Assembly (NCBI GenBank): GCA_963657075.1
Contig: CAVKLF010000001.1
Location: 40,749 to 104,748 of the forward strand
From: a bacterium
GTDB lineage: Bacteria; Bacteroidota; Bacteroidia; Bacteroidales; Bacteroidaceae
Reading direction: 5' to 3'
Length of the DNA: 64,000 nucleotides
Shown: positions 1 through 64,000 of the stretch, piece by piece
Numbering within the stretch: the stretch's first letter is position 1
Layout: each line of letters begins with the position of its first letter
The notes under the pieces: generated by a model
What the model was told of the DNA's origin: nothing
Seen by the model: the letters and a program-made list of their open reading frames with translations, nothing else
Databases searched by the model: none
Translations under genes and position numbers: made by a program

Positions 1-352
1 TACTAAGGGGGGACCTATACCAATGGGAGATGGTTCATATCTGAAAGATAACGCAGGCAATACTGTAATGACAGTGCTTAATGAGCAAATGTGCCGCGAA
101 CTAGCTCAGGCAGGAAAAGGACAGTACATTCACGTAGACAATACGAGCGATGCAGAGAGGGCACTCAACGATGAACTAACAAAACTTCAGAAGGGAGACA
201 TGACCAGCGTGGTGTACAGTGCTTACGATGAGCAGTTTCAGGCAGTAGGCATCCTGATTATCCTCTTGCTCGGTATTGAGGTATGTCTGCAAGAAGTCAA
301 GAATCCGTTGCTCCGCAATGTAAAGTTCTTCAAGAAAAGACTCTATAAGTAA
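1..352 (+). CDS. batB: BatB-like VWA domain protein, C-terminal part (5' truncated by window)
   Basis: ORF ends in a TM segment (EQFQAVGILIILLLGIE) typical of the BatB C-terminus; lies directly upstream of batC/batD. Confidence 0.75.
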   Translation, partial: TKGGPIPMGDGSYLKDNAGNTVMTVLNEQMCRELAQAGKGQYIHVDNTSDAERALNDELTKLQKGDMTSVVYSAYDEQFQAVGILIILLLGIEVCLQEVKNPLLRNVKFFKKRLYK

Positions 353-400
353 GGGGTGTTCTCTAGTAGGAGAATTTCCCTATATAATAGGTAAAGAAGT

Positions 401-1129
401 ATGAAATATTTGTATCATATATTGATGATAGCTATGTTACTGGTGTCAGGCTTGGTGGATGCTAAGGCTCAGAACGACCGCAGCTTAATTCGACAAGGTA
501 ACCGCATATTCAAAACTCAGAAGTGGGCGGAGGCAGAGACTCAGTATCGCAAGGCTATCTCCAAGAATGCGCAAAATCCTCAGGCTGTATATAATCTAGG
601 CTGTGCCCTGATGATGCAGCAGAAGGACTCCGCTGCACTCGTGCAATATGAGAGTGCAGCCAAGCTGGAAACCAATAAGTTGCGCCGTGCCAAGAGTTAC
701 CATAATATGGGTGTTATTTTGCAGAATCATCAAGACTATACCAAGGCTATCTCTAGCTACGAGATGGCTCTAAGATGCAATCCGCAGGACAATGAAACAC
801 GATATAACCTTGCCCTCTGTAAAAAGCTGCTGAAGAATAATAAGCAGAACCAAAAGCAAAACAACAATGATAAGAACAAGGACAAGAATAAAAACAAAGA
901 TCAAAACAAGGACAAGGATAAAAACAAAGATAAAAACAAAGATCAGCAAGATAAAGATAAGAAAGAGAATAAAGACAAAAATCAGAATCAGCAAAATCAA
1001 GACAAGATGAGTCGAGATAATGCCGAACAACTTCTTAACGCTGCTGTGCAGCAAGAGCAAGCCACCAAGCGGAAACTGCAGAAAGCGATGAGTCAACCTA
1101 GAAGAAAGGCTTACGAGAAGAATTGGTAA
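401..1129 (+). CDS. batC: BatC TPR-repeat protein
   Basis: Signal peptide, TPR motifs (AVYNLGCAL, SYHNMGV, RYNLAL), K/D/N/Q low-complexity tract, C-terminal EKNW. Confidence 0.85.
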   Translation: MKYLYHILMIAMLLVSGLVDAKAQNDRSLIRQGNRIFKTQKWAEAETQYRKAISKNAQNPQAVYNLGCALMMQQKDSAALVQYESAAKLETNKLRRAKSYHNMGVILQNHQDYTKAISSYEMALRCNPQDNETRYNLALCKKLLKNNKQNQKQNNNDKNKDKNKNKDQNKDKDKNKDKNKDQQDKDKKENKDKNQNQQNQDKMSRDNAEQLLNAAVQQEQATKRKLQKAMSQPRRKAYEKNW

Positions 1130-1188
1130 AGAATGGTGGATTCTGTTTAGTGTGTTTTAACTTATAGACTAAAGAACAAGAAATAGAA

Positions 1189-3801
1189 ATGTCAAGCAAT
1201 ATGAAAAAGGTTGGTTGGTATTTGATAATGGCGATATTCCTGTTGGGCTACCATGTAAATATGGTGGCGCAACAGATATCTGTATCTGCTCCTACACATG
1301 TGTCGGCGGGTGAAAACTTCCGAGTAGCATATACCATCAATGCTAGAGAGGTGGAAGAGTTTCGCATGGGTGGTGTGCCAGAGGCACTGGAGGTTATCGC
1401 AGGACCTTATACTTCTCAGCAGTCTAGTTATCAGATGATTAATGGACATACCTCTTCCTCGTCATCGGTCACGATTACCTACACTCTTTATGCCAGCAAG
1501 AATGGTGCCTTTACTATAGGGGCATCTCATGCAGTGGTGAGTGGCAAAAAGTTGGCTTCCCGACCTGTCAAGATTATGGTCTCAGGTCATGCAGCCCGCA
1601 ACAATAGCGCACCTGCTATGCATGGTCAGGATGATTACGACCAACCGAAAATGAGGGCGGCAGGCTCGGTCATAACCGGTAGCGACCTTTTCATTAAAGT
1701 GTCTGCCAACAAGAAGAAAGTACACGAGCAAGAGCCAATATTGCTGACGTATAAGGTGTATACACAGGTAGAACTCACACAGCTGGAAGGCAAGATGCCA
1801 GACCTCAAAGGATTTCATAATCAAGAAGTACAGCTTCCACAGCAGAAAACCTTCCATACAGAGATGGTGAATGGCCGCCCCTACAAGTGTGTCACCTGGA
1901 GTCAGTACGTGATGTATCCGCAAATGACTGGCAAGCTGGAAATACCATCAATTACGTTCAAGGGTATCGTTGTACAGCAGAATCGTAGCGTAGACCCAAT
2001 GGAGGCATTCTTCAATGGAGGGTCTGGATATGTTGAGGTGCATAAGGATATCAAGGCTCCTGGTATTACAATTCAGGTAGACCCATTGCCACAACGACCT
2101 GCTGACTTTTCTGGTGGAGTAGGTAAGTTCAATATTTCTGCTTGTCTGGATAAGAAGGAGGTAAAGGCGGGAGAGCCTGTTACATTGCGTGTCATCGTGG
2201 GAGGTGTGGGTAATCTCAAACTGCTCAAGCAACCAGTTGTGACATTCCCAAAGGATTTCGATAAGTATGATGCCAAGATATCAGACAAGACGCGCCTTAC
2301 CGCCAATGGTGTGGAGGGCAACATGATATATGATTTCCTCGCCGTACCTCGAAATCAGGGCGATTACACCATTCCTGCCGTAGAGTTTACCTATTATAAT
2401 ACAAGCACCAATAGTTATAAGACCATCAAGACTCATTCCTTTAGTCTTCATGTGGAACAGGGGGATGGTTCGTCTACAGGAAGCAAGGAAAACTTTGCAG
2501 CGCAAGACAAGGATATCCATGCCATTAAGGAAGGAAAATCCACACTTCATGATTTTGGCGACATGTTTTTTGGTAGCTTCGGTTATTGGATTAGTCTCAC
2601 AGTGCCATTCTTGGCATTCATAGCTCTGCTTGTCATCTTCCGTCGTCGCGCCATCGAAAATGCAGATATCGTGAAGAGGCGTAGCAACAAGGCAAACAAG
2701 ATAGCTACGAAACGACTTAACAAGGCAAAGCAACTAATGCTAAAAGGCATGCAAGGCGAATTCTATGACGAGGTGATGCGTGCCCTCTGGGGATATATGA
2801 GTTACAAACTCAATATGCCAGCGGAACAACTCAGTCGCGAGAATATCTGCGAGAAGTTGGCTGCCTATTATGTGGGCGATACCACCGTTGCTAAGTTTAC
2901 GTCTGCTCTTGATGAGTGTGAGTTTGAACGCTATGCTCCTGGTGACCCTGCTGGAAACATGAATCGTACATTCGAATCGGCAATGACTGCTATTATGGAA
3001 ATAGAAAACGCTATCAACGAGGCTCGTAAGGCACGTAAGAAGCATCATTCAGGATACTCCTTCCTGTTGCTCGTCGCCCTGTTAGTCGGCACAAACTCAC
3101 TTCCAAGCTCGGCAGTGACCAAGGCTAATGCTGACACTGAATACAAGAAGGGAAACTATCAGCAAGCTATCCGTGATTACGAGGAAATTTTGAAGACGGG
3201 TGTTTCTGCAGAGGTTTACTATAATCTCGGAAATGCTTATTACCGAACGGACAATATTACCAAGGCAGTGCTCAACTATGAGCGTGCCCATCTCCTCTCG
3301 CCAGGCGATAAAGACATCAACTTCAATCTACAGTTTGCTCGCAGCAAAACAATCGACAAGATTACTCCTGAGAGTGAAATGTTTTTCGTAACATGGTATA
3401 AAGCTCTGGTTAATTTTACAAGTGTGGATACATGGGCTAAGACAGGCATTATTGCCATCATTATGGTTTTGCTATTAGTGTTGCTCTATCTCTTCGGTCC
3501 TAATATCCTACTTCGTAAGACAGGGTTCTTTGGAGGTTTGGTCTTTTTGATGATATTTATCGTAAGCAATCTCTTTGCCTACCAGCAGAGACAGATACTC
3601 GTGAATCGTAGAGGAGCCATCATCATTGTCCCATCTGTCAATGTGAAGAAGACACCGGCCAAGAGTAGCGCAGATCTATTCCTGCTCCATGAAGGCACAC
3701 GTGTAGAAATCACCGACAATACCATGAGTGGATGGCGTGGCGTCAGGGTTGGCGATGGTAGAGAGGGATGGATAGAGATTAAGCAGATAGAGGAAATCTG
3801 A
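1189..3801 (+). CDS. batD: BatD-BatE fusion protein (BatD domains + TPR + SH3-like C-terminus)
   Basis: BatD-like N-terminal ~610 aa ending CEFERYAP, then in-frame BatE-like part (YYNLGNAYYR, LHEGTRVEI, GREGWI). Confidence 0.8.
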   Translation: MSSNMKKVGWYLIMAIFLLGYHVNMVAQQISVSAPTHVSAGENFRVAYTINAREVEEFRMGGVPEALEVIAGPYTSQQSSYQMINGHTSSSSSVTITYTLYASKNGAFTIGASHAVVSGKKLASRPVKIMVSGHAARNNSAPAMHGQDDYDQPKMRAAGSVITGSDLFIKVSANKKKVHEQEPILLTYKVYTQVELTQLEGKMPDLKGFHNQEVQLPQQKTFHTEMVNGRPYKCVTWSQYVMYPQMTGKLEIPSITFKGIVVQQNRSVDPMEAFFNGGSGYVEVHKDIKAPGITIQVDPLPQRPADFSGGVGKFNISACLDKKEVKAGEPVTLRVIVGGVGNLKLLKQPVVTFPKDFDKYDAKISDKTRLTANGVEGNMIYDFLAVPRNQGDYTIPAVEFTYYNTSTNSYKTIKTHSFSLHVEQGDGSSTGSKENFAAQDKDIHAIKEGKSTLHDFGDMFFGSFGYWISLTVPFLAFIALLVIFRRRAIENADIVKRRSNKANKIATKRLNKAKQLMLKGMQGEFYDEVMRALWGYMSYKLNMPAEQLSRENICEKLAAYYVGDTTVAKFTSALDECEFERYAPGDPAGNMNRTFESAMTAIMEIENAINEARKARKKHHSGYSFLLLVALLVGTNSLPSSAVTKANADTEYKKGNYQQAIRDYEEILKTGVSAEVYYNLGNAYYRTDNITKAVLNYERAHLLSPGDKDINFNLQFARSKTIDKITPESEMFFVTWYKALVNFTSVDTWAKTGIIAIIMVLLLVLLYLFGPNILLRKTGFFGGLVFLMIFIVSNLFAYQQRQILVNRRGAIIIVPSVNVKKTPAKSSADLFLLHEGTRVEITDNTMSGWRGVRVGDGREGWIEIKQIEEI

Positions 3802-3830
3802 TAATTGAACAAATATTTACGACATCAAAG

Positions 3831-4535
3831 ATGGATTTTAGTAGCATACAAGATATTGACCTGCGGGTATTGCATTTTTTCAATGGCAACAATAATGTGT
3901 TTCTCGACCAAATGATGCAATTGCTTACGTCCGGTTTTACTTGGATTCCCCTTTACATTGTACTCCTCGTTATTGTGATACGCAATAATGAGACGATGGG
4001 GCAGATAGTCCTTGTTATCGGGGCAGCTTTGCTTTGCGTGGCATTGGCAGATGGCTTGACAGATGGGCTTGTCAAGCCGTTGGCGGCACGCTTGCGTCCG
4101 CTCAACGACCCTTTTGTGAAGTATACAATCCATACTGTAGGGCATCCCTTGATGAAGGATTTTAGTTTCTGCTCAGCACACGCTGCCAATACGATGGCTA
4201 TAGCCATGTTTTTCGCACTGTTGGTACGTAGCAAGATGCTTATCTGGACACTTTTCGCATGGTCGATGGTCAATTGTTGGACTCGTCTTTATCTAGGTGT
4301 GCATTATCCCAGCGACATCGTGTGTGGTCTGCTTTTGGGCAGTATCGTCGGAGTGGTGATTTACATCTTGTATCACAAGATGTATTGTCGCATATCCCCT
4401 AAGATAAAATATATCTCCAATCAGTATACTAGTACAGGATATGACCATGATGACATCGATATCTTGATGTCTGTGGTGGTACTCATCTTGCTCTACGTGG
4501 TGATCAGAGGTACATTGATGACCTTTTATTGCTGA
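3831..4535 (+). CDS. PAP2-family membrane phosphatase
   Basis: KPLAARLRP, SFCSAHAAN and TRLYLGVHYPSD motifs; several TM segments. Confidence 0.85.
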   Translation: MDFSSIQDIDLRVLHFFNGNNNVFLDQMMQLLTSGFTWIPLYIVLLVIVIRNNETMGQIVLVIGAALLCVALADGLTDGLVKPLAARLRPLNDPFVKYTIHTVGHPLMKDFSFCSAHAANTMAIAMFFALLVRSKMLIWTLFAWSMVNCWTRLYLGVHYPSDIVCGLLLGSIVGVVIYILYHKMYCRISPKIKYISNQYTSTGYDHDDIDILMSVVVLILLYVVIRGTLMTFYC

Positions 4536-4592
4536 TGTTGCCAGATGCCAGCTACTTATGGAATGACAATATACAAAATAACAACAAGACAA

Positions 4593-5867
4593 ATGGATAC
4601 AAAACATATTAAAATAAGTGATTATAATTACGCTTTGCCTGATGAGCGTATAGCTAAGTTTCCTATAGCTCAGCGTGACCATAGTAAGCTCTTGGTATAC
4701 AAGCATGGCGAGGTGAACGATGATGTGTTCTATCATCTCCCAGACTATTTGCCTCATGGCGCCCTCATGATATTCAACAATACAAAGGTAATTCAGGCAC
4801 GTTTGCATTTTCTTAAGGAGACGGGTGCCCTAATCGAAGTATTCTTGATGGAGCCTGCCGCACCTACCGACTATGAACTGATGTTTCAGACTGCAGGGCA
4901 TTGTGCTTGGCTCTGCATGATAGGAAATCTCAAGAAGTGGAAAGAAGGTTGTTTGAAGCGTGACTTTGAAATCAAAGGTCATAAACTTACACTTTCTGCC
5001 ACGATGCGAAGAGGAGATTCTCTCTCTGAAGAGGCACAGAATATGGTGATGAAAGGGGGCGGTACCAATTACTGGGTAGATTTCGACTGGGACAATGAGC
5101 AGGTTTCTTTTGCCGAAATCTTGGAGGTTGTGGGTGAATTGCCTATTCCGCCATATCTGAACCGTAAGACAGAAGAAAGTGACAAGACTACTTACCAGAC
5201 AGTTTATTCCAAGGTTAAGGGAAGTGTGGCTGCTCCTACCGCAGGGCTTCATTTCACCGATGCTGTGCTTGCTGATCTGGCTGCTCATGGCATTGATTGT
5301 GAGGAGGTAACGCTCCATGTAGGTGCTGGAACTTTCAAACCCGTGAAGAGTCTAGAAATCGAGGGGCACCAGATGCATACGGAGTATATCGTGGTGCATC
5401 GCCGCAGCCTCGAAAAACTCATAGAGCATGAGTGTAAGGTTGTAGCTGTGGGTACTACTAGCGTACGTACCATTGAGAGTCTATACTATATGGGCGTATA
5501 TCTTATCCAACACCCAGATGCCAATGAGGATGACTTGCATGTAAACCAATGGGATCCTTACGAGTTGGCAGCAGATGGAGAACTCGTTGATGGTATCACG
5601 CCTATGCAGGCGATACAAGCAGTTATCGATTATCTCGATCAAAATGGATTGGAGGCACTTCATAGCAGCACTCAGATTATCATCGCCCCTGGCTATTCCT
5701 ATAAGATAGTGAAGATGCTGGTAACTAACTTTCATCAGCCGCAGAGCACCTTGCTCTTGCTTGTGAGCGCATTTTTACATGGCGATTGGAAGAAGGTGTA
5801 CAAATACGCTTTGGCTCACGATTTCCGTTTTCTGAGCTATGGTGACTCTTCGTTGCTGATTCCATAA
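4593..5867 (+). CDS. queA: S-adenosylmethionine:tRNA ribosyltransferase-isomerase
   Basis: GELPIPPYL, YQTVYS, GSVAAPTAGLHF, LHVGAGTFKPV, TNFHQPQSTLL, FLSYGD motifs; start chosen at MDTKHIK (ORF track starts 4545). Confidence 0.93.
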   Translation: MDTKHIKISDYNYALPDERIAKFPIAQRDHSKLLVYKHGEVNDDVFYHLPDYLPHGALMIFNNTKVIQARLHFLKETGALIEVFLMEPAAPTDYELMFQTAGHCAWLCMIGNLKKWKEGCLKRDFEIKGHKLTLSATMRRGDSLSEEAQNMVMKGGGTNYWVDFDWDNEQVSFAEILEVVGELPIPPYLNRKTEESDKTTYQTVYSKVKGSVAAPTAGLHFTDAVLADLAAHGIDCEEVTLHVGAGTFKPVKSLEIEGHQMHTEYIVVHRRSLEKLIEHECKVVAVGTTSVRTIESLYYMGVYLIQHPDANEDDLHVNQWDPYELAADGELVDGITPMQAIQAVIDYLDQNGLEALHSSTQIIIAPGYSYKIVKMLVTNFHQPQSTLLLLVSAFLHGDWKKVYKYALAHDFRFLSYGDSSLLIP

Positions 5868-5954
5868 GCTTTGGCTATGACTGATGATAGGAAAGATTAG
5901 AAAGTAAAATATTTTGAGAGTCGCAATTATAATATTCACATAATACTAAGATAA

Positions 5955-7892
5955 ATGATTTCAGTAGAAGGACTGAAAGTAGAGTTTGGCGTGAAGCCAC
6001 TGTTTCACGACGTGAGTTTCGTCATCAATGACCGTGACCGCATCGCTCTAGTGGGCAAGAATGGAGCTGGTAAGTCTACCATGCTCAAGATACTCTGCGG
6101 TATGCAGAAGCCTACCGATGGTGTAGTGGCCATTCCTAATGACACAACTATCGGCTACTTGCCGCAGGTAATGAAACTGCAAGATGATACTACCGTGAAG
6201 GAGGAGACTCGCAAGGCTTTTGCTCATAATACCGAGATGAAAGCTCGGTTGGATAAAATGCAGCAAGAGATGGCAGACCGTACCGACTATGAGAGTGTTG
6301 GGTATGCTCAGCTTGTGGATAAGTTTACACAGGAACATGAGCGCTATATGATGATGGGGGGAGAAAATTATGAAGCTGAAATAGAACGTACGCTCACAGG
6401 TCTAGGCTTTACACGTCTCGACTTTGAACGTCCTACCAAGGAGTTCTCGGGTGGATGGCGCATGCGTATCGAGTTGGCCAAGATTCTGTTGCAGAAGCCT
6501 GACGTGTTGCTTCTCGATGAGCCAACCAACCATCTCGATATAGAGAGTATCCAATGGTTGGAGCAGTTTCTGGCGCAGAGTGCTAAGGCTGTGGTCTTGG
6601 TGAGCCACGACCGTGCCTTTATCAATAATGTAACCAATCGTACGCTCGAGATTACCTGCGGCAAGATAGAAGACTATAAGGTGAAGTATGATGAGTACGT
6701 ATTGCTCCGCACAGAACGACGTGAACAGCAACTCCGTGCTTACGAGAACCAACAAAAGGAGATAGCAGACATCAAGGATTTTATCGAGCGATTCCGCTAT
6801 AAGCCTACTAAGGCAGTGCAGGTGCAGAGCCGCATCAAGCAACTGGAGAAAATTGTGCCTATCGAGGTAGATGAGGTCGACAATAAACAGATGCACCTTA
6901 AGTTCCCTCCATGTCTTCGCAGTGGTGATTATCCTATCATCTGCGACGAGGTGCGTAAAGTCTATGGTGAGCATATGGTTTTCGACCATGTAACTTTTAC
7001 TATCAAGCGTGGTGAGAAAGTTGCTTTCGTGGGTAAAAATGGCGAGGGAAAATCTACGCTTGTAAAGTGTATTATGGGCGAAATTCCATTTGCTGGTACT
7101 CTCAAGATAGGGCACAATGTACAGATAGGCTATTTTGCGCAAAACCAAGCACAGCTTCTCGACGAGAATCTCACCATCTTCCAGACTATAGACAATGTGG
7201 CAACAGGTGAGATGCGTCTCAAGGTAAATGACCTCTTGGGTGCCTTCATGTTTGGAGGCGAAACATCAGAGAAGTATGTCAAGGTGTTGAGTGGTGGAGA
7301 ACGTAGCCGTCTGGCGATGATCAAGCTCCTACTGGAACCAGTGAATCTGCTGATACTCGATGAGCCAACCAACCATCTCGATATGCAGTCGAAGGATGTA
7401 CTTAAGGAGGCAATTAAAGCTTTTGATGGCACAGCCATCATCGTGAGCCATGACCGTGAGTTTCTCGATGGCTTAGTAGAAAAGGTGTATGAGTTTGGCG
7501 GCGGCAAGGTACGTGAGCACTTGGGAGGCATCTATGATTATCTGCGTGCGCACAATGCAGAGAATATCACGCAAGCTCTTGTCTACCAGCAGATAATAGC
7601 TTCTGCTACACCTTTACAACCTTCGGAAGTTAATACTGCAAAGCAGAGCTACGCTGAGCATAAAGAGCAGCAAAAGAAAATTCGCAAGGCAGAGAAGGCT
7701 GTGAAAGACTGTGAGGATAAGATTGCTAAGATGGAGGCTCGTAAGAAGGAGATAGATATCCTCTTAATGAAACCAGAGAATGCTACTAACATGGAACTCG
7801 TTACAGAATATACCGAGCTGATGAAGGGGCTCGATGAGGAGAACGAGAAGTGGATGGTGCTCTCGGAAGAGCTGGAAAAAGTAAGTAAGTGA
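5955..7892 (+). CDS. ABC-F family ATP-binding protein
   Basis: Two ABC cassettes (GKNGAGKST, FSGGW, LDEPTNHLD twice), no TM domain, C-terminal coiled coil. Confidence 0.92.
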   Translation: MISVEGLKVEFGVKPLFHDVSFVINDRDRIALVGKNGAGKSTMLKILCGMQKPTDGVVAIPNDTTIGYLPQVMKLQDDTTVKEETRKAFAHNTEMKARLDKMQQEMADRTDYESVGYAQLVDKFTQEHERYMMMGGENYEAEIERTLTGLGFTRLDFERPTKEFSGGWRMRIELAKILLQKPDVLLLDEPTNHLDIESIQWLEQFLAQSAKAVVLVSHDRAFINNVTNRTLEITCGKIEDYKVKYDEYVLLRTERREQQLRAYENQQKEIADIKDFIERFRYKPTKAVQVQSRIKQLEKIVPIEVDEVDNKQMHLKFPPCLRSGDYPIICDEVRKVYGEHMVFDHVTFTIKRGEKVAFVGKNGEGKSTLVKCIMGEIPFAGTLKIGHNVQIGYFAQNQAQLLDENLTIFQTIDNVATGEMRLKVNDLLGAFMFGGETSEKYVKVLSGGERSRLAMIKLLLEPVNLLILDEPTNHLDMQSKDVLKEAIKAFDGTAIIVSHDREFLDGLVEKVYEFGGGKVREHLGGIYDYLRAHNAENITQALVYQQIIASATPLQPSEVNTAKQSYAEHKEQQKKIRKAEKAVKDCEDKIAKMEARKKEIDILLMKPENATNMELVTEYTELMKGLDEENEKWMVLSEELEKVSK

Positions 7893-7922
7893 ATTTTTAA
7901 CGTTAAAATAATCAAGTAAGGT

Positions 7923-9959
7923 ATGAACATGAAATCTATTCTTCCGATGATGATGATTGCAGCGTTGCCTCTGGCAGCTGATGCTCAGAGTAAGTCGGGA
8001 CTTGTCATGAGTAATCTTGACAAGACAGCGAATCCTGCTGACAACTTTTATCAGTTTGCCACAGGTGGTTGGCAGAAAAACAATCCTCTTCCTGCTGCAT
8101 ACAGCCGCTATGGAAGCTTCGACAAGTTGGCAGAGGACAACAACAAACGTATCAATTCTATTCTGAGTGAACTCCAAAAGAGGAATTACAAGAAGGGAAC
8201 CATCGAACAGAAGTTGTCAGACTTCTATAAGTTGGCTCTTGATGTGGAGCGTCGCAACCGGGAGGGTGTCGCTCCAGTGAAACCACTCCTCGATGAGATC
8301 GCTGCTGCCCAAAACAAGGAAGAATTACAGAAAATCCAGGTGAAGTATGCGGATACCTATAGTCTCGGCTTGGGATACGGCACTGGTTTTGGAGCTGACG
8401 AAAAGAACGTTACGATGAACATCTACAATGTAGGGCAGGGTGGTTTGACCCTTGGGGCTAAGGACTACTATGTAAATAATGATGCTGCTACGGTGGCCAT
8501 TCGTGAGGCTTTCAAGACTTACATTGGGCAGATGTTCCAACTTTATGGATACTCTGAGGTAGAGGCGACAAAGAAAGCGCATGCTATCTTCCTGCACGAG
8601 ACCAGTCTGGCTACAATCTCAAAGAGTCGTACCGAACTGCGCGACCCACAGGCCAACTACAACAAGATGACCCTTGCACAGTTCAAGGAGAATTATCCTA
8701 ATATCCCTATAGAGGAATTGGCCAAAGCCGAGGGTATCAAGAGCGAGTATATCCAGGAGATGATAGTAGGTCAGCCAGCCTACTTGGCAAACTATGACAA
8801 GATAACTGCTGCAGAGGACGCTGAAACCTTGAAGGCATTGATGGAGTGGAGTGTCATCCGTAGCTCAAGCTCTTATTTGACAGATGAGATTCGTGAGGCA
8901 AACTTCAATTTCTTTGGCAAGACCATGAGTGGTCGTAAGGAGGATTATCCTCTCTGGAAACGAGCCACCAATCAGGTGGAAGCCCAGATGGGTGAGGCTC
9001 TCGGGCGTATCTATTGTAAGAAGTTTTTCCCAGAGTCTTCAAAGAAGATGATGGAGACTCTTGTGGAGAATCTTCAGAGTAGTCTTGGCGAGCGCATTGA
9101 TGCACAGACATGGATGAGTGACACGACCAAGGCTGCAGCCCATGAGAAACTCAATAAGTTCTATGTCAAGATAGGTTATCCTAACAAGTGGACAGATTTT
9201 AGTAATCTTGACATTGACCCAACCAAGAGTTTCTATGAGAATGTGTTGGCTTGTCGCAAGTTTGCAAACGAGAAGGAAATTGCAGAGAAGGCAGGTAAGC
9301 CTGTGGATAAGGAGGAGTGGTTTATGACACCTCAGACAGTGAACGCTTACTATAATCCAACTACCAACGAGATTTGCTTCCCAGCAGGTATCTTGCAGTA
9401 CCCTTTCTTCGACCCTAAGGCTGATGAGGCATTCAACTATGGTGCCATTGGTGTTGTCATCGGTCATGAGATGACTCACGGATTCGATGACCAAGGTCGT
9501 CAGTATGATGCATCGGGTAACTTGAAGGATTGGTGGACAGCCAACGATACCAAGGGCTTCGAGAAACGTGCTGACCTCTATGCCAATTTCTTTAGTAACA
9601 TCAAGGTGTTGCCAGATCTTAATGCCAATGGACGTTTTACCCTCGGTGAGAATCTTGCAGATCATGGTGGTTTGATGGTATCATTCAATGCATTCAAGAA
9701 TGCCACTGCCAAGAAACCTTTGAAGAGTAAAGATGGTTTTACTGCAGAACAACGCTTCTTCCTCGCCTATGCTGGTGTATGGGGACAGAATATCACAGAT
9801 AAGGAAATTCGCAATCGTGTGAAGAACGACCCACATGCCCTAGGTAAGTGGCGTGTAGATGGGGCTCTCCCACACATTGACGCTTGGTATGAGGCGTTCG
9901 GTGTAAAGCAGGGAGACAAGATGTTTATTCCTAAGGGCGAACGTCTTGAGCTTTGGTAA
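7923..9959 (+). CDS. pepO: M13 family metalloendopeptidase (PepO/neprilysin-like)
   Basis: VNAYY, GHEMTHGFDD zinc motif, GENLAD; signal peptide. Confidence 0.9.
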   Translation: MNMKSILPMMMIAALPLAADAQSKSGLVMSNLDKTANPADNFYQFATGGWQKNNPLPAAYSRYGSFDKLAEDNNKRINSILSELQKRNYKKGTIEQKLSDFYKLALDVERRNREGVAPVKPLLDEIAAAQNKEELQKIQVKYADTYSLGLGYGTGFGADEKNVTMNIYNVGQGGLTLGAKDYYVNNDAATVAIREAFKTYIGQMFQLYGYSEVEATKKAHAIFLHETSLATISKSRTELRDPQANYNKMTLAQFKENYPNIPIEELAKAEGIKSEYIQEMIVGQPAYLANYDKITAAEDAETLKALMEWSVIRSSSSYLTDEIREANFNFFGKTMSGRKEDYPLWKRATNQVEAQMGEALGRIYCKKFFPESSKKMMETLVENLQSSLGERIDAQTWMSDTTKAAAHEKLNKFYVKIGYPNKWTDFSNLDIDPTKSFYENVLACRKFANEKEIAEKAGKPVDKEEWFMTPQTVNAYYNPTTNEICFPAGILQYPFFDPKADEAFNYGAIGVVIGHEMTHGFDDQGRQYDASGNLKDWWTANDTKGFEKRADLYANFFSNIKVLPDLNANGRFTLGENLADHGGLMVSFNAFKNATAKKPLKSKDGFTAEQRFFLAYAGVWGQNITDKEIRNRVKNDPHALGKWRVDGALPHIDAWYEAFGVKQGDKMFIPKGERLELW

Positions 9960-10018
9960 AAAGTTAATAGACCTTAATGTATGGCGGTGGTTTACCTTCG
10001 ACTTAAGGGATTTTTGTG

Positions 10019-10055
10019 AGGGTGGTGCTAAAAAAGATTAGCATCACCCTTTTTT
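10019..10055 (+). terminator. Intrinsic terminator after M13 peptidase
   Basis: AGGGTGGTGCTAA / TTAGCATCACCCT stem followed by a T run. Confidence 0.8.
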
Positions 10056-10090
10056 GTTCTCATTCTTTCTTTAAAGTCGCTGAATTTGTG

Positions 10091-10098
10091 TAACTTTG
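10091..10098 (+). promoter_or_regulatory. Bacteroidetes sigmaA -7 box for metA
   Basis: TAACTTTG matches TAnnTTTG, 28 bp upstream of the metA ATG. Confidence 0.6.
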
Positions 10099-10126
10099 CA
10101 GTCAAATTAAAGAAAGGAAATTATAA

Positions 10127-11044
10127 ATGCCGTTAAGATTACCCGATAAACTTCCAGCCATCGAGCTGCTGAAACATGAAAATATTTTTGTGATGGACGA
10201 GACTAGGGCGCATAGCCAAGAGATTCGTCCTCTGAAAATTTGTATCCTCAACTTAATGCCTCTGAAGATTACAACGGAGACCGACTTGGTGCGCTTGTTG
10301 TCAAATACTCCATTGCAGTTGGAGGTATATTTCATGAAACTGAAGAGCCATACTCCCAAGAATACGCCGATAGAACACATGATGATGTTCTATAAGGATT
10401 TCTCTGAACTTTCCAGGCAAAAGTTTGATGGAATGATAGTAACAGGAGCGCCCATCGAGACCATGGACTATGAAGACGTGGAATATTGGCCTGAAATCAT
10501 GGAGATATTTGACTGGGCTCGTACGCACGTTACTTCTACACTATATATCTGTTGGGGAGCGCAAGCGGGGCTTTACCACTTCTATGGTATTCCAAAGTAT
10601 CAGTTGGACAAGAAAATGTTTGGTATTTTCCACCAAAAACCACTCGATCCTTCATTGCCTATCTTCCGTGGTTTTGATAATATCTTCAATATGCCTCACA
10701 GCCGTCATACGGAAGTACGTCGTGAGGATATCGAGAAAGTTCCTGAACTTGATATCATTGCCGAGTCGCCAGAGAGCGGAGTCAGCATAGTGATGGCGAG
10801 GGGAGGGCGTGAGTTTTTTGTTACGGGTCATTTGGAGTATGCTCCTAACACCCTCGATAAGGAATACAAGCGTGATATGGGCAAGCGTGATGATGTGGAT
10901 TTGCCAAAGAACTACTATTTCAATAACAATCCTGCGGAGGAACCGATGGTGTCATGGCGTGCACATGCCAACCTCTTTTACAACAACTGGATCAACTATT
11001 ACGTTTACCAGGAAACTCCTTATAATATAGACGATATCAAGTAA
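10127..11044 (+). CDS. metA: Homoserine O-acyltransferase MetA (probably acetyl-specific)
   Basis: ILNLMP, YICWGAQA, PHSRHT, GHLEY motifs; Glu in GAPIE suggests acetyl-CoA specificity. Confidence 0.93.
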   Translation: MPLRLPDKLPAIELLKHENIFVMDETRAHSQEIRPLKICILNLMPLKITTETDLVRLLSNTPLQLEVYFMKLKSHTPKNTPIEHMMMFYKDFSELSRQKFDGMIVTGAPIETMDYEDVEYWPEIMEIFDWARTHVTSTLYICWGAQAGLYHFYGIPKYQLDKKMFGIFHQKPLDPSLPIFRGFDNIFNMPHSRHTEVRREDIEKVPELDIIAESPESGVSIVMARGGREFFVTGHLEYAPNTLDKEYKRDMGKRDDVDLPKNYYFNNNPAEEPMVSWRAHANLFYNNWINYYVYQETPYNIDDIK

Positions 11045-11056
11045 TCCGGACTGTAA

Positions 11057-13051
11057 ATGGAAAGTACTATCGACAACAATATGGAAAAGGTAAGGATACT
11101 GGAGCTACTGGCTCCTGCCAAGAATTTGGAGTGTGGCATCGCTGCCATCGACCATGGTGCGGATGCCGTGTATATAGGTGCCCCTCGCTTTGGGGCACGT
11201 GCGGCTGCAGGCAATTCTCTCGACGATATCAAGCAACTCTGCGACTATGCTCATCTGTTTGGTGCAAAGGTGCATGTTACGGTGAATACTATCATCTATG
11301 ACAAGGAGTTGAAAGACACCTTGAAGATGATTAGTGAGTTGGATAAGATTGGTGTAGATGCTATCTTGCTGCAAGACATGGGGGTGTTCGATGCGATAAT
11401 GGCAAATAATCTGTGGAGTAGGGAGTTGCATTCTAGTACACAATGCGACGTGCGCACGCCAGAGAAGGCTTATTGGCTTACTACCTTAGGATTCTGTCGT
11501 ATCGTATTGGCGCGTGAACTCTCCTTGGAAGAAATCAAAGCTATCCATGATAAAATACCAGATAGGGAGATTGAGGTCTTTGTGCATGGTGCTCTCTGCG
11601 TAAGTTATTCGGGGGTATGTTACGCCTCGGAGAAATGTTTCGGACGATCAGCCAATCGTGGAGAGTGCGCGCAGTTCTGTCGAATGAAGTTTGATTTGCT
11701 CGATGCTGATGACAAAGAAATCGAGCATCAGCGATACCTGCTTTCGCTCAAAGATCTCTGCCAAATCGATCATCTGCGGGAGTTGGCTGATGCTGGTGCC
11801 TCTTCCTTCAAAATAGAAGGACGCCTGAAGGATATCAACTATGTAAAGAATGTGGTGGCTGCATACAGTAGTCGGTTGGATGAAATTGTAAAGGCCAATC
11901 CTAGACGGTACAGACGTGCATCCAGAGGATATGTAGAATATAGTTTTACGCCTAATCTGAAGAAGACCTTCAACCGTGGATTTACCAATTATTTTCTGAA
12001 TGGCAGGCAACCCGATATAGCCTCCTTCGATACTCCTAAGGCAATGGGAGAGTATGTGGGGAAGGTTAAGGAGATTCGTGGCAATCAGTCCTTCAATGTT
12101 GCTACGGTGGCTAATTTTGTGAATGGAGATGGATTGTGCTTTATAAATGATGAGCATGAACTGGAGGGATTTCGTGTGAATCGTGCCGTGGGCAATCGCC
12201 TCTTTCCATTTCGTATGCCTGAGCATCTGCGTCCGGGTATGGCTCTCTATCGTAATAATGACAGAGCTTTTGAGGCTATATTGTCTCGTCTGTCGGCAGT
12301 AAGAAAAATTCCGCTCATCCTTACCCTTCAACCAGTCAAGGACAACCAGACTCAGGGACTGCCATTGGGCATCAAGGCTATGGCTAGCGTGATAATTAGA
12401 CCTGGTGTAAATATTGACTATGTATGTAAGGATGCAGAAATATTCAAGGAGTTTTCTTTGGAACCGGCGAAGCGTTCTCAGCGAGAAAACATGAAGATGC
12501 AACTTGGCAAATTGGGCGAAACGATTTACGAAGCATATGATGTTGAGCTGAAAGATGGAATGGAGAATTATTTTGTACCCAACAGTATACTGACTGCCAT
12601 TCGTCGTGAGTTATTGGAAAAGCTGGATAAGTCCTACGTTAATCGCCTAGTTCATGATGGTGTGGACAGAAGGCAATCTTATGCTCCTTCTGGTTTAACT
12701 CAACCTGTTGAGCATACACTGAGTGAAGGCGAATTCGTTTGGCAACAGGAGTATGCTAAATGGGGCTATCTGTATAATGTCGCCAATGCCAGTGCGCAGA
12801 AATTCTACGAGACGCATGGACTCAAGAATGTTAAGCCTGCCTTCGAGATAAATAAGAATAATATGGTAGCCAAGAGTGAGGCTCTTATCATGCAGTGCCG
12901 TTATTGTCTGCGTTATTCTCTAGGCTATTGCGTAAAACGTGGGGGAAGGAAACCAATTTGGAAGGAACCACTCTTCTTACGCTTGGGGGACGGGCGTAAA
13001 TTTCGTTTGGATTTTGTTTGCAACGAATGCCAGATGAACATAATAGGCTAG
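11057..13051 (+). CDS. Peptidase U32 family protein with long C-terminal region (RlhA-like RNA hydroxylation factor)
   Basis: ELLAPA, GADAVYIG, HGALCVSYSGVC, NRGECAQFCR, FKIEGR motifs. Confidence 0.85.
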   Translation: MESTIDNNMEKVRILELLAPAKNLECGIAAIDHGADAVYIGAPRFGARAAAGNSLDDIKQLCDYAHLFGAKVHVTVNTIIYDKELKDTLKMISELDKIGVDAILLQDMGVFDAIMANNLWSRELHSSTQCDVRTPEKAYWLTTLGFCRIVLARELSLEEIKAIHDKIPDREIEVFVHGALCVSYSGVCYASEKCFGRSANRGECAQFCRMKFDLLDADDKEIEHQRYLLSLKDLCQIDHLRELADAGASSFKIEGRLKDINYVKNVVAAYSSRLDEIVKANPRRYRRASRGYVEYSFTPNLKKTFNRGFTNYFLNGRQPDIASFDTPKAMGEYVGKVKEIRGNQSFNVATVANFVNGDGLCFINDEHELEGFRVNRAVGNRLFPFRMPEHLRPGMALYRNNDRAFEAILSRLSAVRKIPLILTLQPVKDNQTQGLPLGIKAMASVIIRPGVNIDYVCKDAEIFKEFSLEPAKRSQRENMKMQLGKLGETIYEAYDVELKDGMENYFVPNSILTAIRRELLEKLDKSYVNRLVHDGVDRRQSYAPSGLTQPVEHTLSEGEFVWQQEYAKWGYLYNVANASAQKFYETHGLKNVKPAFEINKNNMVAKSEALIMQCRYCLRYSLGYCVKRGGRKPIWKEPLFLRLGDGRKFRLDFVCNECQMNIIG

Positions 13052-13188
13052 ATTTGTCTAAACGTTTGATTTGTAGGTCTTTATAAAATTGTATTGGCTT
13101 TCAGAGAGTTATGAAAACGATTAAAAGTTACGTTTGACACGTTAAACGTGAAAAACGTGACCAAATGTTTAGAAATTGTTTAAAGATT

Positions 13189-14649
13189 ATGGCGACGTTT
13201 AAGACTGTAGTACAGAGCAAGAGGGCTGATGGGTATTATGTAGTTTATATCCGACTAACCCACAACAGAAAAGTTATCTATCTAAAAACGGATAAGATGG
13301 TTAACGACAAAGGTGTTACCTCCAAGAAAGAGGTGAAAGATACTTTTGTGCTTAACTCTTGCTTGTCTACCATCACAGGATGGATAGAGAAATTGAATAA
13401 GGTAGACCATGAGAAATGGTCAGCAGAGCAAGTGAGGGATTTTCTCCTGCAAAATGATGATGACATCTGTTTCTCTGATTTCTCTAGGGCTTATTTGGAT
13501 AAGATAAGAGGTTCTTATATGCCTCATTCCATCCAACGTTATGAAGCTGCTTTGAAAAGTCTGGAAACTTATGCCAATAATCCGCATATCCGCTTTTCTG
13601 AACTGACAACGGCATTCATAGAAGGTTGGATAGACTCGATGAAAGGTTTCAGACGAATCAAAATGCTATATCCCATATTGATCAAGCGATTGTTTAACGA
13701 GGGTGTAAAGCAATACAATGACTACGATACCGGGTTGATGCGTATCAAGCGGAATCCTTGGGTAAAAGTGGAAATACCGAAATCGGCTACTCCTGAGAAG
13801 AAGGCAATAACAATGGAAGATTGTCGTGCGTTTTTCGCCTTACCAGCAGACTCTTATAAGCACCAGCAAGCACTGGATGTTTGCAAGATGATATTTTGCC
13901 TGGCAGGAATCAACACAGCAGATTTGTTTGAGATGAAGAAGACAAGCTTGTATGATGGCATTATTCATTACGAGCGTAAAAAGACACGCAACAAGCGAGC
14001 AGACAGAGCCTATATAGAAATGCGTGTGCCCGATATGCTCATGCCTACATTCGAGAAGTATAGAACAGACGAGAACGATGAATACCTGTTTGATTTCCAT
14101 AAACGCTATTGTTCTCCAGACAGTTTTGCTAATAGTGTCGGTACCAATGTTCATTATCTGTGTAAAGAGAAACTTGGAATGACAGAGTCTCTTTATACCC
14201 CTTATACATTTCGCCACACATGGGCTACCATAGCACAGAATGATGTCGGTGCCAGCTATGAGGAGATAGGTTTTGCATTGAACCATATCAGCACGCACAA
14301 GATAACAATGGGCTATGTAAAGCCGGACTTTACCAGAGCATGGGAACTGAATGAAAAGGTGATAGAGAAAGTGTTTTTCACGAATGAGAAAAGCAAGCGA
14401 CTCTCGCATAAGAGAGAAACAGTAGAGGTTTCTCCAGAAGCTTGCGTCTTTACTGCCGATGCCTACTTCATGGGCGAGGTGGTGGCTCACGTAGAAGGCA
14501 AGGGCTATCGGAATACAGACGAGATACTGGACCAGCTGATGGCTCGTATCACGGACGATGTACCAAATCCATGTACCATACAGATAAAGGTGAGGAACAT
14601 AACCCAAGAACAAACCCGGTATTTTGAACGTGCCAGAGGCAATAAGTAG
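13189..14649 (+). CDS. int: Tyrosine recombinase / phage integrase with C-terminal extension
   Basis: N-terminal arm-binding-like region (VYIRLTHNRK), YERKKT, YTFRHTWAT, LNHIS...MGY catalytic motifs; start at ATG MATFK. Confidence 0.9.
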   Translation: MATFKTVVQSKRADGYYVVYIRLTHNRKVIYLKTDKMVNDKGVTSKKEVKDTFVLNSCLSTITGWIEKLNKVDHEKWSAEQVRDFLLQNDDDICFSDFSRAYLDKIRGSYMPHSIQRYEAALKSLETYANNPHIRFSELTTAFIEGWIDSMKGFRRIKMLYPILIKRLFNEGVKQYNDYDTGLMRIKRNPWVKVEIPKSATPEKKAITMEDCRAFFALPADSYKHQQALDVCKMIFCLAGINTADLFEMKKTSLYDGIIHYERKKTRNKRADRAYIEMRVPDMLMPTFEKYRTDENDEYLFDFHKRYCSPDSFANSVGTNVHYLCKEKLGMTESLYTPYTFRHTWATIAQNDVGASYEEIGFALNHISTHKITMGYVKPDFTRAWELNEKVIEKVFFTNEKSKRLSHKRETVEVSPEACVFTADAYFMGEVVAHVEGKGYRNTDEILDQLMARITDDVPNPCTIQIKVRNITQEQTRYFERARGNK

Positions 14650-14652
14650 CCA

Positions 14653-14697
14653 ATAGACGTTAAAAATGCGCCTATAGACGTTAAAACAAGACGTTTA
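14653..14697 (+). repeat. Direct repeats ATAGACGTTAAAA x2 (21-bp period) plus a partial third copy
   Basis: 14653-14665, 14674-14686, and AGACGTTTA at 14689-14697. Confidence 0.75.
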
Positions 14698-14713
14698 TAG
14701 CTAGAATACAGAC

Positions 14714-14766
14714 AGAGGGTAGTCTTCTCTAAAGTTGGAGAAATTTTAGAGAGGGCTACCCCTTTT
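14714..14766. terminator. Long hairpin between convergent genes, probable terminator
   Basis: AGGGTAGTCTTCTCTAAA ... TTTAGAGAGGGCTACCC, followed by T run. Confidence 0.7.
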
Positions 14767-14771
14767 CGTGA

Positions 14772-15155
14772 TTAGCCATTGTTAACAATCTTAAGATTCT
14801 TGATGTTGATAGTGGTCTCTTGTTTTTCAAATTTCTCCTCCAGTTTCATGAATGACTCTTCCACAGAGAGGTTTCTTGTCTCGTCATTTCCAAAGGAGAC
14901 AGACTGCAACTTAGGAGCCACATAAGGCAAGAACTTAGCCACCATTGCCAATCGTCCAGCAGGTTCCTCAATCTGCATGAGGTCTTTAGCCAGAGAAAAT
15001 CCTTTTTCGTTGATACCGTTGAGATAGCCAGTGATGGCATCCCGAAGGCTTTCACGCACCGTTTTCGTTACCTTATTGGGTGTTCCAGCCTTTCTGCCTC
15101 CAGTTTTCTTTCTTTTCTCCTTTGGTTCATTCTTCTTCTCATTATTTATAGCCAT
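14772..15155 (-). CDS. Putative terminase small subunit-like protein
   Basis: KTGGRKAGTPNK motif typical of small terminase-like phage proteins. Confidence 0.5.
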   Translation of the reverse strand: MAINNEKKNEPKEKRKKTGGRKAGTPNKVTKTVRESLRDAITGYLNGINEKGFSLAKDLMQIEEPAGRLAMVAKFLPYVAPKLQSVSFGNDETRNLSVEESFMKLEEKFEKQETTINIKNLKIVNNG

Positions 15156-15195
15156 GATACTTAATATATTTGTGAGTACTGATAGTTTTCGGATG

Positions 15196-15277
15196 CAAAT
15201 ATACTAAAAAATCCCACACGATGACATACGACTTGCGCAACTTATCCAAAGCAATAGCGAAAAACACATTACTTTTG
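15196..15277. promoter_or_regulatory. Divergent promoter pair centred on the TTGCGCAACTTATCC motif
   Basis: Motif 15233-15247; + strand TACTTTTG 15270-15277; - strand TATATTTG 15196-15203, symmetric about the motif centre. Confidence 0.7.
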
Positions 15278-15307
15278 GCAAAGTTTAAACATTAAAATTC
15301 GAATTTT

Positions 15308-15811
15308 ATGGGAATGATAGGAAGTATTGCAGGTGGAGTAACCTCGGCAGCAGGTGGTCTTCTTGCATCCAAGAAACAGAGTAAAGCATACGATGAATAC
15401 ATTAAAACCTATGAAAATCGTATGCAGCAAGTGAAGGATCATCGTGATAATCTTTATTATCAAGATCCTACGCAATCAGCCGAAAACCAAGTGGCAGTAA
15501 CCAATGCGCAGAAGGTATTGGACAATGCCACGAAGACGACAAAGAACACCAATATAGTAAGTGGTGGTAGCGACGAGTCTGTAGCCATGAGCAAGCAATC
15601 GGCAGCCGAACAAGTAGGCAACATGATGCAGCAAGCAGCCGTGCAAGGTGCCCAAAACAAGGAGAACGTTTGGAACTCGGCAGACTCACAGATCAATGAG
15701 ATGACCAACTATATAGCCAATGCCAAGAAAGAGAAGGGACTGGCACAAGCGCAAGCCATACAGGGTGCAGCTAGTGGACTGGCTAGTGCAGCAAGTAGTA
15801 TGCCATGGTAA
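15308..15811 (+). CDS. Putative internal virion / DNA ejection protein
   Basis: Gly/Ala-rich amphipathic N- and C-termini with a Q-rich helical core; precedes the giant virion-like gene. Confidence 0.5.
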   Translation: MGMIGSIAGGVTSAAGGLLASKKQSKAYDEYIKTYENRMQQVKDHRDNLYYQDPTQSAENQVAVTNAQKVLDNATKTTKNTNIVSGGSDESVAMSKQSAAEQVGNMMQQAAVQGAQNKENVWNSADSQINEMTNYIANAKKEKGLAQAQAIQGAASGLASAASSMPW

Positions 15812-15826
15812 GGAAAGGAGGTATAT

Positions 15827-17209
15827 ATGGGATTTTTTGACAACAAATTTAAACTACAGACTTCCACGGTTACGCCTGTTACCGGCTTCCCCTCAGACGA
15901 TAATGGAACGTCTGCACCTACTCAGGAAGTCGTAGCCCCACAAGTACAGACTCCAACTCAAGATGTTCCTACTCCGCAGTCATCAACTCTGGAGGTCACT
16001 ACTCCGCAGTCGCCTACTCAAGAGGTATCATCTGCACAGTCGCCTACTCAGAATGCCTCTACTCCACAAGCAGAAGCATCCCCTGAAGTACAGACACCGA
16101 CACCGCCAAATGGGGATGATACAACAGCACAGGCAGTTTCTGCTCCAAGTCCAGAAAGCACTAGCACGCCATCCGCAGATGCAACCATGGTTACTCCTGG
16201 CCAAGGTATCGGTATAGACTGGAGCAAGTCTTATTCAGAAATAGAGCACAACCCCATTCTGCAACAGATGAAGCCCTACGACATCATGAGGGACTTCCAG
16301 AAGAATGGTAATGGCGACTATGCCACCTTCATGCCTTGGCTTCAATCGCTAGGAGATGCAGACAAGACGGTAGCGGCAAATGAAGCTTTGCGCAAGAAGG
16401 CAGAGAAACAAGCCAAATGGGAGCAATGGGGCAACCTGTTCCAGCATCTAGGCAACTTCTTGGGCACAACCCTCGGTGCACCTGAGCAGAAGGTGGAGTC
16501 TATGAAAGATTTGACGGAACGCCAGCGCAAGATGAGGGAGTCTACCAATGCCCTTCGCCAGAAAGGCTACGACCAGATGATGGTGAACATCTACAAGGAC
16601 AGAGCCGACAAGCAAGCGCAGATGAAAGCGGAGGCAGCAGCCAAGGCAGATGAGGCTCTTGCCCAGTACCGAGGCTCGCAGAAGAAACAGACTGATGCCC
16701 TTACTCCTGAGAAGGTGAAGACGGAACAGGCAAGACAAGCAGCTTCCACTGCCGCAGCAGGACTTTCCACCGCAAAGACTAAGACAGAGGACGAGTTGAG
16801 AGGAAAGAGAGGACAGCTGATTACCGCCCAGACCAACAATGCCAATGCCGGAGCAGCCGACCATGCCGCAGGAGTGGCAGTGAAGGGAGCGCAGATAAAG
16901 CACATCAATTCACAGACAGAGGGACAGAATCTGAAGAATGCCGCTGGTAAGGAAGCAGACGATTTCAACTACAACTATGTGAACGACCCTACCTTCAAGA
17001 AGTACGTGAACCAATGGGCTAGCCACAATGGTATGGCCATCGGTGGAAATGATGGAACAGGTGGCACTTGGGCTAATGAGAAGAATCGCCAGCAAGCATC
17101 CAAGTGGGCGAAGGCACAGATACAGCGAGACAAGACACCGCCATCCAAGCGACCTAATGGTGGAGGAAGCAGTAACAAGATTCCACCATCGAGAAGAAAG
17201 AAACAATAA
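15827..17209 (+). CDS. Putative ejection protein with T/P/Q repeat N-terminus
   Basis: ~10-aa SPTQEVxxxQ-like repeats, Ala-rich helical region; position in the operon. Confidence 0.5.
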   Translation: MGFFDNKFKLQTSTVTPVTGFPSDDNGTSAPTQEVVAPQVQTPTQDVPTPQSSTLEVTTPQSPTQEVSSAQSPTQNASTPQAEASPEVQTPTPPNGDDTTAQAVSAPSPESTSTPSADATMVTPGQGIGIDWSKSYSEIEHNPILQQMKPYDIMRDFQKNGNGDYATFMPWLQSLGDADKTVAANEALRKKAEKQAKWEQWGNLFQHLGNFLGTTLGAPEQKVESMKDLTERQRKMRESTNALRQKGYDQMMVNIYKDRADKQAQMKAEAAAKADEALAQYRGSQKKQTDALTPEKVKTEQARQAASTAAAGLSTAKTKTEDELRGKRGQLITAQTNNANAGAADHAAGVAVKGAQIKHINSQTEGQNLKNAAGKEADDFNYNYVNDPTFKKYVNQWASHNGMAIGGNDGTGGTWANEKNRQQASKWAKAQIQRDKTPPSKRPNGGGSSNKIPPSRRKKQ

Positions 17210-17238
17210 GATATTAATCAAAAAAAAATCAAATCAAT

Positions 17239-20200
17239 ATGTTTGACGAGCAAGACAGAAAGTATTTCTATGACGAGTTCAAAAACAATGGCTACCAAGT
17301 AGGCAGCTACGATGACTTCAAGAAGGACTTGAACAACAAGGAAGACCGTGACTGGTACTATAATGAAGCCAAGAACATGGGCTACGACGTGGGTACTCAG
17401 GCGGACTTCGACAAGATGGTGCTTGAAGCAGCTCCTTCTTCGCCAGCCCCTTCTGCATCTCCTTCACCTCAGAATACCAAGCAAGAGCAGCTGGTGCCAA
17501 AGACTGAGGCAAAGCAAGCCCAAAAGCCTTCGGCAACGATAGCGAAACCACAGGAGCAGCCTTCATCTGTCAATGAATCCCCCAGCCTTATCTCGCAAGC
17601 CCTTGGCATGATACCGAACGTAGATGCAGGCAATATTGGCAAAGAGCAAAGGATGGGCAGCATGCTTAACAACTTCTCTTTGGGAGGTAGCGAAGAGCAA
17701 CCACAACAGCAAGGCGAAAAAGCACCACAGCAAGCGCAAGTACAAGAGGCGACTACTTCTCCTACGGGAACAGCTTCAGCATCTCCAAGCATCGTGAATA
17801 ATGAGGGGCTGCTGGATGCCAAGCTATCCAACTATATCGAGAATTGGAAGCAGAGACCCGACCAAGAGAACGGCTATTTCCAAAACATGGTAGCCGATCT
17901 GTTGGCAGATGGCACAGCCAATACCAACGAGGAAGCAGTGAACATCGTGAAATCAGCTTTGGGCAGATATGCCAACCGTCAGGCGATGGACGCAACCAGC
18001 AAGGTAGTTTCTGCTTTGCCAGATGATACCGTGCAAGATGCCGAACGGAACATCGAGGCACAATGGTATAGCCATGGAGTGCAAGACAAATTGAAGCAGG
18101 AGGCGCAGTCGATGGGTATCAGCTACGATGACTATGTGGCTCAATTCCTGAAGCCTGCCATGGTACAGAATCTTGTGCAGAAATATGGTCAGAACTATCG
18201 CAACATGGCCGAGGATATAGCCACACGCTTGTATTCGCACGATGAGCACGTACAGGACAGACTGATGAACCAAGATATCAACGATGCCCTTGCCTCAGTT
18301 ATCGGCAAGTATGTGAGTCCATCCGTAGTAGACGAGTACAACAAGGCGCAAGAGGCAGGTGGCAAAGCTTTCAGCGAGGGTATGGAAGGCAGTCAGTATG
18401 TACCAGCCAATCTTCGTCTAGGCACGGCTATTGCTTCACAGTACGAGGCTAACCAAGCCAAAGACCCTAAGAAGGTGCTGAATACCTTGCAGAAGAAATT
18501 CGGCAAACTCTACCAGAACCAGCAGTTCTTGAACGACATAGCAGATGCAGCCTCGGGAGTGATGCAGCAATATAATATGCAAGGCGGTCTGAGTGGAGAC
18601 CCCAAGCAATTTCAGCCGATGATCAATGCCGCCCTGAAGAACGAGCTAGACCAGCTGGAGGTGAAGGGCATGATGCCGAAGGGCAGTGCCGAGTACATCA
18701 TGAAGACAGGACTTGGTAACACCATCGTGGGCAAGATAACACGCAAGGCCATGCAGACCGACTACCAGAACTGGCTGGAGGATATTGCCAACCAGCAGTA
18801 TCAGCCGGGTTTCTGGGAGAACGTGGCAAGCGGAGCGTTGACCTTTGCAGGTGATGCTTGGAGCTATTGGCTTCCCGGTGCAGTAGGCAGCAAGATTACC
18901 AAGAGTATGCTTGCCAAGGCCGAGGGTAGACTGGCTACCGACCTTTGGGCTAAGGGTATGGAGCGCAAGATGGCAGAGCGTGCCGCAAAGGTGCTCATAG
19001 GCAAGAGCAAGGGGATGGCGTTGAAGAGTGGTGCAGCCCATGGTGCAGCTACCTTTGGTGGTCAGTCGGCCATCTCGAAGCCTATTGATGAGGCGTACCA
19101 TACAGGTCAGTTTGATGAGGACGGCAAGATATACAAACCTTCTGTCGGCAAGATACTTGCAAACGCCTTGGGTGAGGTGGCCAAGCAGAGTGCCGTGGGT
19201 GCCATCATGCAAGGTGGTACGGTAGCCAATATGATAGGCAAGGGCAGGGGCTTGGCTACCAACATTCTCGCAGATGTAGGCGGCAAGGTAGTGGACTCCA
19301 GCATCATGACAGGTCAGCAGATGTTGGAGCGTATGGCGCATGACCCCAACTTCAAACCCACAGGCAAGGATGCAGCGGAGAGTTTCTTGGAGAGCATGGC
19401 AAACCTCACAGCCATCGGTTTGCCCGGCATGATGGGCAAGTATGCCCGATTCAAGGATGCTAGGGAATTTAACCGCAAGTACGACTTCAATGAGCAAGAT
19501 ATAGCCGAGCTGAAAAAGCACGGCTATGATGGTTTGCGTGATGCTTTTGAGAAGGTGGGCATCTATAACAAGGTTAACAAGGCAAGCGATGTACATGTGG
19601 AAGAATCCCCTAATCCGCAGTCGCATGGATGGAATACTGATCTTGCCGAAAATATAGGCATCAAGAAACTAGGCGAGCCGAAAAATGTAGATAGACCAAT
19701 AATAGAAGCACCCGAAGTTAAAGCTCTCACTAATGAGTATATGGACTTGTTGAGTGATAAGAGTGTGCCAGAGGTATTGAAGGCGAAGATGATGGCCGTG
19801 GTGGAAGGCAAGCGCCCTTCATCCTTTTCGCCAATGATCGACACCAATATCGAAGAGGCAGATGATGGTAAGGTTTATCTTGAAACTTTGAATAAGGATG
19901 GAGGCGTCATAGAACGTCTAGAGTACTCTTCACTTGACGAGGCTCAGAAGGCAGAGAAGAAGCTGGAATACGAGAAGACTCTAGGTTTGGCTTCTGTGCT
20001 GGAAGGTGAGTACCATAAGGAGTATCTTGACGACCATCTTTTTGACCTCTACAATCAAGCTGCCCAAAAGTACTATATGGGTGAGAAATTGAGCGATGAA
20101 GAAAAGGCGGCAGTCTATCTTCGTCAGAATGCAGTTGAAATAGGGGACATAATGAGAAAGCGGTTGAGTGGAACCTCACTTACAGCAGAAGAGCAGAAGC

Positions 20201-23200
20201 AAGTGGAAGCCTATCAGCATTTCTATTCTTCAGCAATGGAGAATAGTTCTGTGATGAGAGATTTTGTCAGCACATTCGAAGACTCGAATGATGTACCTCG
20301 TGGCACGCTTCGCAGAGCTTTGGAATCGAAGGACAAGAAATATGCGTCTTTGGTGGAATCATATCTTAAAGAGCTTTACAATTCCATCAAGCTAAAACGA
20401 GAAATGAGACAAACTGCCGAAGAACTGCACAAAACCTCAGAGGGTGAAAAGAATAATGAAGTAGAGGGTAAGGACGCTTCCACTGAAGTGACTCCTTCCG
20501 AAGAGGTTACGGAGACTCCTGCTGAAAAGCCAGCCAGTTCCCCCACTTCTTCTGATGTTCCGCCCACAGAACCACCTACACCACCAGTTGGAGGGGGAGC
20601 GTCTTCCGATGCAGAGGGCACACCTGCCGAGGGTAGCGGTGCAAGCAATGAGCCTAAGGTTGCAAGTAATGGAACTAATGTGGCAACCTCGGGGTCAAAT
20701 GTGGCAAGCTCAGAGCCAAATGTGGCAACCTCTGATGCCTACGTGATGGGGCAGAATGCGTACAAGAATGGAGATGCAGAAGGCTTGAAAGCTATCGACC
20801 ACAATTTCGATGTAGCAGAGCTTCGCTTACAGCGTGCCTTCAATGGTGACGAGAAGATGATAAGTCTTATCTATCGTGCCATAGAGGAAGGCAGAGATAT
20901 GGAAACGTTCGTACAGCAACGTGCAGGGCATCTCACACCAGCACAGAAAGATGCTATCCGTAAGTATGCGGAGGCGATGGATGCCAAGAAGGGCGTGATG
21001 GAAGCCGTAGACCATGCAGACGATGGCTATGGCGAGGCACTGACAGAACAGCTATGGCCTTATGCCACAGAAGACGGAAGCATAGTACCTGTTACCTTGC
21101 AGGACGGCAAGACCGCCTTCCTGAAGAAAGCCAACGAGTATGGTGGAGCATTCGTAGCCACTACCGACGAGAATGGGAAGCCAGTAGTAAGGCTGTCATC
21201 TTCGGCTCAAATCAAGGAAAAGGGAGAGCCAGTGCCATTCCAAGACTATGTGAACCAGTTGGCAGCTCAGAAGCATGAGGAGACCTTGCAGAGCTTTAAT
21301 ACCATGCTTGACGGCAGTGGGTTTAAACGTGGGGACATTGTATCTGTTTCTATGGAAGAAGGCCTTAAGCCTTCCGAGGTTAAAGTAGTAGGCTACACTG
21401 GTGATGGACGAATTGTATTAACAGACACAGATGTTGACATTAATTCAAAAATAGACCCAGATGATTTGGAATATCTTTCTAAAGATGAGTTTGACGCAAT
21501 GCGTACCAATGCGCTGCGCAATACCATCAATGCCGAACTGGATGCTGAGGACGCACAGCGAGCCAATGAGGAAACAGCCAAGGCAGAGGCAGAGAAACAA
21601 GAGCGATACAAGAAGGGAATTTGGGGATATACAACAGGTCAGCCCGACTATGCAGACCCTCAGACCGACCCAAAGGTAGCAGCTGAGTATCTGCAAGAGA
21701 CTTCTGGAGCAGACCGTAAGGATCTCTTCTCTAACATCGCAGCCGAAAAACAAAGTTTACAGACTCGCATCAAGCAGTTAAGAGAGCATATCGCCAACAA
21801 TGAGGAGTGGCTGTCTCTGAATGCCGACCTAGACCCGAAGAATGCCGAGACCAGAACCTTGGCAAACAAGCAGATGCAAGGTCAGATAACAGACCTACAA
21901 ACCCGTTTCGACAACTGGAACAAGATACGTTCTGCTGTGATGACACCGGAAGAGGCAGCAGCCATCAAGAAAGACCGTACCCAGAAGATAGCCGATGCAG
22001 GCGTAAACGAAGGCGACATCGTGCCTATCGAGGGACGAGAGGTAGCCGTGCTGAGTGATGAGGAACTCAAGAAGCAATATCCTACGATGGATGAGGCTAG
22101 CGACTATATTACCTCAGAGCGCAAGCGTATCTATCAAATACAGAGTGACGAGGTGCAGAACGAAATCGACGGTGTAGACAAGGTGCTGAAACAATATACC
22201 GATGGCGAGATAGACTTGGAGCCAGAGCAAATCAGGGAGTTGAACACCACCAAGGCGCAGTTGCAAGCACGCCAGCAGAACCTCACAGAATCAGCTAAGG
22301 ACTTGAAGACTCAGGCCGACAAGCTAAAGAAACTCTATCTTAAAGAGAACAAGGTAGCCCGAGCCAAGGCGATAGGAGACATGACTCCAGCCGGACAACG
22401 AGCCGTGAAGGTAGCGAATGCCATCGAGGGCGGCAATCTTTCTCTGCTGAACAGCATCTATGAGGAGGTAAGAGGTGCGACCGATTTCAACAGCACAGAG
22501 CCAGACACTCTGGAAGAGTATGTAGCCAGCAATATCGGACGTTTCTCTTTGAACTATGAAGGCAAGGAGAAGAATGGAGTGCTTTCTAATGGTCTCCAGC
22601 AAGAGACTGGATTGGGACGCAAGGACTTCAACAAGTTGCAGATACTGGCAAAGGCAGGAGAGGGCAAGACCGTAGCCGAGTTTGTTCATGGGCTCTACAA
22701 CGGGATGCCCGAGCATCTCAGGGCCATGGGATATAACGACACGAGCATCAGGAACGCATTCCTCGAACTCGTGCGCAGTGCCGAGAGCTATTCCGACCTA
22801 AAGAACTACACCCTGAACAACAAGGTGTATGACGCAGAACAGAAGATGCAAGAGTTGGAGCGACAAAAGGCAGAAATGATGGAAGCCGAGGATGAAGGTG
22901 CTGTAGACCAGCAAGGAAATGGCAAGAAATTTGCAGAAAGACTGCAAAATGCCATTGCTGAGACGGAAACAGAGCCTACGGAGGCTCAGAAGAAGGCAGG
23001 GAACTACAAGAAGGGACACTTGCAATTCGGTGGCTACGACTATACTGTAGAGACACCGAAGGGCGCAACACGCAGTGGCGTGGACGAGCAAGGCAATCCT
23101 TGGAGCGTGACCATGCACGACACCTATGGCTATATCAAGGGTAAGATAGGCGTTGATGGCGACCATATAGATATGTTTGTCAATGATGATGCCGACCTTG

Positions 23201-26200
23201 ATACTTTTGACGGCAACGTCTTTGTGGTAGACCAAGTGAACCCCGAGACTGGGGAGTTTGACGAACATAAGGTGATGTATGGCTATCCTTCTCAGGAGGC
23301 AGCGACAGAGGCTTATCTTGCCAACTACTCCAAGGGCTGGAAGGGAATTGGCAAGGTTACTTCTGTACCTAAGGCAACCTTCGACAAGTGGCTGGAGTCT
23401 TCCGACCGCAAGACCAAGCCGTTTGCCGACTATGCCATGATACAGAAGGCAAAAGCCCAGAAGGTAAGCTATAATCCCGACACCCATGAATGGACTGGTA
23501 TTCCCGAAGAGGTGATTACTGATGACAAGCCAAACAGGTATGGTGTGATTGATGGTTTTACCAAGAATCCTCGTATCTATGCTTATTACGACACAAAATC
23601 TCGTACCACATGGCTTCGTGTGGAGACCATAGACAACCAAGCAGAGACTCCAGAGCGTATCAATACCGTTTTGGAGAAGGAGGGCTATCAAGTTCACACC
23701 AATGGCGAGTCTTCCGGCTATGTGGACTTCGATAACTATGCAGATGCCGAGAAGTTTGCCAAGCATGTGGACGATGTAGAGAAGTATGTTCATTCACCGA
23801 AGGACAACCAAGGCAACCCGATAAACGAGGATGGCAGCTTAAAGCTGGGATCAATCAACTCAGTTGATGGGATTCCTTTTGAGCAAATCAAGCCAATAGG
23901 CACAGGCGCTTTCGGCAACATCTACAATCAGTTCAAGGGAAAGCCCGATGAAGCTGTGGCGTTTTTGATGCAACAGCAAGGCGGAGAAGCACTTGGTGCC
24001 CTATACCATGATGCAGTTGGTGACGTTGATTTGGTTTGGGGCAAGACAGGAACTAAGCATAGTGATGGCTTTGGCTTGGCAAAACTGGTAAAATATCATC
24101 CAGAGGTAGTTGCAAACTTGCAGGGCATTCTTAGCAGCATGAAGGTAGATAAGAGGTCTCCAAACCGTGTAAACCTCAGTAGTGACAAATACAAAGCTGG
24201 TATTCGTCTCGACTATGATGGAAAGAGTAAGACTTGGTTGCTGACTGCTTACGAAAAAGAAGTACCTTCGGATAGTAGCAAGACTACAGACACTGCCACC
24301 TCTTCGTTGAGTGGTGACACAGCTCTCACCCAATCCGAAGGTATTTCTTCCGCTGGCAAAGGTACGAATAATTCTGATAACTCGCAAGAAAAAGGGCAAG
24401 AAAATGCAGGAAATCTGCCATTTGGTGCTCAGATGAACATGGAAGACCTGCCGTTTAGCCGTGATGTGAAGGAGGTGAAGCCATCCGAGATGACGGAGTC
24501 TCAGAAGGTGGCTTATGATGCCGTGTCTACGATGCTTAAGAAGGCTGGAGTCCCGGTGAAGGTAATCAGCAATGAGGATATGGAGAAGGTGGCAGAGGCG
24601 CAGGATAATATTGTATTGTCAAGGCTGATGAATGACCCACGTCTTCGCTTTTACATCAAGACCCCCGAGCAGAAGAAGGCGGCAAATTCTGCTTACGACT
24701 GGGCTAGCCAAAATCGCCCTGACAAGCACAAGCAGTACGCCATCGTGAATATGGACAAACCGAACGAGATGCCGGAGTACTTCGAGAAGAAGGACTTGGC
24801 AGAGCGTGCCCGAAAGTATTACTCCAATGAATGGAAGGTAGGCAACTACAAGGCATTCGACCTCGACAAGCCGTTTGAGGAGCAAGTGAAGGACGTGAAG
24901 GGCAATGTGCCCGATGAGTTTGATCCATATAAGGCAGCTAAGGAGCATGCAAACAAGTTGGCTGACTTGAAAAATCAGCAAGAAAACCTTGTAAAACAGC
25001 GTGATGACTTGCAGAAGCAGTATAATGACTACGAGTATAAGCGCAACAAGACCTTCTTTGATGCCCTTATGGACTATAGGATAGCTCACCCAGGCGAGAA
25101 GGTTCCAGACTCATTCATCAAGGAGGCTACAGAGAAGTCTATTGGCAAAAATGACCCACGTCAAGAATTGAATCGCCAGATGGCTGAGATGAATGCCAAG
25201 ATTGCCGAAATCAGTAAGCAGTTGATAGCTAATGGTGAAAAAATCAGTTTCTTGAAAGGTAAGGGCACGGTGTATGGTTACACCGATGGCAAGGAGATCG
25301 TGCTGAACCAGGAGCATCTGAATCCTAACACACCCATCCACGAGTACCAGCATCTGTGGCGCACGGCAGCGAAGGCGAAGAATCCTGACCTTATAGCGCA
25401 TGGTGACAAACTTATCATGCAGACCTCTCTGTTTGTCGACTTGAAGAAGGATCCTAATTATAAGCATCTGAGCAACGAGCAGCTTTGCGATGAGGCTTTT
25501 TCTCAACTGACTGGTGAGGACGGAGCCAAGATCTTGGAGGATATGGCTAAGGAAGCCATTAAGGAGAATCCGCTGGACACAGCCAAGGAACTCTCAGTGA
25601 TCAACAAGTTGAAGGACTGGTTGAAGAAGTTCTGGTACTGGACACTCGACACCTTCACCAAGTGGAAGCCCGAGGACATCAGGAAAATGACCTTGGAGGA
25701 CATTCGCAACCTTGTGTTGAGGGACTTGGCGAAGGGCGTTGACCCACGCGCAAAGTTGAATGAGAGTGCAGCCAAGGAAACGCGGGAGCTCAAAAAGGCC
25801 AATGACGCTTTCAACCAGAGATTGGATGAGCTGGCGAAGAATCCCAACCAAAAGGACAAGGTTCTTCGCTTGGGACGTTCCAGCACCTTCTTGAAAGACG
25901 GCGGCATTGCCGATGCGGACATAGAGCTGGACTACGACAAGCTGATGCGCAAATCCAAGCAGGGATATGTGCATGAGCATCCTTTTGATGTGGCTGACGT
26001 AAACGACCTTCCCTTGGCTGTCGCATATCCGATTTCTGTGTTTGACAACACGAACGGCAAGAATGGCGGTCAGGTTATATTGACAGAATTGAAGAAAGAG
26101 GACAGGAACTTCATTGTTGCTGTTCGGACGGAGAGCCAAAACAGAAAAGGCGGTGTTGTCTTGAAGGTGAACAAAATAGTGACTCTGTTCCCGAAAGATG

Positions 26201-29200
26201 CCAAAGGCGTAATCAATTGGTTTAACCAAGGCAAGGCTACTAATATCGACAAAGAAAAAGCCCTCCACTTTATCGAGGCCCTCCAGAACCATCCTGGAAC
26301 CACAATAACAAGTGAGGAGCTTAATTCTGCTGCAAATGTAATCAATTCTTTTGAAACCGCCAAGGAAAATGGCGAAAAAATCTCATTGAAGGATGACAAG
26401 ACCCTTGTGGGCGTACATAACATCACGGAGGAGAAGTTGAGAAAAGCCTTGAAGCTGGGCGGCTTTGCCAATCCAAGCGTGGCGGTCATCGACACAGGCA
26501 AGAGTGCGCACAATAGCTTTGGCGAGATTTCCTTCATCGCTCCCTCCGCACTCGTTGACAAGCGTACTGGCGGCACTGCCGGTACATGGACAACCGATGC
26601 CTACACTCAGCGTTATCCGTCCGTGGAGCGGCAAATGAGCGATAAGGGCTATGAGAATTTCAAAAAATGGGTTGATGGGTTGGACTATCCCGACTCTGCC
26701 AAGATGGAAATCGAGAGACAGGCGAAGGATGCGCTTGAAGACAACAGAGACCCTGCTTGGGAATTGATGTACTTGAAAGAAAAAGGCATTGACATCAAGG
26801 GATATGACAGCAAGGTAAACTACCTTTGGCAAGACATCATAGAGGAGCATCCTTCTGTCGAAGACATACTGGAGAGCATGAAGAGCGACCCAAAGCTGAA
26901 CGAAGACGTGACGAAACTCGCCAAGTCCGAGATAACCGCTCCTACTTGGAGGAACATTTCGCAAGAGGTAAGTGCGCAGATGTCTGAGGAATTAGGCAGA
27001 AGAGTTTCGACCATCAGCCCAAAGGTAAGAGCCAAGACAAAGGAGATTTTCGAGCGTGACTATGCCCCAAGTCTGTTTAACAAGGATGGTTCGCCCAAGA
27101 AAGCGGATGTTAAGAAGGTGGTGGCGAAGATGGTGCAGCAATATGAAGACACCAAGCAATACAGCTTCTATAAGTCAAAGGTTCGGGCAAGTTCATACGT
27201 TCATAACAATGGGCTATATGCCGACTACATCAGATGGCAGGAGAACAAGCTTGATGAGTTTGGAACGAAGAACAGACTGTTCCGTGGTTTCAAGAACGAT
27301 GGAACACGCAAGTATGTTCCTGAGACCCTCGAAAACGTTTCGAAAGCCATGAGGGATGATGCCGATGGGCAGACGAACGGCAGCGAGTACACCACCTTCG
27401 GAAGCTTCATAGCGAAGTTGGCTGACCGTGTAGATAGCACTGACGAGATGCGTGCCAACAAGGACAAGCTATCCTCCAATGAGGACAAGCAGGACTTCTA
27501 CGAGAAATGGGAGGAAGTATATTACGACCTAGCCAAGTTCTTGTATAATGATGTGGCGGCTGGCGAGCAACGCCTTCACGACATTGTGACCAAGAGCGAC
27601 CCTAAGAGATACGCCAAGAAGGAGTATGGCATTACGCTGACTCCTGCCTTTATGAAGAAGTTGGATGCGCTCAAAAAGGCGGTTCGTGAGGAGTTGAAGA
27701 GCAACTATTTCGAGACGAAGTTTGAACGTCCTGTTCATCTGGACGAGTTTGCTGCTGCCGTTGTGCCTAAGGACTTGGGCGCAGATGTGCGCAAGGGATT
27801 GGAGCAGTCGGGCTTGCGCCTGTACGACTATGATGCCAAGAAGGAGGGCGACCGCCAACGTGCTTTCGATAAGGCTATCCATGGTGGCGACAACATCCGT
27901 TTCATGTTTGCAGGTGAGAGGGGAGCTGCCAATGCCGATGAGGCTGAGGAGAAGACCTATCGCATGGACAACTTGAAGGTGGCAGAGGAGATGGAACGAG
28001 GCGACAAGGATGCCAAGGCCATCAAGCTTGCCACTGGATGGGAGCGTGGCGCAGACGGCAAGTGGAGGTATGAGATGCCCGATGCCAAGATAAAGGACAC
28101 CATAGACATAGGCGGTGGACATATCGTGAAACGTTATGAGGAGGATATGCTATGGACTGACGGAAAGCTTGGCAAAGTCGTAGATGCCCCCGAGCTGTTC
28201 AAGGCTTATCCGCAGTTGAAGGACATCAAGCTTAGTACGGATGTCATCATGAACGATATGCCGAGTAATGGTGCTTACGACCACAATACGAAGACTATCA
28301 CCATTCATGCGGATGAGTTGAAGTATCTCAATTCCATTCTCAATCACGAGATTCAGCATGCCATTCAGGACATTGAAGGTTTCGCCCAAGGTGGAAGCCA
28401 GAGACAGGCAGCAACAGCTGCGTTCCAGCAGAAATTGAAAGAAGACTATATTGAAGCCATCGACCGCCTTGACGAGGTCTGCAAGAAAAACGGCATTTCT
28501 CGTTTAGCCGCTTTGGACGAAGACTTTGACGCAAGTGACAATACGGAATTAAAAGATGCCATTTCTTCTTTCCGTGCAGCGCAGAAAAAAATACTCGCAA
28601 GCCCCTATGACCGTTATCTTTCCCTTGCTGGCGAGGTTGAGGCTCGAAATGTGCAGAAGCGTCTGGGGATGACCGACGAGCAGCGCAGAAACACTCTTGC
28701 TTCCGAGACGGAGGACGTGAACCGGGATGAGCAGATCGTGATGAATGGGGATGGTGCAAGCTACAGCATTGTGGAAGACCCGAAGACGATTGAGAAGCTG
28801 GATAAGGAGGAGACAGTGAAGGTCTATCGAGCCATGCAGTTGGGAGAGGACGGCAAGCTATATCCACCGATGGCTGCGAAGGTGAAGGGCAAGTTTGTGC
28901 AACCTATCGAGCTGGGCAAGTGGGAACAGGCGGACGAGCGGCCAGACCTTGCCGACAAGAACGGTCTCTTTACCTTGAACAAGGGCAATGGCAAGACCTT
29001 GAAGGCTACTTACAACCCTTACCTTCACACTTCTCGCACTCCTTTGAACGATCAGTTCAGCGAGGCACAGAGTCGCCCCAACATCGTGACCGTGGAGGTG
29101 GAAGTTCCCAAGAGCGAGTTGACCAGCGGCTACCGGGCAGAGAAAGCCAAGGATGCCGTGGGCGAGGTAGAGTGGAAGGCTGGAATCATTCAAGGTCAGC

Positions 29201-32200
29201 TGACAGGCAAGAGAAAGGTGATACTCTCCCGATGGGACAAACCTGTGCGCATCGTGCCGGACAGCGAGGTGGCTGATGTCATCGTGAACGATATGTTCAA
29301 GGACAAGAAGGTGGTGATGCCTACCAATGTGGTTACTCCAAGTCTCAGAAAAGAGTTGGAGAAGCGTGGTGTGCCCTTCGTGGAGACCGATAACAGAGGA
29401 AGAATCGTAGGAGGTAAGAATGATGGGGTGCATTATTCCAAGGTGTATGGCAAGAAGGCTACTTCGAAGTTGGCTTTGAATGAAAATCCTGACACCATCG
29501 GAGCAAAGGAGCTGAGAATCCAAAAGCTGCGTGATAGCGAACCAATAAGAATCTCTGGAACGGAAATTCCTTCATCTGAGGATTTGAAGCAATACAAGAA
29601 GAATGCCTTGGAGTATGGAAAGACCTTACAGGGTACTTATACCAACAAGGATGATGGTACTACCATCCAGCTGCAACGTGGGCGTAAAAATGGCGGTGTG
29701 CGTGAGGTGTTACAGCACAACTACAAGGATATTCCCCATTTGCAAAGTGTTGCTGCGATACCTCAAATTATAGAGAACAGCATCTACATTGACAGCAGGG
29801 AGAACCAAGACAGAGCAAAGAACCCTGATGTGTCGGAGTACCGCTATTATGTCTGTGGGCTGAAGATAGGTAAGGAAGACTATACAGTGAGGTCTGTTGT
29901 TGCTGTGGACAAGAATGACAATCGCTATTATGACCATAAACTGACAGATATAGAAAAAGGAAAGCTTCTCGATTACTTGAATCAAGAAGCCCTTTATAAT
30001 GTCGGTTTTGGCACAACGCCCAGCACGAAGCTTACTACCGATATTTTCATTGGCAAAGATACGGTTTTAAAATCAATCCTCCAAACAAATAAGCAAGAAA
30101 TTGCAAAAAATGTGCAAAATACCGTCAATCGGCTTGGTGGTGCTGAGGCTAACGTATATACCTCTTTGGATGATGTTCCTGAGGAATATCTGTCGGAGGT
30201 GGAGCAGGGAGCCAAGGGATGGTACGACCCGGCTACTCATACCGTACACGTCTATCTACCCAACTGTGCCGATGCCAACGATGCCCAGCGCACTGTCTTC
30301 CACGAGAAGATAGGGCATGAGGGAATGGAGGTGCTGCTTGGTGGAGAGAGTGGCGTGAGGAAGTTTGCCAACTTCGTGTATAAGTCAGTGGGGAAGAAGT
30401 TGAGGGGAAAGATACTCGACTTCGCCAACAAGTACGACCCCGACTGGAAGAATCCCGACCGCATGAACGTGGGCACGCAGGAGTATATCGCCCATCTTGC
30501 CGAGGAAGGGCCACTGACAGCCGAGGACTTCTCGCTTTGGACGAAGATCAAGCACTACCTCATCAAGGCTCTCAAGAAACTTGGCATCCGTGTGCCCGGT
30601 CTGCTGAACGACAAAGACCTTCGCTATTACCTGATGAAGGCAGGAAAGGCTCTGCACGTCTGGGACAATATGCCGAAGGAGAAGCAGGAGGCGATGATGG
30701 CACAGGCAAGCAATGCCGAAATCAAGGACGCACTGAAGGATGGTGCAGGAAAGGGCAAACCAAGGCAAAAGAAAGGTGAGAGTGCCATCCAGTATATGAA
30801 GCGAGTGATGGAATGGAAGCGGTGGAAGGAAGCCCGAGAGGACGAGAACGACCCCGAGCCACCTCAGTTCTATGACTTCGATAAGGATGTGGAAGGCAAG
30901 AAGGAATGGGAGCAGCTCAACAAGGATTGGAGAAGCCGTCACGGTATAAGTGAAGAGCTATATGCTGCAATACATAATCGAGATACAAATCTTGTAGATG
31001 CAGTTCCATATATTGTTGAGGTTCCCAAACGTTTGGTAGAGGTTGCAGATGAGATAAATGGTACTGACTATTTCAGAAAGCACAACCTTGCTGTAAGTTC
31101 AAAAGATTTGGAAGCAGTTTTGCCCTTAATCGATGAATTGCGAAATGGCAATGAAGATGTAAAGATAGGTGATGACGGACGTGTCGTAGACAAAGATTCC
31201 GTCGCTAGCCAAATAGCTAGGCGAATAAACTCTATGCACTTGTTGGATGCTGATTATGTTCCGTTAAAGTCCTCAGACATTTTGCAAGAGCAGGTGCATT
31301 CATTGATAGAAAAGGATGTCTTTCCCACTGGCAAGAATAAGGAAACAATCAATAAGTCTAGATTGCCTATGAGAGAAGAGGGTGAGACTGATGATGATTA
31401 TGCAAAACGCATTAAGGAATACGAGAAGTGGAATGCAGCTGTAAACGACAAGGATGACCCTATGCCCGATATGTTCTCCTTCGAGAAGGAGAGGCAGAAG
31501 GCGGCAAGCAAGAAGTATGAGGACTGGCTGGCAAGGCATGAACTGCTGGAGCAGGAGCAAGCCGATTTGGACTTGTACGAGGGCAAGATATATCCTGCCG
31601 AGACCAACCCTGAGGCTGATGCTCTGGAGCAGCGAGTGATGCAAGACCTAGCAGAGGTGACCAGCACAGACGTGAGCAAGGAGGGAGCAGCCCGAACCGT
31701 GAAGCATGCCGTGATCCACAGACGCAAGAATATGGAAGAGGCGAGTGCCGACGATGCCATCTACATCAATGACGTGAAGAACAGAATCGAGAAGATGGCA
31801 GATAGTGGTGTGTTCGACAAGTTGCTTGCCGACTATCAGGGCAAGCCCAACAAGGCAGAAAAATTGGCTGAGGCTATACCTTATATAATAGAAGCCCCCA
31901 GAAGGTTGCGTGACATTGCCCACGACCTGAACAATACAGGTGCTTTCGACAAGGGACATATCCATATCCAGCCAAGCGATGTGGAAGCTATCCAGCCTTT
32001 CGTGAGCGACTTGGCATCAGAGACCTACAAGAAGCATATCGAAATAAAGAATGGCGAGGAGGTGGAAGTGTATGATAATCCACAAGCCGTGAGCGAGTTG
32101 GCCAGCAAGATGGCACAAGCTATCAATGCGAACCACCAAGGCGAGGAAGGGTTTGTGCCCATTGACGGCACGGACATCCTGAGCGAGCACGTCTTGCCGC

Positions 32201-34968
32201 TTGTAAGGCAGAAGGTTGTGCCAGTGGGTATCGACTACCAGAACATCACGCCCGAGATGCAAGCTACCCTTGACTCCATCCGAGACTGGTATAACTACAC
32301 CTACGACTGGTTGAAGGACAACCACACCTTGCGTGAGGACACAGGCTTCAATGCCGACTACGTAAACCATATTTGGGATAAGGAGAAGTCGGACAAGCAA
32401 GCGTACGCCATGTATGTAGAGAACCGCCAGCGCACCAAGAGTCCCAACGAGAAGCCGAGAACCATCAGTACCTTGATGGAGGGTATCAGCGTAGGACTCG
32501 TGCCGAAGACCACCGACATCACCAAGATGATGGCGTACTACAGCCGTAGCAACATCGAAGCATGGGTGAACAAGACGATGCTGCAAGAGTTGAGTGGGCT
32601 GAACGTGATAGAGCGAAACGAGGAAGGAGAAATCGTATCCTCAGACCCACTGCTTTCTTCTGTGGCACCTATCAACTTGGAGCAGTACAGATACTTCGAG
32701 ATACCCGGCGTTGGTCCGGTATGGGTGTATAATGTATCGCCCAAGGAGGTGAAGGTGAAGAATCCTATCACAGACAAGGAGAAAACACTGTATAGAGAGG
32801 CAAGTGCAGGAGACAGGTTTGGTGTGGTGTTCGACACCTACCAGTCATCCCCTTTCTGGAAGGCATTCGACACCTTGGCATCCAGTGCCAAGAAGTTGGA
32901 GCTTGGTTTCAGCGGATTCCATGCAGGAGCATTGACCGAGGTGTATATGGTGCAGAATGCGATAGAGTTTGGCCCTAAGAAAGCACTCGCCTACTTTATG
33001 AAGTACATCTTTGGTGATACAGCTAAGAACCACGAACTGCCTTGCTTTGCCAATCCTGAGGACTTTCAAGAGGCCGCAAGCCATCTGGTGAAGTTTGGAG
33101 CGACCAACGACTATGCGGCAGCAGACGTGCAGAATATGTTCGACAACTTCCGTGACAGTATGATGAAGATACAAGAGAAGTTGGGTAACGGAAATGTGCT
33201 GTCGAAGGCTGGTGCTACAGCTTCAATCCCATTTAAGGTAGCATCACAGATGCTTTCGCTTGTGAACAAAGGTATGGACCGGGCACTGTGGGACTTCCTG
33301 CATGATGGACTAAAACTCGCTACCTATCGTATGCGAGCCGAGAAAACCAAGGAACGTGCCAAGAAATATGGCTGGACAGCGGAGCAACTAAGCAAAGCCC
33401 TTGACGAGGACGGACAGTTTGTGAACGATATGTTTGGAGGCCAGCACTGGGACGTTTTGGGAGCCAGCCAAAAGAGAATCAAAAAAGCAGGAAGATGGCT
33501 GCTTTCCCCCGACTGGAATGCCTCCACTACACGCCACTTCTTGGCACTGACAGGATATGGCTCTGTATGGAACGAGGCAACGATGGAGAACTTCAGAGAC
33601 TACTATAAGCGTCTATGGGGCGCAGCCAGAGGTAAGGGCGAGCTGAAACCCGAAGACTGGGGACGCACGACGAGACAACTTTCGTCCCTGCTATGCTACG
33701 GACTTGGTTTTATGGTATTCTACGAGGCTTTTGCCAATGGCGTCAATGCCGCCTTCCGTGCCATGGACGAGGAGAAGGAGCGAGAGAAGGCAGAGGAAAT
33801 CCGCAAGACGAACCCCGACTACAAGAGTCCATACGAGCTTGCCTATCCTGACGGAATGAAGTGGTACGACTACTTGATGCGAGGGAATACCCTTGGTCAG
33901 CAGAGCAAGATCTTCGTGGGAAGATATGCCGATGGCACAGAGATGTATATCCGACATGGCAAGCAATTTAGGGAGATACCCGAGTATTTCTTCAATGAAA
34001 AGGGTGAGTTTGAATTTCCTGGTCCGATGGTGCAGCGAATGATAGGCAAGGCCAACCCAATAGTGAGAATGATACACGATGATATAAACTATCTGAGCGA
34101 CTTCCAGGCCAGCCATGCCGACCAAGAACTGCAACGCAAGTACGCAAAGCTTGTTGGGAACGAGCCTTTGGGCAAGGGCATCGGACTGCTCCACAAGAAT
34201 GCTCTCTACTGGGCGCCATTCTTAATACCGAGCCAAGAGAATAAGGAGTTCAAGGCAGCGGACTTCTTCTTCCCTTCATCCAAAGGATTCTCTCCTTGGA
34301 AGGCGCAGAGTTATTTCAAGGATTTCATCCTGAGCGGAGACATGGAAGGTGTGATGATGACCTACAATAGCTGTGAGCGTAACGGCATAGATCCCGAAGC
34401 TCAGATTGCAGCCGCCATTACTTCTGTGAAGGCATTGGAGAGTGCAGAGATGAAGGACGGTGTTACTTCCTTGCAGATAGCCAGCGAGCGATTTGATGAG
34501 GCCAAGAGTATCACGGAGAAGAAGAAAATGCGCCAGAAGATGAAGAAGTTCCTCTCTCAGAGCGAGTACAAGGTATTCACCCAGAAAGAGGCTCTGGACA
34601 TGGTGCAGAGTTACCTGAATGGCGAGGATGACTTAGAGGAGTTACAGAAGGCTGAAAACAAATACTTGATGAAGGCGAAATCAGAGGATGTGACAGAGGA
34701 CTGGAGAATCCAATCAGTATGGAACGGAACGATGGACACCTACCAAGAGTATCAACGCTTGAAGGACGAGGATAAGGTGAAGGCAAACGCCTTCAAAAAC
34801 AACAAGACCAACAAACGGCTGTTTGAGGCAAGGAAGGCAATCTCTGCCGCCAAGAAAAAGATGAATAAAGCCAAGAAAGAAATGGACGGTAAGAACGATG
34901 CCGCCAAGCTGGTTGAAATCCGCACGACCAGAAAGAAGCTCTTGGAAACGCTGAACGGAATGGAATAG
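17239..34968 (+). CDS. Giant polyvalent phage protein, 5909 aa (InPase, PBECR-type nuclease, MuF-C-like, LPD23, LPD3-like, zincin metallopeptidase motifs)
   Basis: TEAQKKAGNYKKGH...DGDHID...FDEHK (~22970-23430); GDVDLVWG...WLLTAYE (~23910-24255); HEYQH; MuF-C-like (~25800-26260); ATGWERGADGKWRYE; HEIQH; YYDHKLT (~29520-29960); HEKIGH. Confidence 0.85.
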   Translation: MFDEQDRKYFYDEFKNNGYQVGSYDDFKKDLNNKEDRDWYYNEAKNMGYDVGTQADFDKMVLEAAPSSPAPSASPSPQNTKQEQLVPKTEAKQAQKPSATIAKPQEQPSSVNESPSLISQALGMIPNVDAGNIGKEQRMGSMLNNFSLGGSEEQPQQQGEKAPQQAQVQEATTSPTGTASASPSIVNNEGLLDAKLSNYIENWKQRPDQENGYFQNMVADLLADGTANTNEEAVNIVKSALGRYANRQAMDATSKVVSALPDDTVQDAERNIEAQWYSHGVQDKLKQEAQSMGISYDDYVAQFLKPAMVQNLVQKYGQNYRNMAEDIATRLYSHDEHVQDRLMNQDINDALASVIGKYVSPSVVDEYNKAQEAGGKAFSEGMEGSQYVPANLRLGTAIASQYEANQAKDPKKVLNTLQKKFGKLYQNQQFLNDIADAASGVMQQYNMQGGLSGDPKQFQPMINAALKNELDQLEVKGMMPKGSAEYIMKTGLGNTIVGKITRKAMQTDYQNWLEDIANQQYQPGFWENVASGALTFAGDAWSYWLPGAVGSKITKSMLAKAEGRLATDLWAKGMERKMAERAAKVLIGKSKGMALKSGAAHGAATFGGQSAISKPIDEAYHTGQFDEDGKIYKPSVGKILANALGEVAKQSAVGAIMQGGTVANMIGKGRGLATNILADVGGKVVDSSIMTGQQMLERMAHDPNFKPTGKDAAESFLESMANLTAIGLPGMMGKYARFKDAREFNRKYDFNEQDIAELKKHGYDGLRDAFEKVGIYNKVNKASDVHVEESPNPQSHGWNTDLAENIGIKKLGEPKNVDRPIIEAPEVKALTNEYMDLLSDKSVPEVLKAKMMAVVEGKRPSSFSPMIDTNIEEADDGKVYLETLNKDGGVIERLEYSSLDEAQKAEKKLEYEKTLGLASVLEGEYHKEYLDDHLFDLYNQAAQKYYMGEKLSDEEKAAVYLRQNAVEIGDIMRKRLSGTSLTAEEQKQVEAYQHFYSSAMENSSVMRDFVSTFEDSNDVPRGTLRRALESKDKKYASLVESYLKELYNSIKLKREMRQTAEELHKTSEGEKNNEVEGKDASTEVTPSEEVTETPAEKPASSPTSSDVPPTEPPTPPVGGGASSDAEGTPAEGSGASNEPKVASNGTNVATSGSNVASSEPNVATSDAYVMGQNAYKNGDAEGLKAIDHNFDVAELRLQRAFNGDEKMISLIYRAIEEGRDMETFVQQRAGHLTPAQKDAIRKYAEAMDAKKGVMEAVDHADDGYGEALTEQLWPYATEDGSIVPVTLQDGKTAFLKKANEYGGAFVATTDENGKPVVRLSSSAQIKEKGEPVPFQDYVNQLAAQKHEETLQSFNTMLDGSGFKRGDIVSVSMEEGLKPSEVKVVGYTGDGRIVLTDTDVDINSKIDPDDLEYLSKDEFDAMRTNALRNTINAELDAEDAQRANEETAKAEAEKQERYKKGIWGYTTGQPDYADPQTDPKVAAEYLQETSGADRKDLFSNIAAEKQSLQTRIKQLREHIANNEEWLSLNADLDPKNAETRTLANKQMQGQITDLQTRFDNWNKIRSAVMTPEEAAAIKKDRTQKIADAGVNEGDIVPIEGREVAVLSDEELKKQYPTMDEASDYITSERKRIYQIQSDEVQNEIDGVDKVLKQYTDGEIDLEPEQIRELNTTKAQLQARQQNLTESAKDLKTQADKLKKLYLKENKVARAKAIGDMTPAGQRAVKVANAIEGGNLSLLNSIYEEVRGATDFNSTEPDTLEEYVASNIGRFSLNYEGKEKNGVLSNGLQQETGLGRKDFNKLQILAKAGEGKTVAEFVHGLYNGMPEHLRAMGYNDTSIRNAFLELVRSAESYSDLKNYTLNNKVYDAEQKMQELERQKAEMMEAEDEGAVDQQGNGKKFAERLQNAIAETETEPTEAQKKAGNYKKGHLQFGGYDYTVETPKGATRSGVDEQGNPWSVTMHDTYGYIKGKIGVDGDHIDMFVNDDADLDTFDGNVFVVDQVNPETGEFDEHKVMYGYPSQEAATEAYLANYSKGWKGIGKVTSVPKATFDKWLESSDRKTKPFADYAMIQKAKAQKVSYNPDTHEWTGIPEEVITDDKPNRYGVIDGFTKNPRIYAYYDTKSRTTWLRVETIDNQAETPERINTVLEKEGYQVHTNGESSGYVDFDNYADAEKFAKHVDDVEKYVHSPKDNQGNPINEDGSLKLGSINSVDGIPFEQIKPIGTGAFGNIYNQFKGKPDEAVAFLMQQQGGEALGALYHDAVGDVDLVWGKTGTKHSDGFGLAKLVKYHPEVVANLQGILSSMKVDKRSPNRVNLSSDKYKAGIRLDYDGKSKTWLLTAYEKEVPSDSSKTTDTATSSLSGDTALTQSEGISSAGKGTNNSDNSQEKGQENAGNLPFGAQMNMEDLPFSRDVKEVKPSEMTESQKVAYDAVSTMLKKAGVPVKVISNEDMEKVAEAQDNIVLSRLMNDPRLRFYIKTPEQKKAANSAYDWASQNRPDKHKQYAIVNMDKPNEMPEYFEKKDLAERARKYYSNEWKVGNYKAFDLDKPFEEQVKDVKGNVPDEFDPYKAAKEHANKLADLKNQQENLVKQRDDLQKQYNDYEYKRNKTFFDALMDYRIAHPGEKVPDSFIKEATEKSIGKNDPRQELNRQMAEMNAKIAEISKQLIANGEKISFLKGKGTVYGYTDGKEIVLNQEHLNPNTPIHEYQHLWRTAAKAKNPDLIAHGDKLIMQTSLFVDLKKDPNYKHLSNEQLCDEAFSQLTGEDGAKILEDMAKEAIKENPLDTAKELSVINKLKDWLKKFWYWTLDTFTKWKPEDIRKMTLEDIRNLVLRDLAKGVDPRAKLNESAAKETRELKKANDAFNQRLDELAKNPNQKDKVLRLGRSSTFLKDGGIADADIELDYDKLMRKSKQGYVHEHPFDVADVNDLPLAVAYPISVFDNTNGKNGGQVILTELKKEDRNFIVAVRTESQNRKGGVVLKVNKIVTLFPKDAKGVINWFNQGKATNIDKEKALHFIEALQNHPGTTITSEELNSAANVINSFETAKENGEKISLKDDKTLVGVHNITEEKLRKALKLGGFANPSVAVIDTGKSAHNSFGEISFIAPSALVDKRTGGTAGTWTTDAYTQRYPSVERQMSDKGYENFKKWVDGLDYPDSAKMEIERQAKDALEDNRDPAWELMYLKEKGIDIKGYDSKVNYLWQDIIEEHPSVEDILESMKSDPKLNEDVTKLAKSEITAPTWRNISQEVSAQMSEELGRRVSTISPKVRAKTKEIFERDYAPSLFNKDGSPKKADVKKVVAKMVQQYEDTKQYSFYKSKVRASSYVHNNGLYADYIRWQENKLDEFGTKNRLFRGFKNDGTRKYVPETLENVSKAMRDDADGQTNGSEYTTFGSFIAKLADRVDSTDEMRANKDKLSSNEDKQDFYEKWEEVYYDLAKFLYNDVAAGEQRLHDIVTKSDPKRYAKKEYGITLTPAFMKKLDALKKAVREELKSNYFETKFERPVHLDEFAAAVVPKDLGADVRKGLEQSGLRLYDYDAKKEGDRQRAFDKAIHGGDNIRFMFAGERGAANADEAEEKTYRMDNLKVAEEMERGDKDAKAIKLATGWERGADGKWRYEMPDAKIKDTIDIGGGHIVKRYEEDMLWTDGKLGKVVDAPELFKAYPQLKDIKLSTDVIMNDMPSNGAYDHNTKTITIHADELKYLNSILNHEIQHAIQDIEGFAQGGSQRQAATAAFQQKLKEDYIEAIDRLDEVCKKNGISRLAALDEDFDASDNTELKDAISSFRAAQKKILASPYDRYLSLAGEVEARNVQKRLGMTDEQRRNTLASETEDVNRDEQIVMNGDGASYSIVEDPKTIEKLDKEETVKVYRAMQLGEDGKLYPPMAAKVKGKFVQPIELGKWEQADERPDLADKNGLFTLNKGNGKTLKATYNPYLHTSRTPLNDQFSEAQSRPNIVTVEVEVPKSELTSGYRAEKAKDAVGEVEWKAGIIQGQLTGKRKVILSRWDKPVRIVPDSEVADVIVNDMFKDKKVVMPTNVVTPSLRKELEKRGVPFVETDNRGRIVGGKNDGVHYSKVYGKKATSKLALNENPDTIGAKELRIQKLRDSEPIRISGTEIPSSEDLKQYKKNALEYGKTLQGTYTNKDDGTTIQLQRGRKNGGVREVLQHNYKDIPHLQSVAAIPQIIENSIYIDSRENQDRAKNPDVSEYRYYVCGLKIGKEDYTVRSVVAVDKNDNRYYDHKLTDIEKGKLLDYLNQEALYNVGFGTTPSTKLTTDIFIGKDTVLKSILQTNKQEIAKNVQNTVNRLGGAEANVYTSLDDVPEEYLSEVEQGAKGWYDPATHTVHVYLPNCADANDAQRTVFHEKIGHEGMEVLLGGESGVRKFANFVYKSVGKKLRGKILDFANKYDPDWKNPDRMNVGTQEYIAHLAEEGPLTAEDFSLWTKIKHYLIKALKKLGIRVPGLLNDKDLRYYLMKAGKALHVWDNMPKEKQEAMMAQASNAEIKDALKDGAGKGKPRQKKGESAIQYMKRVMEWKRWKEAREDENDPEPPQFYDFDKDVEGKKEWEQLNKDWRSRHGISEELYAAIHNRDTNLVDAVPYIVEVPKRLVEVADEINGTDYFRKHNLAVSSKDLEAVLPLIDELRNGNEDVKIGDDGRVVDKDSVASQIARRINSMHLLDADYVPLKSSDILQEQVHSLIEKDVFPTGKNKETINKSRLPMREEGETDDDYAKRIKEYEKWNAAVNDKDDPMPDMFSFEKERQKAASKKYEDWLARHELLEQEQADLDLYEGKIYPAETNPEADALEQRVMQDLAEVTSTDVSKEGAARTVKHAVIHRRKNMEEASADDAIYINDVKNRIEKMADSGVFDKLLADYQGKPNKAEKLAEAIPYIIEAPRRLRDIAHDLNNTGAFDKGHIHIQPSDVEAIQPFVSDLASETYKKHIEIKNGEEVEVYDNPQAVSELASKMAQAINANHQGEEGFVPIDGTDILSEHVLPLVRQKVVPVGIDYQNITPEMQATLDSIRDWYNYTYDWLKDNHTLREDTGFNADYVNHIWDKEKSDKQAYAMYVENRQRTKSPNEKPRTISTLMEGISVGLVPKTTDITKMMAYYSRSNIEAWVNKTMLQELSGLNVIERNEEGEIVSSDPLLSSVAPINLEQYRYFEIPGVGPVWVYNVSPKEVKVKNPITDKEKTLYREASAGDRFGVVFDTYQSSPFWKAFDTLASSAKKLELGFSGFHAGALTEVYMVQNAIEFGPKKALAYFMKYIFGDTAKNHELPCFANPEDFQEAASHLVKFGATNDYAAADVQNMFDNFRDSMMKIQEKLGNGNVLSKAGATASIPFKVASQMLSLVNKGMDRALWDFLHDGLKLATYRMRAEKTKERAKKYGWTAEQLSKALDEDGQFVNDMFGGQHWDVLGASQKRIKKAGRWLLSPDWNASTTRHFLALTGYGSVWNEATMENFRDYYKRLWGAARGKGELKPEDWGRTTRQLSSLLCYGLGFMVFYEAFANGVNAAFRAMDEEKEREKAEEIRKTNPDYKSPYELAYPDGMKWYDYLMRGNTLGQQSKIFVGRYADGTEMYIRHGKQFREIPEYFFNEKGEFEFPGPMVQRMIGKANPIVRMIHDDINYLSDFQASHADQELQRKYAKLVGNEPLGKGIGLLHKNALYWAPFLIPSQENKEFKAADFFFPSSKGFSPWKAQSYFKDFILSGDMEGVMMTYNSCERNGIDPEAQIAAAITSVKALESAEMKDGVTSLQIASERFDEAKSITEKKKMRQKMKKFLSQSEYKVFTQKEALDMVQSYLNGEDDLEELQKAENKYLMKAKSEDVTEDWRIQSVWNGTMDTYQEYQRLKDEDKVKANAFKNNKTNKRLFEARKAISAAKKKMNKAKKEMDGKNDAAKLVEIRTTRKKLLETLNGME
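20641..20732 (+). repeat. 21-bp (7-aa) tandem repeat inside the giant gene
   Basis: ASNEPKV-ASNGTNV-ATSGSNV-ASSEPNV-ATS; AATGTGGCAA recurs every 21 nt. Confidence 0.7.
24254..24350 (-). ncRNA. Putative antisense structured sRNA 1 (after the PBECR domain)
   Basis: - strand TTG-N20-TACCTTTG promoter (24357-24387); 17-bp closing stem with one mismatch 24257-24273/24333-24349, internal hairpins, U tract. Confidence 0.45.
26251..26326 (-). ncRNA. Putative antisense structured sRNA 2 (after the MuF-C-like domain)
   Basis: - strand TTG-N20-TACATTTG (26333-26363); bulged stem AAGCCCTCCACTT/AAGTGAGGAGCTT, inner TCCAG/CTGGA hairpin, U tract. Confidence 0.4.
29953..30047 (-). ncRNA. Putative antisense structured sRNA 3 (after the LPD3-like domain)
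   Basis: - strand consensus TTTG-N20-TATCTTTG (30054-30085); stem 29998-30006/30037-30045, then hairpin GCTTCT..AGAAGC (29964-29990) and U tract. Confidence 0.45.
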
Positions 34969-34983
34969 CCTTCGGACATAATA

Positions 34984-35016
34984 AAAAGGGGACTTGCTTC
35001 ACAGCAAATCCCCTTT
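34984..35016. terminator. Bidirectional intrinsic terminator after the giant gene
   Basis: AAAAGGGGACTTGC-TTCACA-GCAAATCCCCTTT. Confidence 0.75.
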
Positions 35017-35031
35017 GATAGTTTGATAAAT

Positions 35032-35145
35032 CTATATTCCAAATAAAAGAATGAAAAAAATCCAAGTAGCAGAAGATACACGAGGTAGGCTTGATGATCC
35101 TAGTTGATACGTATGCGTCTCATGTACCTGAAAGGTTTTATCCAT
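35032..35145 (-). CDS. Putative 37-aa small protein with hydrophobic C-terminus
   Basis: MDKTFQVHETHTYQLGSSSLPRVSSATWIFFILLFGI; AT-rich leader, own -7 box at 35179-35186, terminator downstream. Confidence 0.4.
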   Translation of the reverse strand: MDKTFQVHETHTYQLGSSSLPRVSSATWIFFILLFGI

Positions 35146-35178
35146 ATATAAATTATGTAATAAAACGAATTGATGGAA

Positions 35179-35260
35179 CAAAAATAAGGATAAAAAAGCG
35201 AAACCATTGGATAAGTTGCGCAACTTATCCATAAAAATAGGCAAAAAAGGTGTATTTTTG
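35179..35260. promoter_or_regulatory. Perfect 24-bp palindrome TGGATAAGTTGCGCAACTTATCCA with symmetric divergent -7 boxes
   Basis: Palindrome 35208-35231; TATTTTTG on + at 35253-35260 and on - at 35179-35186. Confidence 0.8.
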
Positions 35261-35277
35261 GCGAAAAATTAAAGATT

Positions 35278-37353
35278 ATGCCAGAAAAAGGAGTAATAAA
35301 CGATATTTCGAACTATGCAGAGCCAGGTCCTGACTCGCTAGAAGGCGTGAGCACACGGAAGTTTGCTCAGAGCCAAAGCAACCTGCTTCTGATACAATGG
35401 GCATGCCAATACTTTTATGATATGGCAGAATTGAGGAAGAAGTGGAAGAGGGCACAGGACTTCGTGATGGGCAGACAACTGGAAGAGTTGATAGAGTGGA
35501 ATGGAAGAAAGATAACCATCCGTCAGTATATGGAGCTGAAAGGTATGCCTATACTGGAATACGACGTGATAGGCGACAAGCTACTTTCGCTCGTGGGACT
35601 CGTGCGCCAGCAAAGGAGCACCGCTTCTTGCAGTGCCGTAGACCCCAACGAGGAAGACTACATCAGTTTCTTCAACGAATATCTACGTCAGAACGACAAC
35701 ATGAACGACAGGCAAGAGATAGATGCCAGACTGTTCTACTTCTTCTGTGTGTTCGCCTTCGTCGGAATGAAAACCTACTATGGCAGAAAAGACGGCAAGA
35801 AGGGAATCTTTGACGAGGCAGTGGACATCTATAAGATAGCCTTGCCACCTTTTTTCAAGTATGACCTGAGTGATGTGGAGTTTATCGCAGAGGCACACGA
35901 TATGACTTGGCGAGAAATCATAGCCACCTTTACAGACGGTAGCAAGAAGGAGGTGGACGAGTTGAGTCAGATTTATCTACAGACGCAGCACCACTTCGCA
36001 CCCGAACAGACCTATCACCCTATAGGCGAGGCACAGGTAGCAGGTTTTGACGATTTCACCCATTCCTCAGTAGTAGGCAAATACCGAGTACTAGAGATAT
36101 GGACTAAGGAAACAAGACCAGCCATTTGGGTACATGACTATAGTACGGATGAGGCAGGCTTCGCACCTCTCAGCGATGAGGCTTATTACATCGAAAAGCG
36201 CAAGAAGCTAGAGGAAGACAACATCATGAAGGACGAGAACGGCTTGCCAGTGCTCGGCGATGATGGCGACCCCATCTACTACATAGACCCATCGGAGTTT
36301 AAGACCATCGAGATAGAGCACCAAGCTGAGACCTTCTGGTATCGTCGCTATCTGACACCGAACGGCTATCTGCTAGATGCAAGGGAATCCCCCTACTACG
36401 TATTGAGAGACGGCTACCGAGAGAGCATCAATCCATACACGTGGGTAGCATATCCATGCCTCAATGGTGAGGTAAGAAGCTTTACCATGCGTGCCGAGAA
36501 CAACCAGAGGACGCTGAACCACTACATGATGATGGTGAACTTCTTGGTAGCAAACGGAGCCAAGGGCAGTCTGCTAGTAGATGAGAACGCCTTGAGCGAA
36601 AAGCAGACCGTAGAGGAAATGCAAGTGAACTACGTGAAGACAGACGGTGTGGTAATCTGGAACTCCAAGAACGGAGGCAAGCCCCCTCAGAACTTGGTGA
36701 ACAAAAGCGTGCCAGCAGGAGTTGATTTCATGGTGCAGTTTGCCAAGCAGATGGCAGGAGAGGGCACAGGCGTACAAGGCGCACTGCAAGGCCAGCACTA
36801 CAGCGGCTCCAGCGGCAAGCAATACCAGCTAGAGAGGGAGTCGAGCAGCACCACCGTCATGGACTTTGTGGAGAGTTTCAATAGTTTCAAGGTGAGAATC
36901 GCCAAAAAGAAGCTATACTTGATACAGGAGTTTTGCACCGAGCATGACAGCGTGAAACTGACAGGAGAAGATTTCAGTATCTACTTCAATCCCGACACCA
37001 TGCGAGACATGGATCTAGACGTAGCCATTGACCTTGATGCTTACAGTCCACTGATAAGAGATGCCAACAACGATATGTTCTGGCAGTTGATGCTGAATGG
37101 CAAGATGGATCCATACACCATGTTCTCAGTAGGACACTTCCCCGGCACAAGCAGGGCGAAGAAGTATTTTAAGGAACAAGCGGAGCAACTGCAAGCCCTG
37201 CAAGCGCAGCAGCAAGCGCAACAACAAGCTAGTGGGCAGATGCCAGCCGAACAGACCCAGCAACAGCAGCAACCTTCGGGAGGCGGTGGTGCAACCCACC
37301 TGAAAGATACAGGTGGAACCTTGGGAGGTTTGGCGGATTTGCCTTCGGCATGA
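35278..37353 (+). CDS. Portal protein (P22-like)
   Basis: 691 aa with podoviral portal-like features (EMAGEG-like QMAGEGTGVQGALQG...SG motif region, Q-rich C-terminal barrel); next to terminase. Confidence 0.75.
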   Translation: MPEKGVINDISNYAEPGPDSLEGVSTRKFAQSQSNLLLIQWACQYFYDMAELRKKWKRAQDFVMGRQLEELIEWNGRKITIRQYMELKGMPILEYDVIGDKLLSLVGLVRQQRSTASCSAVDPNEEDYISFFNEYLRQNDNMNDRQEIDARLFYFFCVFAFVGMKTYYGRKDGKKGIFDEAVDIYKIALPPFFKYDLSDVEFIAEAHDMTWREIIATFTDGSKKEVDELSQIYLQTQHHFAPEQTYHPIGEAQVAGFDDFTHSSVVGKYRVLEIWTKETRPAIWVHDYSTDEAGFAPLSDEAYYIEKRKKLEEDNIMKDENGLPVLGDDGDPIYYIDPSEFKTIEIEHQAETFWYRRYLTPNGYLLDARESPYYVLRDGYRESINPYTWVAYPCLNGEVRSFTMRAENNQRTLNHYMMMVNFLVANGAKGSLLVDENALSEKQTVEEMQVNYVKTDGVVIWNSKNGGKPPQNLVNKSVPAGVDFMVQFAKQMAGEGTGVQGALQGQHYSGSSGKQYQLERESSSTTVMDFVESFNSFKVRIAKKKLYLIQEFCTEHDSVKLTGEDFSIYFNPDTMRDMDLDVAIDLDAYSPLIRDANNDMFWQLMLNGKMDPYTMFSVGHFPGTSRAKKYFKEQAEQLQALQAQQQAQQQASGQMPAEQTQQQQQPSGGGGATHLKDTGGTLGGLADLPSA

Positions 37354-37447
37354 CAAAGAGAAGTTTTGTATCGTATATGTTAAGAGTTATTAGATTATTT
37401 TTGGTTATTAGATTAGTTAGTTTAAGGTTTAAAGATTATTTTGGAAG

Positions 37448-37477
37448 GGAAGAGGAGGCTGTGAAGTTTCCTCTTCC
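37448..37477. terminator. Hairpin between convergent portal and terminase operons
   Basis: GGAAGAGGA...TCCTCTTCC stem. Confidence 0.65.
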
Positions 37478-37489
37478 TGTTGTTTTGTG

Positions 37490-37957
37490 CTATCTGATAC
37501 CATGCGCCTTCTTATAGGCACGCAGTTTCATCATAGGGACAGAAACACGGTACATATAATATCCCTGCCACTGATGCAGCTTCTTGGCTCTCACCTTGTT
37601 GTCAGCCTCACAGCCGATGGCACCCCATTTAGACGGAGTATAGTAGAAGGAAGCCGCCTTGATGTCTTCCACATTCTTGAAATACCTTGTAGCTTTCCAC
37701 TTGCCCAGCTGAACCAAGCGACGGTAGGCAAGCATCCCCTTACGGTTAGGGTCGTAAGTCATGATAGCCCAATCCTTGTGCGACTGGTCGTAGAGCATAT
37801 AGAAGCGAGGCGCACCGCCTTCCTTATACTTGGCTATCGTAGCTTTCACACCCATCTGCCACATACGAGTGGAGCGGTACAGTTCGATACGAGTGATAAT
37901 AGGCGTATAGATGGCTATCGCCACCTTACGGAAGATGTTTTGATAACTTTGTTTCAT
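37490..37957 (-). CDS. Hypothetical basic phage protein
   Basis: 155-aa ORF co-oriented downstream of terminase. Confidence 0.6.
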   Translation of the reverse strand: MKQSYQNIFRKVAIAIYTPIITRIELYRSTRMWQMGVKATIAKYKEGGAPRFYMLYDQSHKDWAIMTYDPNRKGMLAYRRLVQLGKWKATRYFKNVEDIKAASFYYTPSKWGAIGCEADNKVRAKKLHQWQGYYMYRVSVPMMKLRAYKKAHGIR

Positions 37958-37996
37958 ATTTGTGTATAGATTAAATGATGAATATACTTCGTTTGC

Positions 37997-40156
37997 TTAT
38001 ATCATGCCAGCCAACTCAGGAGCCACAGGCTTACGGTTGCGTAGTCGTTCACGTTCGATGTCCTGCTTAGACTTGAACGGCACGATTTCTGGAGAAGGCA
38101 TATCCTTCTCTACGTAGAGAGCAATGGCACGAGCCATGACACGGTCATCATGCTTGCCAGCAACAGCACCGTAGCAGTCGTTTTGCTGGTAATAGAGATA
38201 GTAGGTGCATTCATCGATGGCAGCAAGTTCACGCTCCATATAGCCACCATCCCGGATGATGCGAGCCATCGTCTTAACCACAGCCACCTTAGTAGCCCTA
38301 TTCGTATTGAATCCCCATTTCATCTCGATGTTCTTCACCTTCTTCAACTTGGACTGAGACGCACTGTACAGGTTGTCGTACAGAGGAAGGAGGATAGGGA
38401 AGAACAACTCAGACTGATTGCCCTCAGTATTGTTCATACGAGAGTAAGCCGTATTGTTCTCGACAACCAGGAACGCATCATTATAGAAGTGAGCTATCTG
38501 TGCGCAGCGCATCGCCAGTTGGTCAGCATCGCAGTGACCATGCCACTCAGCCACTATCTCAGGAACGCCACCATACAATTCATCATAGCGATCGAGCACC
38601 ACAATATCGGAGAAGTCGGATGTCTTGTGAGAGCCACCAATATCGCACGCCACGATGTACCGATGGCGCACGATTTCCGAGTTGTCGGGGCCAGCCCAAA
38701 CTTTGAGTGGCCCACCAGCACGTTCGACAAAGCGGATATTGTCCATGCAAGCCTTATCAGCAGCATCGTAGGAATCACCCTCGATGTCGCCCACCATGAT
38801 AGGTTCGATGCCCTTGCAATCGTTCTCCATCTCCTTCAGCTTATATGGGTCGAATACCGTAGTACCAGAGAAGAGGAAGGCTTCCACGTCATCGGACGGG
38901 TACTCTTGACGCATATCATCCAGTTCATTGTACTTCTTGCACTCAGTAACATACCAATGGATGCCTTCCAGTGTAGCATGCTTGATTTCCCAAAGCCACC
39001 AGAAGTAGCTGCCATGATATTGTTCATCCTTGCGGTTTTTCCAAAGCCAGATGGCAAATTCCTCTTTTTCTTCCTTCGTCTTGAAAGGAAGGGTGTACTT
39101 CTCAATATCAAACCATGGTACGAAGTAAGGAGTGTAGATAGACAGGCGGTTGCCATCCTTGTCGAAGGAGTTGGCACGCACCCATTCATCATGGAACTCA
39201 TTCTCACGTCCATTAGGCGTAGACTCACGCACGATGAAGGTATAAGGCACAGTAACACGGATAGACGATACCGCAGCCTTGATCACCTTGGCAGGAGTCC
39301 ACTCTGTAGTATTCGGGAAGAAGGCTTCCTCAGTGATATGCGCCATAGCGGCATCACCCGAACGGCAGGACTCAGGGTTGCGAGCCGAACCAGTCTGAAT
39401 CTTACAGTTGCGAGGAATGAGGTACTTAATATTATTTTGAGTACTTGAAGTCCTGAGTTTGCGAGTATCTTCCTTGAAAGACTCTCCAATCTCATAGAAC
39501 AGCCATGTAGGGATAGCATTCATCAGTTTCTCATACATATCGAACACCTGTGTGGCAGATGAAGACTGGTGACCGATGATGTTACTGTTCCAGTTGGTCA
39601 TCCAGAATATCTGAATCCACGCCATATAAATCTCTGTGGCAGTAGAACCACCCCACTGGCGGCATTTAAGCAGTATGACCAAGATGCTGTGCAGCTCCCC
39701 ATGAAGGCGCATCTGTTCGAAGGTCTTGATAAGGCCCACCTGTGCATGGTTGAGTAGGAAAGGAATGTCATCGCCACCATCCTTATTCTTGATACGAGCA
39801 TAGGCATAGGCAAAGAAATAGAAGTCGTGCTTGCAGCGCAGACGGATAAGATAGCGGAAGACGGCATCACGAGCCTTCTCCCGGTCAGAGTCTGCCATAT
39901 ATTTTTCGCAGAATGCCTCGATAGAACCGCACTTGATGATGGCACAGAACTTCTTTTCCTTCAACATCTCAACAGGTAGCCAGAGAAGCTTGCCATTGAG
40001 GAAGTCGGAAAGTTGGCACTCAAAGCGAAGACCGGGCGCATTCTCTCCAGTAATGGGACGATAAGTAGCGAGAAGAATTTTCAATCTCCTCTTATTTTCC
40101 GAAAGAACCTCTTTGAGTTCCTTTTCGGGAAGTTGCTTCTCAGAACGAATCTCCAT
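37997..40156 (-). CDS. terL: Terminase large subunit
   Basis: LKCRQWGGST Walker A, HITEEAF Walker B, ESTPNG motif, CDIGG and HDDRVMA nuclease residues. Confidence 0.92.
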   Translation of the reverse strand: MEIRSEKQLPEKELKEVLSENKRRLKILLATYRPITGENAPGLRFECQLSDFLNGKLLWLPVEMLKEKKFCAIIKCGSIEAFCEKYMADSDREKARDAVFRYLIRLRCKHDFYFFAYAYARIKNKDGGDDIPFLLNHAQVGLIKTFEQMRLHGELHSILVILLKCRQWGGSTATEIYMAWIQIFWMTNWNSNIIGHQSSSATQVFDMYEKLMNAIPTWLFYEIGESFKEDTRKLRTSSTQNNIKYLIPRNCKIQTGSARNPESCRSGDAAMAHITEEAFFPNTTEWTPAKVIKAAVSSIRVTVPYTFIVRESTPNGRENEFHDEWVRANSFDKDGNRLSIYTPYFVPWFDIEKYTLPFKTKEEKEEFAIWLWKNRKDEQYHGSYFWWLWEIKHATLEGIHWYVTECKKYNELDDMRQEYPSDDVEAFLFSGTTVFDPYKLKEMENDCKGIEPIMVGDIEGDSYDAADKACMDNIRFVERAGGPLKVWAGPDNSEIVRHRYIVACDIGGSHKTSDFSDIVVLDRYDELYGGVPEIVAEWHGHCDADQLAMRCAQIAHFYNDAFLVVENNTAYSRMNNTEGNQSELFFPILLPLYDNLYSASQSKLKKVKNIEMKWGFNTNRATKVAVVKTMARIIRDGGYMERELAAIDECTYYLYYQQNDCYGAVAGKHDDRVMARAIALYVEKDMPSPEIVPFKSKQDIERERLRNRKPVAPELAGMI

Positions 40157-40184
40157 TACTTTTTGGATATTGAGTGTATGACTA

Positions 40185-40664
40185 TTAAATGTTGAGTTTT
40201 TGTGCTCTACTGATTAATCCTTCTGCCTTGGCATAGATGAAGCCAATGGCAAAGAGAATGAGATGATAGGCTCCAGCTATGTGCGGAATGAGACACCCCA
40301 CGCAAAGGAGGACCAGCATCTGCCAAAAGGCGAGACGCTTGTACCGATAGAGCCACGGAGCATTAAAGCCCATGAAGAAAGATATGATGACCGACGCACC
40401 CAGAACAGGCAAAGACGGATAGTAGACGAAAGACAGCGCAGCCGAGCCTAGCCATGAAGCCAGCAGCCGATGAGCACGAAACTGATGGTGCACCATGAGC
40501 AAGCACCAAGCATTTACAGCCCAATGGACAAAGTTGGCATGTCCGAACATATAGACGAAATGCACATATAGAGGCGAGGAAGGCGACACTGCAAGGTATG
40601 GATGCAGCGGAATGATGAAAGCCATCAAGATGCAGACCGTGAAAGTAATATATAATGTACGCAT
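40185..40664 (-). CDS. Rhomboid-family intramembrane serine protease
   Basis: YMFGHANFVHWAVN, LGAS (catalytic Ser), AYHL (catalytic His); multiple TM helices. Confidence 0.8.
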   Translation of the reverse strand: MRTLYITFTVCILMAFIIPLHPYLAVSPSSPLYVHFVYMFGHANFVHWAVNAWCLLMVHHQFRAHRLLASWLGSAALSFVYYPSLPVLGASVIISFFMGFNAPWLYRYKRLAFWQMLVLLCVGCLIPHIAGAYHLILFAIGFIYAKAEGLISRAQKLNI

Positions 40665-40679
40665 GGACGGAATAGAGAT

Positions 40680-41117
40680 TTAATGTTTGGTGATGATAGG
40701 TGATTTCATTTTTTTGAAGTGGGCAGACACCAGTTTCTGGATATACCTAGGTGCAATGCCCAGATGAGGCGCAGGTTGCTCCAAAGTGATTTCCACGAGC
40801 CGATAAGTGGAAAGCTCCGCTCCCTGTCTCTGTAGCCGGACGTTTTGAAACTCACAAAAGAAAGCTTCGCACAAGGATTGTTTCTTTTGCTGGAACTTGC
40901 CGAACTTGGGGATTTCCCCTTTGAGCCTTCGGCAAACATATCTATAAGCCGTGTCGAAGGAGAGATAATAACAAGGAGCAGGCATCTGTGAAACATAATC
41001 GCATATCTTAGCCGTAGTGGTAGGCCACTCGACCAACCGCTTCGCCTTTTGATAGAGATAGATGACCTCTCTGTCTCTATCAATGTTTATTTGGGATATA
41101 GAATTTTTGTGTTTCAT
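40680..41117 (-). CDS. Hypothetical protein, possible DNA-binding regulator
   Basis: Basic ~145 aa with two PAP-x-phi motifs (MPAPCYYLS, QPAPHLGIA); first gene of the terminase operon. Confidence 0.55.
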   Translation of the reverse strand: MKHKNSISQINIDRDREVIYLYQKAKRLVEWPTTTAKICDYVSQMPAPCYYLSFDTAYRYVCRRLKGEIPKFGKFQQKKQSLCEAFFCEFQNVRLQRQGAELSTYRLVEITLEQPAPHLGIAPRYIQKLVSAHFKKMKSPIITKH

Positions 41118-41147
41118 CGCAAACAAAATTAATGCAGCGGAATGGAG

Positions 41148-41186
41148 AACTTATCAAAAAGTAATGCGAAATTTTCGTTAATTTTG
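41148..41186 (+). promoter_or_regulatory. Capsid operon promoter: half-site AACTTATCA + 22 nt + TAATTTTG
   Basis: Same spacing as the other motif-linked promoters; a divergent TAATTTTG lies on the - strand at 41124-41131. Confidence 0.6.
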
Positions 41187-41212
41187 AGCGCAAATAATTA
41201 AAATGTTATACT

Positions 41213-42025
41213 ATGGCAGATAAAAAGACTGACAATCAGAATGTTAAATCGAAGAGAGATACTTTTCGAGAGCGTTTTTCAAGTCGTTATCCAGAGATGA
41301 ACATGGACGATGAGGATGCAGTATATGGTCAATTATCGACCGATTACGACCACTTCGACCAGAATAACCAAAGGATGGACGAGTTCAACAATATGTTGCA
41401 AGAATATCCTCAGGCACCAGGGCTGGTAACAGGCATGATGACCAAGAAGAATGAGGATGGAAGCGACTTTAGTTTTGTGGGCTACTTGATAGACACACTA
41501 GGGCAAGACTTCGTAGATGCCATTGAGGGTGACGCTGAGGCTCGCAAACGTCTAGAGAAGAGCGAGAGGGACAAGCTAGAGGCAAGCAAGAAGCTAGCCG
41601 AAGGCAAGGAAACCTTGGCTAAGTCGATGGAAGAGGAAGACGCAGAACTGGATGAAGCCATCAAGGAAGCGAAGATGAAACCAGAGGCTATCAAGGACAT
41701 GATAGACTGGCTCTATAAGCGCAGTGACGATGGCGAAGACCATGATGACGATGGTTTTGTATGGCGTGCAGCCCGGTATGGATTAAAGAAAGCCGACTTC
41801 TTGCGCCTCTTTCAAATCAAAGACTTCGACAAGGCAGTGGCAGATGCCGAGGAAAGAGGCTACAAGCGTGGCAAGAACGAGAAAATCGACAACCAGAAGC
41901 AACTGCACGAGGGCAAACAGGGCGGCAAGAAGAACATCAACATCAGCGGTGGTGGCGGTGCTCCTTCGATACCCCATCAGAACAATCGCACGGAAGACGT
42001 ATACCGTGGCATGGTAGGTATGTAA
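41213..42025 (+). CDS. Putative capsid scaffolding protein
   Basis: Acidic coiled-coil protein directly upstream of the major capsid gene. Confidence 0.55.
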   Translation: MADKKTDNQNVKSKRDTFRERFSSRYPEMNMDDEDAVYGQLSTDYDHFDQNNQRMDEFNNMLQEYPQAPGLVTGMMTKKNEDGSDFSFVGYLIDTLGQDFVDAIEGDAEARKRLEKSERDKLEASKKLAEGKETLAKSMEEEDAELDEAIKEAKMKPEAIKDMIDWLYKRSDDGEDHDDDGFVWRAARYGLKKADFLRLFQIKDFDKAVADAEERGYKRGKNEKIDNQKQLHEGKQGGKKNINISGGGGAPSIPHQNNRTEDVYRGMVGM

Positions 42026-42064
42026 GATTTCAATCAATAATTATCAATTAATATTTAACAGATT

Positions 42065-43639
42065 ATGAGACAGTTTAAAAAATGGTTTGGATTTATGATG
42101 GCGATTGCCGTCATGATCCTCAGTGGTGGCACATCGTATGCTATGGCAGAGACCCCTCCATCAATTCCGACAGGAGAAGGTGGCGGTGGTGCTACGGGTC
42201 CTTTGGATGGCCCGGGTGTAGCTGGCAAGGGCCCTCAGTGGCAGGGTGGCGCACAAGAGCAGCAGGAGAGCATGGGCAACTGGGACTACTACATAAGCTA
42301 CGTAAACCCTACCGTAGTGGAGATGAAGTTGGAGAGTTGTCCTATTGACCAGATACTTCGTGCAGCCAAGAAGATGACACCAGTAAACTCAGTGAAAGTA
42401 GAGTTTTACAGTATCGGTCAGCGACCCATCATCTCGAAGCTTACAGAAAAGGTAAGTGCCACTACCAACGGTAGCACCGTAACATTGAAGGTAGAGAATA
42501 CCACCGCATTCGACAACGGCGACGTTATCATGGTAGATGGTATCTATGGCTACGACGAGGACGGTATCAACCGCAGCACCTTGAAGCCATTGCAGTTTAG
42601 AGTTGTCGACAGCGACAACGATGACAACCCAATCTGCTATGCCCTGAACGGCAAGAAGAACACCACCAAGAACCTGAACCGTGACATTCCAGAGGACATA
42701 CCTGTAGGCACCACCTTGCTCAGACTTGGTAGAGCAGCAGGTGAGAAGGAGGTGGAGACAGGCAGTTACTACGCTATGCCAGACAAGAGCTTCCAGTATT
42801 GCCAGCGTTTTATCATGCAGGTAGAGGAGTCTCTTATCGACCGTATGAGTCAGAAACAAGTGAAGTGGGACTTCACCCGACAGGAGAAGATGGCTATGGA
42901 CGATATGCGTTACGGTCAGGAACGCAGCGGTCTCTTCGGAGTACGCTCTATGTCTAACGGTGGCAAGGATGTAGGTCTCACCTATACCATGGGTGGTATT
43001 TTCTGGGAGGCAGGAAAGGAACTTACCATCGGACACTGGGAGAGAAAGATGACCGTAGACGGCAATGGCAACAAGGTAGCCGTGACCGCCAAGGTAGACA
43101 CCTCAGAAGCCCAAGACGGTTCATCCATCAAGGAGATGCCAGTATACGAATACGTAATCGGTGAGAAAGACCTGACCCGATTCATCGCAGCTATCTTGAA
43201 GGGTGCAGGTAACTCCAGCCGTACCAAGCTCCTCTTCGTAGACAACTTGATTTATCAGGCATTTGCCAACCTACGTTCCAACAAGCGCATCATCACCCAG
43301 ACCGAAAAGGACTACCAAGGATGGAAACTCGACTTCGAGACCTTCGAGAGTATGGGTACCAAGATTTTGATTTATCGTCATGATGCCTTCAACTCTTGGG
43401 GCATGGATGGTAGAGCCTTCTGCCTCGATGCAAGATACCTCGACAAGTATGTGTTCGGTGTATGGAGCAGACACGAGTTTAATGCCAAGGATCTCTTGAT
43501 TCGCAACACCGCAGGTGTAGTGATGGAAGAGTATAGCTGCTGGGTACTTACCTTCCCTGATGCCCATGCACGTGTGCAGCGCCCCGTATTCGACGTACAG
43601 GATGCAGTGACCGATGAGCAAATCTACGAGGCAGCGTAA
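42065..43639 (+). CDS. Major capsid protein with N-terminal signal/TM segment
   Basis: Position after scaffold; YCQRFIMQVEES...QEKMAMDDMRYGQERSGLFG...MGGI resembles N4/SU10-type MCP backbone; followed by a hairpin. Confidence 0.7.
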   Translation: MRQFKKWFGFMMAIAVMILSGGTSYAMAETPPSIPTGEGGGGATGPLDGPGVAGKGPQWQGGAQEQQESMGNWDYYISYVNPTVVEMKLESCPIDQILRAAKKMTPVNSVKVEFYSIGQRPIISKLTEKVSATTNGSTVTLKVENTTAFDNGDVIMVDGIYGYDEDGINRSTLKPLQFRVVDSDNDDNPICYALNGKKNTTKNLNRDIPEDIPVGTTLLRLGRAAGEKEVETGSYYAMPDKSFQYCQRFIMQVEESLIDRMSQKQVKWDFTRQEKMAMDDMRYGQERSGLFGVRSMSNGGKDVGLTYTMGGIFWEAGKELTIGHWERKMTVDGNGNKVAVTAKVDTSEAQDGSSIKEMPVYEYVIGEKDLTRFIAAILKGAGNSSRTKLLFVDNLIYQAFANLRSNKRIITQTEKDYQGWKLDFETFESMGTKILIYRHDAFNSWGMDGRAFCLDARYLDKYVFGVWSRHEFNAKDLLIRNTAGVVMEEYSCWVLTFPDAHARVQRPVFDVQDAVTDEQIYEAA

Positions 43640-43703
43640 ATTAATTTATAATTTATAATTTACAATTATTGGGGCTGATAGTTTACGACATATATCAAAC
43701 CTT

Positions 43704-43758
43704 GGGATAGTGGAGTGCTAGAAAGGAAGAAAAGCCTCGGGCTAGCCTTCACTATCCC
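43704..43758 (+). other. Stem-loop after the capsid gene
   Basis: GGGATAGTG...CACTATCCC, no clear U tract. Confidence 0.55.
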
Positions 43759-43782
43759 TACAACCATAAACACAGAAGAAAA

Positions 43783-44160
43783 ATGTATAGATTCATAGCA
43801 AATAATATGCTCATTTTCGTGGTGACACTACCCAGTGGGCTGATAAGGAACATTGAGTTTGAAGCTTGCGGAAGGGGCATATATTCTTATATGACCGACA
43901 ACAAGGCTGAGGCTGATGCCATCCGTCGGCACCCACTGCTAAAAGCAGGACGCATTATCGACGAGAGCGAGCCGGAGTCTGTGCAGCAAGCCAAAGTAGA
44001 GAAGGAGAAGGTAGAGGAAGACAATGCCCTACACTTCGAGAACATCACCAAGGCAAAGAACTATCTCAAAAAGACCTACCAGATAGACGTGAGAAAACTG
44101 AAAACGCCTAGCAGTGTGAAGGAGAAAGCGAAGGAGCTAGGGGTGAGGGTAGAGTTTTAG
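43783..44160 (+). CDS. Hypothetical phage structural-region protein
   Basis: 125-aa ORF in the capsid operon. Confidence 0.6.
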   Translation: MYRFIANNMLIFVVTLPSGLIRNIEFEACGRGIYSYMTDNKAEADAIRRHPLLKAGRIIDESEPESVQQAKVEKEKVEEDNALHFENITKAKNYLKKTYQIDVRKLKTPSSVKEKAKELGVRVEF

Positions 44161-44194
44161 ATATTGAAATATTGAAATATTTAAATATGGAAAT

Positions 44195-44902
44195 ATGGAA
44201 GCATTGATGAGCGACCTTGTGAAGGAAATGCGTCTGGCGATGGATGAGGTGATCCATGACACGCAGAACGACATCTTTGAGGACGATTCGGACGATGAGA
44301 TGAAACAAGCCATAGAGACGGCAGCTCAGCAGATATTGCTGCAAGCACCACCACAGATGCTACAGCCCAAGAGAGTGATGGTCTCACTCAACGAAGGTAA
44401 GCAGGACTATGATGCCATTCAGACGCAATACACTGATGGGCATGGTAGCCTTGTGATACCCGATGACTGGCTGAGGCTAGTGGAGTTGAGGCTGGTAAGT
44501 TGGCAGTCTTCTCTGACTTCGCTGATGGATCCAGACAGCAAAGAGGCTCAGATGCAAGCTTCCAGATGGACTAGGGGTACACCTCAGAAGCCGAAAGGCA
44601 TGATTACCACTTCTCCTGTAACAGGCAAAAGAGTGCTGATGTATTGGACAGCCGGGCGATATGATGCCAATCATGCTCCAGTGGAGCGAGTATACGATCA
44701 CGAGGTAGAGCTATTCACATATATTCCATACCAAAAGATACAAGAAATAAAGAACAATAATGCTCCCACGGACTGGAAAATCACTTTGGGATTAACCGAT
44801 GAGTGCAGGAAATACATTATCTACCGTGCCATTTCTGTATTTCTCGTAAGTAAAAAAGAAAGTGAGTTAGCCGAAAAGTACAACCAATTATCTCAAATAT
44901 AA
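44195..44902 (+). CDS. Putative head-tail adaptor protein
   Basis: 235 aa, helical ends around a beta-rich core (IPDDWLRLV); position after capsid. Confidence 0.5.
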   Translation: MEALMSDLVKEMRLAMDEVIHDTQNDIFEDDSDDEMKQAIETAAQQILLQAPPQMLQPKRVMVSLNEGKQDYDAIQTQYTDGHGSLVIPDDWLRLVELRLVSWQSSLTSLMDPDSKEAQMQASRWTRGTPQKPKGMITTSPVTGKRVLMYWTAGRYDANHAPVERVYDHEVELFTYIPYQKIQEIKNNNAPTDWKITLGLTDECRKYIIYRAISVFLVSKKESELAEKYNQLSQI

Positions 44903-44905
44903 AAT

Positions 44906-45661
44906 ATGGCAAAAGATATAGACACAACTTCGCCGCACTATAGGGGCAAATTCACCGACATCTATGCCGTAGAACGAAAATATCCTCATGGCGGTGTAGA
45001 TGGGGACTTCGTAGATATACAGGGATGGGCGCACTACTGGAATGCGGATCGTGCCACTTGGTGTGTAAACGAATTACGTGATGCCTATTGGGACGAGCTT
45101 CTTACTAGCATTTCCAGTAACGGAGGAAATGGTGGTTCTGACGGTAGCGATTGTGACGGCGGCGATGGAGGCAACTGCAACTGTTCAGACAAGCTCGACA
45201 AGAGCAGCGTAGTCCAAACCACAGGCTCCGCCGCCGACAAGGTGATGTCCCAGAAAGCCGTCACTGACCAGATTTCTCAAATCATAAGTCTTGTCAAGGC
45301 ACAGGAGTTTACGCTCAACATGTATTCCTCTAAGGGGTGGTATTTTTCGCACTCTATGGTTACCAAGACCGACTCCAGCGGCAACTTCTCTCCATTCACT
45401 ACGCTCAGCGTGAAAGGTTTCTTTTTTGGCACAGAAGTAACCGATAGCATGTACAAGGTAAAGTGGACTCGTGAGACCAGTTACACGGCTGATGATGAAG
45501 TCTGGAATCTTAAACACGAGAGTTCCGTGAACGACATCCCGATCACTTACGAAGACCTAGGAGGAGACAACTACGAGATTGGTGATGTAGTATTCAAGTG
45601 CGAGGCTCAGTTCACTATCAGCGATACGGTATACAAGTCCTCGAATCTCATTAACTTATAA
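44906..45661 (+). CDS. Putative tail fibre-associated protein
   Basis: VVQTTGSAADKVMSQKAVT motif common in phage fibre proteins; Ig-like C-terminus. Confidence 0.5.
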   Translation: MAKDIDTTSPHYRGKFTDIYAVERKYPHGGVDGDFVDIQGWAHYWNADRATWCVNELRDAYWDELLTSISSNGGNGGSDGSDCDGGDGGNCNCSDKLDKSSVVQTTGSAADKVMSQKAVTDQISQIISLVKAQEFTLNMYSSKGWYFSHSMVTKTDSSGNFSPFTTLSVKGFFFGTEVTDSMYKVKWTRETSYTADDEVWNLKHESSVNDIPITYEDLGGDNYEIGDVVFKCEAQFTISDTVYKSSNLINL

Positions 45662-45672
45662 AATAAAGAAAT

Positions 45673-46902
45673 ATGTCATTAGCGAAAAGTCAAGCGAAAA
45701 AGATATTCGTGCAGCCGATAAGCTACTGCCAGGCGTGCTCGCTAGAGGTGCGCTCGGTAGGAGTCACTACAAGGCAGAGCTACGACACCATCAACAAGGA
45801 GTTCGTACCCGACTATAGTGACGCAGCGTCCATGCTTCAGATTCTACCCAAGTGTACATTGGTAGACCCCGACTCGCCAGTGGCTTCGAATATCGTTAAT
45901 TCAAGCCTGAAAGATATTACTTGGTGGGAAGTGAAGCCTAGCGGTGCAACCAAGATTTATCCTGTCACAGGAACAACCACAGGCGCAGCCGATGGTTACG
46001 AAGTAGTGAAGAGCGGCAATAGCAAGGGCGAGATATACGTGAAGTGCAACGGCTCAGTGGGCGTGCAGCGTTCTCTGAGATTCAAGGCATCATGGTACGA
46101 CACCCAGAGCGGCTATTGCTACGTGTTCCAAGGCGAGATAGGGCTAACTATCGAGAATGCCTCCGAACCATTACCCGAACTGGCAGTCGATGTGCCCAAA
46201 ACACTAAAATGGAATCCATTCCGAAACCAGAACACCTACGAGGCTGCCGCCCACGTATATGTCGGCAAGACCGATATGGTGAACGATGCTCGCTGTAAAC
46301 TATTCTGGTATCATATCAACAATGATGGCACACTAAAGTTTATCTCGTCAGAAACGGACGTAGCAAGTCTAGAAGTTAAGTCGATTACCAAGAATAGCAA
46401 CGGACAGATTACTGCCCTCCAGTTCGACCTAGAGCAGATAGAAGACTCCAGCTACGAGGTGCGTGCTGTATTCCGCTCCGACAAGAACTTCCCATCTGCT
46501 CCCGAAACGAGCGATCCGAAGTATCAGTTTAGCATCTCCCGAACTTTCCCGTCCATTACGGCAGAGTTTCAAGGCAAGACCATATCCGTACATGAGTCGG
46601 TAGAAACCGTCCTGCTGCAAGCCATCATCAAGGACAATATGGATGTTATCCCCGATTGGAATAAGTGTGCTTGCGCATATTGGTACAGCATCAAATCGTG
46701 GGTAGACCAGAACAACACTACTCAGAGTACAGAAACATTACTCGGAACAGGCGAGAGCATCGAAGTATCTACTTCGCTTACCAACTTCATCCAGTTGTCG
46801 CTCGAAGACAGAGGTTACAGTAAGGCGATACTTGATAGTAGCGGTAACTATCTCCAATCAGACAATGGTGAGTATATTGTAAGCAACGATATTAGTGTAT
46901 AA
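45673..46902 (+). CDS. Putative tail/fibre protein (beta-rich)
   Basis: 409-aa beta-rich ORF in the structural operon. Confidence 0.5.
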   Translation: MSLAKSQAKKIFVQPISYCQACSLEVRSVGVTTRQSYDTINKEFVPDYSDAASMLQILPKCTLVDPDSPVASNIVNSSLKDITWWEVKPSGATKIYPVTGTTTGAADGYEVVKSGNSKGEIYVKCNGSVGVQRSLRFKASWYDTQSGYCYVFQGEIGLTIENASEPLPELAVDVPKTLKWNPFRNQNTYEAAAHVYVGKTDMVNDARCKLFWYHINNDGTLKFISSETDVASLEVKSITKNSNGQITALQFDLEQIEDSSYEVRAVFRSDKNFPSAPETSDPKYQFSISRTFPSITAEFQGKTISVHESVETVLLQAIIKDNMDVIPDWNKCACAYWYSIKSWVDQNNTTQSTETLLGTGESIEVSTSLTNFIQLSLEDRGYSKAILDSSGNYLQSDNGEYIVSNDISV

Positions 46903-46921
46903 TTTAAATTAGAAAAGAAAC

Positions 46922-47383
46922 ATGCCATACTATGTAAAAGTGACCCCAACGGCCAAGGAACAGATTCTTCCCGACTATGTCGTGAAGCCAAAGGCGAAGG
47001 ATGGCAACTATCTGCTATTCCAGACAGACCTTATCGGTATAGAGGGCGCCACCCTCTCGGACAGAGTAGCTAATGTAGGAGGCGCATTGCTCACTCCTGC
47101 TGAGTGCAAGGCGGAGCGGCTCGGTACAGTCAGTACGCCAGCCGAATGCTATACTCCTGTAGCATTCGGAGGAAAGGGAAAGGTTACTTCTTCCGAGAGC
47201 GTCAGCACGGCTAGCGAAGGTGGTTCTACAGGAAGTACTACGGAAGTAGAGCCAGCAGAGGTGGTTATCCCTTCCGTAATCAACGAGAGCCAGTCCACCG
47301 AAACCTCAGGGGATTCAGAGGAAGAGGATTCTACAAGCGACTCCAGTACTAACGAAAAAGAAAGCGAGGTAGAAAATGGCTAA
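46922..47383 (+). CDS. Hypothetical protein with acidic S/E/T tail
   Basis: 153-aa ORF overlapping the next start. Confidence 0.55.
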   Translation: MPYYVKVTPTAKEQILPDYVVKPKAKDGNYLLFQTDLIGIEGATLSDRVANVGGALLTPAECKAERLGTVSTPAECYTPVAFGGKGKVTSSESVSTASEGGSTGSTTEVEPAEVVIPSVINESQSTETSGDSEEEDSTSDSSTNEKESEVENG

Positions 47384-48536
47384 AGCAAGTGCAGTCGGTC
47401 AAATCACCGTCATATCCAATGGTACAACTTACAACACTCTTTTGCAGTGTAACATCGGAGACATCGTGCAGTCGTACGAGGGAGAGTTTTCCTCGCCCAC
47501 AAAAATCTCCCCTGATTATACGGCAGCAGGTGCTACGACTCCAATTCTTATGTTGATGCTCTTCTCGTCAGAAAGAGGGAACGGCAACGCTTTGACGAAC
47601 GTAGACAACAGTAGGGTGAGCTGGTACATTAACCAGACTCAGCTAATTGAGTTTGACAGCAATACTGGTCTCTCCACCAACTCCTTTAACGGAGATAAAG
47701 GTCACTTCAAGAAGACCACCGCCTCTATTACAGATGATAGCGGCAGCAATATCACTGTGCCAGCGCTAGAGGTGAAGAAGAACCTCGTCGCCATAAACGA
47801 TGGAAGCTCATTCACCATCACCGCCAAATGTACTGCCCCTGTTATCAACTCGTCCGTAGAACTATCCGCAACCTACCAGTGTACGATTACCACGGCAGCA
47901 GATGTTACCAAAAAAGTGTCTATCGCAGCCGATGACTCTCACCCATTTACCATTATGTCAAAGGGAGGAACTTGCAGGGTGGTAGCCTTGATAGAAGGCA
48001 CAGATACCACCGACACCAAATACTCCTATGCATGGAGCTTATTCCAGAACGGTGCTTGGGTAACCAAGGCTTGCGTAACAAGTAAACCCAACAGACTTGA
48101 CATCAACGAAGCCGATGTGGACTCTTATACTATCGTCAAGGTCGAGGTAGCGAAGGATGGAGCTAGCTTCGGAAGTGATATTCAGACTATCACCGATACA
48201 TCTGACCCATATAAGATTTACCCCAACCCGAAGGAGGTGACCTACGATACATCGGGCAACGACACCGACAATTACCCAGACGATTACGAGAAAGGCGAAG
48301 CAGCTGCTGAGACATTTACCGTAGGTGATGGCAGAACCATCCGCTACAAGCCTATCTTGCAGCCAACGAGTGCCAACCAAGATAAGTCGCAGAAATACAA
48401 GATGTGGCTCTACGACGACGCAGGCAATGACTTCACGCCAGAGGGATTCTCTACGCCAGCCAAGCACTTCGATGTAAAGAGCGATGTTGTCGCACCTCAC
48501 AGAGGCTGTACATACATTATACAAACCACCGACTAA
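47376..48536 (+). CDS. Putative tail/fibre protein (Ig-like)
   Basis: 386-aa T/S-rich beta protein starting ASAVGQITV. Confidence 0.5.
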   Translation: MAKASAVGQITVISNGTTYNTLLQCNIGDIVQSYEGEFSSPTKISPDYTAAGATTPILMLMLFSSERGNGNALTNVDNSRVSWYINQTQLIEFDSNTGLSTNSFNGDKGHFKKTTASITDDSGSNITVPALEVKKNLVAINDGSSFTITAKCTAPVINSSVELSATYQCTITTAADVTKKVSIAADDSHPFTIMSKGGTCRVVALIEGTDTTDTKYSYAWSLFQNGAWVTKACVTSKPNRLDINEADVDSYTIVKVEVAKDGASFGSDIQTITDTSDPYKIYPNPKEVTYDTSGNDTDNYPDDYEKGEAAAETFTVGDGRTIRYKPILQPTSANQDKSQKYKMWLYDDAGNDFTPEGFSTPAKHFDVKSDVVAPHRGCTYIIQTTD

Positions 48537-48549
48537 TAAAACATAGCTT

Positions 48550-50694
48550 ATGAGTGATTCAAATACCCCTATTGCATCTTGCACAGGGCGAATAACAGTA
48601 ATAAAAGATGGTGAGAACGGCGTTGGCATCGAGAGTGCCGACGTTGTTTTTGCCGTTTCTTTGCAGGGTCAGACTGCCCCCGATGACGATTATAGCGGAT
48701 GGGAGACTCTGTTCAGCGACCTTATCCTTACCCCCGATTACTATGTGTGGAGCGGAACGAGGATAACCAACACCAAAGGTAAGTCATGGATAACGGGAAA
48801 ACGTTGCCTTGGCAAGTGTTCTGCCTTCGCTAGCATCACCGAGCAATACGCACTCGGGGATAGCAACACCACTGCTCCTACAAGCGGCTGGAGTGGTATC
48901 TATCCTACACCAGTCAAAGGAAAATACTTATGGACAAGAAGCGAACTGATATACCAAGGAGTATCAGAACCAGTCTATGCTAATTATCAGTGCGTAGGTT
49001 ACTTTGCCAACGATGGCATTAGCGGCACGAGCTTCACCATGCGGGGCAAGGCTATCGCCCACTATGCCAACTACACCGCCTACAAGGCATCGGGCAATAC
49101 GGAGAAGGGCGACATCCTGATAGATAATAACAAGAACGATGACTCCTCGTACAGCTCCCTCTCACTTCCCTCCACCCCCTACGTGCTGAGCTTCGACAGC
49201 AACGGCAACGAGTGTTACGACAAGGCAAGCAATGGTGATGCCTACACCGTAGACACTGAGCTGTATGTGTCGAACGGTACGATATGGGCGGATGTGGGCA
49301 AGATAATCGGCGCACAAGGAGAGGCAGGGAAGGATGCGCTGAATGTGGTAGTAGGAACGACAGAGCTATACACGCAGTGGCTTGGTGACGACTCGTATTC
49401 AGTAGCAAAGCCTGGCACTACTATGATGGTGGTAAAAGGTGGCAAACTATTGAAGTTCGGCACAGACTACACCTTCATTTATACCACTCAGCTTTTCGAT
49501 AAGGATTATCTGGATGTGGACTATGGTGATGGTTACACGCTTCATGGTTATATGAACGCCGCTGGTGTGAAGAAGATAACATACACGGCTGATAATAACA
49601 GGACGACGCAAGTGCCATCCTCCACCTCTTCGACAACACTGACCGTTACGGCAAGCGATGGTAGCAAGGCCAGCGTAACGATAACCTTGCACGTAGACCT
49701 GCAGGGCAAGATATTTAAGTCGGGCATAGATATAGCGAATGACATGATTACCATCACTTCAGACAAGACTATGTTTATGAACAACAGCGGAAAGTCCATG
49801 GGTATGTTTGAAAACGACAAGTTCATTGCAGACCTGATAGACGCCAAGACCGTAGTAACGAATGGCTTGCAAGCACAGACCATCGACGCACAGGATGCGA
49901 AGATAAGTAATCTAAACGTGACGAATGTGAGCGTCTCTGGCACAATCCGAAGTCCATACAAGGCTATTTCTGCTGGAAACGAGCTATCAGAGGTTGACAA
50001 CGTCAATATTCTCACGACTTATGCATTTGTCAATAATTTCAGCCTCTCATGGGATGACGCAATGATAGGAAGAACCATAAGGCTATCAAACCGAACGTCA
50101 GACAGATGTGTGATAACGGCTCCTAGCGACAAGTACTTCTTGGTAAATGGCGAGAATGCGACAAGCCTTGAGATTAGCCCTCAGTCATGCGTCATCATTC
50201 ATGGCTATGGTGAGAGTGGGGCATTCAAACTGTGGGTAGTGGAGGGTGGCTACAGGTACAGCGACGCATTCACTGGGTTTGTCAGAACCTTTCCGATGAA
50301 GGTCTTATCAATGGGGTTTGTTCTTGGAGGAAAAACAACAACAGACATGAGTAGCCAATGCACGGCAGTAGGGCGTGTGGGGGTTAGTAGACTCGACCTA
50401 GGCATCTACCGCTTGTATCTCCCTACTGAATGGACAAGCTACTTCATTACCAGAGGTTACACGTCAGACCTAGCCCAGTATCTTGGTGTCATGCTTACTG
50501 GCTTCGGATCTTCGGAGGGGTACTCAACTGCGCCCATCAAGGCTACGGTCAAGGATATAAGCTTTAACGCTGGAAGAACGCAGATTTATTTGGACGTATG
50601 GACGAGTGACGATGATACAGTCAACGACGGCAGTTTCCAATATCTGATTTATCTGATGGACAACACGAGTTATGTGATCCAATCAAGCTTATAA
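48550..50694 (+). CDS. Putative tail fibre protein
   Basis: DGENGVGI, TTAPTSGWS...GKYLWTRS and GAQGEAGKD motifs typical of fibre proteins. Confidence 0.6.
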   Translation: MSDSNTPIASCTGRITVIKDGENGVGIESADVVFAVSLQGQTAPDDDYSGWETLFSDLILTPDYYVWSGTRITNTKGKSWITGKRCLGKCSAFASITEQYALGDSNTTAPTSGWSGIYPTPVKGKYLWTRSELIYQGVSEPVYANYQCVGYFANDGISGTSFTMRGKAIAHYANYTAYKASGNTEKGDILIDNNKNDDSSYSSLSLPSTPYVLSFDSNGNECYDKASNGDAYTVDTELYVSNGTIWADVGKIIGAQGEAGKDALNVVVGTTELYTQWLGDDSYSVAKPGTTMMVVKGGKLLKFGTDYTFIYTTQLFDKDYLDVDYGDGYTLHGYMNAAGVKKITYTADNNRTTQVPSSTSSTTLTVTASDGSKASVTITLHVDLQGKIFKSGIDIANDMITITSDKTMFMNNSGKSMGMFENDKFIADLIDAKTVVTNGLQAQTIDAQDAKISNLNVTNVSVSGTIRSPYKAISAGNELSEVDNVNILTTYAFVNNFSLSWDDAMIGRTIRLSNRTSDRCVITAPSDKYFLVNGENATSLEISPQSCVIIHGYGESGAFKLWVVEGGYRYSDAFTGFVRTFPMKVLSMGFVLGGKTTTDMSSQCTAVGRVGVSRLDLGIYRLYLPTEWTSYFITRGYTSDLAQYLGVMLTGFGSSEGYSTAPIKATVKDISFNAGRTQIYLDVWTSDDDTVNDGSFQYLIYLMDNTSYVIQSSL

Positions 50695-50853
50695 AAAAGA
50701 TAATAAAAGACAACGACTTCACTTATGCGTTCTAGTGATAAGCGTTCTTAGAGCGCACGATGGACGTAACAGAAGACAATGTGATATTGACAAATAGTGA
50801 TCGGTAAGAAAAATGAGAAATAAAAAATAAGTATAACATAACACGATAAAATC

Positions 50854-51633
50854 ATGGCAATACAGACAAAAACATTGAGCAGCTGGCTCGCAGAAAATCC
50901 AACGGTGGTAACCAACGCCATCAAGTCGCAGATTGATGCTCAGGTACAGAGCTACATCAAATCCAACCCAACGGTGATAACAGACGCTATCGGCAACTAC
51001 CTTCGTCCTCTTCAGGATGGCGTATTCATCGGCAAGGCACAGAAAGAAACATGGGGAACGTATATGCGAATCGAGCCTTGGCAGACTACCAATATTGGCA
51101 TCACATCGGCAGATGCAGATGCCATCGTCATTCAGTTCGGAGGCTACCGCTTAGGCATCTCCCTCACTGAGCCAGATGCGCTCGCTTGGGGAAGCCAAGC
51201 GGTAGTAGGCTATCAAACCACTAGCGACATGAACACCTTCGACGGTAAGACTCGCACAGCAGCCATCATGGCCAGTTCGTCATTCAAGAGTGATGATGCA
51301 GCTACCTACGCCGTATCTTATGCGTACAACTATAGCAAGACGCACACTGGTGATGCTGGCGGCGATAGCACCATCGGTGCACATTCTTGGTGGCTGCCTT
51401 CCATGGGCGACCTTGCGCTAATTCATCAGCATTTCGAGACAATCAACCTCGCCCTTACTCGCATCAAGAACGCAGGCAAGCAAAGCGTTTCTTTGTTGCA
51501 GCGGGCGAATTACTGGTCTAGTTGTGAGGCTTCGGGCACGGGTGCGTGGAATCTGAATTTCAGCACTGGCGGTCGGCTCGGCAGCAATAAGGTTTCGAGT
51601 AAGTGTCACGTTCGTCCAGTTACAGCATTTTAA
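50854..51633 (+). CDS. DGR target protein with C-terminal C-type-lectin-like variable domain (probable receptor-binding protein)
   Basis: WWLPSMGDL, YWSSCE, AWNLNF, VRPVTAF; 3' end contains the VR. Confidence 0.88.
   Translation: MAIQTKTLSSWLAENPTVVTNAIKSQIDAQVQSYIKSNPTVITDAIGNYLRPLQDGVFIGKAQKETWGTYMRIEPWQTTNIGITSADADAIVIQFGGYRLGISLTEPDALAWGSQAVVGYQTTSDMNTFDGKTRTAAIMASSSFKSDDAATYAVSYAYNYSKTHTGDAGGDSTIGAHSWWLPSMGDLALIHQHFETINLALTRIKNAGKQSVSLLQRANYWSSCEASGTGAWNLNFSTGGRLGSNKVSSKCHVRPVTAF
51500..51627 (+). repeat. DGR variable repeat (VR)
   Basis: 128-bp match to 52240-52367 with 15 mismatches, all at TR adenines. Confidence 0.95.
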
Positions 51634-51741
51634 TCTCTTTATCTCTTCATCTCTTTAACTCTTTCCGACCGAAGGGAGGCAAGCAAGGTTGGAGGGAGGC
51701 GGAGAGGGAGATTCTTAACACGAAATATATAAAAAATATCT

Positions 51742-52089
51742 ATGGCACTCGCAAGCAGCTTGCAGATTTATAAAGACACGTTTGAGTTGGTTGACAAGTT
51801 AGTCACTTGGGCTGAGAACTTTCCGAGAAGACATAAGTTCACGCTCGGGGAGAAGCTCATCAAGGTGTCGTTGGAACTATTCGAATATATCCAGTTGGCA
51901 AACATGAGTATAGAGAACAGACAACGACACATGATGGGGTTCAGAATCAAGATGGAACTACTGAAAACCATTCTCAGACTGTGCTTTAACCGAAAGTTGT
52001 TTGATGAGAAGAAGGCAGCGGATATTTGCAGATTAACGACCATCATCGGTAGACAGACTACAGCTTGGGGTAACTCCAAGAAGGGCTAG
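51742..52089 (+). CDS. avd: DGR accessory variability determinant (Avd, four-helix bundle)
   Basis: 115 aa, basic, FPRRHKFTLGEK...IGRQTTAW; lies between VR and TR. Confidence 0.85.
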   Translation: MALASSLQIYKDTFELVDKLVTWAENFPRRHKFTLGEKLIKVSLELFEYIQLANMSIENRQRHMMGFRIKMELLKTILRLCFNRKLFDEKKAADICRLTTIIGRQTTAWGNSKKG

Positions 52090-52239
52090 TCCCCTTGGAG
52101 TAAAAGTGAGAGTATGATAGGGCTACGGCTCATCGTAGAAACGATGCTCCTTATTTTAATGGTCTTGCCGCAGTCAAGGCGCACTGTCATTTGTACGGCA
52201 GAGCGCACCTGCTAAGATGTATAAGCAGAGCAAGAAAAT

Positions 52240-52367
52240 AGCGGACGAATTACTGGTCTAGTTGTGAGAATTCGGGCACGAATGCGTGGAATCTGAATTT
52301 CAGCAATGGCAATCGGAACAACAACAATAAGGTTTCGAATAAGTATCACGTTCGTCCAGTTACAGCA
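52240..52367 (+). repeat. DGR template repeat (TR)
   Basis: Adenine-rich copy of the VR with 12 AAY codons in the VR frame; between avd and RT. Confidence 0.95.
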
Positions 52368-52397
52368 CTAGATAGGAGTATAGAGGCAACAACAGTC

Positions 52398-53669
52398 ATG
52401 GTAAAGGCAGAGGATATATTGGCGGCGCATTATAATTGTCTCAAAGGCAAGGCATCATCGCCCGATGCTGTGCGCTTTGATGTAAACCTGTTCGAGAACA
52501 TCACCGACTTGGTGGAAGCCATCAATAGTAGGACTTACGAGCCTCTACCATCCATCACCTTTGTTGTTACCCGACCTGTCTACCGAGAGGTCTTTGCCGC
52601 CAGCTACAGAGACAGGGTGGTGCATCATTACATCGCCCTGCGCCTAGAGCCTTTGTTCGAAAGCATATTCAGTGACCGCACATACAACTGCCGTGCAGGC
52701 AAAGGGCAGCTTTATGGTATCAAGCAGCTCGCCTCAGACATAGACGAATGCTCTGAGCATGGCAAGAGGAAATGCTACTATCTGAAATGTGACATGAAAG
52801 GTTTCTTTATGAGCATACCAAGAAAGCAGCTAGCCGACAAGATAGATAAGTTCATTGTAGAAAACTACAAAGGAGAGGATATTGAAGACCTCCGCTATCT
52901 TTCACGCACCACCATCATGAACGACCCGACAAAGAACTGCATCAAGCGTTCGAGCGAAGAACTGATGGACAAAGTCCCCTTCGGCAAGACGCTCCGAACT
53001 AGCAAACAAGGCTGCGGTCTACCCATCGGCAACCTGACAAGCCAGCACGATGCTAACTTTTGGCTGAACGACTTCGACTGGTGGCTAGACACTGCCCTGC
53101 ACATCTATCAGCACGGAAGATACGTAGATGACTTCTATCTCCTGCATACAAACAAGCAAGCCTTGCTGAACGCCATCCCCAAGATAAGAGCCTTCCTCGC
53201 CACCATGGGAGTAACCCTGCATCCAAGGAAAATCATGCTACAATCCACCCACAAGGGCATCACCTTCACAGGCATGGTAGTAAAGCAAGGCAGAGTATAT
53301 CCTAGCAACAGAATGGTAGGCAACTTCGAGAACCTCATTCATCACATGAACACCCTCCCTGAAGATTACACTATCGAGCAACTGGAGCACTACGTCTGCT
53401 CAATCAATAGCTACCTAGGTCTTATGCGCCATAGCGATAGCTACGACATCCGCAAGCGAGTGATGCTAGGCATGAATAAGAGGTTCTATCGTGAGCTGTA
53501 TATCAAAGGAAAGTACGAGTGCGTGAGAATCAAGAAGAGATACAGGAGAGATATTATAGTCAAGAAGAGATTAAAGTCAAACAAGAATAGCTTCAGAGAA
53601 TTATTAGATGGATATTATAGAGATACCGAACCGCATCCCGACAGAAAAGGAAATAAGCAAATGGCTTGA
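52398..53669 (+). CDS. DGR reverse transcriptase
   Basis: REVFAASYRDRVVHH, LKCDMKGFF, GLPIGNLTSQ, RYVDDF; intact 423-aa ORF. Confidence 0.95.
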   Translation: MVKAEDILAAHYNCLKGKASSPDAVRFDVNLFENITDLVEAINSRTYEPLPSITFVVTRPVYREVFAASYRDRVVHHYIALRLEPLFESIFSDRTYNCRAGKGQLYGIKQLASDIDECSEHGKRKCYYLKCDMKGFFMSIPRKQLADKIDKFIVENYKGEDIEDLRYLSRTTIMNDPTKNCIKRSSEELMDKVPFGKTLRTSKQGCGLPIGNLTSQHDANFWLNDFDWWLDTALHIYQHGRYVDDFYLLHTNKQALLNAIPKIRAFLATMGVTLHPRKIMLQSTHKGITFTGMVVKQGRVYPSNRMVGNFENLIHHMNTLPEDYTIEQLEHYVCSINSYLGLMRHSDSYDIRKRVMLGMNKRFYRELYIKGKYECVRIKKRYRRDIIVKKRLKSNKNSFRELLDGYYRDTEPHPDRKGNKQMA

Positions 53670-53745
53670 TGAGGGGAAAGTAGTGGTGATAGGAAAAGAG
53701 CGAAAAATGGTAGTAGTAAGCATCAAAAAGCTAATTAGACTATGA
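53608..53745 (+). CDS. Putative 45-aa protein overlapping the RT 3' end
   Basis: MDIIEIPNRIPTEKEISKWLDEGKVVVIGKERKMVVVSIKKLIRL; stop overlaps the next ATG (ATGA). Confidence 0.35.
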   Translation: MDIIEIPNRIPTEKEISKWLDEGKVVVIGKERKMVVVSIKKLIRL

Positions 53746-54375
53746 AGGATTGGACTGGAAATAAAGAGAGCATGTTCGTAACATTGGGAGCATCCAACCA
53801 TACGGACGAGGAGCGTGAGAGTAACGACTTTTACGCTACAGACCCAATAGCCATAGACAAGCTAGTGGGCAATTATTTTATAGAGCTGCCTCATAAGATA
53901 TGGGAGTGTGCTTGTGGTCAGGGACATCTGTCTGAGAAATTGAAGTTTTTCGGGTATGAAGTCATCTCCACAGGCCTTGTGAACAGGGGGTATGGGGGTA
54001 ATAGATTTCTTGAAAACAACCGATCTGCCAAAAGATTGTACTTGCATCCTCACCAATCCTCCATACAAATATGCACTAGACATCATCAACACCATCCAGA
54101 CGCAGACGCTTGCGATGCAGCAGGGACACAACAATATCACCACGGAGATATTGCGAAACCTAGCCACCATCACGGCGCAGAACCAGCAGGATAAGTGCGA
54201 CATCCTGAGAAGTGGCGAGATGAACACCCAGAGAATCGTGGACGTTCTCAACAACCATTGGCAGAGTGACCTACAGCAGAGGTACAATGATGCACGCTTG
54301 GAGCTGAGTCAGCAGAGACAGAATGCAGAACTGATAGCAGCGTTGAAGACAACCACGACTACTACTACAACTTAA
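53742..54375 (+). pseudogene. Frameshifted, truncated N6-adenine DNA methyltransferase fused to the C-terminal remnant of an unrelated coiled-coil gene
   Basis: DFYATDP, WECACGQGHL in one frame; IDFL...LTNPPY in another (shift near GGGGTATGGGGG ~53987-53998); abrupt switch after YALDI to Q/N-rich sequence. Confidence 0.7.
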
Positions 54376-54475
54376 TGTTAGGTTTTCATGAACTACAGTT
54401 TGAATCATTTATCAGGGGAAGGGGATGGCGAGAGGCTATTGCCTTCCCCACATAAACCATCAAACATTTTAAGCT

Positions 54476-54928
54476 ATGATGTTTAAGGAATTGAAATCGG
54501 GTTATCCGATATACCTGTTTGACCGTTCATCGGTCAAGTATGAGCAAGCGAAGGTGATGAGCGTGCAGCAGAACTTCCAACCATCCACCTTCGGGAAGAT
54601 GGAGGTGAACGTAACCGTGCAGACCATGGACGGCAAGCAGAACACCTACAGCGTGACCGACACAGAACAGACCGCTTATGCAGGAACGCTACTCCTAGCC
54701 ACCAGCAAGGAGTGTGTAGTAAACGAGGTGAATGTCCTGAAGAGTAACAGCGAGGAGGTGCTTGCCAAGGTGGAGGAGCACAAACGGATCGTGGAGGAAT
54801 GCAGCAAGCTGCTTGCCGAGCTGGACACCACCTTTCGAGACCAGCAGAAGACCAACGAGCGACTTAACCAGATGGAAAGCAAGTTGGACGAGATTTTTAA
54901 ATATGTCAAATCACAAAAACATGAATAA
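54476..54928 (+). CDS. Hypothetical phage protein with C-terminal coiled coil
   Basis: 150-aa ORF, AT-rich leader. Confidence 0.65.
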   Translation: MMFKELKSGYPIYLFDRSSVKYEQAKVMSVQQNFQPSTFGKMEVNVTVQTMDGKQNTYSVTDTEQTAYAGTLLLATSKECVVNEVNVLKSNSEEVLAKVEEHKRIVEECSKLLAELDTTFRDQQKTNERLNQMESKLDEIFKYVKSQKHE

Positions 54929-55418
54929 TATGAACTTAGTAGACCTAATAACAAAGTATCAGGCAAATACCACCGCAGAGCAGATGGTGGAAGTAACAAA
55001 AATCATTGGTGCATTCGTGGCGACGCACGCCACAGAGGAAGACTTGCACAAGCTATACAAGGAGATATATGGCGTAGTGGGCAACGGACACTTCAACGAG
55101 TACTTCGCTGAGGCTCAAATCAAGAAGATGACCTTCGAGGACGCACAAGGCGTGGAGCATCGTGCGCCTTACTACACCACTGCCAAGGCGCAGGAGATAT
55201 ATGAGACGGTGAAGGACGAGATACGCCCTTACAACCAATGGGACTTCGCCGTGGTGCTGAACATGATCTATGCGGACAACTACAACCTGATGAAGAAATG
55301 GTTTGCCGAGGAGAGCGAGGAGCAGCTTCTGGACAGAATGGTGGACTTAGCCGTGAACTGGCTGAGTGATGAAGACAATCCCTATGGCACGTGCAAGGCG
55401 TGGGGGTATTTTAAGTGA
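54921..55418 (+). CDS. Hypothetical phage protein
   Basis: GHFNEYFA...YNQWDFAVVLNMIYAD...WLSDED; start chosen at MNNMNL overlapping the previous stop. Confidence 0.65.
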   Translation: MNNMNLVDLITKYQANTTAEQMVEVTKIIGAFVATHATEEDLHKLYKEIYGVVGNGHFNEYFAEAQIKKMTFEDAQGVEHRAPYYTTAKAQEIYETVKDEIRPYNQWDFAVVLNMIYADNYNLMKKWFAEESEEQLLDRMVDLAVNWLSDEDNPYGTCKAWGYFK

Positions 55419-55523
55419 AGAGTGAAGAACGAAGAGTGAAGAATCCTCTTGCTTGTAATCGAGAGGAATTACGGAGAGGGCATGGGCTGATAAATAGGCT
55501 TGTGTTCTCTCTTTTTTCGTACA

Positions 55524-55570
55524 ACTTGCGCAACTTATCCATACTTTTCGGGAAGGATGCGTTAAATTTG
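55524..55570 (+). promoter_or_regulatory. Lysis operon promoter: ACTTGCGCAACTTATCC + 22 nt + TAAATTTG
   Basis: Motif 55524-55540, -7 box 55563-55570. Confidence 0.7.
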
Positions 55571-55619
55571 CATTGTTTCCATAATGGAGTGGGGACGGAA
55601 AATGAAATAAAATAATAAA

Positions 55620-56090
55620 ATGAATGATATTCGATGTTACTTAGTTGGGGTGGTGTGGACATTTCTGAGCCTATTGACACCCATCAAAGATTTCATGGTA
55701 GCCATGATGATACTATTCGGTCTGAACCTAGTGTTCGGCATTGTGGCTGCAAGGTTTAACGGTGAGGAATGGAGCTGGAAGAAATTTGGCATGTTCTTCG
55801 TTTGCTGTGCCATCTTCTTTGTTACGGTGGCAGCTCTGTTTATCATAGGACATTTCCTTCATTCGGACGGTGAGGCTCTATTTTGCGTGAAATGGGTGTG
55901 CATAGCAGCCACCTACCTCTTCACCACCAATATATTGAAGAACCTGAGACGGATGCTAGTGGAGGACTCACCCTGGTATAAGCTAGTAGACTACGGATAT
56001 TATGCGCTGACACTGGGATTCGTAGAGAAATTCCCTATATACAAGAAGTATCAAGAAAGCAAACAAGGACAGGAGCATGAAACAGAATGA
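55620..56090 (+). CDS. Putative holin
   Basis: Multiple TM helices, directly upstream of the endolysin. Confidence 0.7.
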   Translation: MNDIRCYLVGVVWTFLSLLTPIKDFMVAMMILFGLNLVFGIVAARFNGEEWSWKKFGMFFVCCAIFFVTVAALFIIGHFLHSDGEALFCVKWVCIAATYLFTTNILKNLRRMLVEDSPWYKLVDYGYYALTLGFVEKFPIYKKYQESKQGQEHETE

Positions 56091-56622
56091 AATCAGACTA
56101 GAGCAACTGCTGATGGCCATGCCTAATGCCGGAGAGAGGGCAGAGAAGTTTCTTCCCTATATCAACTGCTATGCCAAGGAGTTTGGTATCAACACCTCTC
56201 TGAGATGGGCGCACTATCTGGCTCAGATAGCCCACGAGAGCGCAGAGCTGAAATATACCAAGGAGATAGCGAGCGGAAAGGCATACGAGGGACGCAAAGA
56301 CCTTGGTAACACGCAGAAGGGGGATGGCGTGAAATATAAAGGCAGAGGACTGATACAGATAACAGGAAGAGCCAACTACACCAAGTATAAGCGATATTGT
56401 GGCTACGACGTAGTAAGCAGACCCGAACTTCTGGAGCAACCTCTTGGGGCAGTTCGCTCATCCATGTGGTATTGGAGCACGCACGGACTAAATGAGCTTG
56501 CCGATGCAGACAACCTCTTGAAGATAACACGAATTATTAACGGTGGCACCAACGGACTGACTAGCAGAAAGAGCTATCTGGTAAAAGCCAAGCGTGCCCT
56601 TAACATAACAACGGAATCATGA
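56077..56622 (+). CDS. Endolysin, glycoside hydrolase family 19
   Basis: AQIAHES, YKGRGLIQITGRANY, INGGTNGL motifs. Confidence 0.9.
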   Translation: MKQNEIRLEQLLMAMPNAGERAEKFLPYINCYAKEFGINTSLRWAHYLAQIAHESAELKYTKEIASGKAYEGRKDLGNTQKGDGVKYKGRGLIQITGRANYTKYKRYCGYDVVSRPELLEQPLGAVRSSMWYWSTHGLNELADADNLLKITRIINGGTNGLTSRKSYLVKAKRALNITTES

Positions 56623-57053
56623 CGAAAACGAAACATTGGATTATCTATTTTTTCGTATGGGTAGCATACTTCTCTGTATTGTTCCTGACCAGTTGCAAGA
56701 CAAAGTATGTGACGGTGCCGGAGTACCATACCCAATATGTGGTAAAAATCGACTCTGTAGAGAAAGTGGATAGCATCTATCAGAGAGACAGCATCTACGT
56801 ATGGCAGAAAGGAGATACCATATATAGTAACCGTACCATCCTTCAAGACAGGCTCAGATACGTTACTCGGGTAAAGACGGACTCCTTCATCAAGCGAGAC
56901 ACTATCTACGTGCCGAAGCCTACGGAGCGCACGCTGACCAAGGGTGAGCAGAGATATATCACGATAGGCAAGTATGCCGTAGGAGCCAGCTTAGTGATGG
57001 TATTAGCTATAAGTGTTTTGATAATCTGGTTGATACACAGAAAGAAAGGATAG
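56619..57053 (+). CDS. Putative spanin (lipoprotein with C-terminal TM)
   Basis: Lipobox LTSC, beta-rich DSI/DTI repeats, C-terminal hydrophobic helix; follows the endolysin. Confidence 0.6.
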   Translation: MTKTKHWIIYFFVWVAYFSVLFLTSCKTKYVTVPEYHTQYVVKIDSVEKVDSIYQRDSIYVWQKGDTIYSNRTILQDRLRYVTRVKTDSFIKRDTIYVPKPTERTLTKGEQRYITIGKYAVGASLVMVLAISVLIIWLIHRKKG

Positions 57054-57056
57054 AGC

Positions 57057-58214
57057 ATGAAGACAATAACCATAAAAATAGGCAAGAAAAGCGTGATGGG
57101 CGTGGTGGAAGGACTTTCCACAGCCATTGCGCAGCATAATCCAGAGGTAGACTTCGAGACCATCTGGGCGAGTGATTCAGAGGAGGCGAAGCTGGATATA
57201 TACTATAGAGAGGCGATAACCGACCTAGAGAACTTTCTGAGCCAGTTTTCTTCCTCGACCACACAGCAGTTTGACCTGCAAGCATTGGCCGATGACTTCG
57301 TAATCACCATCAAGACGTTAGCCTATTGGCCGTCAAGACTGAGCGGAGTACTGACCAACCAGATACAGAACTATCTGGTACATGCCATCATGGCAGGTTG
57401 GCTATCCGACTTTCCTGAAATGCCGCATGCCGACTATGCGAGCATGGGAGCGAGCGACCTAGATGTCATTAAGGAAATCTTGCTAAAGAAAGAATTTTCG
57501 TTCGCAGAGGATGCAAGGCATGAGGACGTAAGGGCAAAAGGCAAGTCTTCGGCTACAGATGCCTATGATAGAGGAGTGGATGGAGAAGACAGGATGGCTT
57601 CTGTCATGGACGCTGAGGCTAGAATCTCTGATGCTGAAAAGAAGAAAGACGCAAGGCCTTCTTCCTATAGTCGAGCCGAGGATGATACTATGAAATACCA
57701 AGGTGAAGCAGAGATGAAGGCTAGAGCCGAAGATAGTGCTGATAAACAGCAGAATGAGACTGCTAGCGAAAGCAGAACTTTGGATGCTGAGGCTAAGGGT
57801 ACGAATGGTCTTGATGCCGGGGAGCGTACTTCTGATGCTGAGGCTAAGGTAAAAGGTGATGCTGAGGCTTCTGCTAGAGGTGATGATAATACCGAAAAGG
57901 AAGAAGGCTCATTAAGTACTTCCGCTAGAGCCGAAGATAGTGCTGATAAACAGCAGAATGAGACTGCTAGCGAAAGCAGAACTTTGGATGCTGAGGCTAA
58001 AGAGAAGGGAGATGCTGAGGCTCAGGAAAGAGCTGCCGATGGTGTTGTAAAGGAGCAGTCGGGTATCAATTCGGCTGAGCGACAGCAAGACAGCACGAGT
58101 AAGGGTACGAATACAGGCGGCAGTCAATCCAGAAACAAGGACAATGCCACACAGTGCTTCCGGCAAGATTGGGTAGACTGGGGTGGAGGAAGACCGCCCT
58201 ATGGTTTGAGATAA
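57057..58214 (+). CDS. Putative virion connector-type protein with a 17-aa repeat C-terminal tail
   Basis: Helical N-terminal domain, then ~13 repeats with R-x-x-D-x-x-x-K. Confidence 0.6.
   Translation: MKTITIKIGKKSVMGVVEGLSTAIAQHNPEVDFETIWASDSEEAKLDIYYREAITDLENFLSQFSSSTTQQFDLQALADDFVITIKTLAYWPSRLSGVLTNQIQNYLVHAIMAGWLSDFPEMPHADYASMGASDLDVIKEILLKKEFSFAEDARHEDVRAKGKSSATDAYDRGVDGEDRMASVMDAEARISDAEKKKDARPSSYSRAEDDTMKYQGEAEMKARAEDSADKQQNETASESRTLDAEAKGTNGLDAGERTSDAEAKVKGDAEASARGDDNTEKEEGSLSTSARAEDSADKQQNETASESRTLDAEAKEKGDAEAQERAADGVVKEQSGINSAERQQDSTSKGTNTGGSQSRNKDNATQCFRQDWVDWGGGRPPYGLR
57720..58000 (+). repeat. Identical 77-bp duplication within a 51-bp-period array
   Basis: 57720-57796 equals 57924-58000; offset 204 = 4 x 51. 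Confidence 0.9.
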
Positions 58215-58247
58215 GTTTTTCATGTATAAATCAAAACAATAGCAATT

Positions 58248-58886
58248 ATGGAAATTAAGAAGATTACATTAGAGTTTGACTTGGGACAGGTATGCAACGA
58301 CGTACTAGCCAAGTGCTACCAAGTGAGCCTGAACCTACAAGACGATGCACAGAAGGACATCAGAGCCAATATCGAGAGTCCTGACTCTACAGAGTCGAAG
58401 AGTATTATCAACCGTAGTATTACCGAGGCCATCGGCAACCTGAAGATAGCATGCCAACGCTATCTGACCACAGGACGCACCGAGGACAACAACAACCTAG
58501 AGCGCATCGTAAACGCCCTCAAGACGTACAAGTATACGAGCAACAACGACGGCACTTGGACGCTCGTGGTAACCACTACCAAAGACGGCAAGGACGAGGA
58601 CGAGACCTCTACGGTATTAGAGAAGGGTGAGGATCATGAGGAAATCATCTACGAGAAGGTAACTCTGAACCTAGAGATACCAAACTTCAACATCGCAGTG
58701 ACAGACGGATTGAAGAGCCACATGCACCGCTACATGGTAGACTACGTGATGAGCCAATTCCTGTCAGACCAGTATGCAGACAAGGCTGGAACGTATGCAG
58801 AGAGCGTAGGAGCAGACTACGACAACATCAAGAGCGACCTCCTGAGCCGAGACAACTACATACATCGTCGCCCCAGCTGGACGTAA
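58248..58886 (+). CDS. Putative virion connector/adaptor protein
   Basis: 212 aa; C-terminal helix pattern (HRYMVDYVMSQFL) resembles QNYLVHAIMAGWL of the upstream gene. Confidence 0.5.
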   Translation: MEIKKITLEFDLGQVCNDVLAKCYQVSLNLQDDAQKDIRANIESPDSTESKSIINRSITEAIGNLKIACQRYLTTGRTEDNNNLERIVNALKTYKYTSNNDGTWTLVVTTTKDGKDEDETSTVLEKGEDHEEIIYEKVTLNLEIPNFNIAVTDGLKSHMHRYMVDYVMSQFLSDQYADKAGTYAESVGADYDNIKSDLLSRDNYIHRRPSWT

Positions 58887-58944
58887 AGGAAGCTAGGAAA
58901 AAGAACTTGCTGTTTTTCTTTCATCTTGTTTAGTGTTTATGGAA

Positions 58945-58989
58945 GAGCCTTCGCCATGATAGGAGTTATCTCCTTATGGGCGAAGGCTC
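58945..58989. terminator. Hairpin between convergent operons
   Basis: GAGCCTTCGCC...GGCGAAGGCTC. Confidence 0.7.
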
Positions 58990-59019
58990 GTTTTATGTTT
59001 CATTCAAGCAAAGGTAAGG

Positions 59020-61929
59020 CTAGAACTTCTCGAAGCGGCGGATGATTTCCAACCGGGTAGAGAGGTATTGCTCCATAGACTTCATCTTAAGATAGAGGGC
59101 TATGCGGAAGTAGCGATAACTCTTGCAGCTCATATAGCGAGACTTCATGCCGCCCAAGCGACCGAGATAATGCCAATGCTGATTGTCATTGCTGCCATAG
59201 AACCACATGAGAGGTGCCACATCGCAAGTAAGGGAATGGATATAGCCAGTGATGGCATCGGGGCATCCGTCTTCATCGAACTTCAACGTACGAGTAACGA
59301 GAATGCCATGATATTCGGTCTCGTCATCGTAATCGTAGCTGCTGTCCAATGCCATCACACTGCCGTCACGGTACTGAATGTAGGGATTAGGGTATGAATT
59401 GACCACCGTGTATACATTCTTGATGAGGAAAGTGCTCCATGCTTCATCCTTGATGGAATAGCAGAGGGCAACCGTATCGGCAGAGGATTCCTTGGTCTGC
59501 TGACTGACATCGAGGCAGAAGATACGTGAGTTCTTGTAGTCGTAGACCACCTGACACCGCTGGAAGAAGTCGATAGGCGAGGAGGTGAAGTCGATAAGCT
59601 GGCGCATCTGAGACTTGACGGCCTTGACATTGTTATCATCTCCTTCCGCATCATTGAAGAAATCGACAAACTTGCCGAGATTTCCTGCTATATCAAAGCC
59701 CGGTCCATCCAGCACGTCAGACATGGAAGCCACTTGCGACTCAGCTATGCGACTGAGCGAGCGATTGGTAGCGAAGAGCACCGACTGGTCTAGCTGAGTG
59801 ATGGAACTAGGATTGCTACATACCTCACGGCTGATAGGGTGGATGCTGCTATACGTGCCACTGCTAGATACCTCCAGCGCCCAAATGCCATCGGTGGAGA
59901 AAGCCATCAAAGGGTACTGACCAAACTGACCTTGGGAGAGTGCCCTTGTGGTAGAGGCTATACCATTGATAGTGCCTATACCGACTGTATTGATACCATT
60001 TAGAGGGAAGTAGAAGGCATTGTCTGCCTCGGAGGTGTAAATCTTGTTGCTCATCTCCACCTCGTCATCTACGGTATAACTGAAAGATGAAATCTGATAG
60101 GTTTCAGGTTCTTCTGTGAAAGTACCCATGAAGATGGCGCCATTCAGTTCCTCGCAGGCTTCCAGCTTGAAACTATAGATATAGGATTTGCTGTTTTGGT
60201 CGGTGCCAAAGAATACCATTTGTTCGGCTCTAGAGTCGGGATAGAACTTCGAGGCATTGGCAAGGAGCTTGGGTTCTACGAGAGCCTGCTTGGTAGGATC
60301 CATTGTTTTCTCGACGTACTTTTTGCCCGATGTTGTGTTTAATACCACCACAATCTTGCTAATCATCAGAGATGCCATGAAATCTCCACCGGAATAAAGA
60401 TACTTGGCAGCAGGGAGCATCACATCCCTGCTGAATCCATCAAACAGCTTTTCCTTGACACCAAACAGATTGAGCCTATGATTATATACATAGCTACCAT
60501 CCGCATACAGGTAATTGTGCGTCTTATAGTCGTCCTTCATCTGCTCCTGCAAGGAGATTTGGTAGACGGCAGCCTTCTCTACAGGCAGTTCGGCATTGGT
60601 AGCAGTGGTAAGTTCGCTCACCTTCAGTTCGCTGACCTTATAGAAAGCCGATATGTTTTTCAGTTTATTGGAATAAGCATCGTCGGAGATGGTGGGGAAC
60701 TTGACCTTTACAGCTCCTCCAAAAACTGTTGAAGAAAATATTTTATGGTATGCGTATGAAATTACACCCACTTTGGCTCTGCCAAGTCCGTAGTTGTTCG
60801 TAGTCAGAACTAAATCCGTGATTTTCTCGGAAGTGTCTATGTTCGTTACAGGGGTGGATATGAAAATATCCACAGACTTAATGATGTCGTTCCATTTTTT
60901 GAGACTATTGATGTCTCCTTTAAGCGTGTACTTCAAAGCGACATTGCGAGGACTATAGATGAAAGTTGTATTGGAAATCTTTACAGAAACAGTGTTGTCA
61001 CTAGCATCCTTTCTGTTAAAAGTTATAGGCTCATTATACCAGTTTATTTCTTCATCTACAGTGTCTAGGTTTTCGGTGTCCATTCCTTTGAAGTAAAAAT
61101 TGCCAACAGCAACAGAATAGTTGTTAGGAACTTGCACAGGCATGAAAACAGGTGCCGAGTGCATAATCATGCTGCCGTCGAACATACGGTAGCAGTAACG
61201 GACGAAGAAATTGGCATAGAAACGCCCATTGCGAGCGATGAGGTTATTGGTACGATTGACAAGCGCATAGATGCTCTGGGTAAGGTCTGACTGCTTGTCA
61301 TCCTTGATATTGGCAACAATATCTCCCTTTCTCCAGCTCGAACCACCCACTTTATTGAAAGAGTCGTTAGCAGAATAGGTAGCTTGCTGGAAGCTTTCGT
61401 AAAAGCCAGACTTACTTCCATCAGCTTCCACACCTCCAAGGGTATAGTCTTCGGGATAGTCTGTAGAACTGGTCGAGAAACTGAGCTCCAGAAAAGGCGG
61501 CTTCTGCCCAAGATAAAGATAATAGTCGGGAGAATCATTGTTGCGCTGGTACAAGACATAATGAATGCCATCGGAAACAACGACAACAAGCGTATTTCCG
61601 ATGGAAGTAATAGATTTCAATGTATCTTCGCCCAGAGAGAAAATTAAGCCAAAGTGCGAGCCGTCTTCGAGAAACCAATGAAGAGAGTTCTCTTTCTCGT
61701 ATAGACCGATGAAATGCTTGTAGCCACTGGCTTCATGGATATATATTAGCTTGGTGTCTCCAGCATTGTCTACAAACATGCTGTGTTTTACATTCGTGCC
61801 GCATACGATAGCAGGGCGCAGTGCGCCATCGTGTATCTCTAGATTGCCACAGAGCGACAATGCGCCATTTTCTGCTGCCATTTCATCGGGCGTAAGACAG
61901 ATACCTTTGTAACGGATATTTTGTTGCAT
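59020..61929 (-). CDS. Putative tail nozzle / DNA stabilization protein
   Basis: 969-aa beta-propeller-like protein (GQFGQYPLMAFSTDGIWAL, VVYDYKNSRI), resembling podoviral tail tubular B proteins. Confidence 0.55.
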   Translation of the reverse strand: MQQNIRYKGICLTPDEMAAENGALSLCGNLEIHDGALRPAIVCGTNVKHSMFVDNAGDTKLIYIHEASGYKHFIGLYEKENSLHWFLEDGSHFGLIFSLGEDTLKSITSIGNTLVVVVSDGIHYVLYQRNNDSPDYYLYLGQKPPFLELSFSTSSTDYPEDYTLGGVEADGSKSGFYESFQQATYSANDSFNKVGGSSWRKGDIVANIKDDKQSDLTQSIYALVNRTNNLIARNGRFYANFFVRYCYRMFDGSMIMHSAPVFMPVQVPNNYSVAVGNFYFKGMDTENLDTVDEEINWYNEPITFNRKDASDNTVSVKISNTTFIYSPRNVALKYTLKGDINSLKKWNDIIKSVDIFISTPVTNIDTSEKITDLVLTTNNYGLGRAKVGVISYAYHKIFSSTVFGGAVKVKFPTISDDAYSNKLKNISAFYKVSELKVSELTTATNAELPVEKAAVYQISLQEQMKDDYKTHNYLYADGSYVYNHRLNLFGVKEKLFDGFSRDVMLPAAKYLYSGGDFMASLMISKIVVVLNTTSGKKYVEKTMDPTKQALVEPKLLANASKFYPDSRAEQMVFFGTDQNSKSYIYSFKLEACEELNGAIFMGTFTEEPETYQISSFSYTVDDEVEMSNKIYTSEADNAFYFPLNGINTVGIGTINGIASTTRALSQGQFGQYPLMAFSTDGIWALEVSSSGTYSSIHPISREVCSNPSSITQLDQSVLFATNRSLSRIAESQVASMSDVLDGPGFDIAGNLGKFVDFFNDAEGDDNNVKAVKSQMRQLIDFTSSPIDFFQRCQVVYDYKNSRIFCLDVSQQTKESSADTVALCYSIKDEAWSTFLIKNVYTVVNSYPNPYIQYRDGSVMALDSSYDYDDETEYHGILVTRTLKFDEDGCPDAITGYIHSLTCDVAPLMWFYGSNDNQHWHYLGRLGGMKSRYMSCKSYRYFRIALYLKMKSMEQYLSTRLEIIRRFEKF

Positions 61930-61964
61930 ACTTGAAAAGTTTTATTGTATAGTATATATAGTTG

Positions 61965-62372
61965 TCATTGTCGGCAATGAGAGGCATCAGCCCGGTTGAC
62001 CACAGCCAATGCCTGTAGATAGGTGCCGCTTACCTTGACAGACTCCAGCTGGTCGGAGACCACCAAGTCAATCTCTTTCGTATTCGGTGGGATGCCCGGG
62101 GTATGGCGGAAGAGGCACTTCACGGTGCTAGAGCTGCACCCATGGAGCTGCCCCTTGCGCCCATATAGAGGGATGGCATCGGGGAGACTGGTGGACTTGG
62201 CGACATACATCTGAGTGCCTAGGCAGAAGAAGATGATCTTATCGCCTCGCTCTAGCCTCAATAGCTTGACAGGAAAGGAGCGTAAGGTGATACGCCCATT
62301 CATATTGAGAGAAAGCCCACGCCTTTTTTGGCGTGGACGGTTGAGAATGATAGGTTCATGTTCGTTTTGCAT
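61965..62372 (-). CDS. Hypothetical protein
   Basis: Start MQNEHE overlaps the upstream gene end; GRITL...LRLERGDKIIF AbrB-like pattern. Confidence 0.5.
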   Translation of the reverse strand: MQNEHEPIILNRPRQKRRGLSLNMNGRITLRSFPVKLLRLERGDKIIFFCLGTQMYVAKSTSLPDAIPLYGRKGQLHGCSSSTVKCLFRHTPGIPPNTKEIDLVVSDQLESVKVSGTYLQALAVVNRADASHCRQ

Positions 62373-63093
62373 AATCTGTAGGTTTGGATAGCCAGAATCG
62401 GAAGTAGTCGTTTTCTGCATCTTGGTGGCGTACTTGCACGTATTCACGAGTAACATAGAAGTGCTGCTTTCTGACCGTAGGATTTAAATTGTAATCGTAG
62501 AGCATCATGGCTGGCTCTACTCTGCCATCAAAGGTAATCTCGTACCAGTATCGGTGCAGGAAGAACCAAGGACGGCGACGCACCTCCTGAATGGTGGTAT
62601 AGTTGCTCTTGTCTACCCGGCAAGGCACGATGCTCCATGAGCCATCTTGCCAACTCTCGGTAGAGACAACCTTGCCAGCTTTATCCTTAGTCTCTTCCTT
62701 GGTAAACGACTGCTGAATCTTGACGATGAGGCACACGTCATTGGTGAAGACCTTGGCCATCTTGCGATGGCAGAGCATGACATACCTTCCTTTCCTGTCG
62801 GGGAAGAGGTCTCGCTTGTAGCCGGGCTTGTTGATGACGCACACGGTAGAGAGATATTTGCGCCTGACCATGGTGAGGAGTTTAGGGAGATGCGCCTTGG
62901 CGTGCATACGGTCTATCACCTTCTGCACCTTCTTGAAGTTTTTGTCGGCTTCGGTCTCTCGGATGGTAACCGTCTTGTCGGCTTGTTCTTCACGCAGTTT
63001 CTTCACGTGTTCACGTACCTGCTTGGAAGTAGGCTTTTCCAATACATGCCCAGTCTTCTTGTCGAACTTAAGATTTGATTTCGTTTTCTTCAT
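62356..63093 (-). CDS. Hypothetical basic protein
   Basis: 245-aa ORF, AT-rich leader. Confidence 0.6.
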   Translation of the reverse strand: MKKTKSNLKFDKKTGHVLEKPTSKQVREHVKKLREEQADKTVTIRETEADKNFKKVQKVIDRMHAKAHLPKLLTMVRRKYLSTVCVINKPGYKRDLFPDRKGRYVMLCHRKMAKVFTNDVCLIVKIQQSFTKEETKDKAGKVVSTESWQDGSWSIVPCRVDKSNYTTIQEVRRRPWFFLHRYWYEITFDGRVEPAMMLYDYNLNPTVRKQHFYVTREYVQVRHQDAENDYFRFWLSKPTDYAKRT

Positions 63094-63113
63094 ACTATAT
63101 ATAATAATGTGAG

Positions 63114-63443
63114 TTAGATGCTGCCTTGATTGATGCAGACAACCTTGAAGAGATGGTCATCGCAGATGTCCTTGCCGTTGGCCATTTTGTGAGGGAAGGA
63201 ACAAGGGATGCCCTTCTGGTACAGACCGCACGACAGGCAATCATCAGGAATCCCATCGCATAGAGCTGCCTTGATACGTTTGGGGGAATCTTTAGGCACT
63301 GCCAGGACTACGTAGCCGAAGTGGTCGTATAGTTGGCCAGGCATAACCGGATTGGCTTCACGCAGAGAGGGAAGCCTGTAACCCATGCGACGGATGAACC
63401 AGAGGCGTAGGTATAGGGAGAGTTTTCTAAATAACTTTTTCAT
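63114..63443 (-). CDS. Hypothetical Cys-rich protein
   Basis: CLSC...C...C pattern. Confidence 0.55.
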   Translation of the reverse strand: MKKLFRKLSLYLRLWFIRRMGYRLPSLREANPVMPGQLYDHFGYVVLAVPKDSPKRIKAALCDGIPDDCLSCGLYQKGIPCSFPHKMANGKDICDDHLFKVVCINQGSI

Positions 63444-63447
63444 GTTG

Positions 63448-63495
63448 CTAAAGTACTAGTTTTGTGCGGAACGGAAGTGATAAGTTGCGCAACTT
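63448..63495 (-). promoter_or_regulatory. Motif-linked promoter for the leftward operon
   Basis: TGATAAGTTGCGCAACTT at 63478-63495; - strand TACTTTAG (one mismatch to TAnnTTTG) 22 nt away. Confidence 0.6.
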
Positions 63496-63526
63496 GACCG
63501 TCAGGCAGCCAAATTGCGCAAGACGG

Positions 63527-64000
63527 TTACTTGTTTTCTGTTGCCACCATCTCCTCTTTAGACACCGCAGGAGATGCATGGTGCTCGAAGACATCCAGAA
63601 TCTTGGTTTCGCTGAGGCTCTTCAACTCATAGTCTATCATTGTTTTGCCCATCACCTCGTCGATGTAACGCTTGGCACACTCAATGCTATTGGCTTGTAT
63701 GAGATAGTGGGTATAGGTACGCTTCTCCTTACAACTCTTCTCATCCATGGTAATGAAGGCGACACGAGCCTTGAACCAAAGGCTATCAACAGGTACGTCG
63801 GAGAAGAAAATCTCGCTGTAGTTAGTGGGGTTGATGTTGGCTACCTTCATATCAGAAACGTAGTCCGCCATATTGCCGATGATGCTAGCTTCTGCCTCAG
63901 AGAAAGAGAGCGCATCGACTACATACAGTTCGGTGACCACCTTGTCTGAGCAATCCTGCTGCATCTGATGATAGCGCACCTTGCACTCGAACCATGAACT
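63527..64000 (-). CDS. DUF4494-like protein (5' end outside window)
   Basis: WFECKVRY, ELYVVDALSFSEAEA, WFKARVAFITMDEKS motifs. Confidence 0.75.
   Translation of the reverse strand, partial: SSWFECKVRYHQMQQDCSDKVVTELYVVDALSFSEAEASIIGNMADYVSDMKVANINPTNYSEIFFSDVPVDSLWFKARVAFITMDEKSCKEKRTYTHYLIQANSIECAKRYIDEVMGKTMIDYELKSLSETKILDVFEHHASPAVSKEEMVATENK

Follow-up and report, generated by a model that had tools for sequence, protein, structure and literature searches.

Type I antitoxins such as TxpA/RatA are antisense RNAs that are transcribed from their own promoter and overlap the toxic unit on its 3' side, so that RNA and toxin gene are arranged convergently. In interbacterial toxin systems, orphan immunity protein genes are kept without the toxin and are clustered in hosts. 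Type III toxin-antitoxin systems include ToxIN, CptIN and TenpIN, with AbiF and AvcID classed likewise, and the passages of PMC12283969 on their loci describe an operon in which RNA repeats in tandem, followed by a terminator, precede the toxin. The PBECR domains of phage polyvalent proteins figure only as predicted RNases in the relevant sections of PMC5512222, which name no RNA partner for the domains, and the word 'antisense' is absent from that paper. In the full-text literature searched, which held few subscription papers, no RNAs linked to PBECR, MuF-C or LPD3 are described, and the Minerva preprint does not mention these domains.

Antisense promoters in a polyvalent-protein gene

The window analysed here, the whole stretch of 64,000 nucleotides, holds a giant gene with the following features (promoters by motif scan, shuffle test and homologue comparison; RNA ends predicted):

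17239..34968, plus strand: giant gene for a polyvalent protein of 5,909 aa, within the virion region of a prophage and with the portal gene immediately downstream
23998..24261, plus strand: PBECR1 domain, aa 2254-2341 (Pfam PF18809, E 6e-10)
24254..24353, minus strand: RNA 1, about 98 nt, U-rich 3' end
24357..24387, minus strand: promoter 1, TTG-N20-TACCTTTG
25954..26262, plus strand: MuF-C domain, aa 2906-3008 (Pfam PF18819, E 8.6e-14)
26251..26329, minus strand: RNA 2, about 75 nt, rod hairpin, U-rich 3' end
26333..26363, minus strand: promoter 2, TTG-N20-TACATTTG
26389..26919, plus strand: PBECR5 domain, aa 3051-3227 (Pfam), without cassette
29578..29931, plus strand: LPD3 domain, aa 4114-4231 (Pfam), predicted fold nearest BECR ribonucleases
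29954..30050, minus strand: RNA 3, about 95 nt, twin-hairpin three-way junction and terminator-like hairpin
30054..30085, minus strand: promoter 3, TTTG-N20-TATCTTTG

The gene is large and multidomain, carries PBECR, LPD and InPase modules and lies in a virion gene neighbourhood, with integrase, portal and terminase nearby in the prophage (PHROGs). Its InPase, PBECR1, MuF-C, PBECR5, LPD23 and LPD3 modules, with portal and terminase alongside, make it a member of the phage polyvalent proteins as presented in the family sections of PMC5512222, and it shares their module mosaicism. The first-pass annotation had recognised PBECR-type, MuF-C-like and LPD3-like modules by eye, which Pfam identified as PBECR1, MuF_C and LPD3. 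The plus-strand frame stays open across the cassettes within 17239-34968, through the linkers SAGKGTNNS, SAANVINS and IGKDTVLKS, just as that annotation had read it.

All three minus-strand Bacteroidota promoters with 20-nt spacers that had been proposed were recovered. The window contains 51 TAnnTTTG boxes (24 minus, 27 plus), and in these three alone does a TTG stand at a spacing of 19-21 nt. Synonymous-codon shuffling of the gene (2,000 shuffles) gave an expectation of 0.13 such promoters (P about 0.001). The -7 box by itself occurred at chance level (9 seen vs 6.3 expected, P 0.18), as the original claim had cautioned. In the host genome the spacer distribution peaks at 19-20 nt, with counts of 137 and 280 vs 20-56 at the remaining spacings, and by their motifs the three elements are predicted promoters of the host-type housekeeping kind. 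By Pfam boundaries, PBECR1, MuF_C and LPD3 end 24-41 codons ahead of their respective -7 boxes; the -7 box at 27020, downstream of PBECR5, is solitary and lacks a TTG.

Among related genes, such a promoter came after BECR-type domains in 57 of 62 cases and after none of 290 control segments; promoters are thus not randomly placed relative to domain boundaries. PBECR5 had the cassette in 0/5 cases (0/8 in the PBECR5 extension), so the earlier statement that each toxic module has its own RNA was too broad: it holds for PBECR1, MuF-C and LPD3 and fails for PBECR5. The pairing of domain and RNA is kept in many bacterial phyla, the PBECR1-linked promoter being of sigma70 type in non-Bacteroidota hosts, and the promoter is retained although the reading frame differs between genes. 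One gene carries 11 cassettes. All 47 matches to the PBECR1-RNA model in 784 kb adjoin a PBECR1 domain, one of them degenerate. The domain travels between genes together with its RNA and promoter, in line with the suggestion that domain and small RNA move as one cassette.

Elsewhere, the solo PBECR3 gene of Rhizobium phage RHph_N28_2 has a convergent RNA at its 3' end, and Helicobacter phage phiHP33 has promoter-like sites after PBECR3 and PBECR1. Inspected by eye, the single case of phage Mu gp30, whose MuF-C is described as inactive in a passage of PMC5512222, has no evident cassette. Genome sampling for MuF_C returned 3/401 in each of two draws, both of which gave the same Bacteroidota contig, and plasmids gave no MuF-C match; in a proteobacterial class draw the RNA model was found in 1/151 genomes (only the centre).

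Folds of the RNAs and of the LPD3 domain

The predicted antisense RNAs are folded, span 75-100 nt and each lie directly after a BECR-type domain. In RNA 1, a closing helix P1 pairs 24334-24351 with 24254-24272, and the hairpins P2 and P4 carry 13-nt loops (24314-24326 and 24281-24293) that kiss at both ends. RNA 2 has a 7-nt apical loop (26287-26293), while RNA 3 consists of a three-way junction (30002-30041) and a terminator-like hairpin (29954-29993). The folding z-scores of RNAs 1, 2 and 3 were -4.2, -3.4 and -2.6, ranking 16th, 11th and 2nd among 706 minus-strand windows (14 shuffles each), and folding alone does not distinguish them. Each RNA had been said to end in a U tract; U-rich 3' ends were found on all three, whereas a terminator scan flagged cassette 3 only, and cassettes 1 and 2 end as a closing helix followed by a U-rich tract. 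The Rho-independent terminator scan as a whole was at chance level (19 vs 18.4). Known Rfam families at gathering score numbered 0 in the window, and two sets of homologous loci, 6 and 9 in number, gave nothing above chance level. Folding and alignment revealed one unit per cassette and no tandem repeats.

The RNA fold is particular to the domain family, and the stems covary across homologues with compensatory changes, the absence of which the first-pass annotation had named as a refutation of its proposal. In the PBECR1 RNA two loop-loop helices make up a double kissing loop, with the pairing kept in 99% of 306 cells; in held-out sequences it was present in 120/132 vs 98 by shuffling. Fold and nuclease do not correspond strictly one to one: 9 of 30 held-out PBECR1 loci had no match to the kissing-loop model and LPD3 associates with several different RNA folds (its junction module set comprised 14 members chosen by eye). 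Loop bases at synonymous sites were invariant (GAC 66/66, GCT 66/66) and constant across phyla and reading frames. The MuF-C RNA is a rod in which pseudoknot-type pairing was not seen; its 5-bp stem and 7-nt loop have the size of an anticodon arm. Strict anticodon mimicry was dropped, as the apical loops, inspected by eye, lack the fixed U33 of tRNA.

A possible BECR fold of LPD3 was judged by two features of colicin D, RelE and CdiA-CT: a helix with a meander sheet, and the presence of His and Ser/Thr. The LPD3 model reached a pLDDT of 92 (a single-sequence model, at 47, was unusable), and its top structural matches were CdiA-CT 7m5f, at a middling Z of 5.7 (rmsd 3.5, 93 aligned), and 6cp9 (Z 5.0), followed by BrnT, colicin D, MqsR and RelE interspersed with unrelated folds. 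The best Foldseek E was 3e-3, and His73 and Ser83 are invariant. Sequence searches of the PDB with LPD3 gave no signal, and neither did its profile comparison with PBECR1 (probability 0.15).

Candidate roles of the cassettes

At the sequence level, each cassette is a predicted gene for a small RNA, written antisense into the linker that follows a predicted ribonuclease domain of the BECR fold. We put a probability of about 0.6 on the RNAs being antitoxins that bind the cognate virion-delivered nuclease, type III-like in action and unlike in layout. Host polymerase would transcribe the RNA in the lysogen and in lytic growth, and the folded RNA would bind its cognate domain as a substrate-like decoy, silencing it during virion protein synthesis and shielding the lysogen when related phages inject that nuclease. 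A naive cell would hold no such RNA, and an injected domain would be active there. With an RNA gene the size of a linker, a nuclease newly added to the polyprotein could bring its immunity along, and a separate gene for it would not be needed.

This reading draws on the presence of one RNA per BECR-type domain, the family-specific folds, the kept tertiary pairing and the nuclease-free copies, and also on the single case of phage Mu gp30, where an inactive MuF-C goes with no evident cassette; counting against it are PBECR5 without RNA, the middling LPD3 match and the loose pairing of fold and nuclease. Among 41 distinct viral matches to the RNA models, 8 had no adjoining nuclease (4 of the 41 RNA-first matches were stemless and counted as chance). 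RNA modules also occurred without any domain at three non-coding loci in two host-genus genomes, arranged in chains, and a chain module shares about 80% identity over 84 nt with a phage cassette. Such orphan copies and host chains may be stockpiled immunity.

That the RNAs are silencers of the type I kind, pairing with the giant mRNA at the nuclease exits to cause its decay or block translation, with host chains silencing incoming phage mRNA, seems unlikely. Antisense action keeps some probability because the embedded RNAs are by construction perfectly complementary to the mRNA in cis and the host chain module is about 80% identical to a phage cassette, and the convergent RNA of RHph_N28_2 fits as well; yet one RNA would be enough per mRNA where one gene has 11, and the loop bases do not vary across phyla and frames. 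Helices between the 5' and 3' ends close the RNAs, and the kissing structure ties down the loops of the PBECR1 RNA; such predicted closed folds and locked loops argue against repression by mRNA pairing. Between the two mechanisms originally proposed, the evidence leans to a protein-binding decoy over antisense silencing on account of the kissing-locked loops, the family-specific folds and the orphan copies; the fixed synonymous loop bases also favour it, since a cis-antisense RNA would not need them.

That the RNA serves the domain as cargo, as a cofactor or as its favoured substrate, for example as a virion-packaged tRNA-like decoy against host defence nucleases or a licence for activity, is rather improbable. 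One-to-one pairing and family-specific folds fit this equally, as do the anticodon-arm size of the MuF-C RNA and the RNA binding suggested for inactive MuF-C in a passage of PMC5512222, but domain-free modules in host genomes fit protection better than help for the phage, the PBECR1 RNA has no free variable segment fit to be a guide, and the apical loops do not follow the U33 pattern.

A structure acting in the sense mRNA, in which each domain would be followed by a site of processing, pausing or cleavage and the promoters would be incidental, is very improbable: Watson-Crick covariation is strand-symmetric, but G-U exceeds A-C on the minus strand (74 vs 8 and 60 vs 14), it is the 3' end on the minus strand that carries the U tracts, and the minus-strand promoter changes type with the host. 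Chance or a by-product of linker-peptide composition, as the chance-level -7 box and equally well folding windows elsewhere in the gene might suggest, is largely refuted by the promoter and covariation results, by promoters kept across differing frames, by invariant synonymous sites and by RNA outside coding sequence.

Beyond the antitoxin reading itself, we entertain at somewhat below even odds a pan-bacterial RNA immunity against virion-injected ribonucleases, in which at least six BECR-type families would carry linker-overprinted RNA inhibitor genes with promoters re-fitted to the host and shuffled with the domain; orphans captured by bacteria and rival phages would be strung into multi-specificity chains that disarm phage nucleases. 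Polyvalent proteins contain predicted nucleases without a visible immunity gene, and a cognate RNA per family would explain producer survival. It would also supply a ligand with which the binding, structure and substrates of the domains could be studied, add the BECR fold to the targets of RNA antitoxins, uncover a non-coding gene layer hidden in phage coding sequence and mark host RNA chains out as a new defence.

Comparison with known systems

With type III toxin-antitoxin systems the cassettes share a predicted endoribonuclease, a structured RNA, pseudoknot-type pairing (in the PBECR1 RNA only) and residence on mobile elements. Unlike in those systems, the RNA is antisense, downstream of the toxin, inside coding sequence and under its own promoter, not upstream on the same strand with a terminator between, and it is single-copy where type III loci have tandem repeats; the putative toxin has a BECR fold and lies within a probable virion polyprotein. 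Complementarity to the toxin mRNA and an own promoter are held in common with type I systems, which differ in that here the nuclease domain sits inside a 5,909-aa protein, one mRNA has many RNAs and the loops have conserved tertiary structure. Toxin-free host clusters are shared with orphan immunity arrays, but the modules here are RNAs in a non-coding chain, not protein genes. LPD3 and LPD13 are unassigned in the sections of PMC5512222 that cover them; here both act like BECR modules, which would place them in the nuclease class.

The H. pylori antisense RNAs HPnc2240/2250 (HP0488) and HPnc5970/6000 (HP1116), two per gene, are Northern-validated according to the review PMC8322730, whose entries for them give no function or domain link. 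HP1116 is the orthologue of JHP1044 (PMC549213), and HP1116/JHP1044 appears as a PBECR-mosaic protein in the corresponding section of PMC5512222. These RNAs may be the same cassettes, a reading that the promoter-like sites of phage phiHP33 fit, and the antitoxin model would then offer a function for these long-validated antisense RNAs.

Minus-strand promoters in the giant gene

The giant polyvalent gene lies in a prophage, as judged from the integrase, portal and terminase identified by PHROGs among 32 scanned ORFs, and its domains were assigned by Pfam.

13165: integrase
17239-34968, + strand: giant polyvalent gene, open frame of 5,909 aa
aa 1915-2053 of the giant protein: InPase
aa 2254-2341: PBECR1
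aa 2906-3008: MuF_C
aa 3051-3227: PBECR5
aa 4114-4231: LPD3
within the giant protein: LPD23
35278: portal
37997: terminase
15240-15277, 35223-35260, 41149-41186, 55533-55570, + strand: ACTTATCCA motif (sequence match)
35179-35216, - strand: ACTTATCCA motif (sequence match)

The Bacteroidota promoter consensus is TTG-N20-TAnnTTTG, and a spacer peak at 19-20 nt in the host genome itself supports it. Three such motifs were found exactly where the first-pass annotation had placed its antisense cassettes, after PBECR1, MuF-C and LPD3. Among 51 boxes (TAnnTTTG) in the window only these 3 have TTG at a 19-21-nt spacer, and synonymous shuffles of the giant gene yield 0.13 full promoters versus the 3 seen (P about 0.001); the box alone, as had been cautioned, occurs at chance level (9 versus 6.3 expected in synonymous shuffles). 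Because the three RNAs (folding z -4.2, -3.4 and -2.6) rank only 16th, 11th and 2nd among 706 windows, the case rests on homologues. Elsewhere in the giant gene, minus-strand windows 19194-19293 and 22794-23268 fold strongly (z to -7.2, 14 shuffles) with no matching promoter. The ACTTATCCA motif is intergenic, lies upstream of several prophage operons and precedes a TAnnTTT(G/T)G box by about 21 nt; it is possibly a phage-specific upstream element on the Bacteroidota -7 box. A reverse transcriptase (phrog_1423, 52398-53669) adjoins tail-fibre-like genes, a region that by context looks diversity-generating-retroelement-like.

Promoters, domains and hosts

The full promoter is kept in 29 of 33 clusters of close homologues and occurs in two reading frames; the DNA motif is thus preserved even where the encoded peptide differs. 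When motifs were counted on both strands of 80 related giant genes selected by their InPase, spacer 20 gave 88 antisense matches versus 1 sense. The 91 matches at spacer 19-20 in these near-identical kin group into 8 clusters: 42 belong to PBECR2, 15 to PBECR3 with 1 more carrying the same RNA, 4 to MuF_C, 26 to two related modules lacking a Pfam match and 3 to one unrelated cluster. A second antisense peak at spacer 22 (40 matches, same genes, L094-L173) is probably one conserved site among kin. In 45 diverse loci, with 48 long frames between them, antisense matches numbered 36 and 49 at spacers 19 and 20 versus 3-7 at other spacers. Of 35 scanned segments upstream of promoters, 26 match a BECR-type family, although 2 of these matches are weak.

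The test was also run in reverse, from the domain to a full promoter 10-200 nt after it. One was found after 57/62 BECR-type domains (MuF_C 18/19, PBECR2 19/20, PBECR3 5/5, LPD13 4/6, LPD3 5/5, an unnamed module 6/7), counts that are favoured because promoter-adjacent segments supplied some of the profile seeds, versus 0/290 control segments (InPase, LPD23, three HExxH segments and one labelled ART-like by guess) and 69/2,580 random positions. Placement relative to domain ends in homologues is thus non-random, and the proposal that each module has its own RNA stands for most BECR-type domains and fails for PBECR5 (0/5 in the same interval). LPD3 loci picked by protein alone had the promoter in 34/41; of the remaining 7, 6 show the variant TTG-17-TAnnnT. 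The unnamed module (L094:12686-13195 and L097:12515-13024 in two homologous loci) has no Pfam match and is a candidate BECR family; in 6/7 copies a promoter and a multi-hairpin RNA come after it, and the cassette could serve as a marker to find more such families. In a single case, a zeta-toxin domain (locus L195:9189-9728) precedes an antisense promoter and hairpins, which could be a coincidence or a cassette of non-BECR type.

Promoter type follows the host. The -7 box follows PBECR1 in 34/41 loci titled Bacteroidota (control 3%) and 1/44 from other phyla, where TTG-16/18-TAnnnT is found in 24/44 (control 3.7%), with 21 viral or doubtfully titled loci tallied separately; the box is the discriminator, since the sigma70 pattern matches Bacteroidota promoters too. 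Outside Bacteroidota, sigma70-like sites follow MuF_C in 2/2, PBECR3 in 7/9, LPD3 in 2/2 and PBECR2 in 0/1, against backgrounds of 1/12 control domains and 141/1,470 random positions. For Helicobacteraceae the PBECR3 count is 5/6. Rhizobium phage RHph_N28_2 has a solo PBECR3 gene with its RNA in the intergenic gap past the stop codon. Four loci titled non-Bacteroidota (L190, L186, L215, L221) have Bacteroidota-type promoters; a class draw around L190's genome gave a Bacteroidota contig, so titles or binning of such contigs may be off.

RNA folds, transfer and orphan copies

The PBECR1 RNA has a closing helix P1, hairpins P2 and P4, an optional P3, and two 13-nt loops that pair with each other at both ends. 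In 51 sequences, pairing across P2, P4 and both loop-loop helices reaches 94.9%, versus 70.5% in shuffles (0/500) and 29-48% in slid registers; the loop-loop pairs alone reach 99%. As these 51 came from 72/106 matching a loop pattern, held-out loci were tested with a model lacking the kissing (loop-loop) pairs. It matched 21/30 loci (22 matches), with kissing cells paired in 120/132 versus 98.3 +/- 3.5 shuffled (0/5,000); in some copies loop 2 has shrunk to the kissing bases alone. On the minus strand, G-U exceeds A-C by 74 to 8. The 9/30 loci giving no match may have other folds. In linkers selected on peptide alone, Asp is GAC and Ala GCT in 66/66 each, compared with 43% and 23% in domains.

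The MuF-C RNA forms a rod, its 5-bp stem carrying a 7-nt loop; across 29 sequences its pairing is 87.3% (0/500 shuffles). The same loop recurs, in different frames, in Bacteroidota, in Mariprofundus and in an E. coli phage. The RNAs of LPD3 have a modular make-up, and the three-way junction present in the window reaches 96.8% pairing over 14 sequences chosen by eye. All of these shuffle tests are inflated by relatedness. Four LPD3 cassettes (L091, L092, L272, L284) have two different RNA modules in tandem, which suggests that RNA modules are acquired and exchanged independently of the domain.

The idea that domain, RNA and promoter move jointly was borne out: among locus pairs with the same module and a different next one, identity breaks just past the promoter, 40-69 nt from the -7 box start, in 482 of 485 pairs, which represent few independent alleles. 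A Prevotella gene (L192) contains 11 promoters: ten come after a BECR-type domain, and the other, at 3809, lies about 100 codons past a PBECR1. The PBECR1 RNA model has 47 matches in 784 kb, every one on the minus strand and next to a PBECR1: 42 no more than 30 nt away, 1 at 73 nt, 1 following a degenerate domain and 3 in loci earlier dropped as duplicates or short. Its one match in the host genome is the window's own.

Scanning viral contigs for the RNA itself gave 53 matches, 41 of them distinct. Of these, 29 lie beside PBECR1, 4 are chance matches, and 8 are intact RNAs (58.6-101 bits) whose 700-nt flank contains no PBECR1. Five of these orphans lie in long frames, 1 is intergenic and 1 sits between DUF29 and DUF2442 genes. 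A search of 151 host relatives found the RNA in 4 genomes. Apart from the window's copy and one in a prophage, there are three loci, in two host-genus genomes, that lack PBECR1. Hairpins stacked over several hundred bases surround these loci, which keep the kissing bases; two have transpeptidase genes nearby, and in two another module shows a weak match to MuF-C RNAs (E 0.001-0.009), with a second such module at E 6e-5. The non-coding chains (L419, L420, L421, about 1300-1900, RNA strand) share further modules matched to no domain family.

Proposed function and known systems

PBECR1 conserves His, Arg and Thr. The structures nearest to the LPD3 model (pLDDT 92) are CdiA-CT ribonucleases (Z 5.7 and 5.0); BrnT, colicin D, MqsR and RelE score lower, interspersed with unrelated folds. 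LPD3 is likely a BECR fold. PMC5512222 predicts virion delivery and RNase activity for PBECR-type polyvalent proteins and calls Mu's MuF-C inactive; inspection of phage Mu by eye found no evident cassette.

Sequence comparison establishes conserved putative RNA genes with host-type promoters, family-specific folds, joint transfer and orphan copies. We propose, at a probability of about 0.6, that the RNA is a protein-binding antitoxin or decoy: it would be transcribed, the partner nuclease domain would be toxic, and the RNA would bind it. Antisense silencing of the giant mRNA, to which the RNA is complementary in every case, is an unlikely alternative; we favour protein binding because a cis-antisense RNA needs no fixed loops, tertiary fold or per-domain copy. 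The antitoxin or decoy reading is weakened by that constant complementarity, by PBECR5 lacking an RNA and by folds not strictly one per family. Slightly less probable than silencing is a role as cargo or cofactor. As to expression, a look-up of RNA runs for 23800-30300 gave none. PMC8322730 lists Northern-validated antisense RNAs in H. pylori, two in HP1116 (the JHP1044 orthologue according to PMC549213) and two in HP0488; they are a lead only, since 46% of H. pylori genes have antisense starts (PMC8322730).

Rfam gave no match for the cassette RNAs, and such domain-linked RNAs were not described in the open full-text literature searched, in passages of PMC11980606, PMC11879866 and PMC3221604, or in the outline and searched terms of the Minerva preprint. 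In proposed function the cassettes would work like type III toxin-antitoxin systems but fail the layout of that family as given in PMC12283969.

Follow-up and report, generated by a model that had tools for sequence, protein, structure and literature searches.

A phage-encoded rhomboid protease co-distributed with a predicted membrane leader on the HK97-fold capsid protein of Bacteroidales tailed phages

An N-terminal propeptide is removed in HK97-type heads. To our knowledge, the capsid proteins of tailed phages are regarded as soluble, and the known maturation proteases are soluble enzymes. In T4 and SPN3US, proheads are held at the inner membrane until proteolysis (PMC7411985). The arrangement proposed here is similar in that capsid precursors would be processed by a phage protease and proheads would be membrane-held; it differs in that the T4 and SPN3US prohead protease is soluble and acts inside the head on a capsid protein without a membrane segment, whereas here the capsid protein itself would carry the anchor and the protease would work within the membrane. 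In Providencia stuartii, the rhomboid AarA removes a short N-terminal extension of TatA, licensing the assembly of a large complex (PMC3712462; PMC2941825). The capsid case shares with AarA–TatA the (proposed) removal of an N-terminal extension before assembly, a small candidate P1 residue, and a hydrophobic candidate P4 residue. However, TatA is not released from the membrane, and its cut falls N-terminal of the helix, the side on which the motif of canonical rhomboid substrates lies (PMC2941825). In the capsid protein, the candidate Ala motif lies C-terminal of the leader helix, the product would be a shell protein in soluble form, and P2′ (mostly Ala, Asp or Thr) does not match the AarA motif, which has a large hydrophobic residue there. 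In the rhombosortase/GlyGly-CTERM system, a dedicated rhomboid is matched with a tripartite signal consisting of a Gly/Ser motif, a helix, and a basic cluster, a link first inferred from co-occurrence (PMC3237569). Co-distribution of an apparently dedicated rhomboid with a tripartite terminal signal is common to both systems, but the capsid leader is an N-terminal mirror image, its cargo is a viral capsid protein, and the co-occurrence is one-way; with its signal N-terminal and reversed, the capsid protein falls outside the GlyGly-CTERM class.

No prior description of a rhomboid cutting a capsid leader in tailed phages was found in the main texts of the open literature, and the words phage, virus, and viral do not occur in a 2025 rhomboid review. 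The Bacteroides temperate phages BS-TP4 (PQ571277), BKO1-TP3 (PQ571269), and BF1-TP2 (PQ571263) have the same gene order, rhomboid, and leader as the locus studied here, with capsid proteins 31–35% identical to the one in the window; the rhomboid is auto-annotated in their records, and the word is absent from the main text of PMC12694917.

The window, i.e., the whole 64,000-nucleotide stretch of DNA analysed, contains a gut Prevotella-type prophage (Table 1). A second copy of the 15-bp repeat lies 63,147 bp downstream, outside the window, and this spacing fits the size of related phages (62–68 kb). The major capsid protein (MCP) gene, the sole capsid gene recognised in the prophage, shares a head module with the portal and terminase genes; it is transcribed divergently from the rhomboid–terminase operon and is not part of it. 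From position and composition, we infer that the protein encoded just before the MCP gene may be a scaffold. The ~145-aa gene upstream of the rhomboid gene stays in place when the rhomboid is deleted and thus marks its position; an atlas search with this gene matched unnamed clusters only. The earlier note on this DNA had recognised no conventional prohead protease; in agreement, Peptidase_S78 was not found in the genome (75% complete), and no match to protease families was obtained among the window ORFs scanned. We rejected this lack as positive evidence, since P22/T7-type scaffolded heads are not known to require a prohead protease.

Table 1. Features of the prophage region, in window coordinates
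Feature	Coordinates	Strand	Remarks
Rhomboid gene	40185..40664	-	159 aa, minimal six-helix intramembrane serine protease (predicted)
MCP precursor gene	42065..43639	+	524 aa, HK97-fold (predicted), SU10_MCP / PF17236
MCP leader, 28 codons	42065..42148	+	n-region, hydrophobic helix, spacer, YAMA
MCP acidic G/P-rich linker, residues 29-77	42149..42295	+	low pLDDT
Uncharacterised conserved protein, ~145 aa	40680..41126	-	directly upstream of rhomboid gene
Acidic helical protein, candidate scaffold	41213..42025	+	precedes capsid gene; without leader
Large terminase subunit	37997..40156	-	same orientation as rhomboid gene, 28 nt after it
P22-like portal protein	35278..37353	+	without leader
Spanin-like lipoprotein	56619-57053		C-terminal helix
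15-bp direct repeat, left copy, candidate att core	13025..13039	+	beside integrase

Judged by its motifs and structural model, the ORF that the earlier note had read as a rhomboid gene in the terminase operon is indeed one, with a GlpG fold and intact motifs: H42-x4-H47-x3-N51 (the oxyanion side), G89-A-S91, and H134-x6-G141. The predicted catalytic Ser91 and His134 correspond to codons 40392-40394 and 40263-40265. Among 147 diverse sequences, H42 was present in 145, H47 in 147, N51 in 146, G89 in 145, S91 in 145, and H134 in 143, and catalytic residues were kept in 216–219 of 219 loci, the three gaps being ORFs cut by locus ends. The motifs are near-invariant in these distant homologs. A pseudoprotease and a shadow-ORF artefact were rejected. 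The AF2 model had a pLDDT of 97, and the top 28 Foldseek rows obtained with it were all rhomboid-family chains (TM 0.56–0.70, probability at least 0.98; the best E was 6.5e-3, with no row at E ≤ 0.001). The rhomboid family profile matched GlpG with an E of 1e-11. The window rhomboid alone gave no match to Pfam (at the gathering score) or PHROGs. We attribute the Pfam miss to divergence, since PF01694 was matched by 88 of 137 family members and the Rhomboid Pfam cut-off was passed by all three syntenic orthologs (from BF1-TP2, BS-TP4, and BKO1-TP3); because Pfam also missed the known rhomboid of genome G001, absence from Pfam was not used as evidence. The window rhomboid is like GlpG of E. coli and H. 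influenzae (PF01694; PDB 2NR9/2IC8) in its six-helix fold, H-x4-H-x3-N and G-x-S motifs, helix-6 His, and predicted orientation. Unlike GlpG, the phage rhomboids are ~145–175 aa long, with a short L1 loop and no conserved W-R pair, and this one is phage-encoded and fixed among head and packaging genes.

The capsid assignment made in the earlier note was examined using the HK97 fold as a preset test, and it held up. The MCP matched Pfam SU10_MCP (PF17236) with an E of 2e-13 (50.7 bits against a cut-off of 24.1), and the best Foldseek matches were phage VP1 capsid (E 9e-19) and crAss001 capsid, with SU10 and HK97 also found; phmmer against PDB sequences returned no matches. Sequence and model agree on a major capsid protein of the HK97 fold, in which residues ~120–225 form a beta-rich insertion. 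Its N-terminus has the signal-peptide-like composition described before: basic residues 1–6, hydrophobic residues 7–19, SGGTS, YAMA, and then the disordered G/P-rich linker. The best 12-residue hydropathy was 2.63 in the leader and 1.31 in the rest of the protein. A leader was found in 118 of 120 MCP homologs among the matches listed, and it persists throughout the clade to as low as ~15–30% identity. The dN/dS of the leader region was 0.11. The AT content of the 30 nt upstream was 85% for Met1 and 53% for Met27, and position −3 was A in 76% and 0% of cases, respectively. The low dN/dS and the AT-rich start indicate that the leader is translated and the upstream start is real; a true start downstream of the leader, against which the earlier note had called for a check, was rejected on the same start contexts. 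Leaderless relatives retain a shorter counterpart of the linker, which therefore likely belongs to the mature N-arm.

A rhomboid gene was present in 218 of 254 MCP loci and was always divergent from the MCP gene. In 171 viral loci, it was in the locus in 168 and elsewhere in the record in two; the remaining record lacked not only the rhomboid but also terminase and portal. Searching from the other side, 156 loci were picked by their divergent rhomboids; an MCP was in range in 112, and all 112 had the leader (near-copies included, 52 distinct N-termini). These loci were found with three sub-alignments, since the locus finder could not cope with the divergence of whole-family alignments, and so represent a non-exhaustive sample. 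Nine more MCPs, from 10 rearranged records, also bore the leader. No rhomboid accompanied by a leaderless MCP was found among the loci examined. Rows L220, L226, L230, and L186 (N-terminus cut or frameshifted), G141 (split gene), and G440 were left out, as was L252 (short) from the trees.

In a tree of 113 MCP cores from which leader columns had been removed, there were six leader losses and no row with a rhomboid and without a leader. The phage-type rhomboid was absent at all six losses, usually deleted in place. Independent pairs on the tree changed in the same direction five to six times and in the opposite direction never (two-sided p 0.03–0.06, a borderline value). The trees were quick ones with long-branch warnings at deep nodes; the leader losses lie on short, starred branches. 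All losses occurred in host-domesticated elements and none in free phage. Among domesticated copies (mostly from rumen Prevotellaceae), the rhomboid was found in 15/15 genomes with a leader-bearing MCP, where it was unlinked to the MCP gene, and in 0/12 genomes with a leaderless MCP. All 12 leaderless genomes contained terminase (one partial), portal, and the ~145-aa marker gene; the rhomboid was gone from its slot in 11, and in the twelfth the contig ends at the slot. The rhomboid disappears together with the leader and so looks dedicated to it.

The reverse does not hold. The complete 59-kb phage G080 keeps the leader and lacks a phage-type rhomboid, and the same was seen in 24/24 MCP-bearing genomes of the G004 group and in 20 of 30 MCP-bearing genomes in a 400-genome sample of the order, three of them single-contig. 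In total, 44 host genomes with domesticated copies have a leader and no phage rhomboid. Thus, the coupling is one-way: rhomboid implies leader, leader does not imply rhomboid, and the rhomboid is not indispensable across the clade. Of the co-occurrence anticipated earlier, one half stood (the rhomboid never occurs without the leader and is absent at the six losses), while the other did not, given G080 and the domesticated lineages. Where the leader is kept without a phage rhomboid, it may be cleaved by host enzymes or left uncut.

Ala28 is the invariant residue of the leader, and we infer that it is P1 of a putative cut. P4 was aromatic in 118/118 close homologs, a figure partly built into the search pattern, and was V/Y/F/L/M/W/I in 60 of 90 diverse leaders; this and the other residue counts on diverse leaders exclude seven unparsed leaders. 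The terminal Ala motif also occurs in leaders without a phage rhomboid. The segment after the helix averaged 1.82 Gly and 0.43 charges in leaders with a rhomboid (n = 67) and 0.88 Gly and 1.50 charges in those without (n = 26), means that include one mis-parsed row, L424. Genome G146, which kept the rhomboid, has the leader sequence G-I-S-G-A-G, while its congeners without the rhomboid have Y-R-D-C. The charge bias of the leader is N-in/C-out (+3.4 then −3.4) and that of the rhomboid corresponds to the usual orientation, so the predicted cut site would lie on the periplasmic side. Head assembly in the cytoplasm is difficult to reconcile with such a position.

Taken on these data, the rhomboid's job is probably to cut the MCP leader, with some lineages managing without it. 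The broader reading, to which we give a probability of roughly 45%, is that head assembly follows a membrane route in a large and abundant clade of Bacteroidales tailed phages, where the HK97 capsid protein is a membrane-anchored precursor released by a dedicated phage rhomboid, and that hosts domesticated this module several times into scattered, gene-transfer-agent-like sets, with both parts kept or the rhomboid shed. The capsid protein would be made with a membrane leader that enters the inner membrane, and its body could be kept in the cytoplasm by a translocon-held hairpin or a re-entrant helix. With the helix end unwound by the Gly/Ser spacer, the hydrophobic-x-x-Ala motif would be able to reach the active site; the phage rhomboid would likely cut at or near Ala28 and so detach the shell protein, or the prohead that it forms, from the inner membrane. 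Lineages without the rhomboid have an altered leader and would rely on host signal peptidase, a host rhomboid, or no cut.

A different division of labour, which we consider unlikely, is that host signal peptidase I (or a host rhomboid) cuts after A-x-A and the phage rhomboid clears the membrane stub or mis-inserted precursor, in which case rhomboid retention would still be tied to the leader. The basic n-, hydrophobic h-, and small −3/−1 c-region pattern of Sec/signal peptidase I substrates is present in the window and in close homologs, the A-M-A site of the window is compatible with this enzyme, P3 is Ala in 114/118 close homologs, many lineages retain the leader without a phage rhomboid, and membrane quality control by bacterial rhomboids is described in PMC7232013. 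However, the residue after the conserved Ala (taken as P1) was Gln in 0/113 diverse leaders and 0/118 close homologs, whereas most Bacteroidetes signal peptidase I substrates are reported to have Gln at +1 (PMC5837995). Moreover, P3 was Met, Leu, or Phe in 33/90 diverse phage-type leaders and Leu in 11/11 domesticated ones, and the leader of rumen domesticated copies, with a hydropathy of 1.70, falls short of the hydrophobicity of a typical signal, yet it is accompanied by the rhomboid in all 15 genomes.

It is more doubtful still that the rhomboid targets another phage membrane protein (the spanin-like lipoprotein or a holin), the leader being a separate, uncut anchor or an internal hydrophobic prohead arm. 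The C-terminal helix of the spanin-like protein is oriented as in canonical substrates, G146 carries a similar gene joined in frame to its rhomboid, and leaders outlast rhomboid loss. Such a target leaves unexplained both the absence of the rhomboid at every leader loss and the spacer composition that tracks it, and many genomes keep the spanin-like gene without a rhomboid. In a profile search of 34 genomes for this gene, 4/7 prophage-bearing or phage control records gave no match.

It is very improbable that the working capsid protein begins at Met27, with the long form reduced to a minor membrane-bound isoform. The residue before the conserved Ala is Met in 82/118 homologs and 47/90 diverse leaders, and leaderless relatives begin near this position, but the start contexts favour Met1 and entire clades carry another residue in place of this Met (Y-A-C-A, F-A-A-A). 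True export of the capsid protein to the periplasm, for a non-assembly role or disposal, is hardly credible: the charge bias resembles that of an exported protein, but portal, terminase, and scaffold-like protein have no leader, the prophage has no other recognised capsid gene, and relatives were isolated as phages (PMC12694917).

If release of a membrane-anchored capsid precursor by the phage rhomboid is true, it would be a new head-assembly route in very common gut phages; BS-TP4 was reported in 31.3% of 930 viromes (PMC12694917). Since cultured members exist, the question is testable now, and the pairing could show whether reversed, signal-like anchors are cut by rhomboids. The phage enzyme would be a capsid-maturation protease working within the membrane and a rhomboid whose target is a signal-like anchor at the N-terminus; it would have a very small active core of ~150 aa and, together with the capsid protein, form one of few natural bacterial rhomboid enzyme–substrate pairs.

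Across the loci compared, the pairing of a phage-type rhomboid with a hydrophobic N-terminal leader (residues 1–28) on the major capsid protein (MCP) is real and conserved. The rhomboid was present in 218/254 MCP loci, always divergent from the MCP. Among 171 viral loci, it lay in range in 168 and elsewhere in the record in 2; the remaining record lacked the rhomboid, terminase, and portal. When loci were chosen by a divergent rhomboid (n = 156), an MCP was in range in 112, and all 112 MCPs carried the leader, with a hydropathy of at least 2.27 and 52 different N-terminal sequences among them; so did nine further MCPs from 10 rearranged records.

The rhomboid gene recognized in the earlier note was borne out. 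Pfam gave no match to the ORF itself; a profile built from close homologs retrieved 390 representatives, PF01694 was matched by 88/137 family members, and the family profile matched GlpG structures (E 1e-11), the catalytic positions lining up. H42, H47, N51, G89, S91, and H134 were each conserved in 143–147 of 147 aligned sequences. The model had a pLDDT of 97, and its 28 best Foldseek matches were all rhomboid-family chains, none at E ≤ 0.001. On these comparisons, the rhomboid is real and looks active. Under the charge-based orientation rule for membrane proteins, the Lys + Arg counts of loops 2, 4, and the C-terminus (1.9, 2.3, and 3.1) versus loops 3 and 5 (0.2 and 0.1) predict that the rhomboid is oriented like GlpG, its active site facing the periplasm. 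Two domesticated rhomboids (L277 in genome G009 and L267 in G011) carry tandem repeat insertions in loop 1 with catalytic motifs intact, and at L552 (G146:C2:36988 onward) a phage-type rhomboid is fused in frame with a spanin-like lipoprotein gene.

The MCP matched the SU10_MCP profile and, by Foldseek, the phage VP1, crAss001, SU10, and HK97 capsids, in agreement with the proposed HK97-fold assignment. Its model has a helix at residues 2–20 and low confidence at residues 20–77. A hydrophobic leader was carried by 118 of the 120 homologs listed, and was also found in three isolated Bacteroides phages with 31–35% identity and the same gene order; Ala28 was invariant across both capsid alignments. 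A true start downstream of the hydrophobic segment had been considered earlier, but start signals were found at Met1 (85% AT upstream, A at −3 in 76%) and not at Met27 (53% AT, A at −3 in 0%). Judged from these sequences, both the capsid protein and the leader are genuine, and, on a dN/dS of 0.107 (39 distinct sequences), the leader is under purifying selection.

A rhomboid implies a leader; a leader does not imply a rhomboid. The leader occurs without a rhomboid in G080, a 59-kb phage genome that is complete and bears terminal repeats. There the marker gene, which marks the rhomboid slot, sits directly beside the terminase, and no ORF for a multi-helix protease was seen. Around G004, 24 genomes carry a related domesticated module that likewise has the leader and lacks the rhomboid. 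In a sample of 400 Bacteroidales genomes (completeness at least 90%), the MCP was found in 30: the leader occurred without a phage-type rhomboid in 20 (three of them single-contig), a phage-type rhomboid in 5, and neither in 4, with 1 unscorable. These rhomboid-less leaders make the coupling one-way and contradict a strict requirement of the leader for the rhomboid, which is dispensable in some lineages. Of the co-occurrence suggested earlier as a check, the part running from rhomboid to leader stands, and the converse does not. Leaders without a rhomboid versus those with one (26 vs 67; kin not independent) had a hydropathy of 3.07 vs 2.70 and, over the 8 residues that follow the helix, 0.88 vs 1.82 Gly and 1.50 vs 0.43 charges. 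Rhomboid and Gly-rich spacer are both retained in G146 and both lost in its congeners G366 and G446. Rhomboid substrates need helix-destabilizing residues near the cut (PMC2941825), a need that a Gly-rich spacer tracking the rhomboid would fit.

A natural experiment is provided by 30 host genomes, mostly rumen Prevotellaceae (G006, G008–G036; loci L197, L218–L253, L261–L278, L286–L297), in which head genes are single-copy and dispersed over the chromosome. Terminase (30/30, one partial), portal (29/30, a few split), a capsid island, and the marker gene occupy separate sites amid housekeeping genes, and are a candidate domesticated, gene-transfer-agent-like system; a literature search found no description of it. 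The leader was kept but weakened in 15 genomes (hydropathy 1.70) and lost in 12 (0.09), with 3 unscorable. An intact phage-type rhomboid, unlinked to the MCP, was present in 15/15 leader-keeping genomes and in 0/12 leaderless ones, all of which keep terminase (one partial), portal, and marker gene. The rhomboid slot after the marker gene is empty in 11 of these 12 (in the twelfth, the contig ends there), with only 17–75 bp left in three. L222 (leader and rhomboid) and L223 (neither) are sisters (support 99–100), and family f18 contributes four more genomes with neither. On a tree of 113 MCP cores with leader columns removed, there were 6 losses of the leader and 9 of the rhomboid, none of the 113 rows had a rhomboid without a leader, and 5–6 independent pairs ran in the same direction and 0 in the opposite (two-sided p 0.03–0.06).

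Further genus-wide head modules occur at L299 (G004:C107) and in G040–G063, at L524–L544 (genera g26, g58, g74, g98, g99, and g173), and in f18; they were apparently domesticated independently. One such module was present in 24/41 genomes around G004, and in 4/4 sampled genomes in three genera.

We estimate a probability of about 0.6 that the purpose of the rhomboid is to cut the capsid leader. Cleavage by host signal peptidase I is compatible with the A-M-A that ends the leader in the window. Most Bacteroidetes substrates of that enzyme expose Gln (PMC5837995), and Gln never directly followed the conserved Ala in any leader aligned; P3 was Met, Leu, or Phe in 33/90 diverse leaders. Compared with the rhomboid substrate motif, P1 matches, P4 mostly does, and P2' does not. 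Leader net charge (+3.4 before the helix, −3.4 after) predicts an N-in/C-out topology, which would place the candidate site where the rhomboid active site opens and would also point the capsid body outward. No leader is present on portal, terminase, or the scaffold-like protein. The capsid body would stay inside the cell given either a re-entrant helix or a hairpin held in the translocon; this is the weakest step of the rhomboid reading. Section 15 of Strisovsky et al. treats reversed rhomboid substrates as permissible if the motif can loop back.

The window comes from contig C1 of a gut Bacteroidales genome (completeness 75%), and its protein relatives carry the label Prevotella. The temperate phage encodes an integrase, a polyvalent protein, a P22-like portal, terminase, head genes, a reverse transcriptase with Avd, and lysis genes. 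Given the spacing of its 15-bp repeats, the prophage looks whole.

Features of the prophage (window positions)
Feature	Position	Strand	Observation
Temperate phage	~13,000 onward
15-bp repeat	13025		second copy 63,147 bp downstream
Polyvalent protein	17239-34968	+	5909 aa; InPase, MuF-C, PBECR1, PBECR5, LPD3, LPD23 domains
Rhomboid	40185-40664	-	159 aa
Marker gene, unnamed	40680-41126	-	145 aa; most constant neighbor of module, outlives rhomboid loss; at a guess, small terminase or late regulator
MCP	42065-43639	+	524 aa
Diversity-generating retroelement	50854-53669	+
Candidate target	50854-51633
Avd	51742-52089
Reverse transcriptase	52398-53669
DNA-methyltransferase-like ORF start (label by eye)	53742-54375		passes into unrelated frame; suggests deletion or mis-join
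Presumably single-gene spanin	56619-57053	+	after holin and GH19 endolysin; lipobox, C-terminal transmembrane helix; no Pfam match
Adaptor-like protein	57057-58214	+	long imperfect internal repeat, unit ~19 residues; 158-aa counterparts in L299 lack it

The individual parts are of known kinds. Among the nearest working analogies, AarA trims TatA, permitting assembly (PMC3712462); rhombosortase acts with a GlyGly-CTERM signal (PMC3237569), which the capsid leader mirrors at the N-terminus; and SPN3US and T4 show protease-dependent prohead release from the inner membrane (PMC7411985). A full-text literature search returned no report of a phage rhomboid tied to capsid assembly, and neither the relatives' isolation paper nor the gut-phage papers checked use "rhomboid" in the main text, although their supplements may list the annotation. 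The rhomboid/leader pairing is apparently undescribed, and belongs with proteolytic capsid maturation, as a variant of it.
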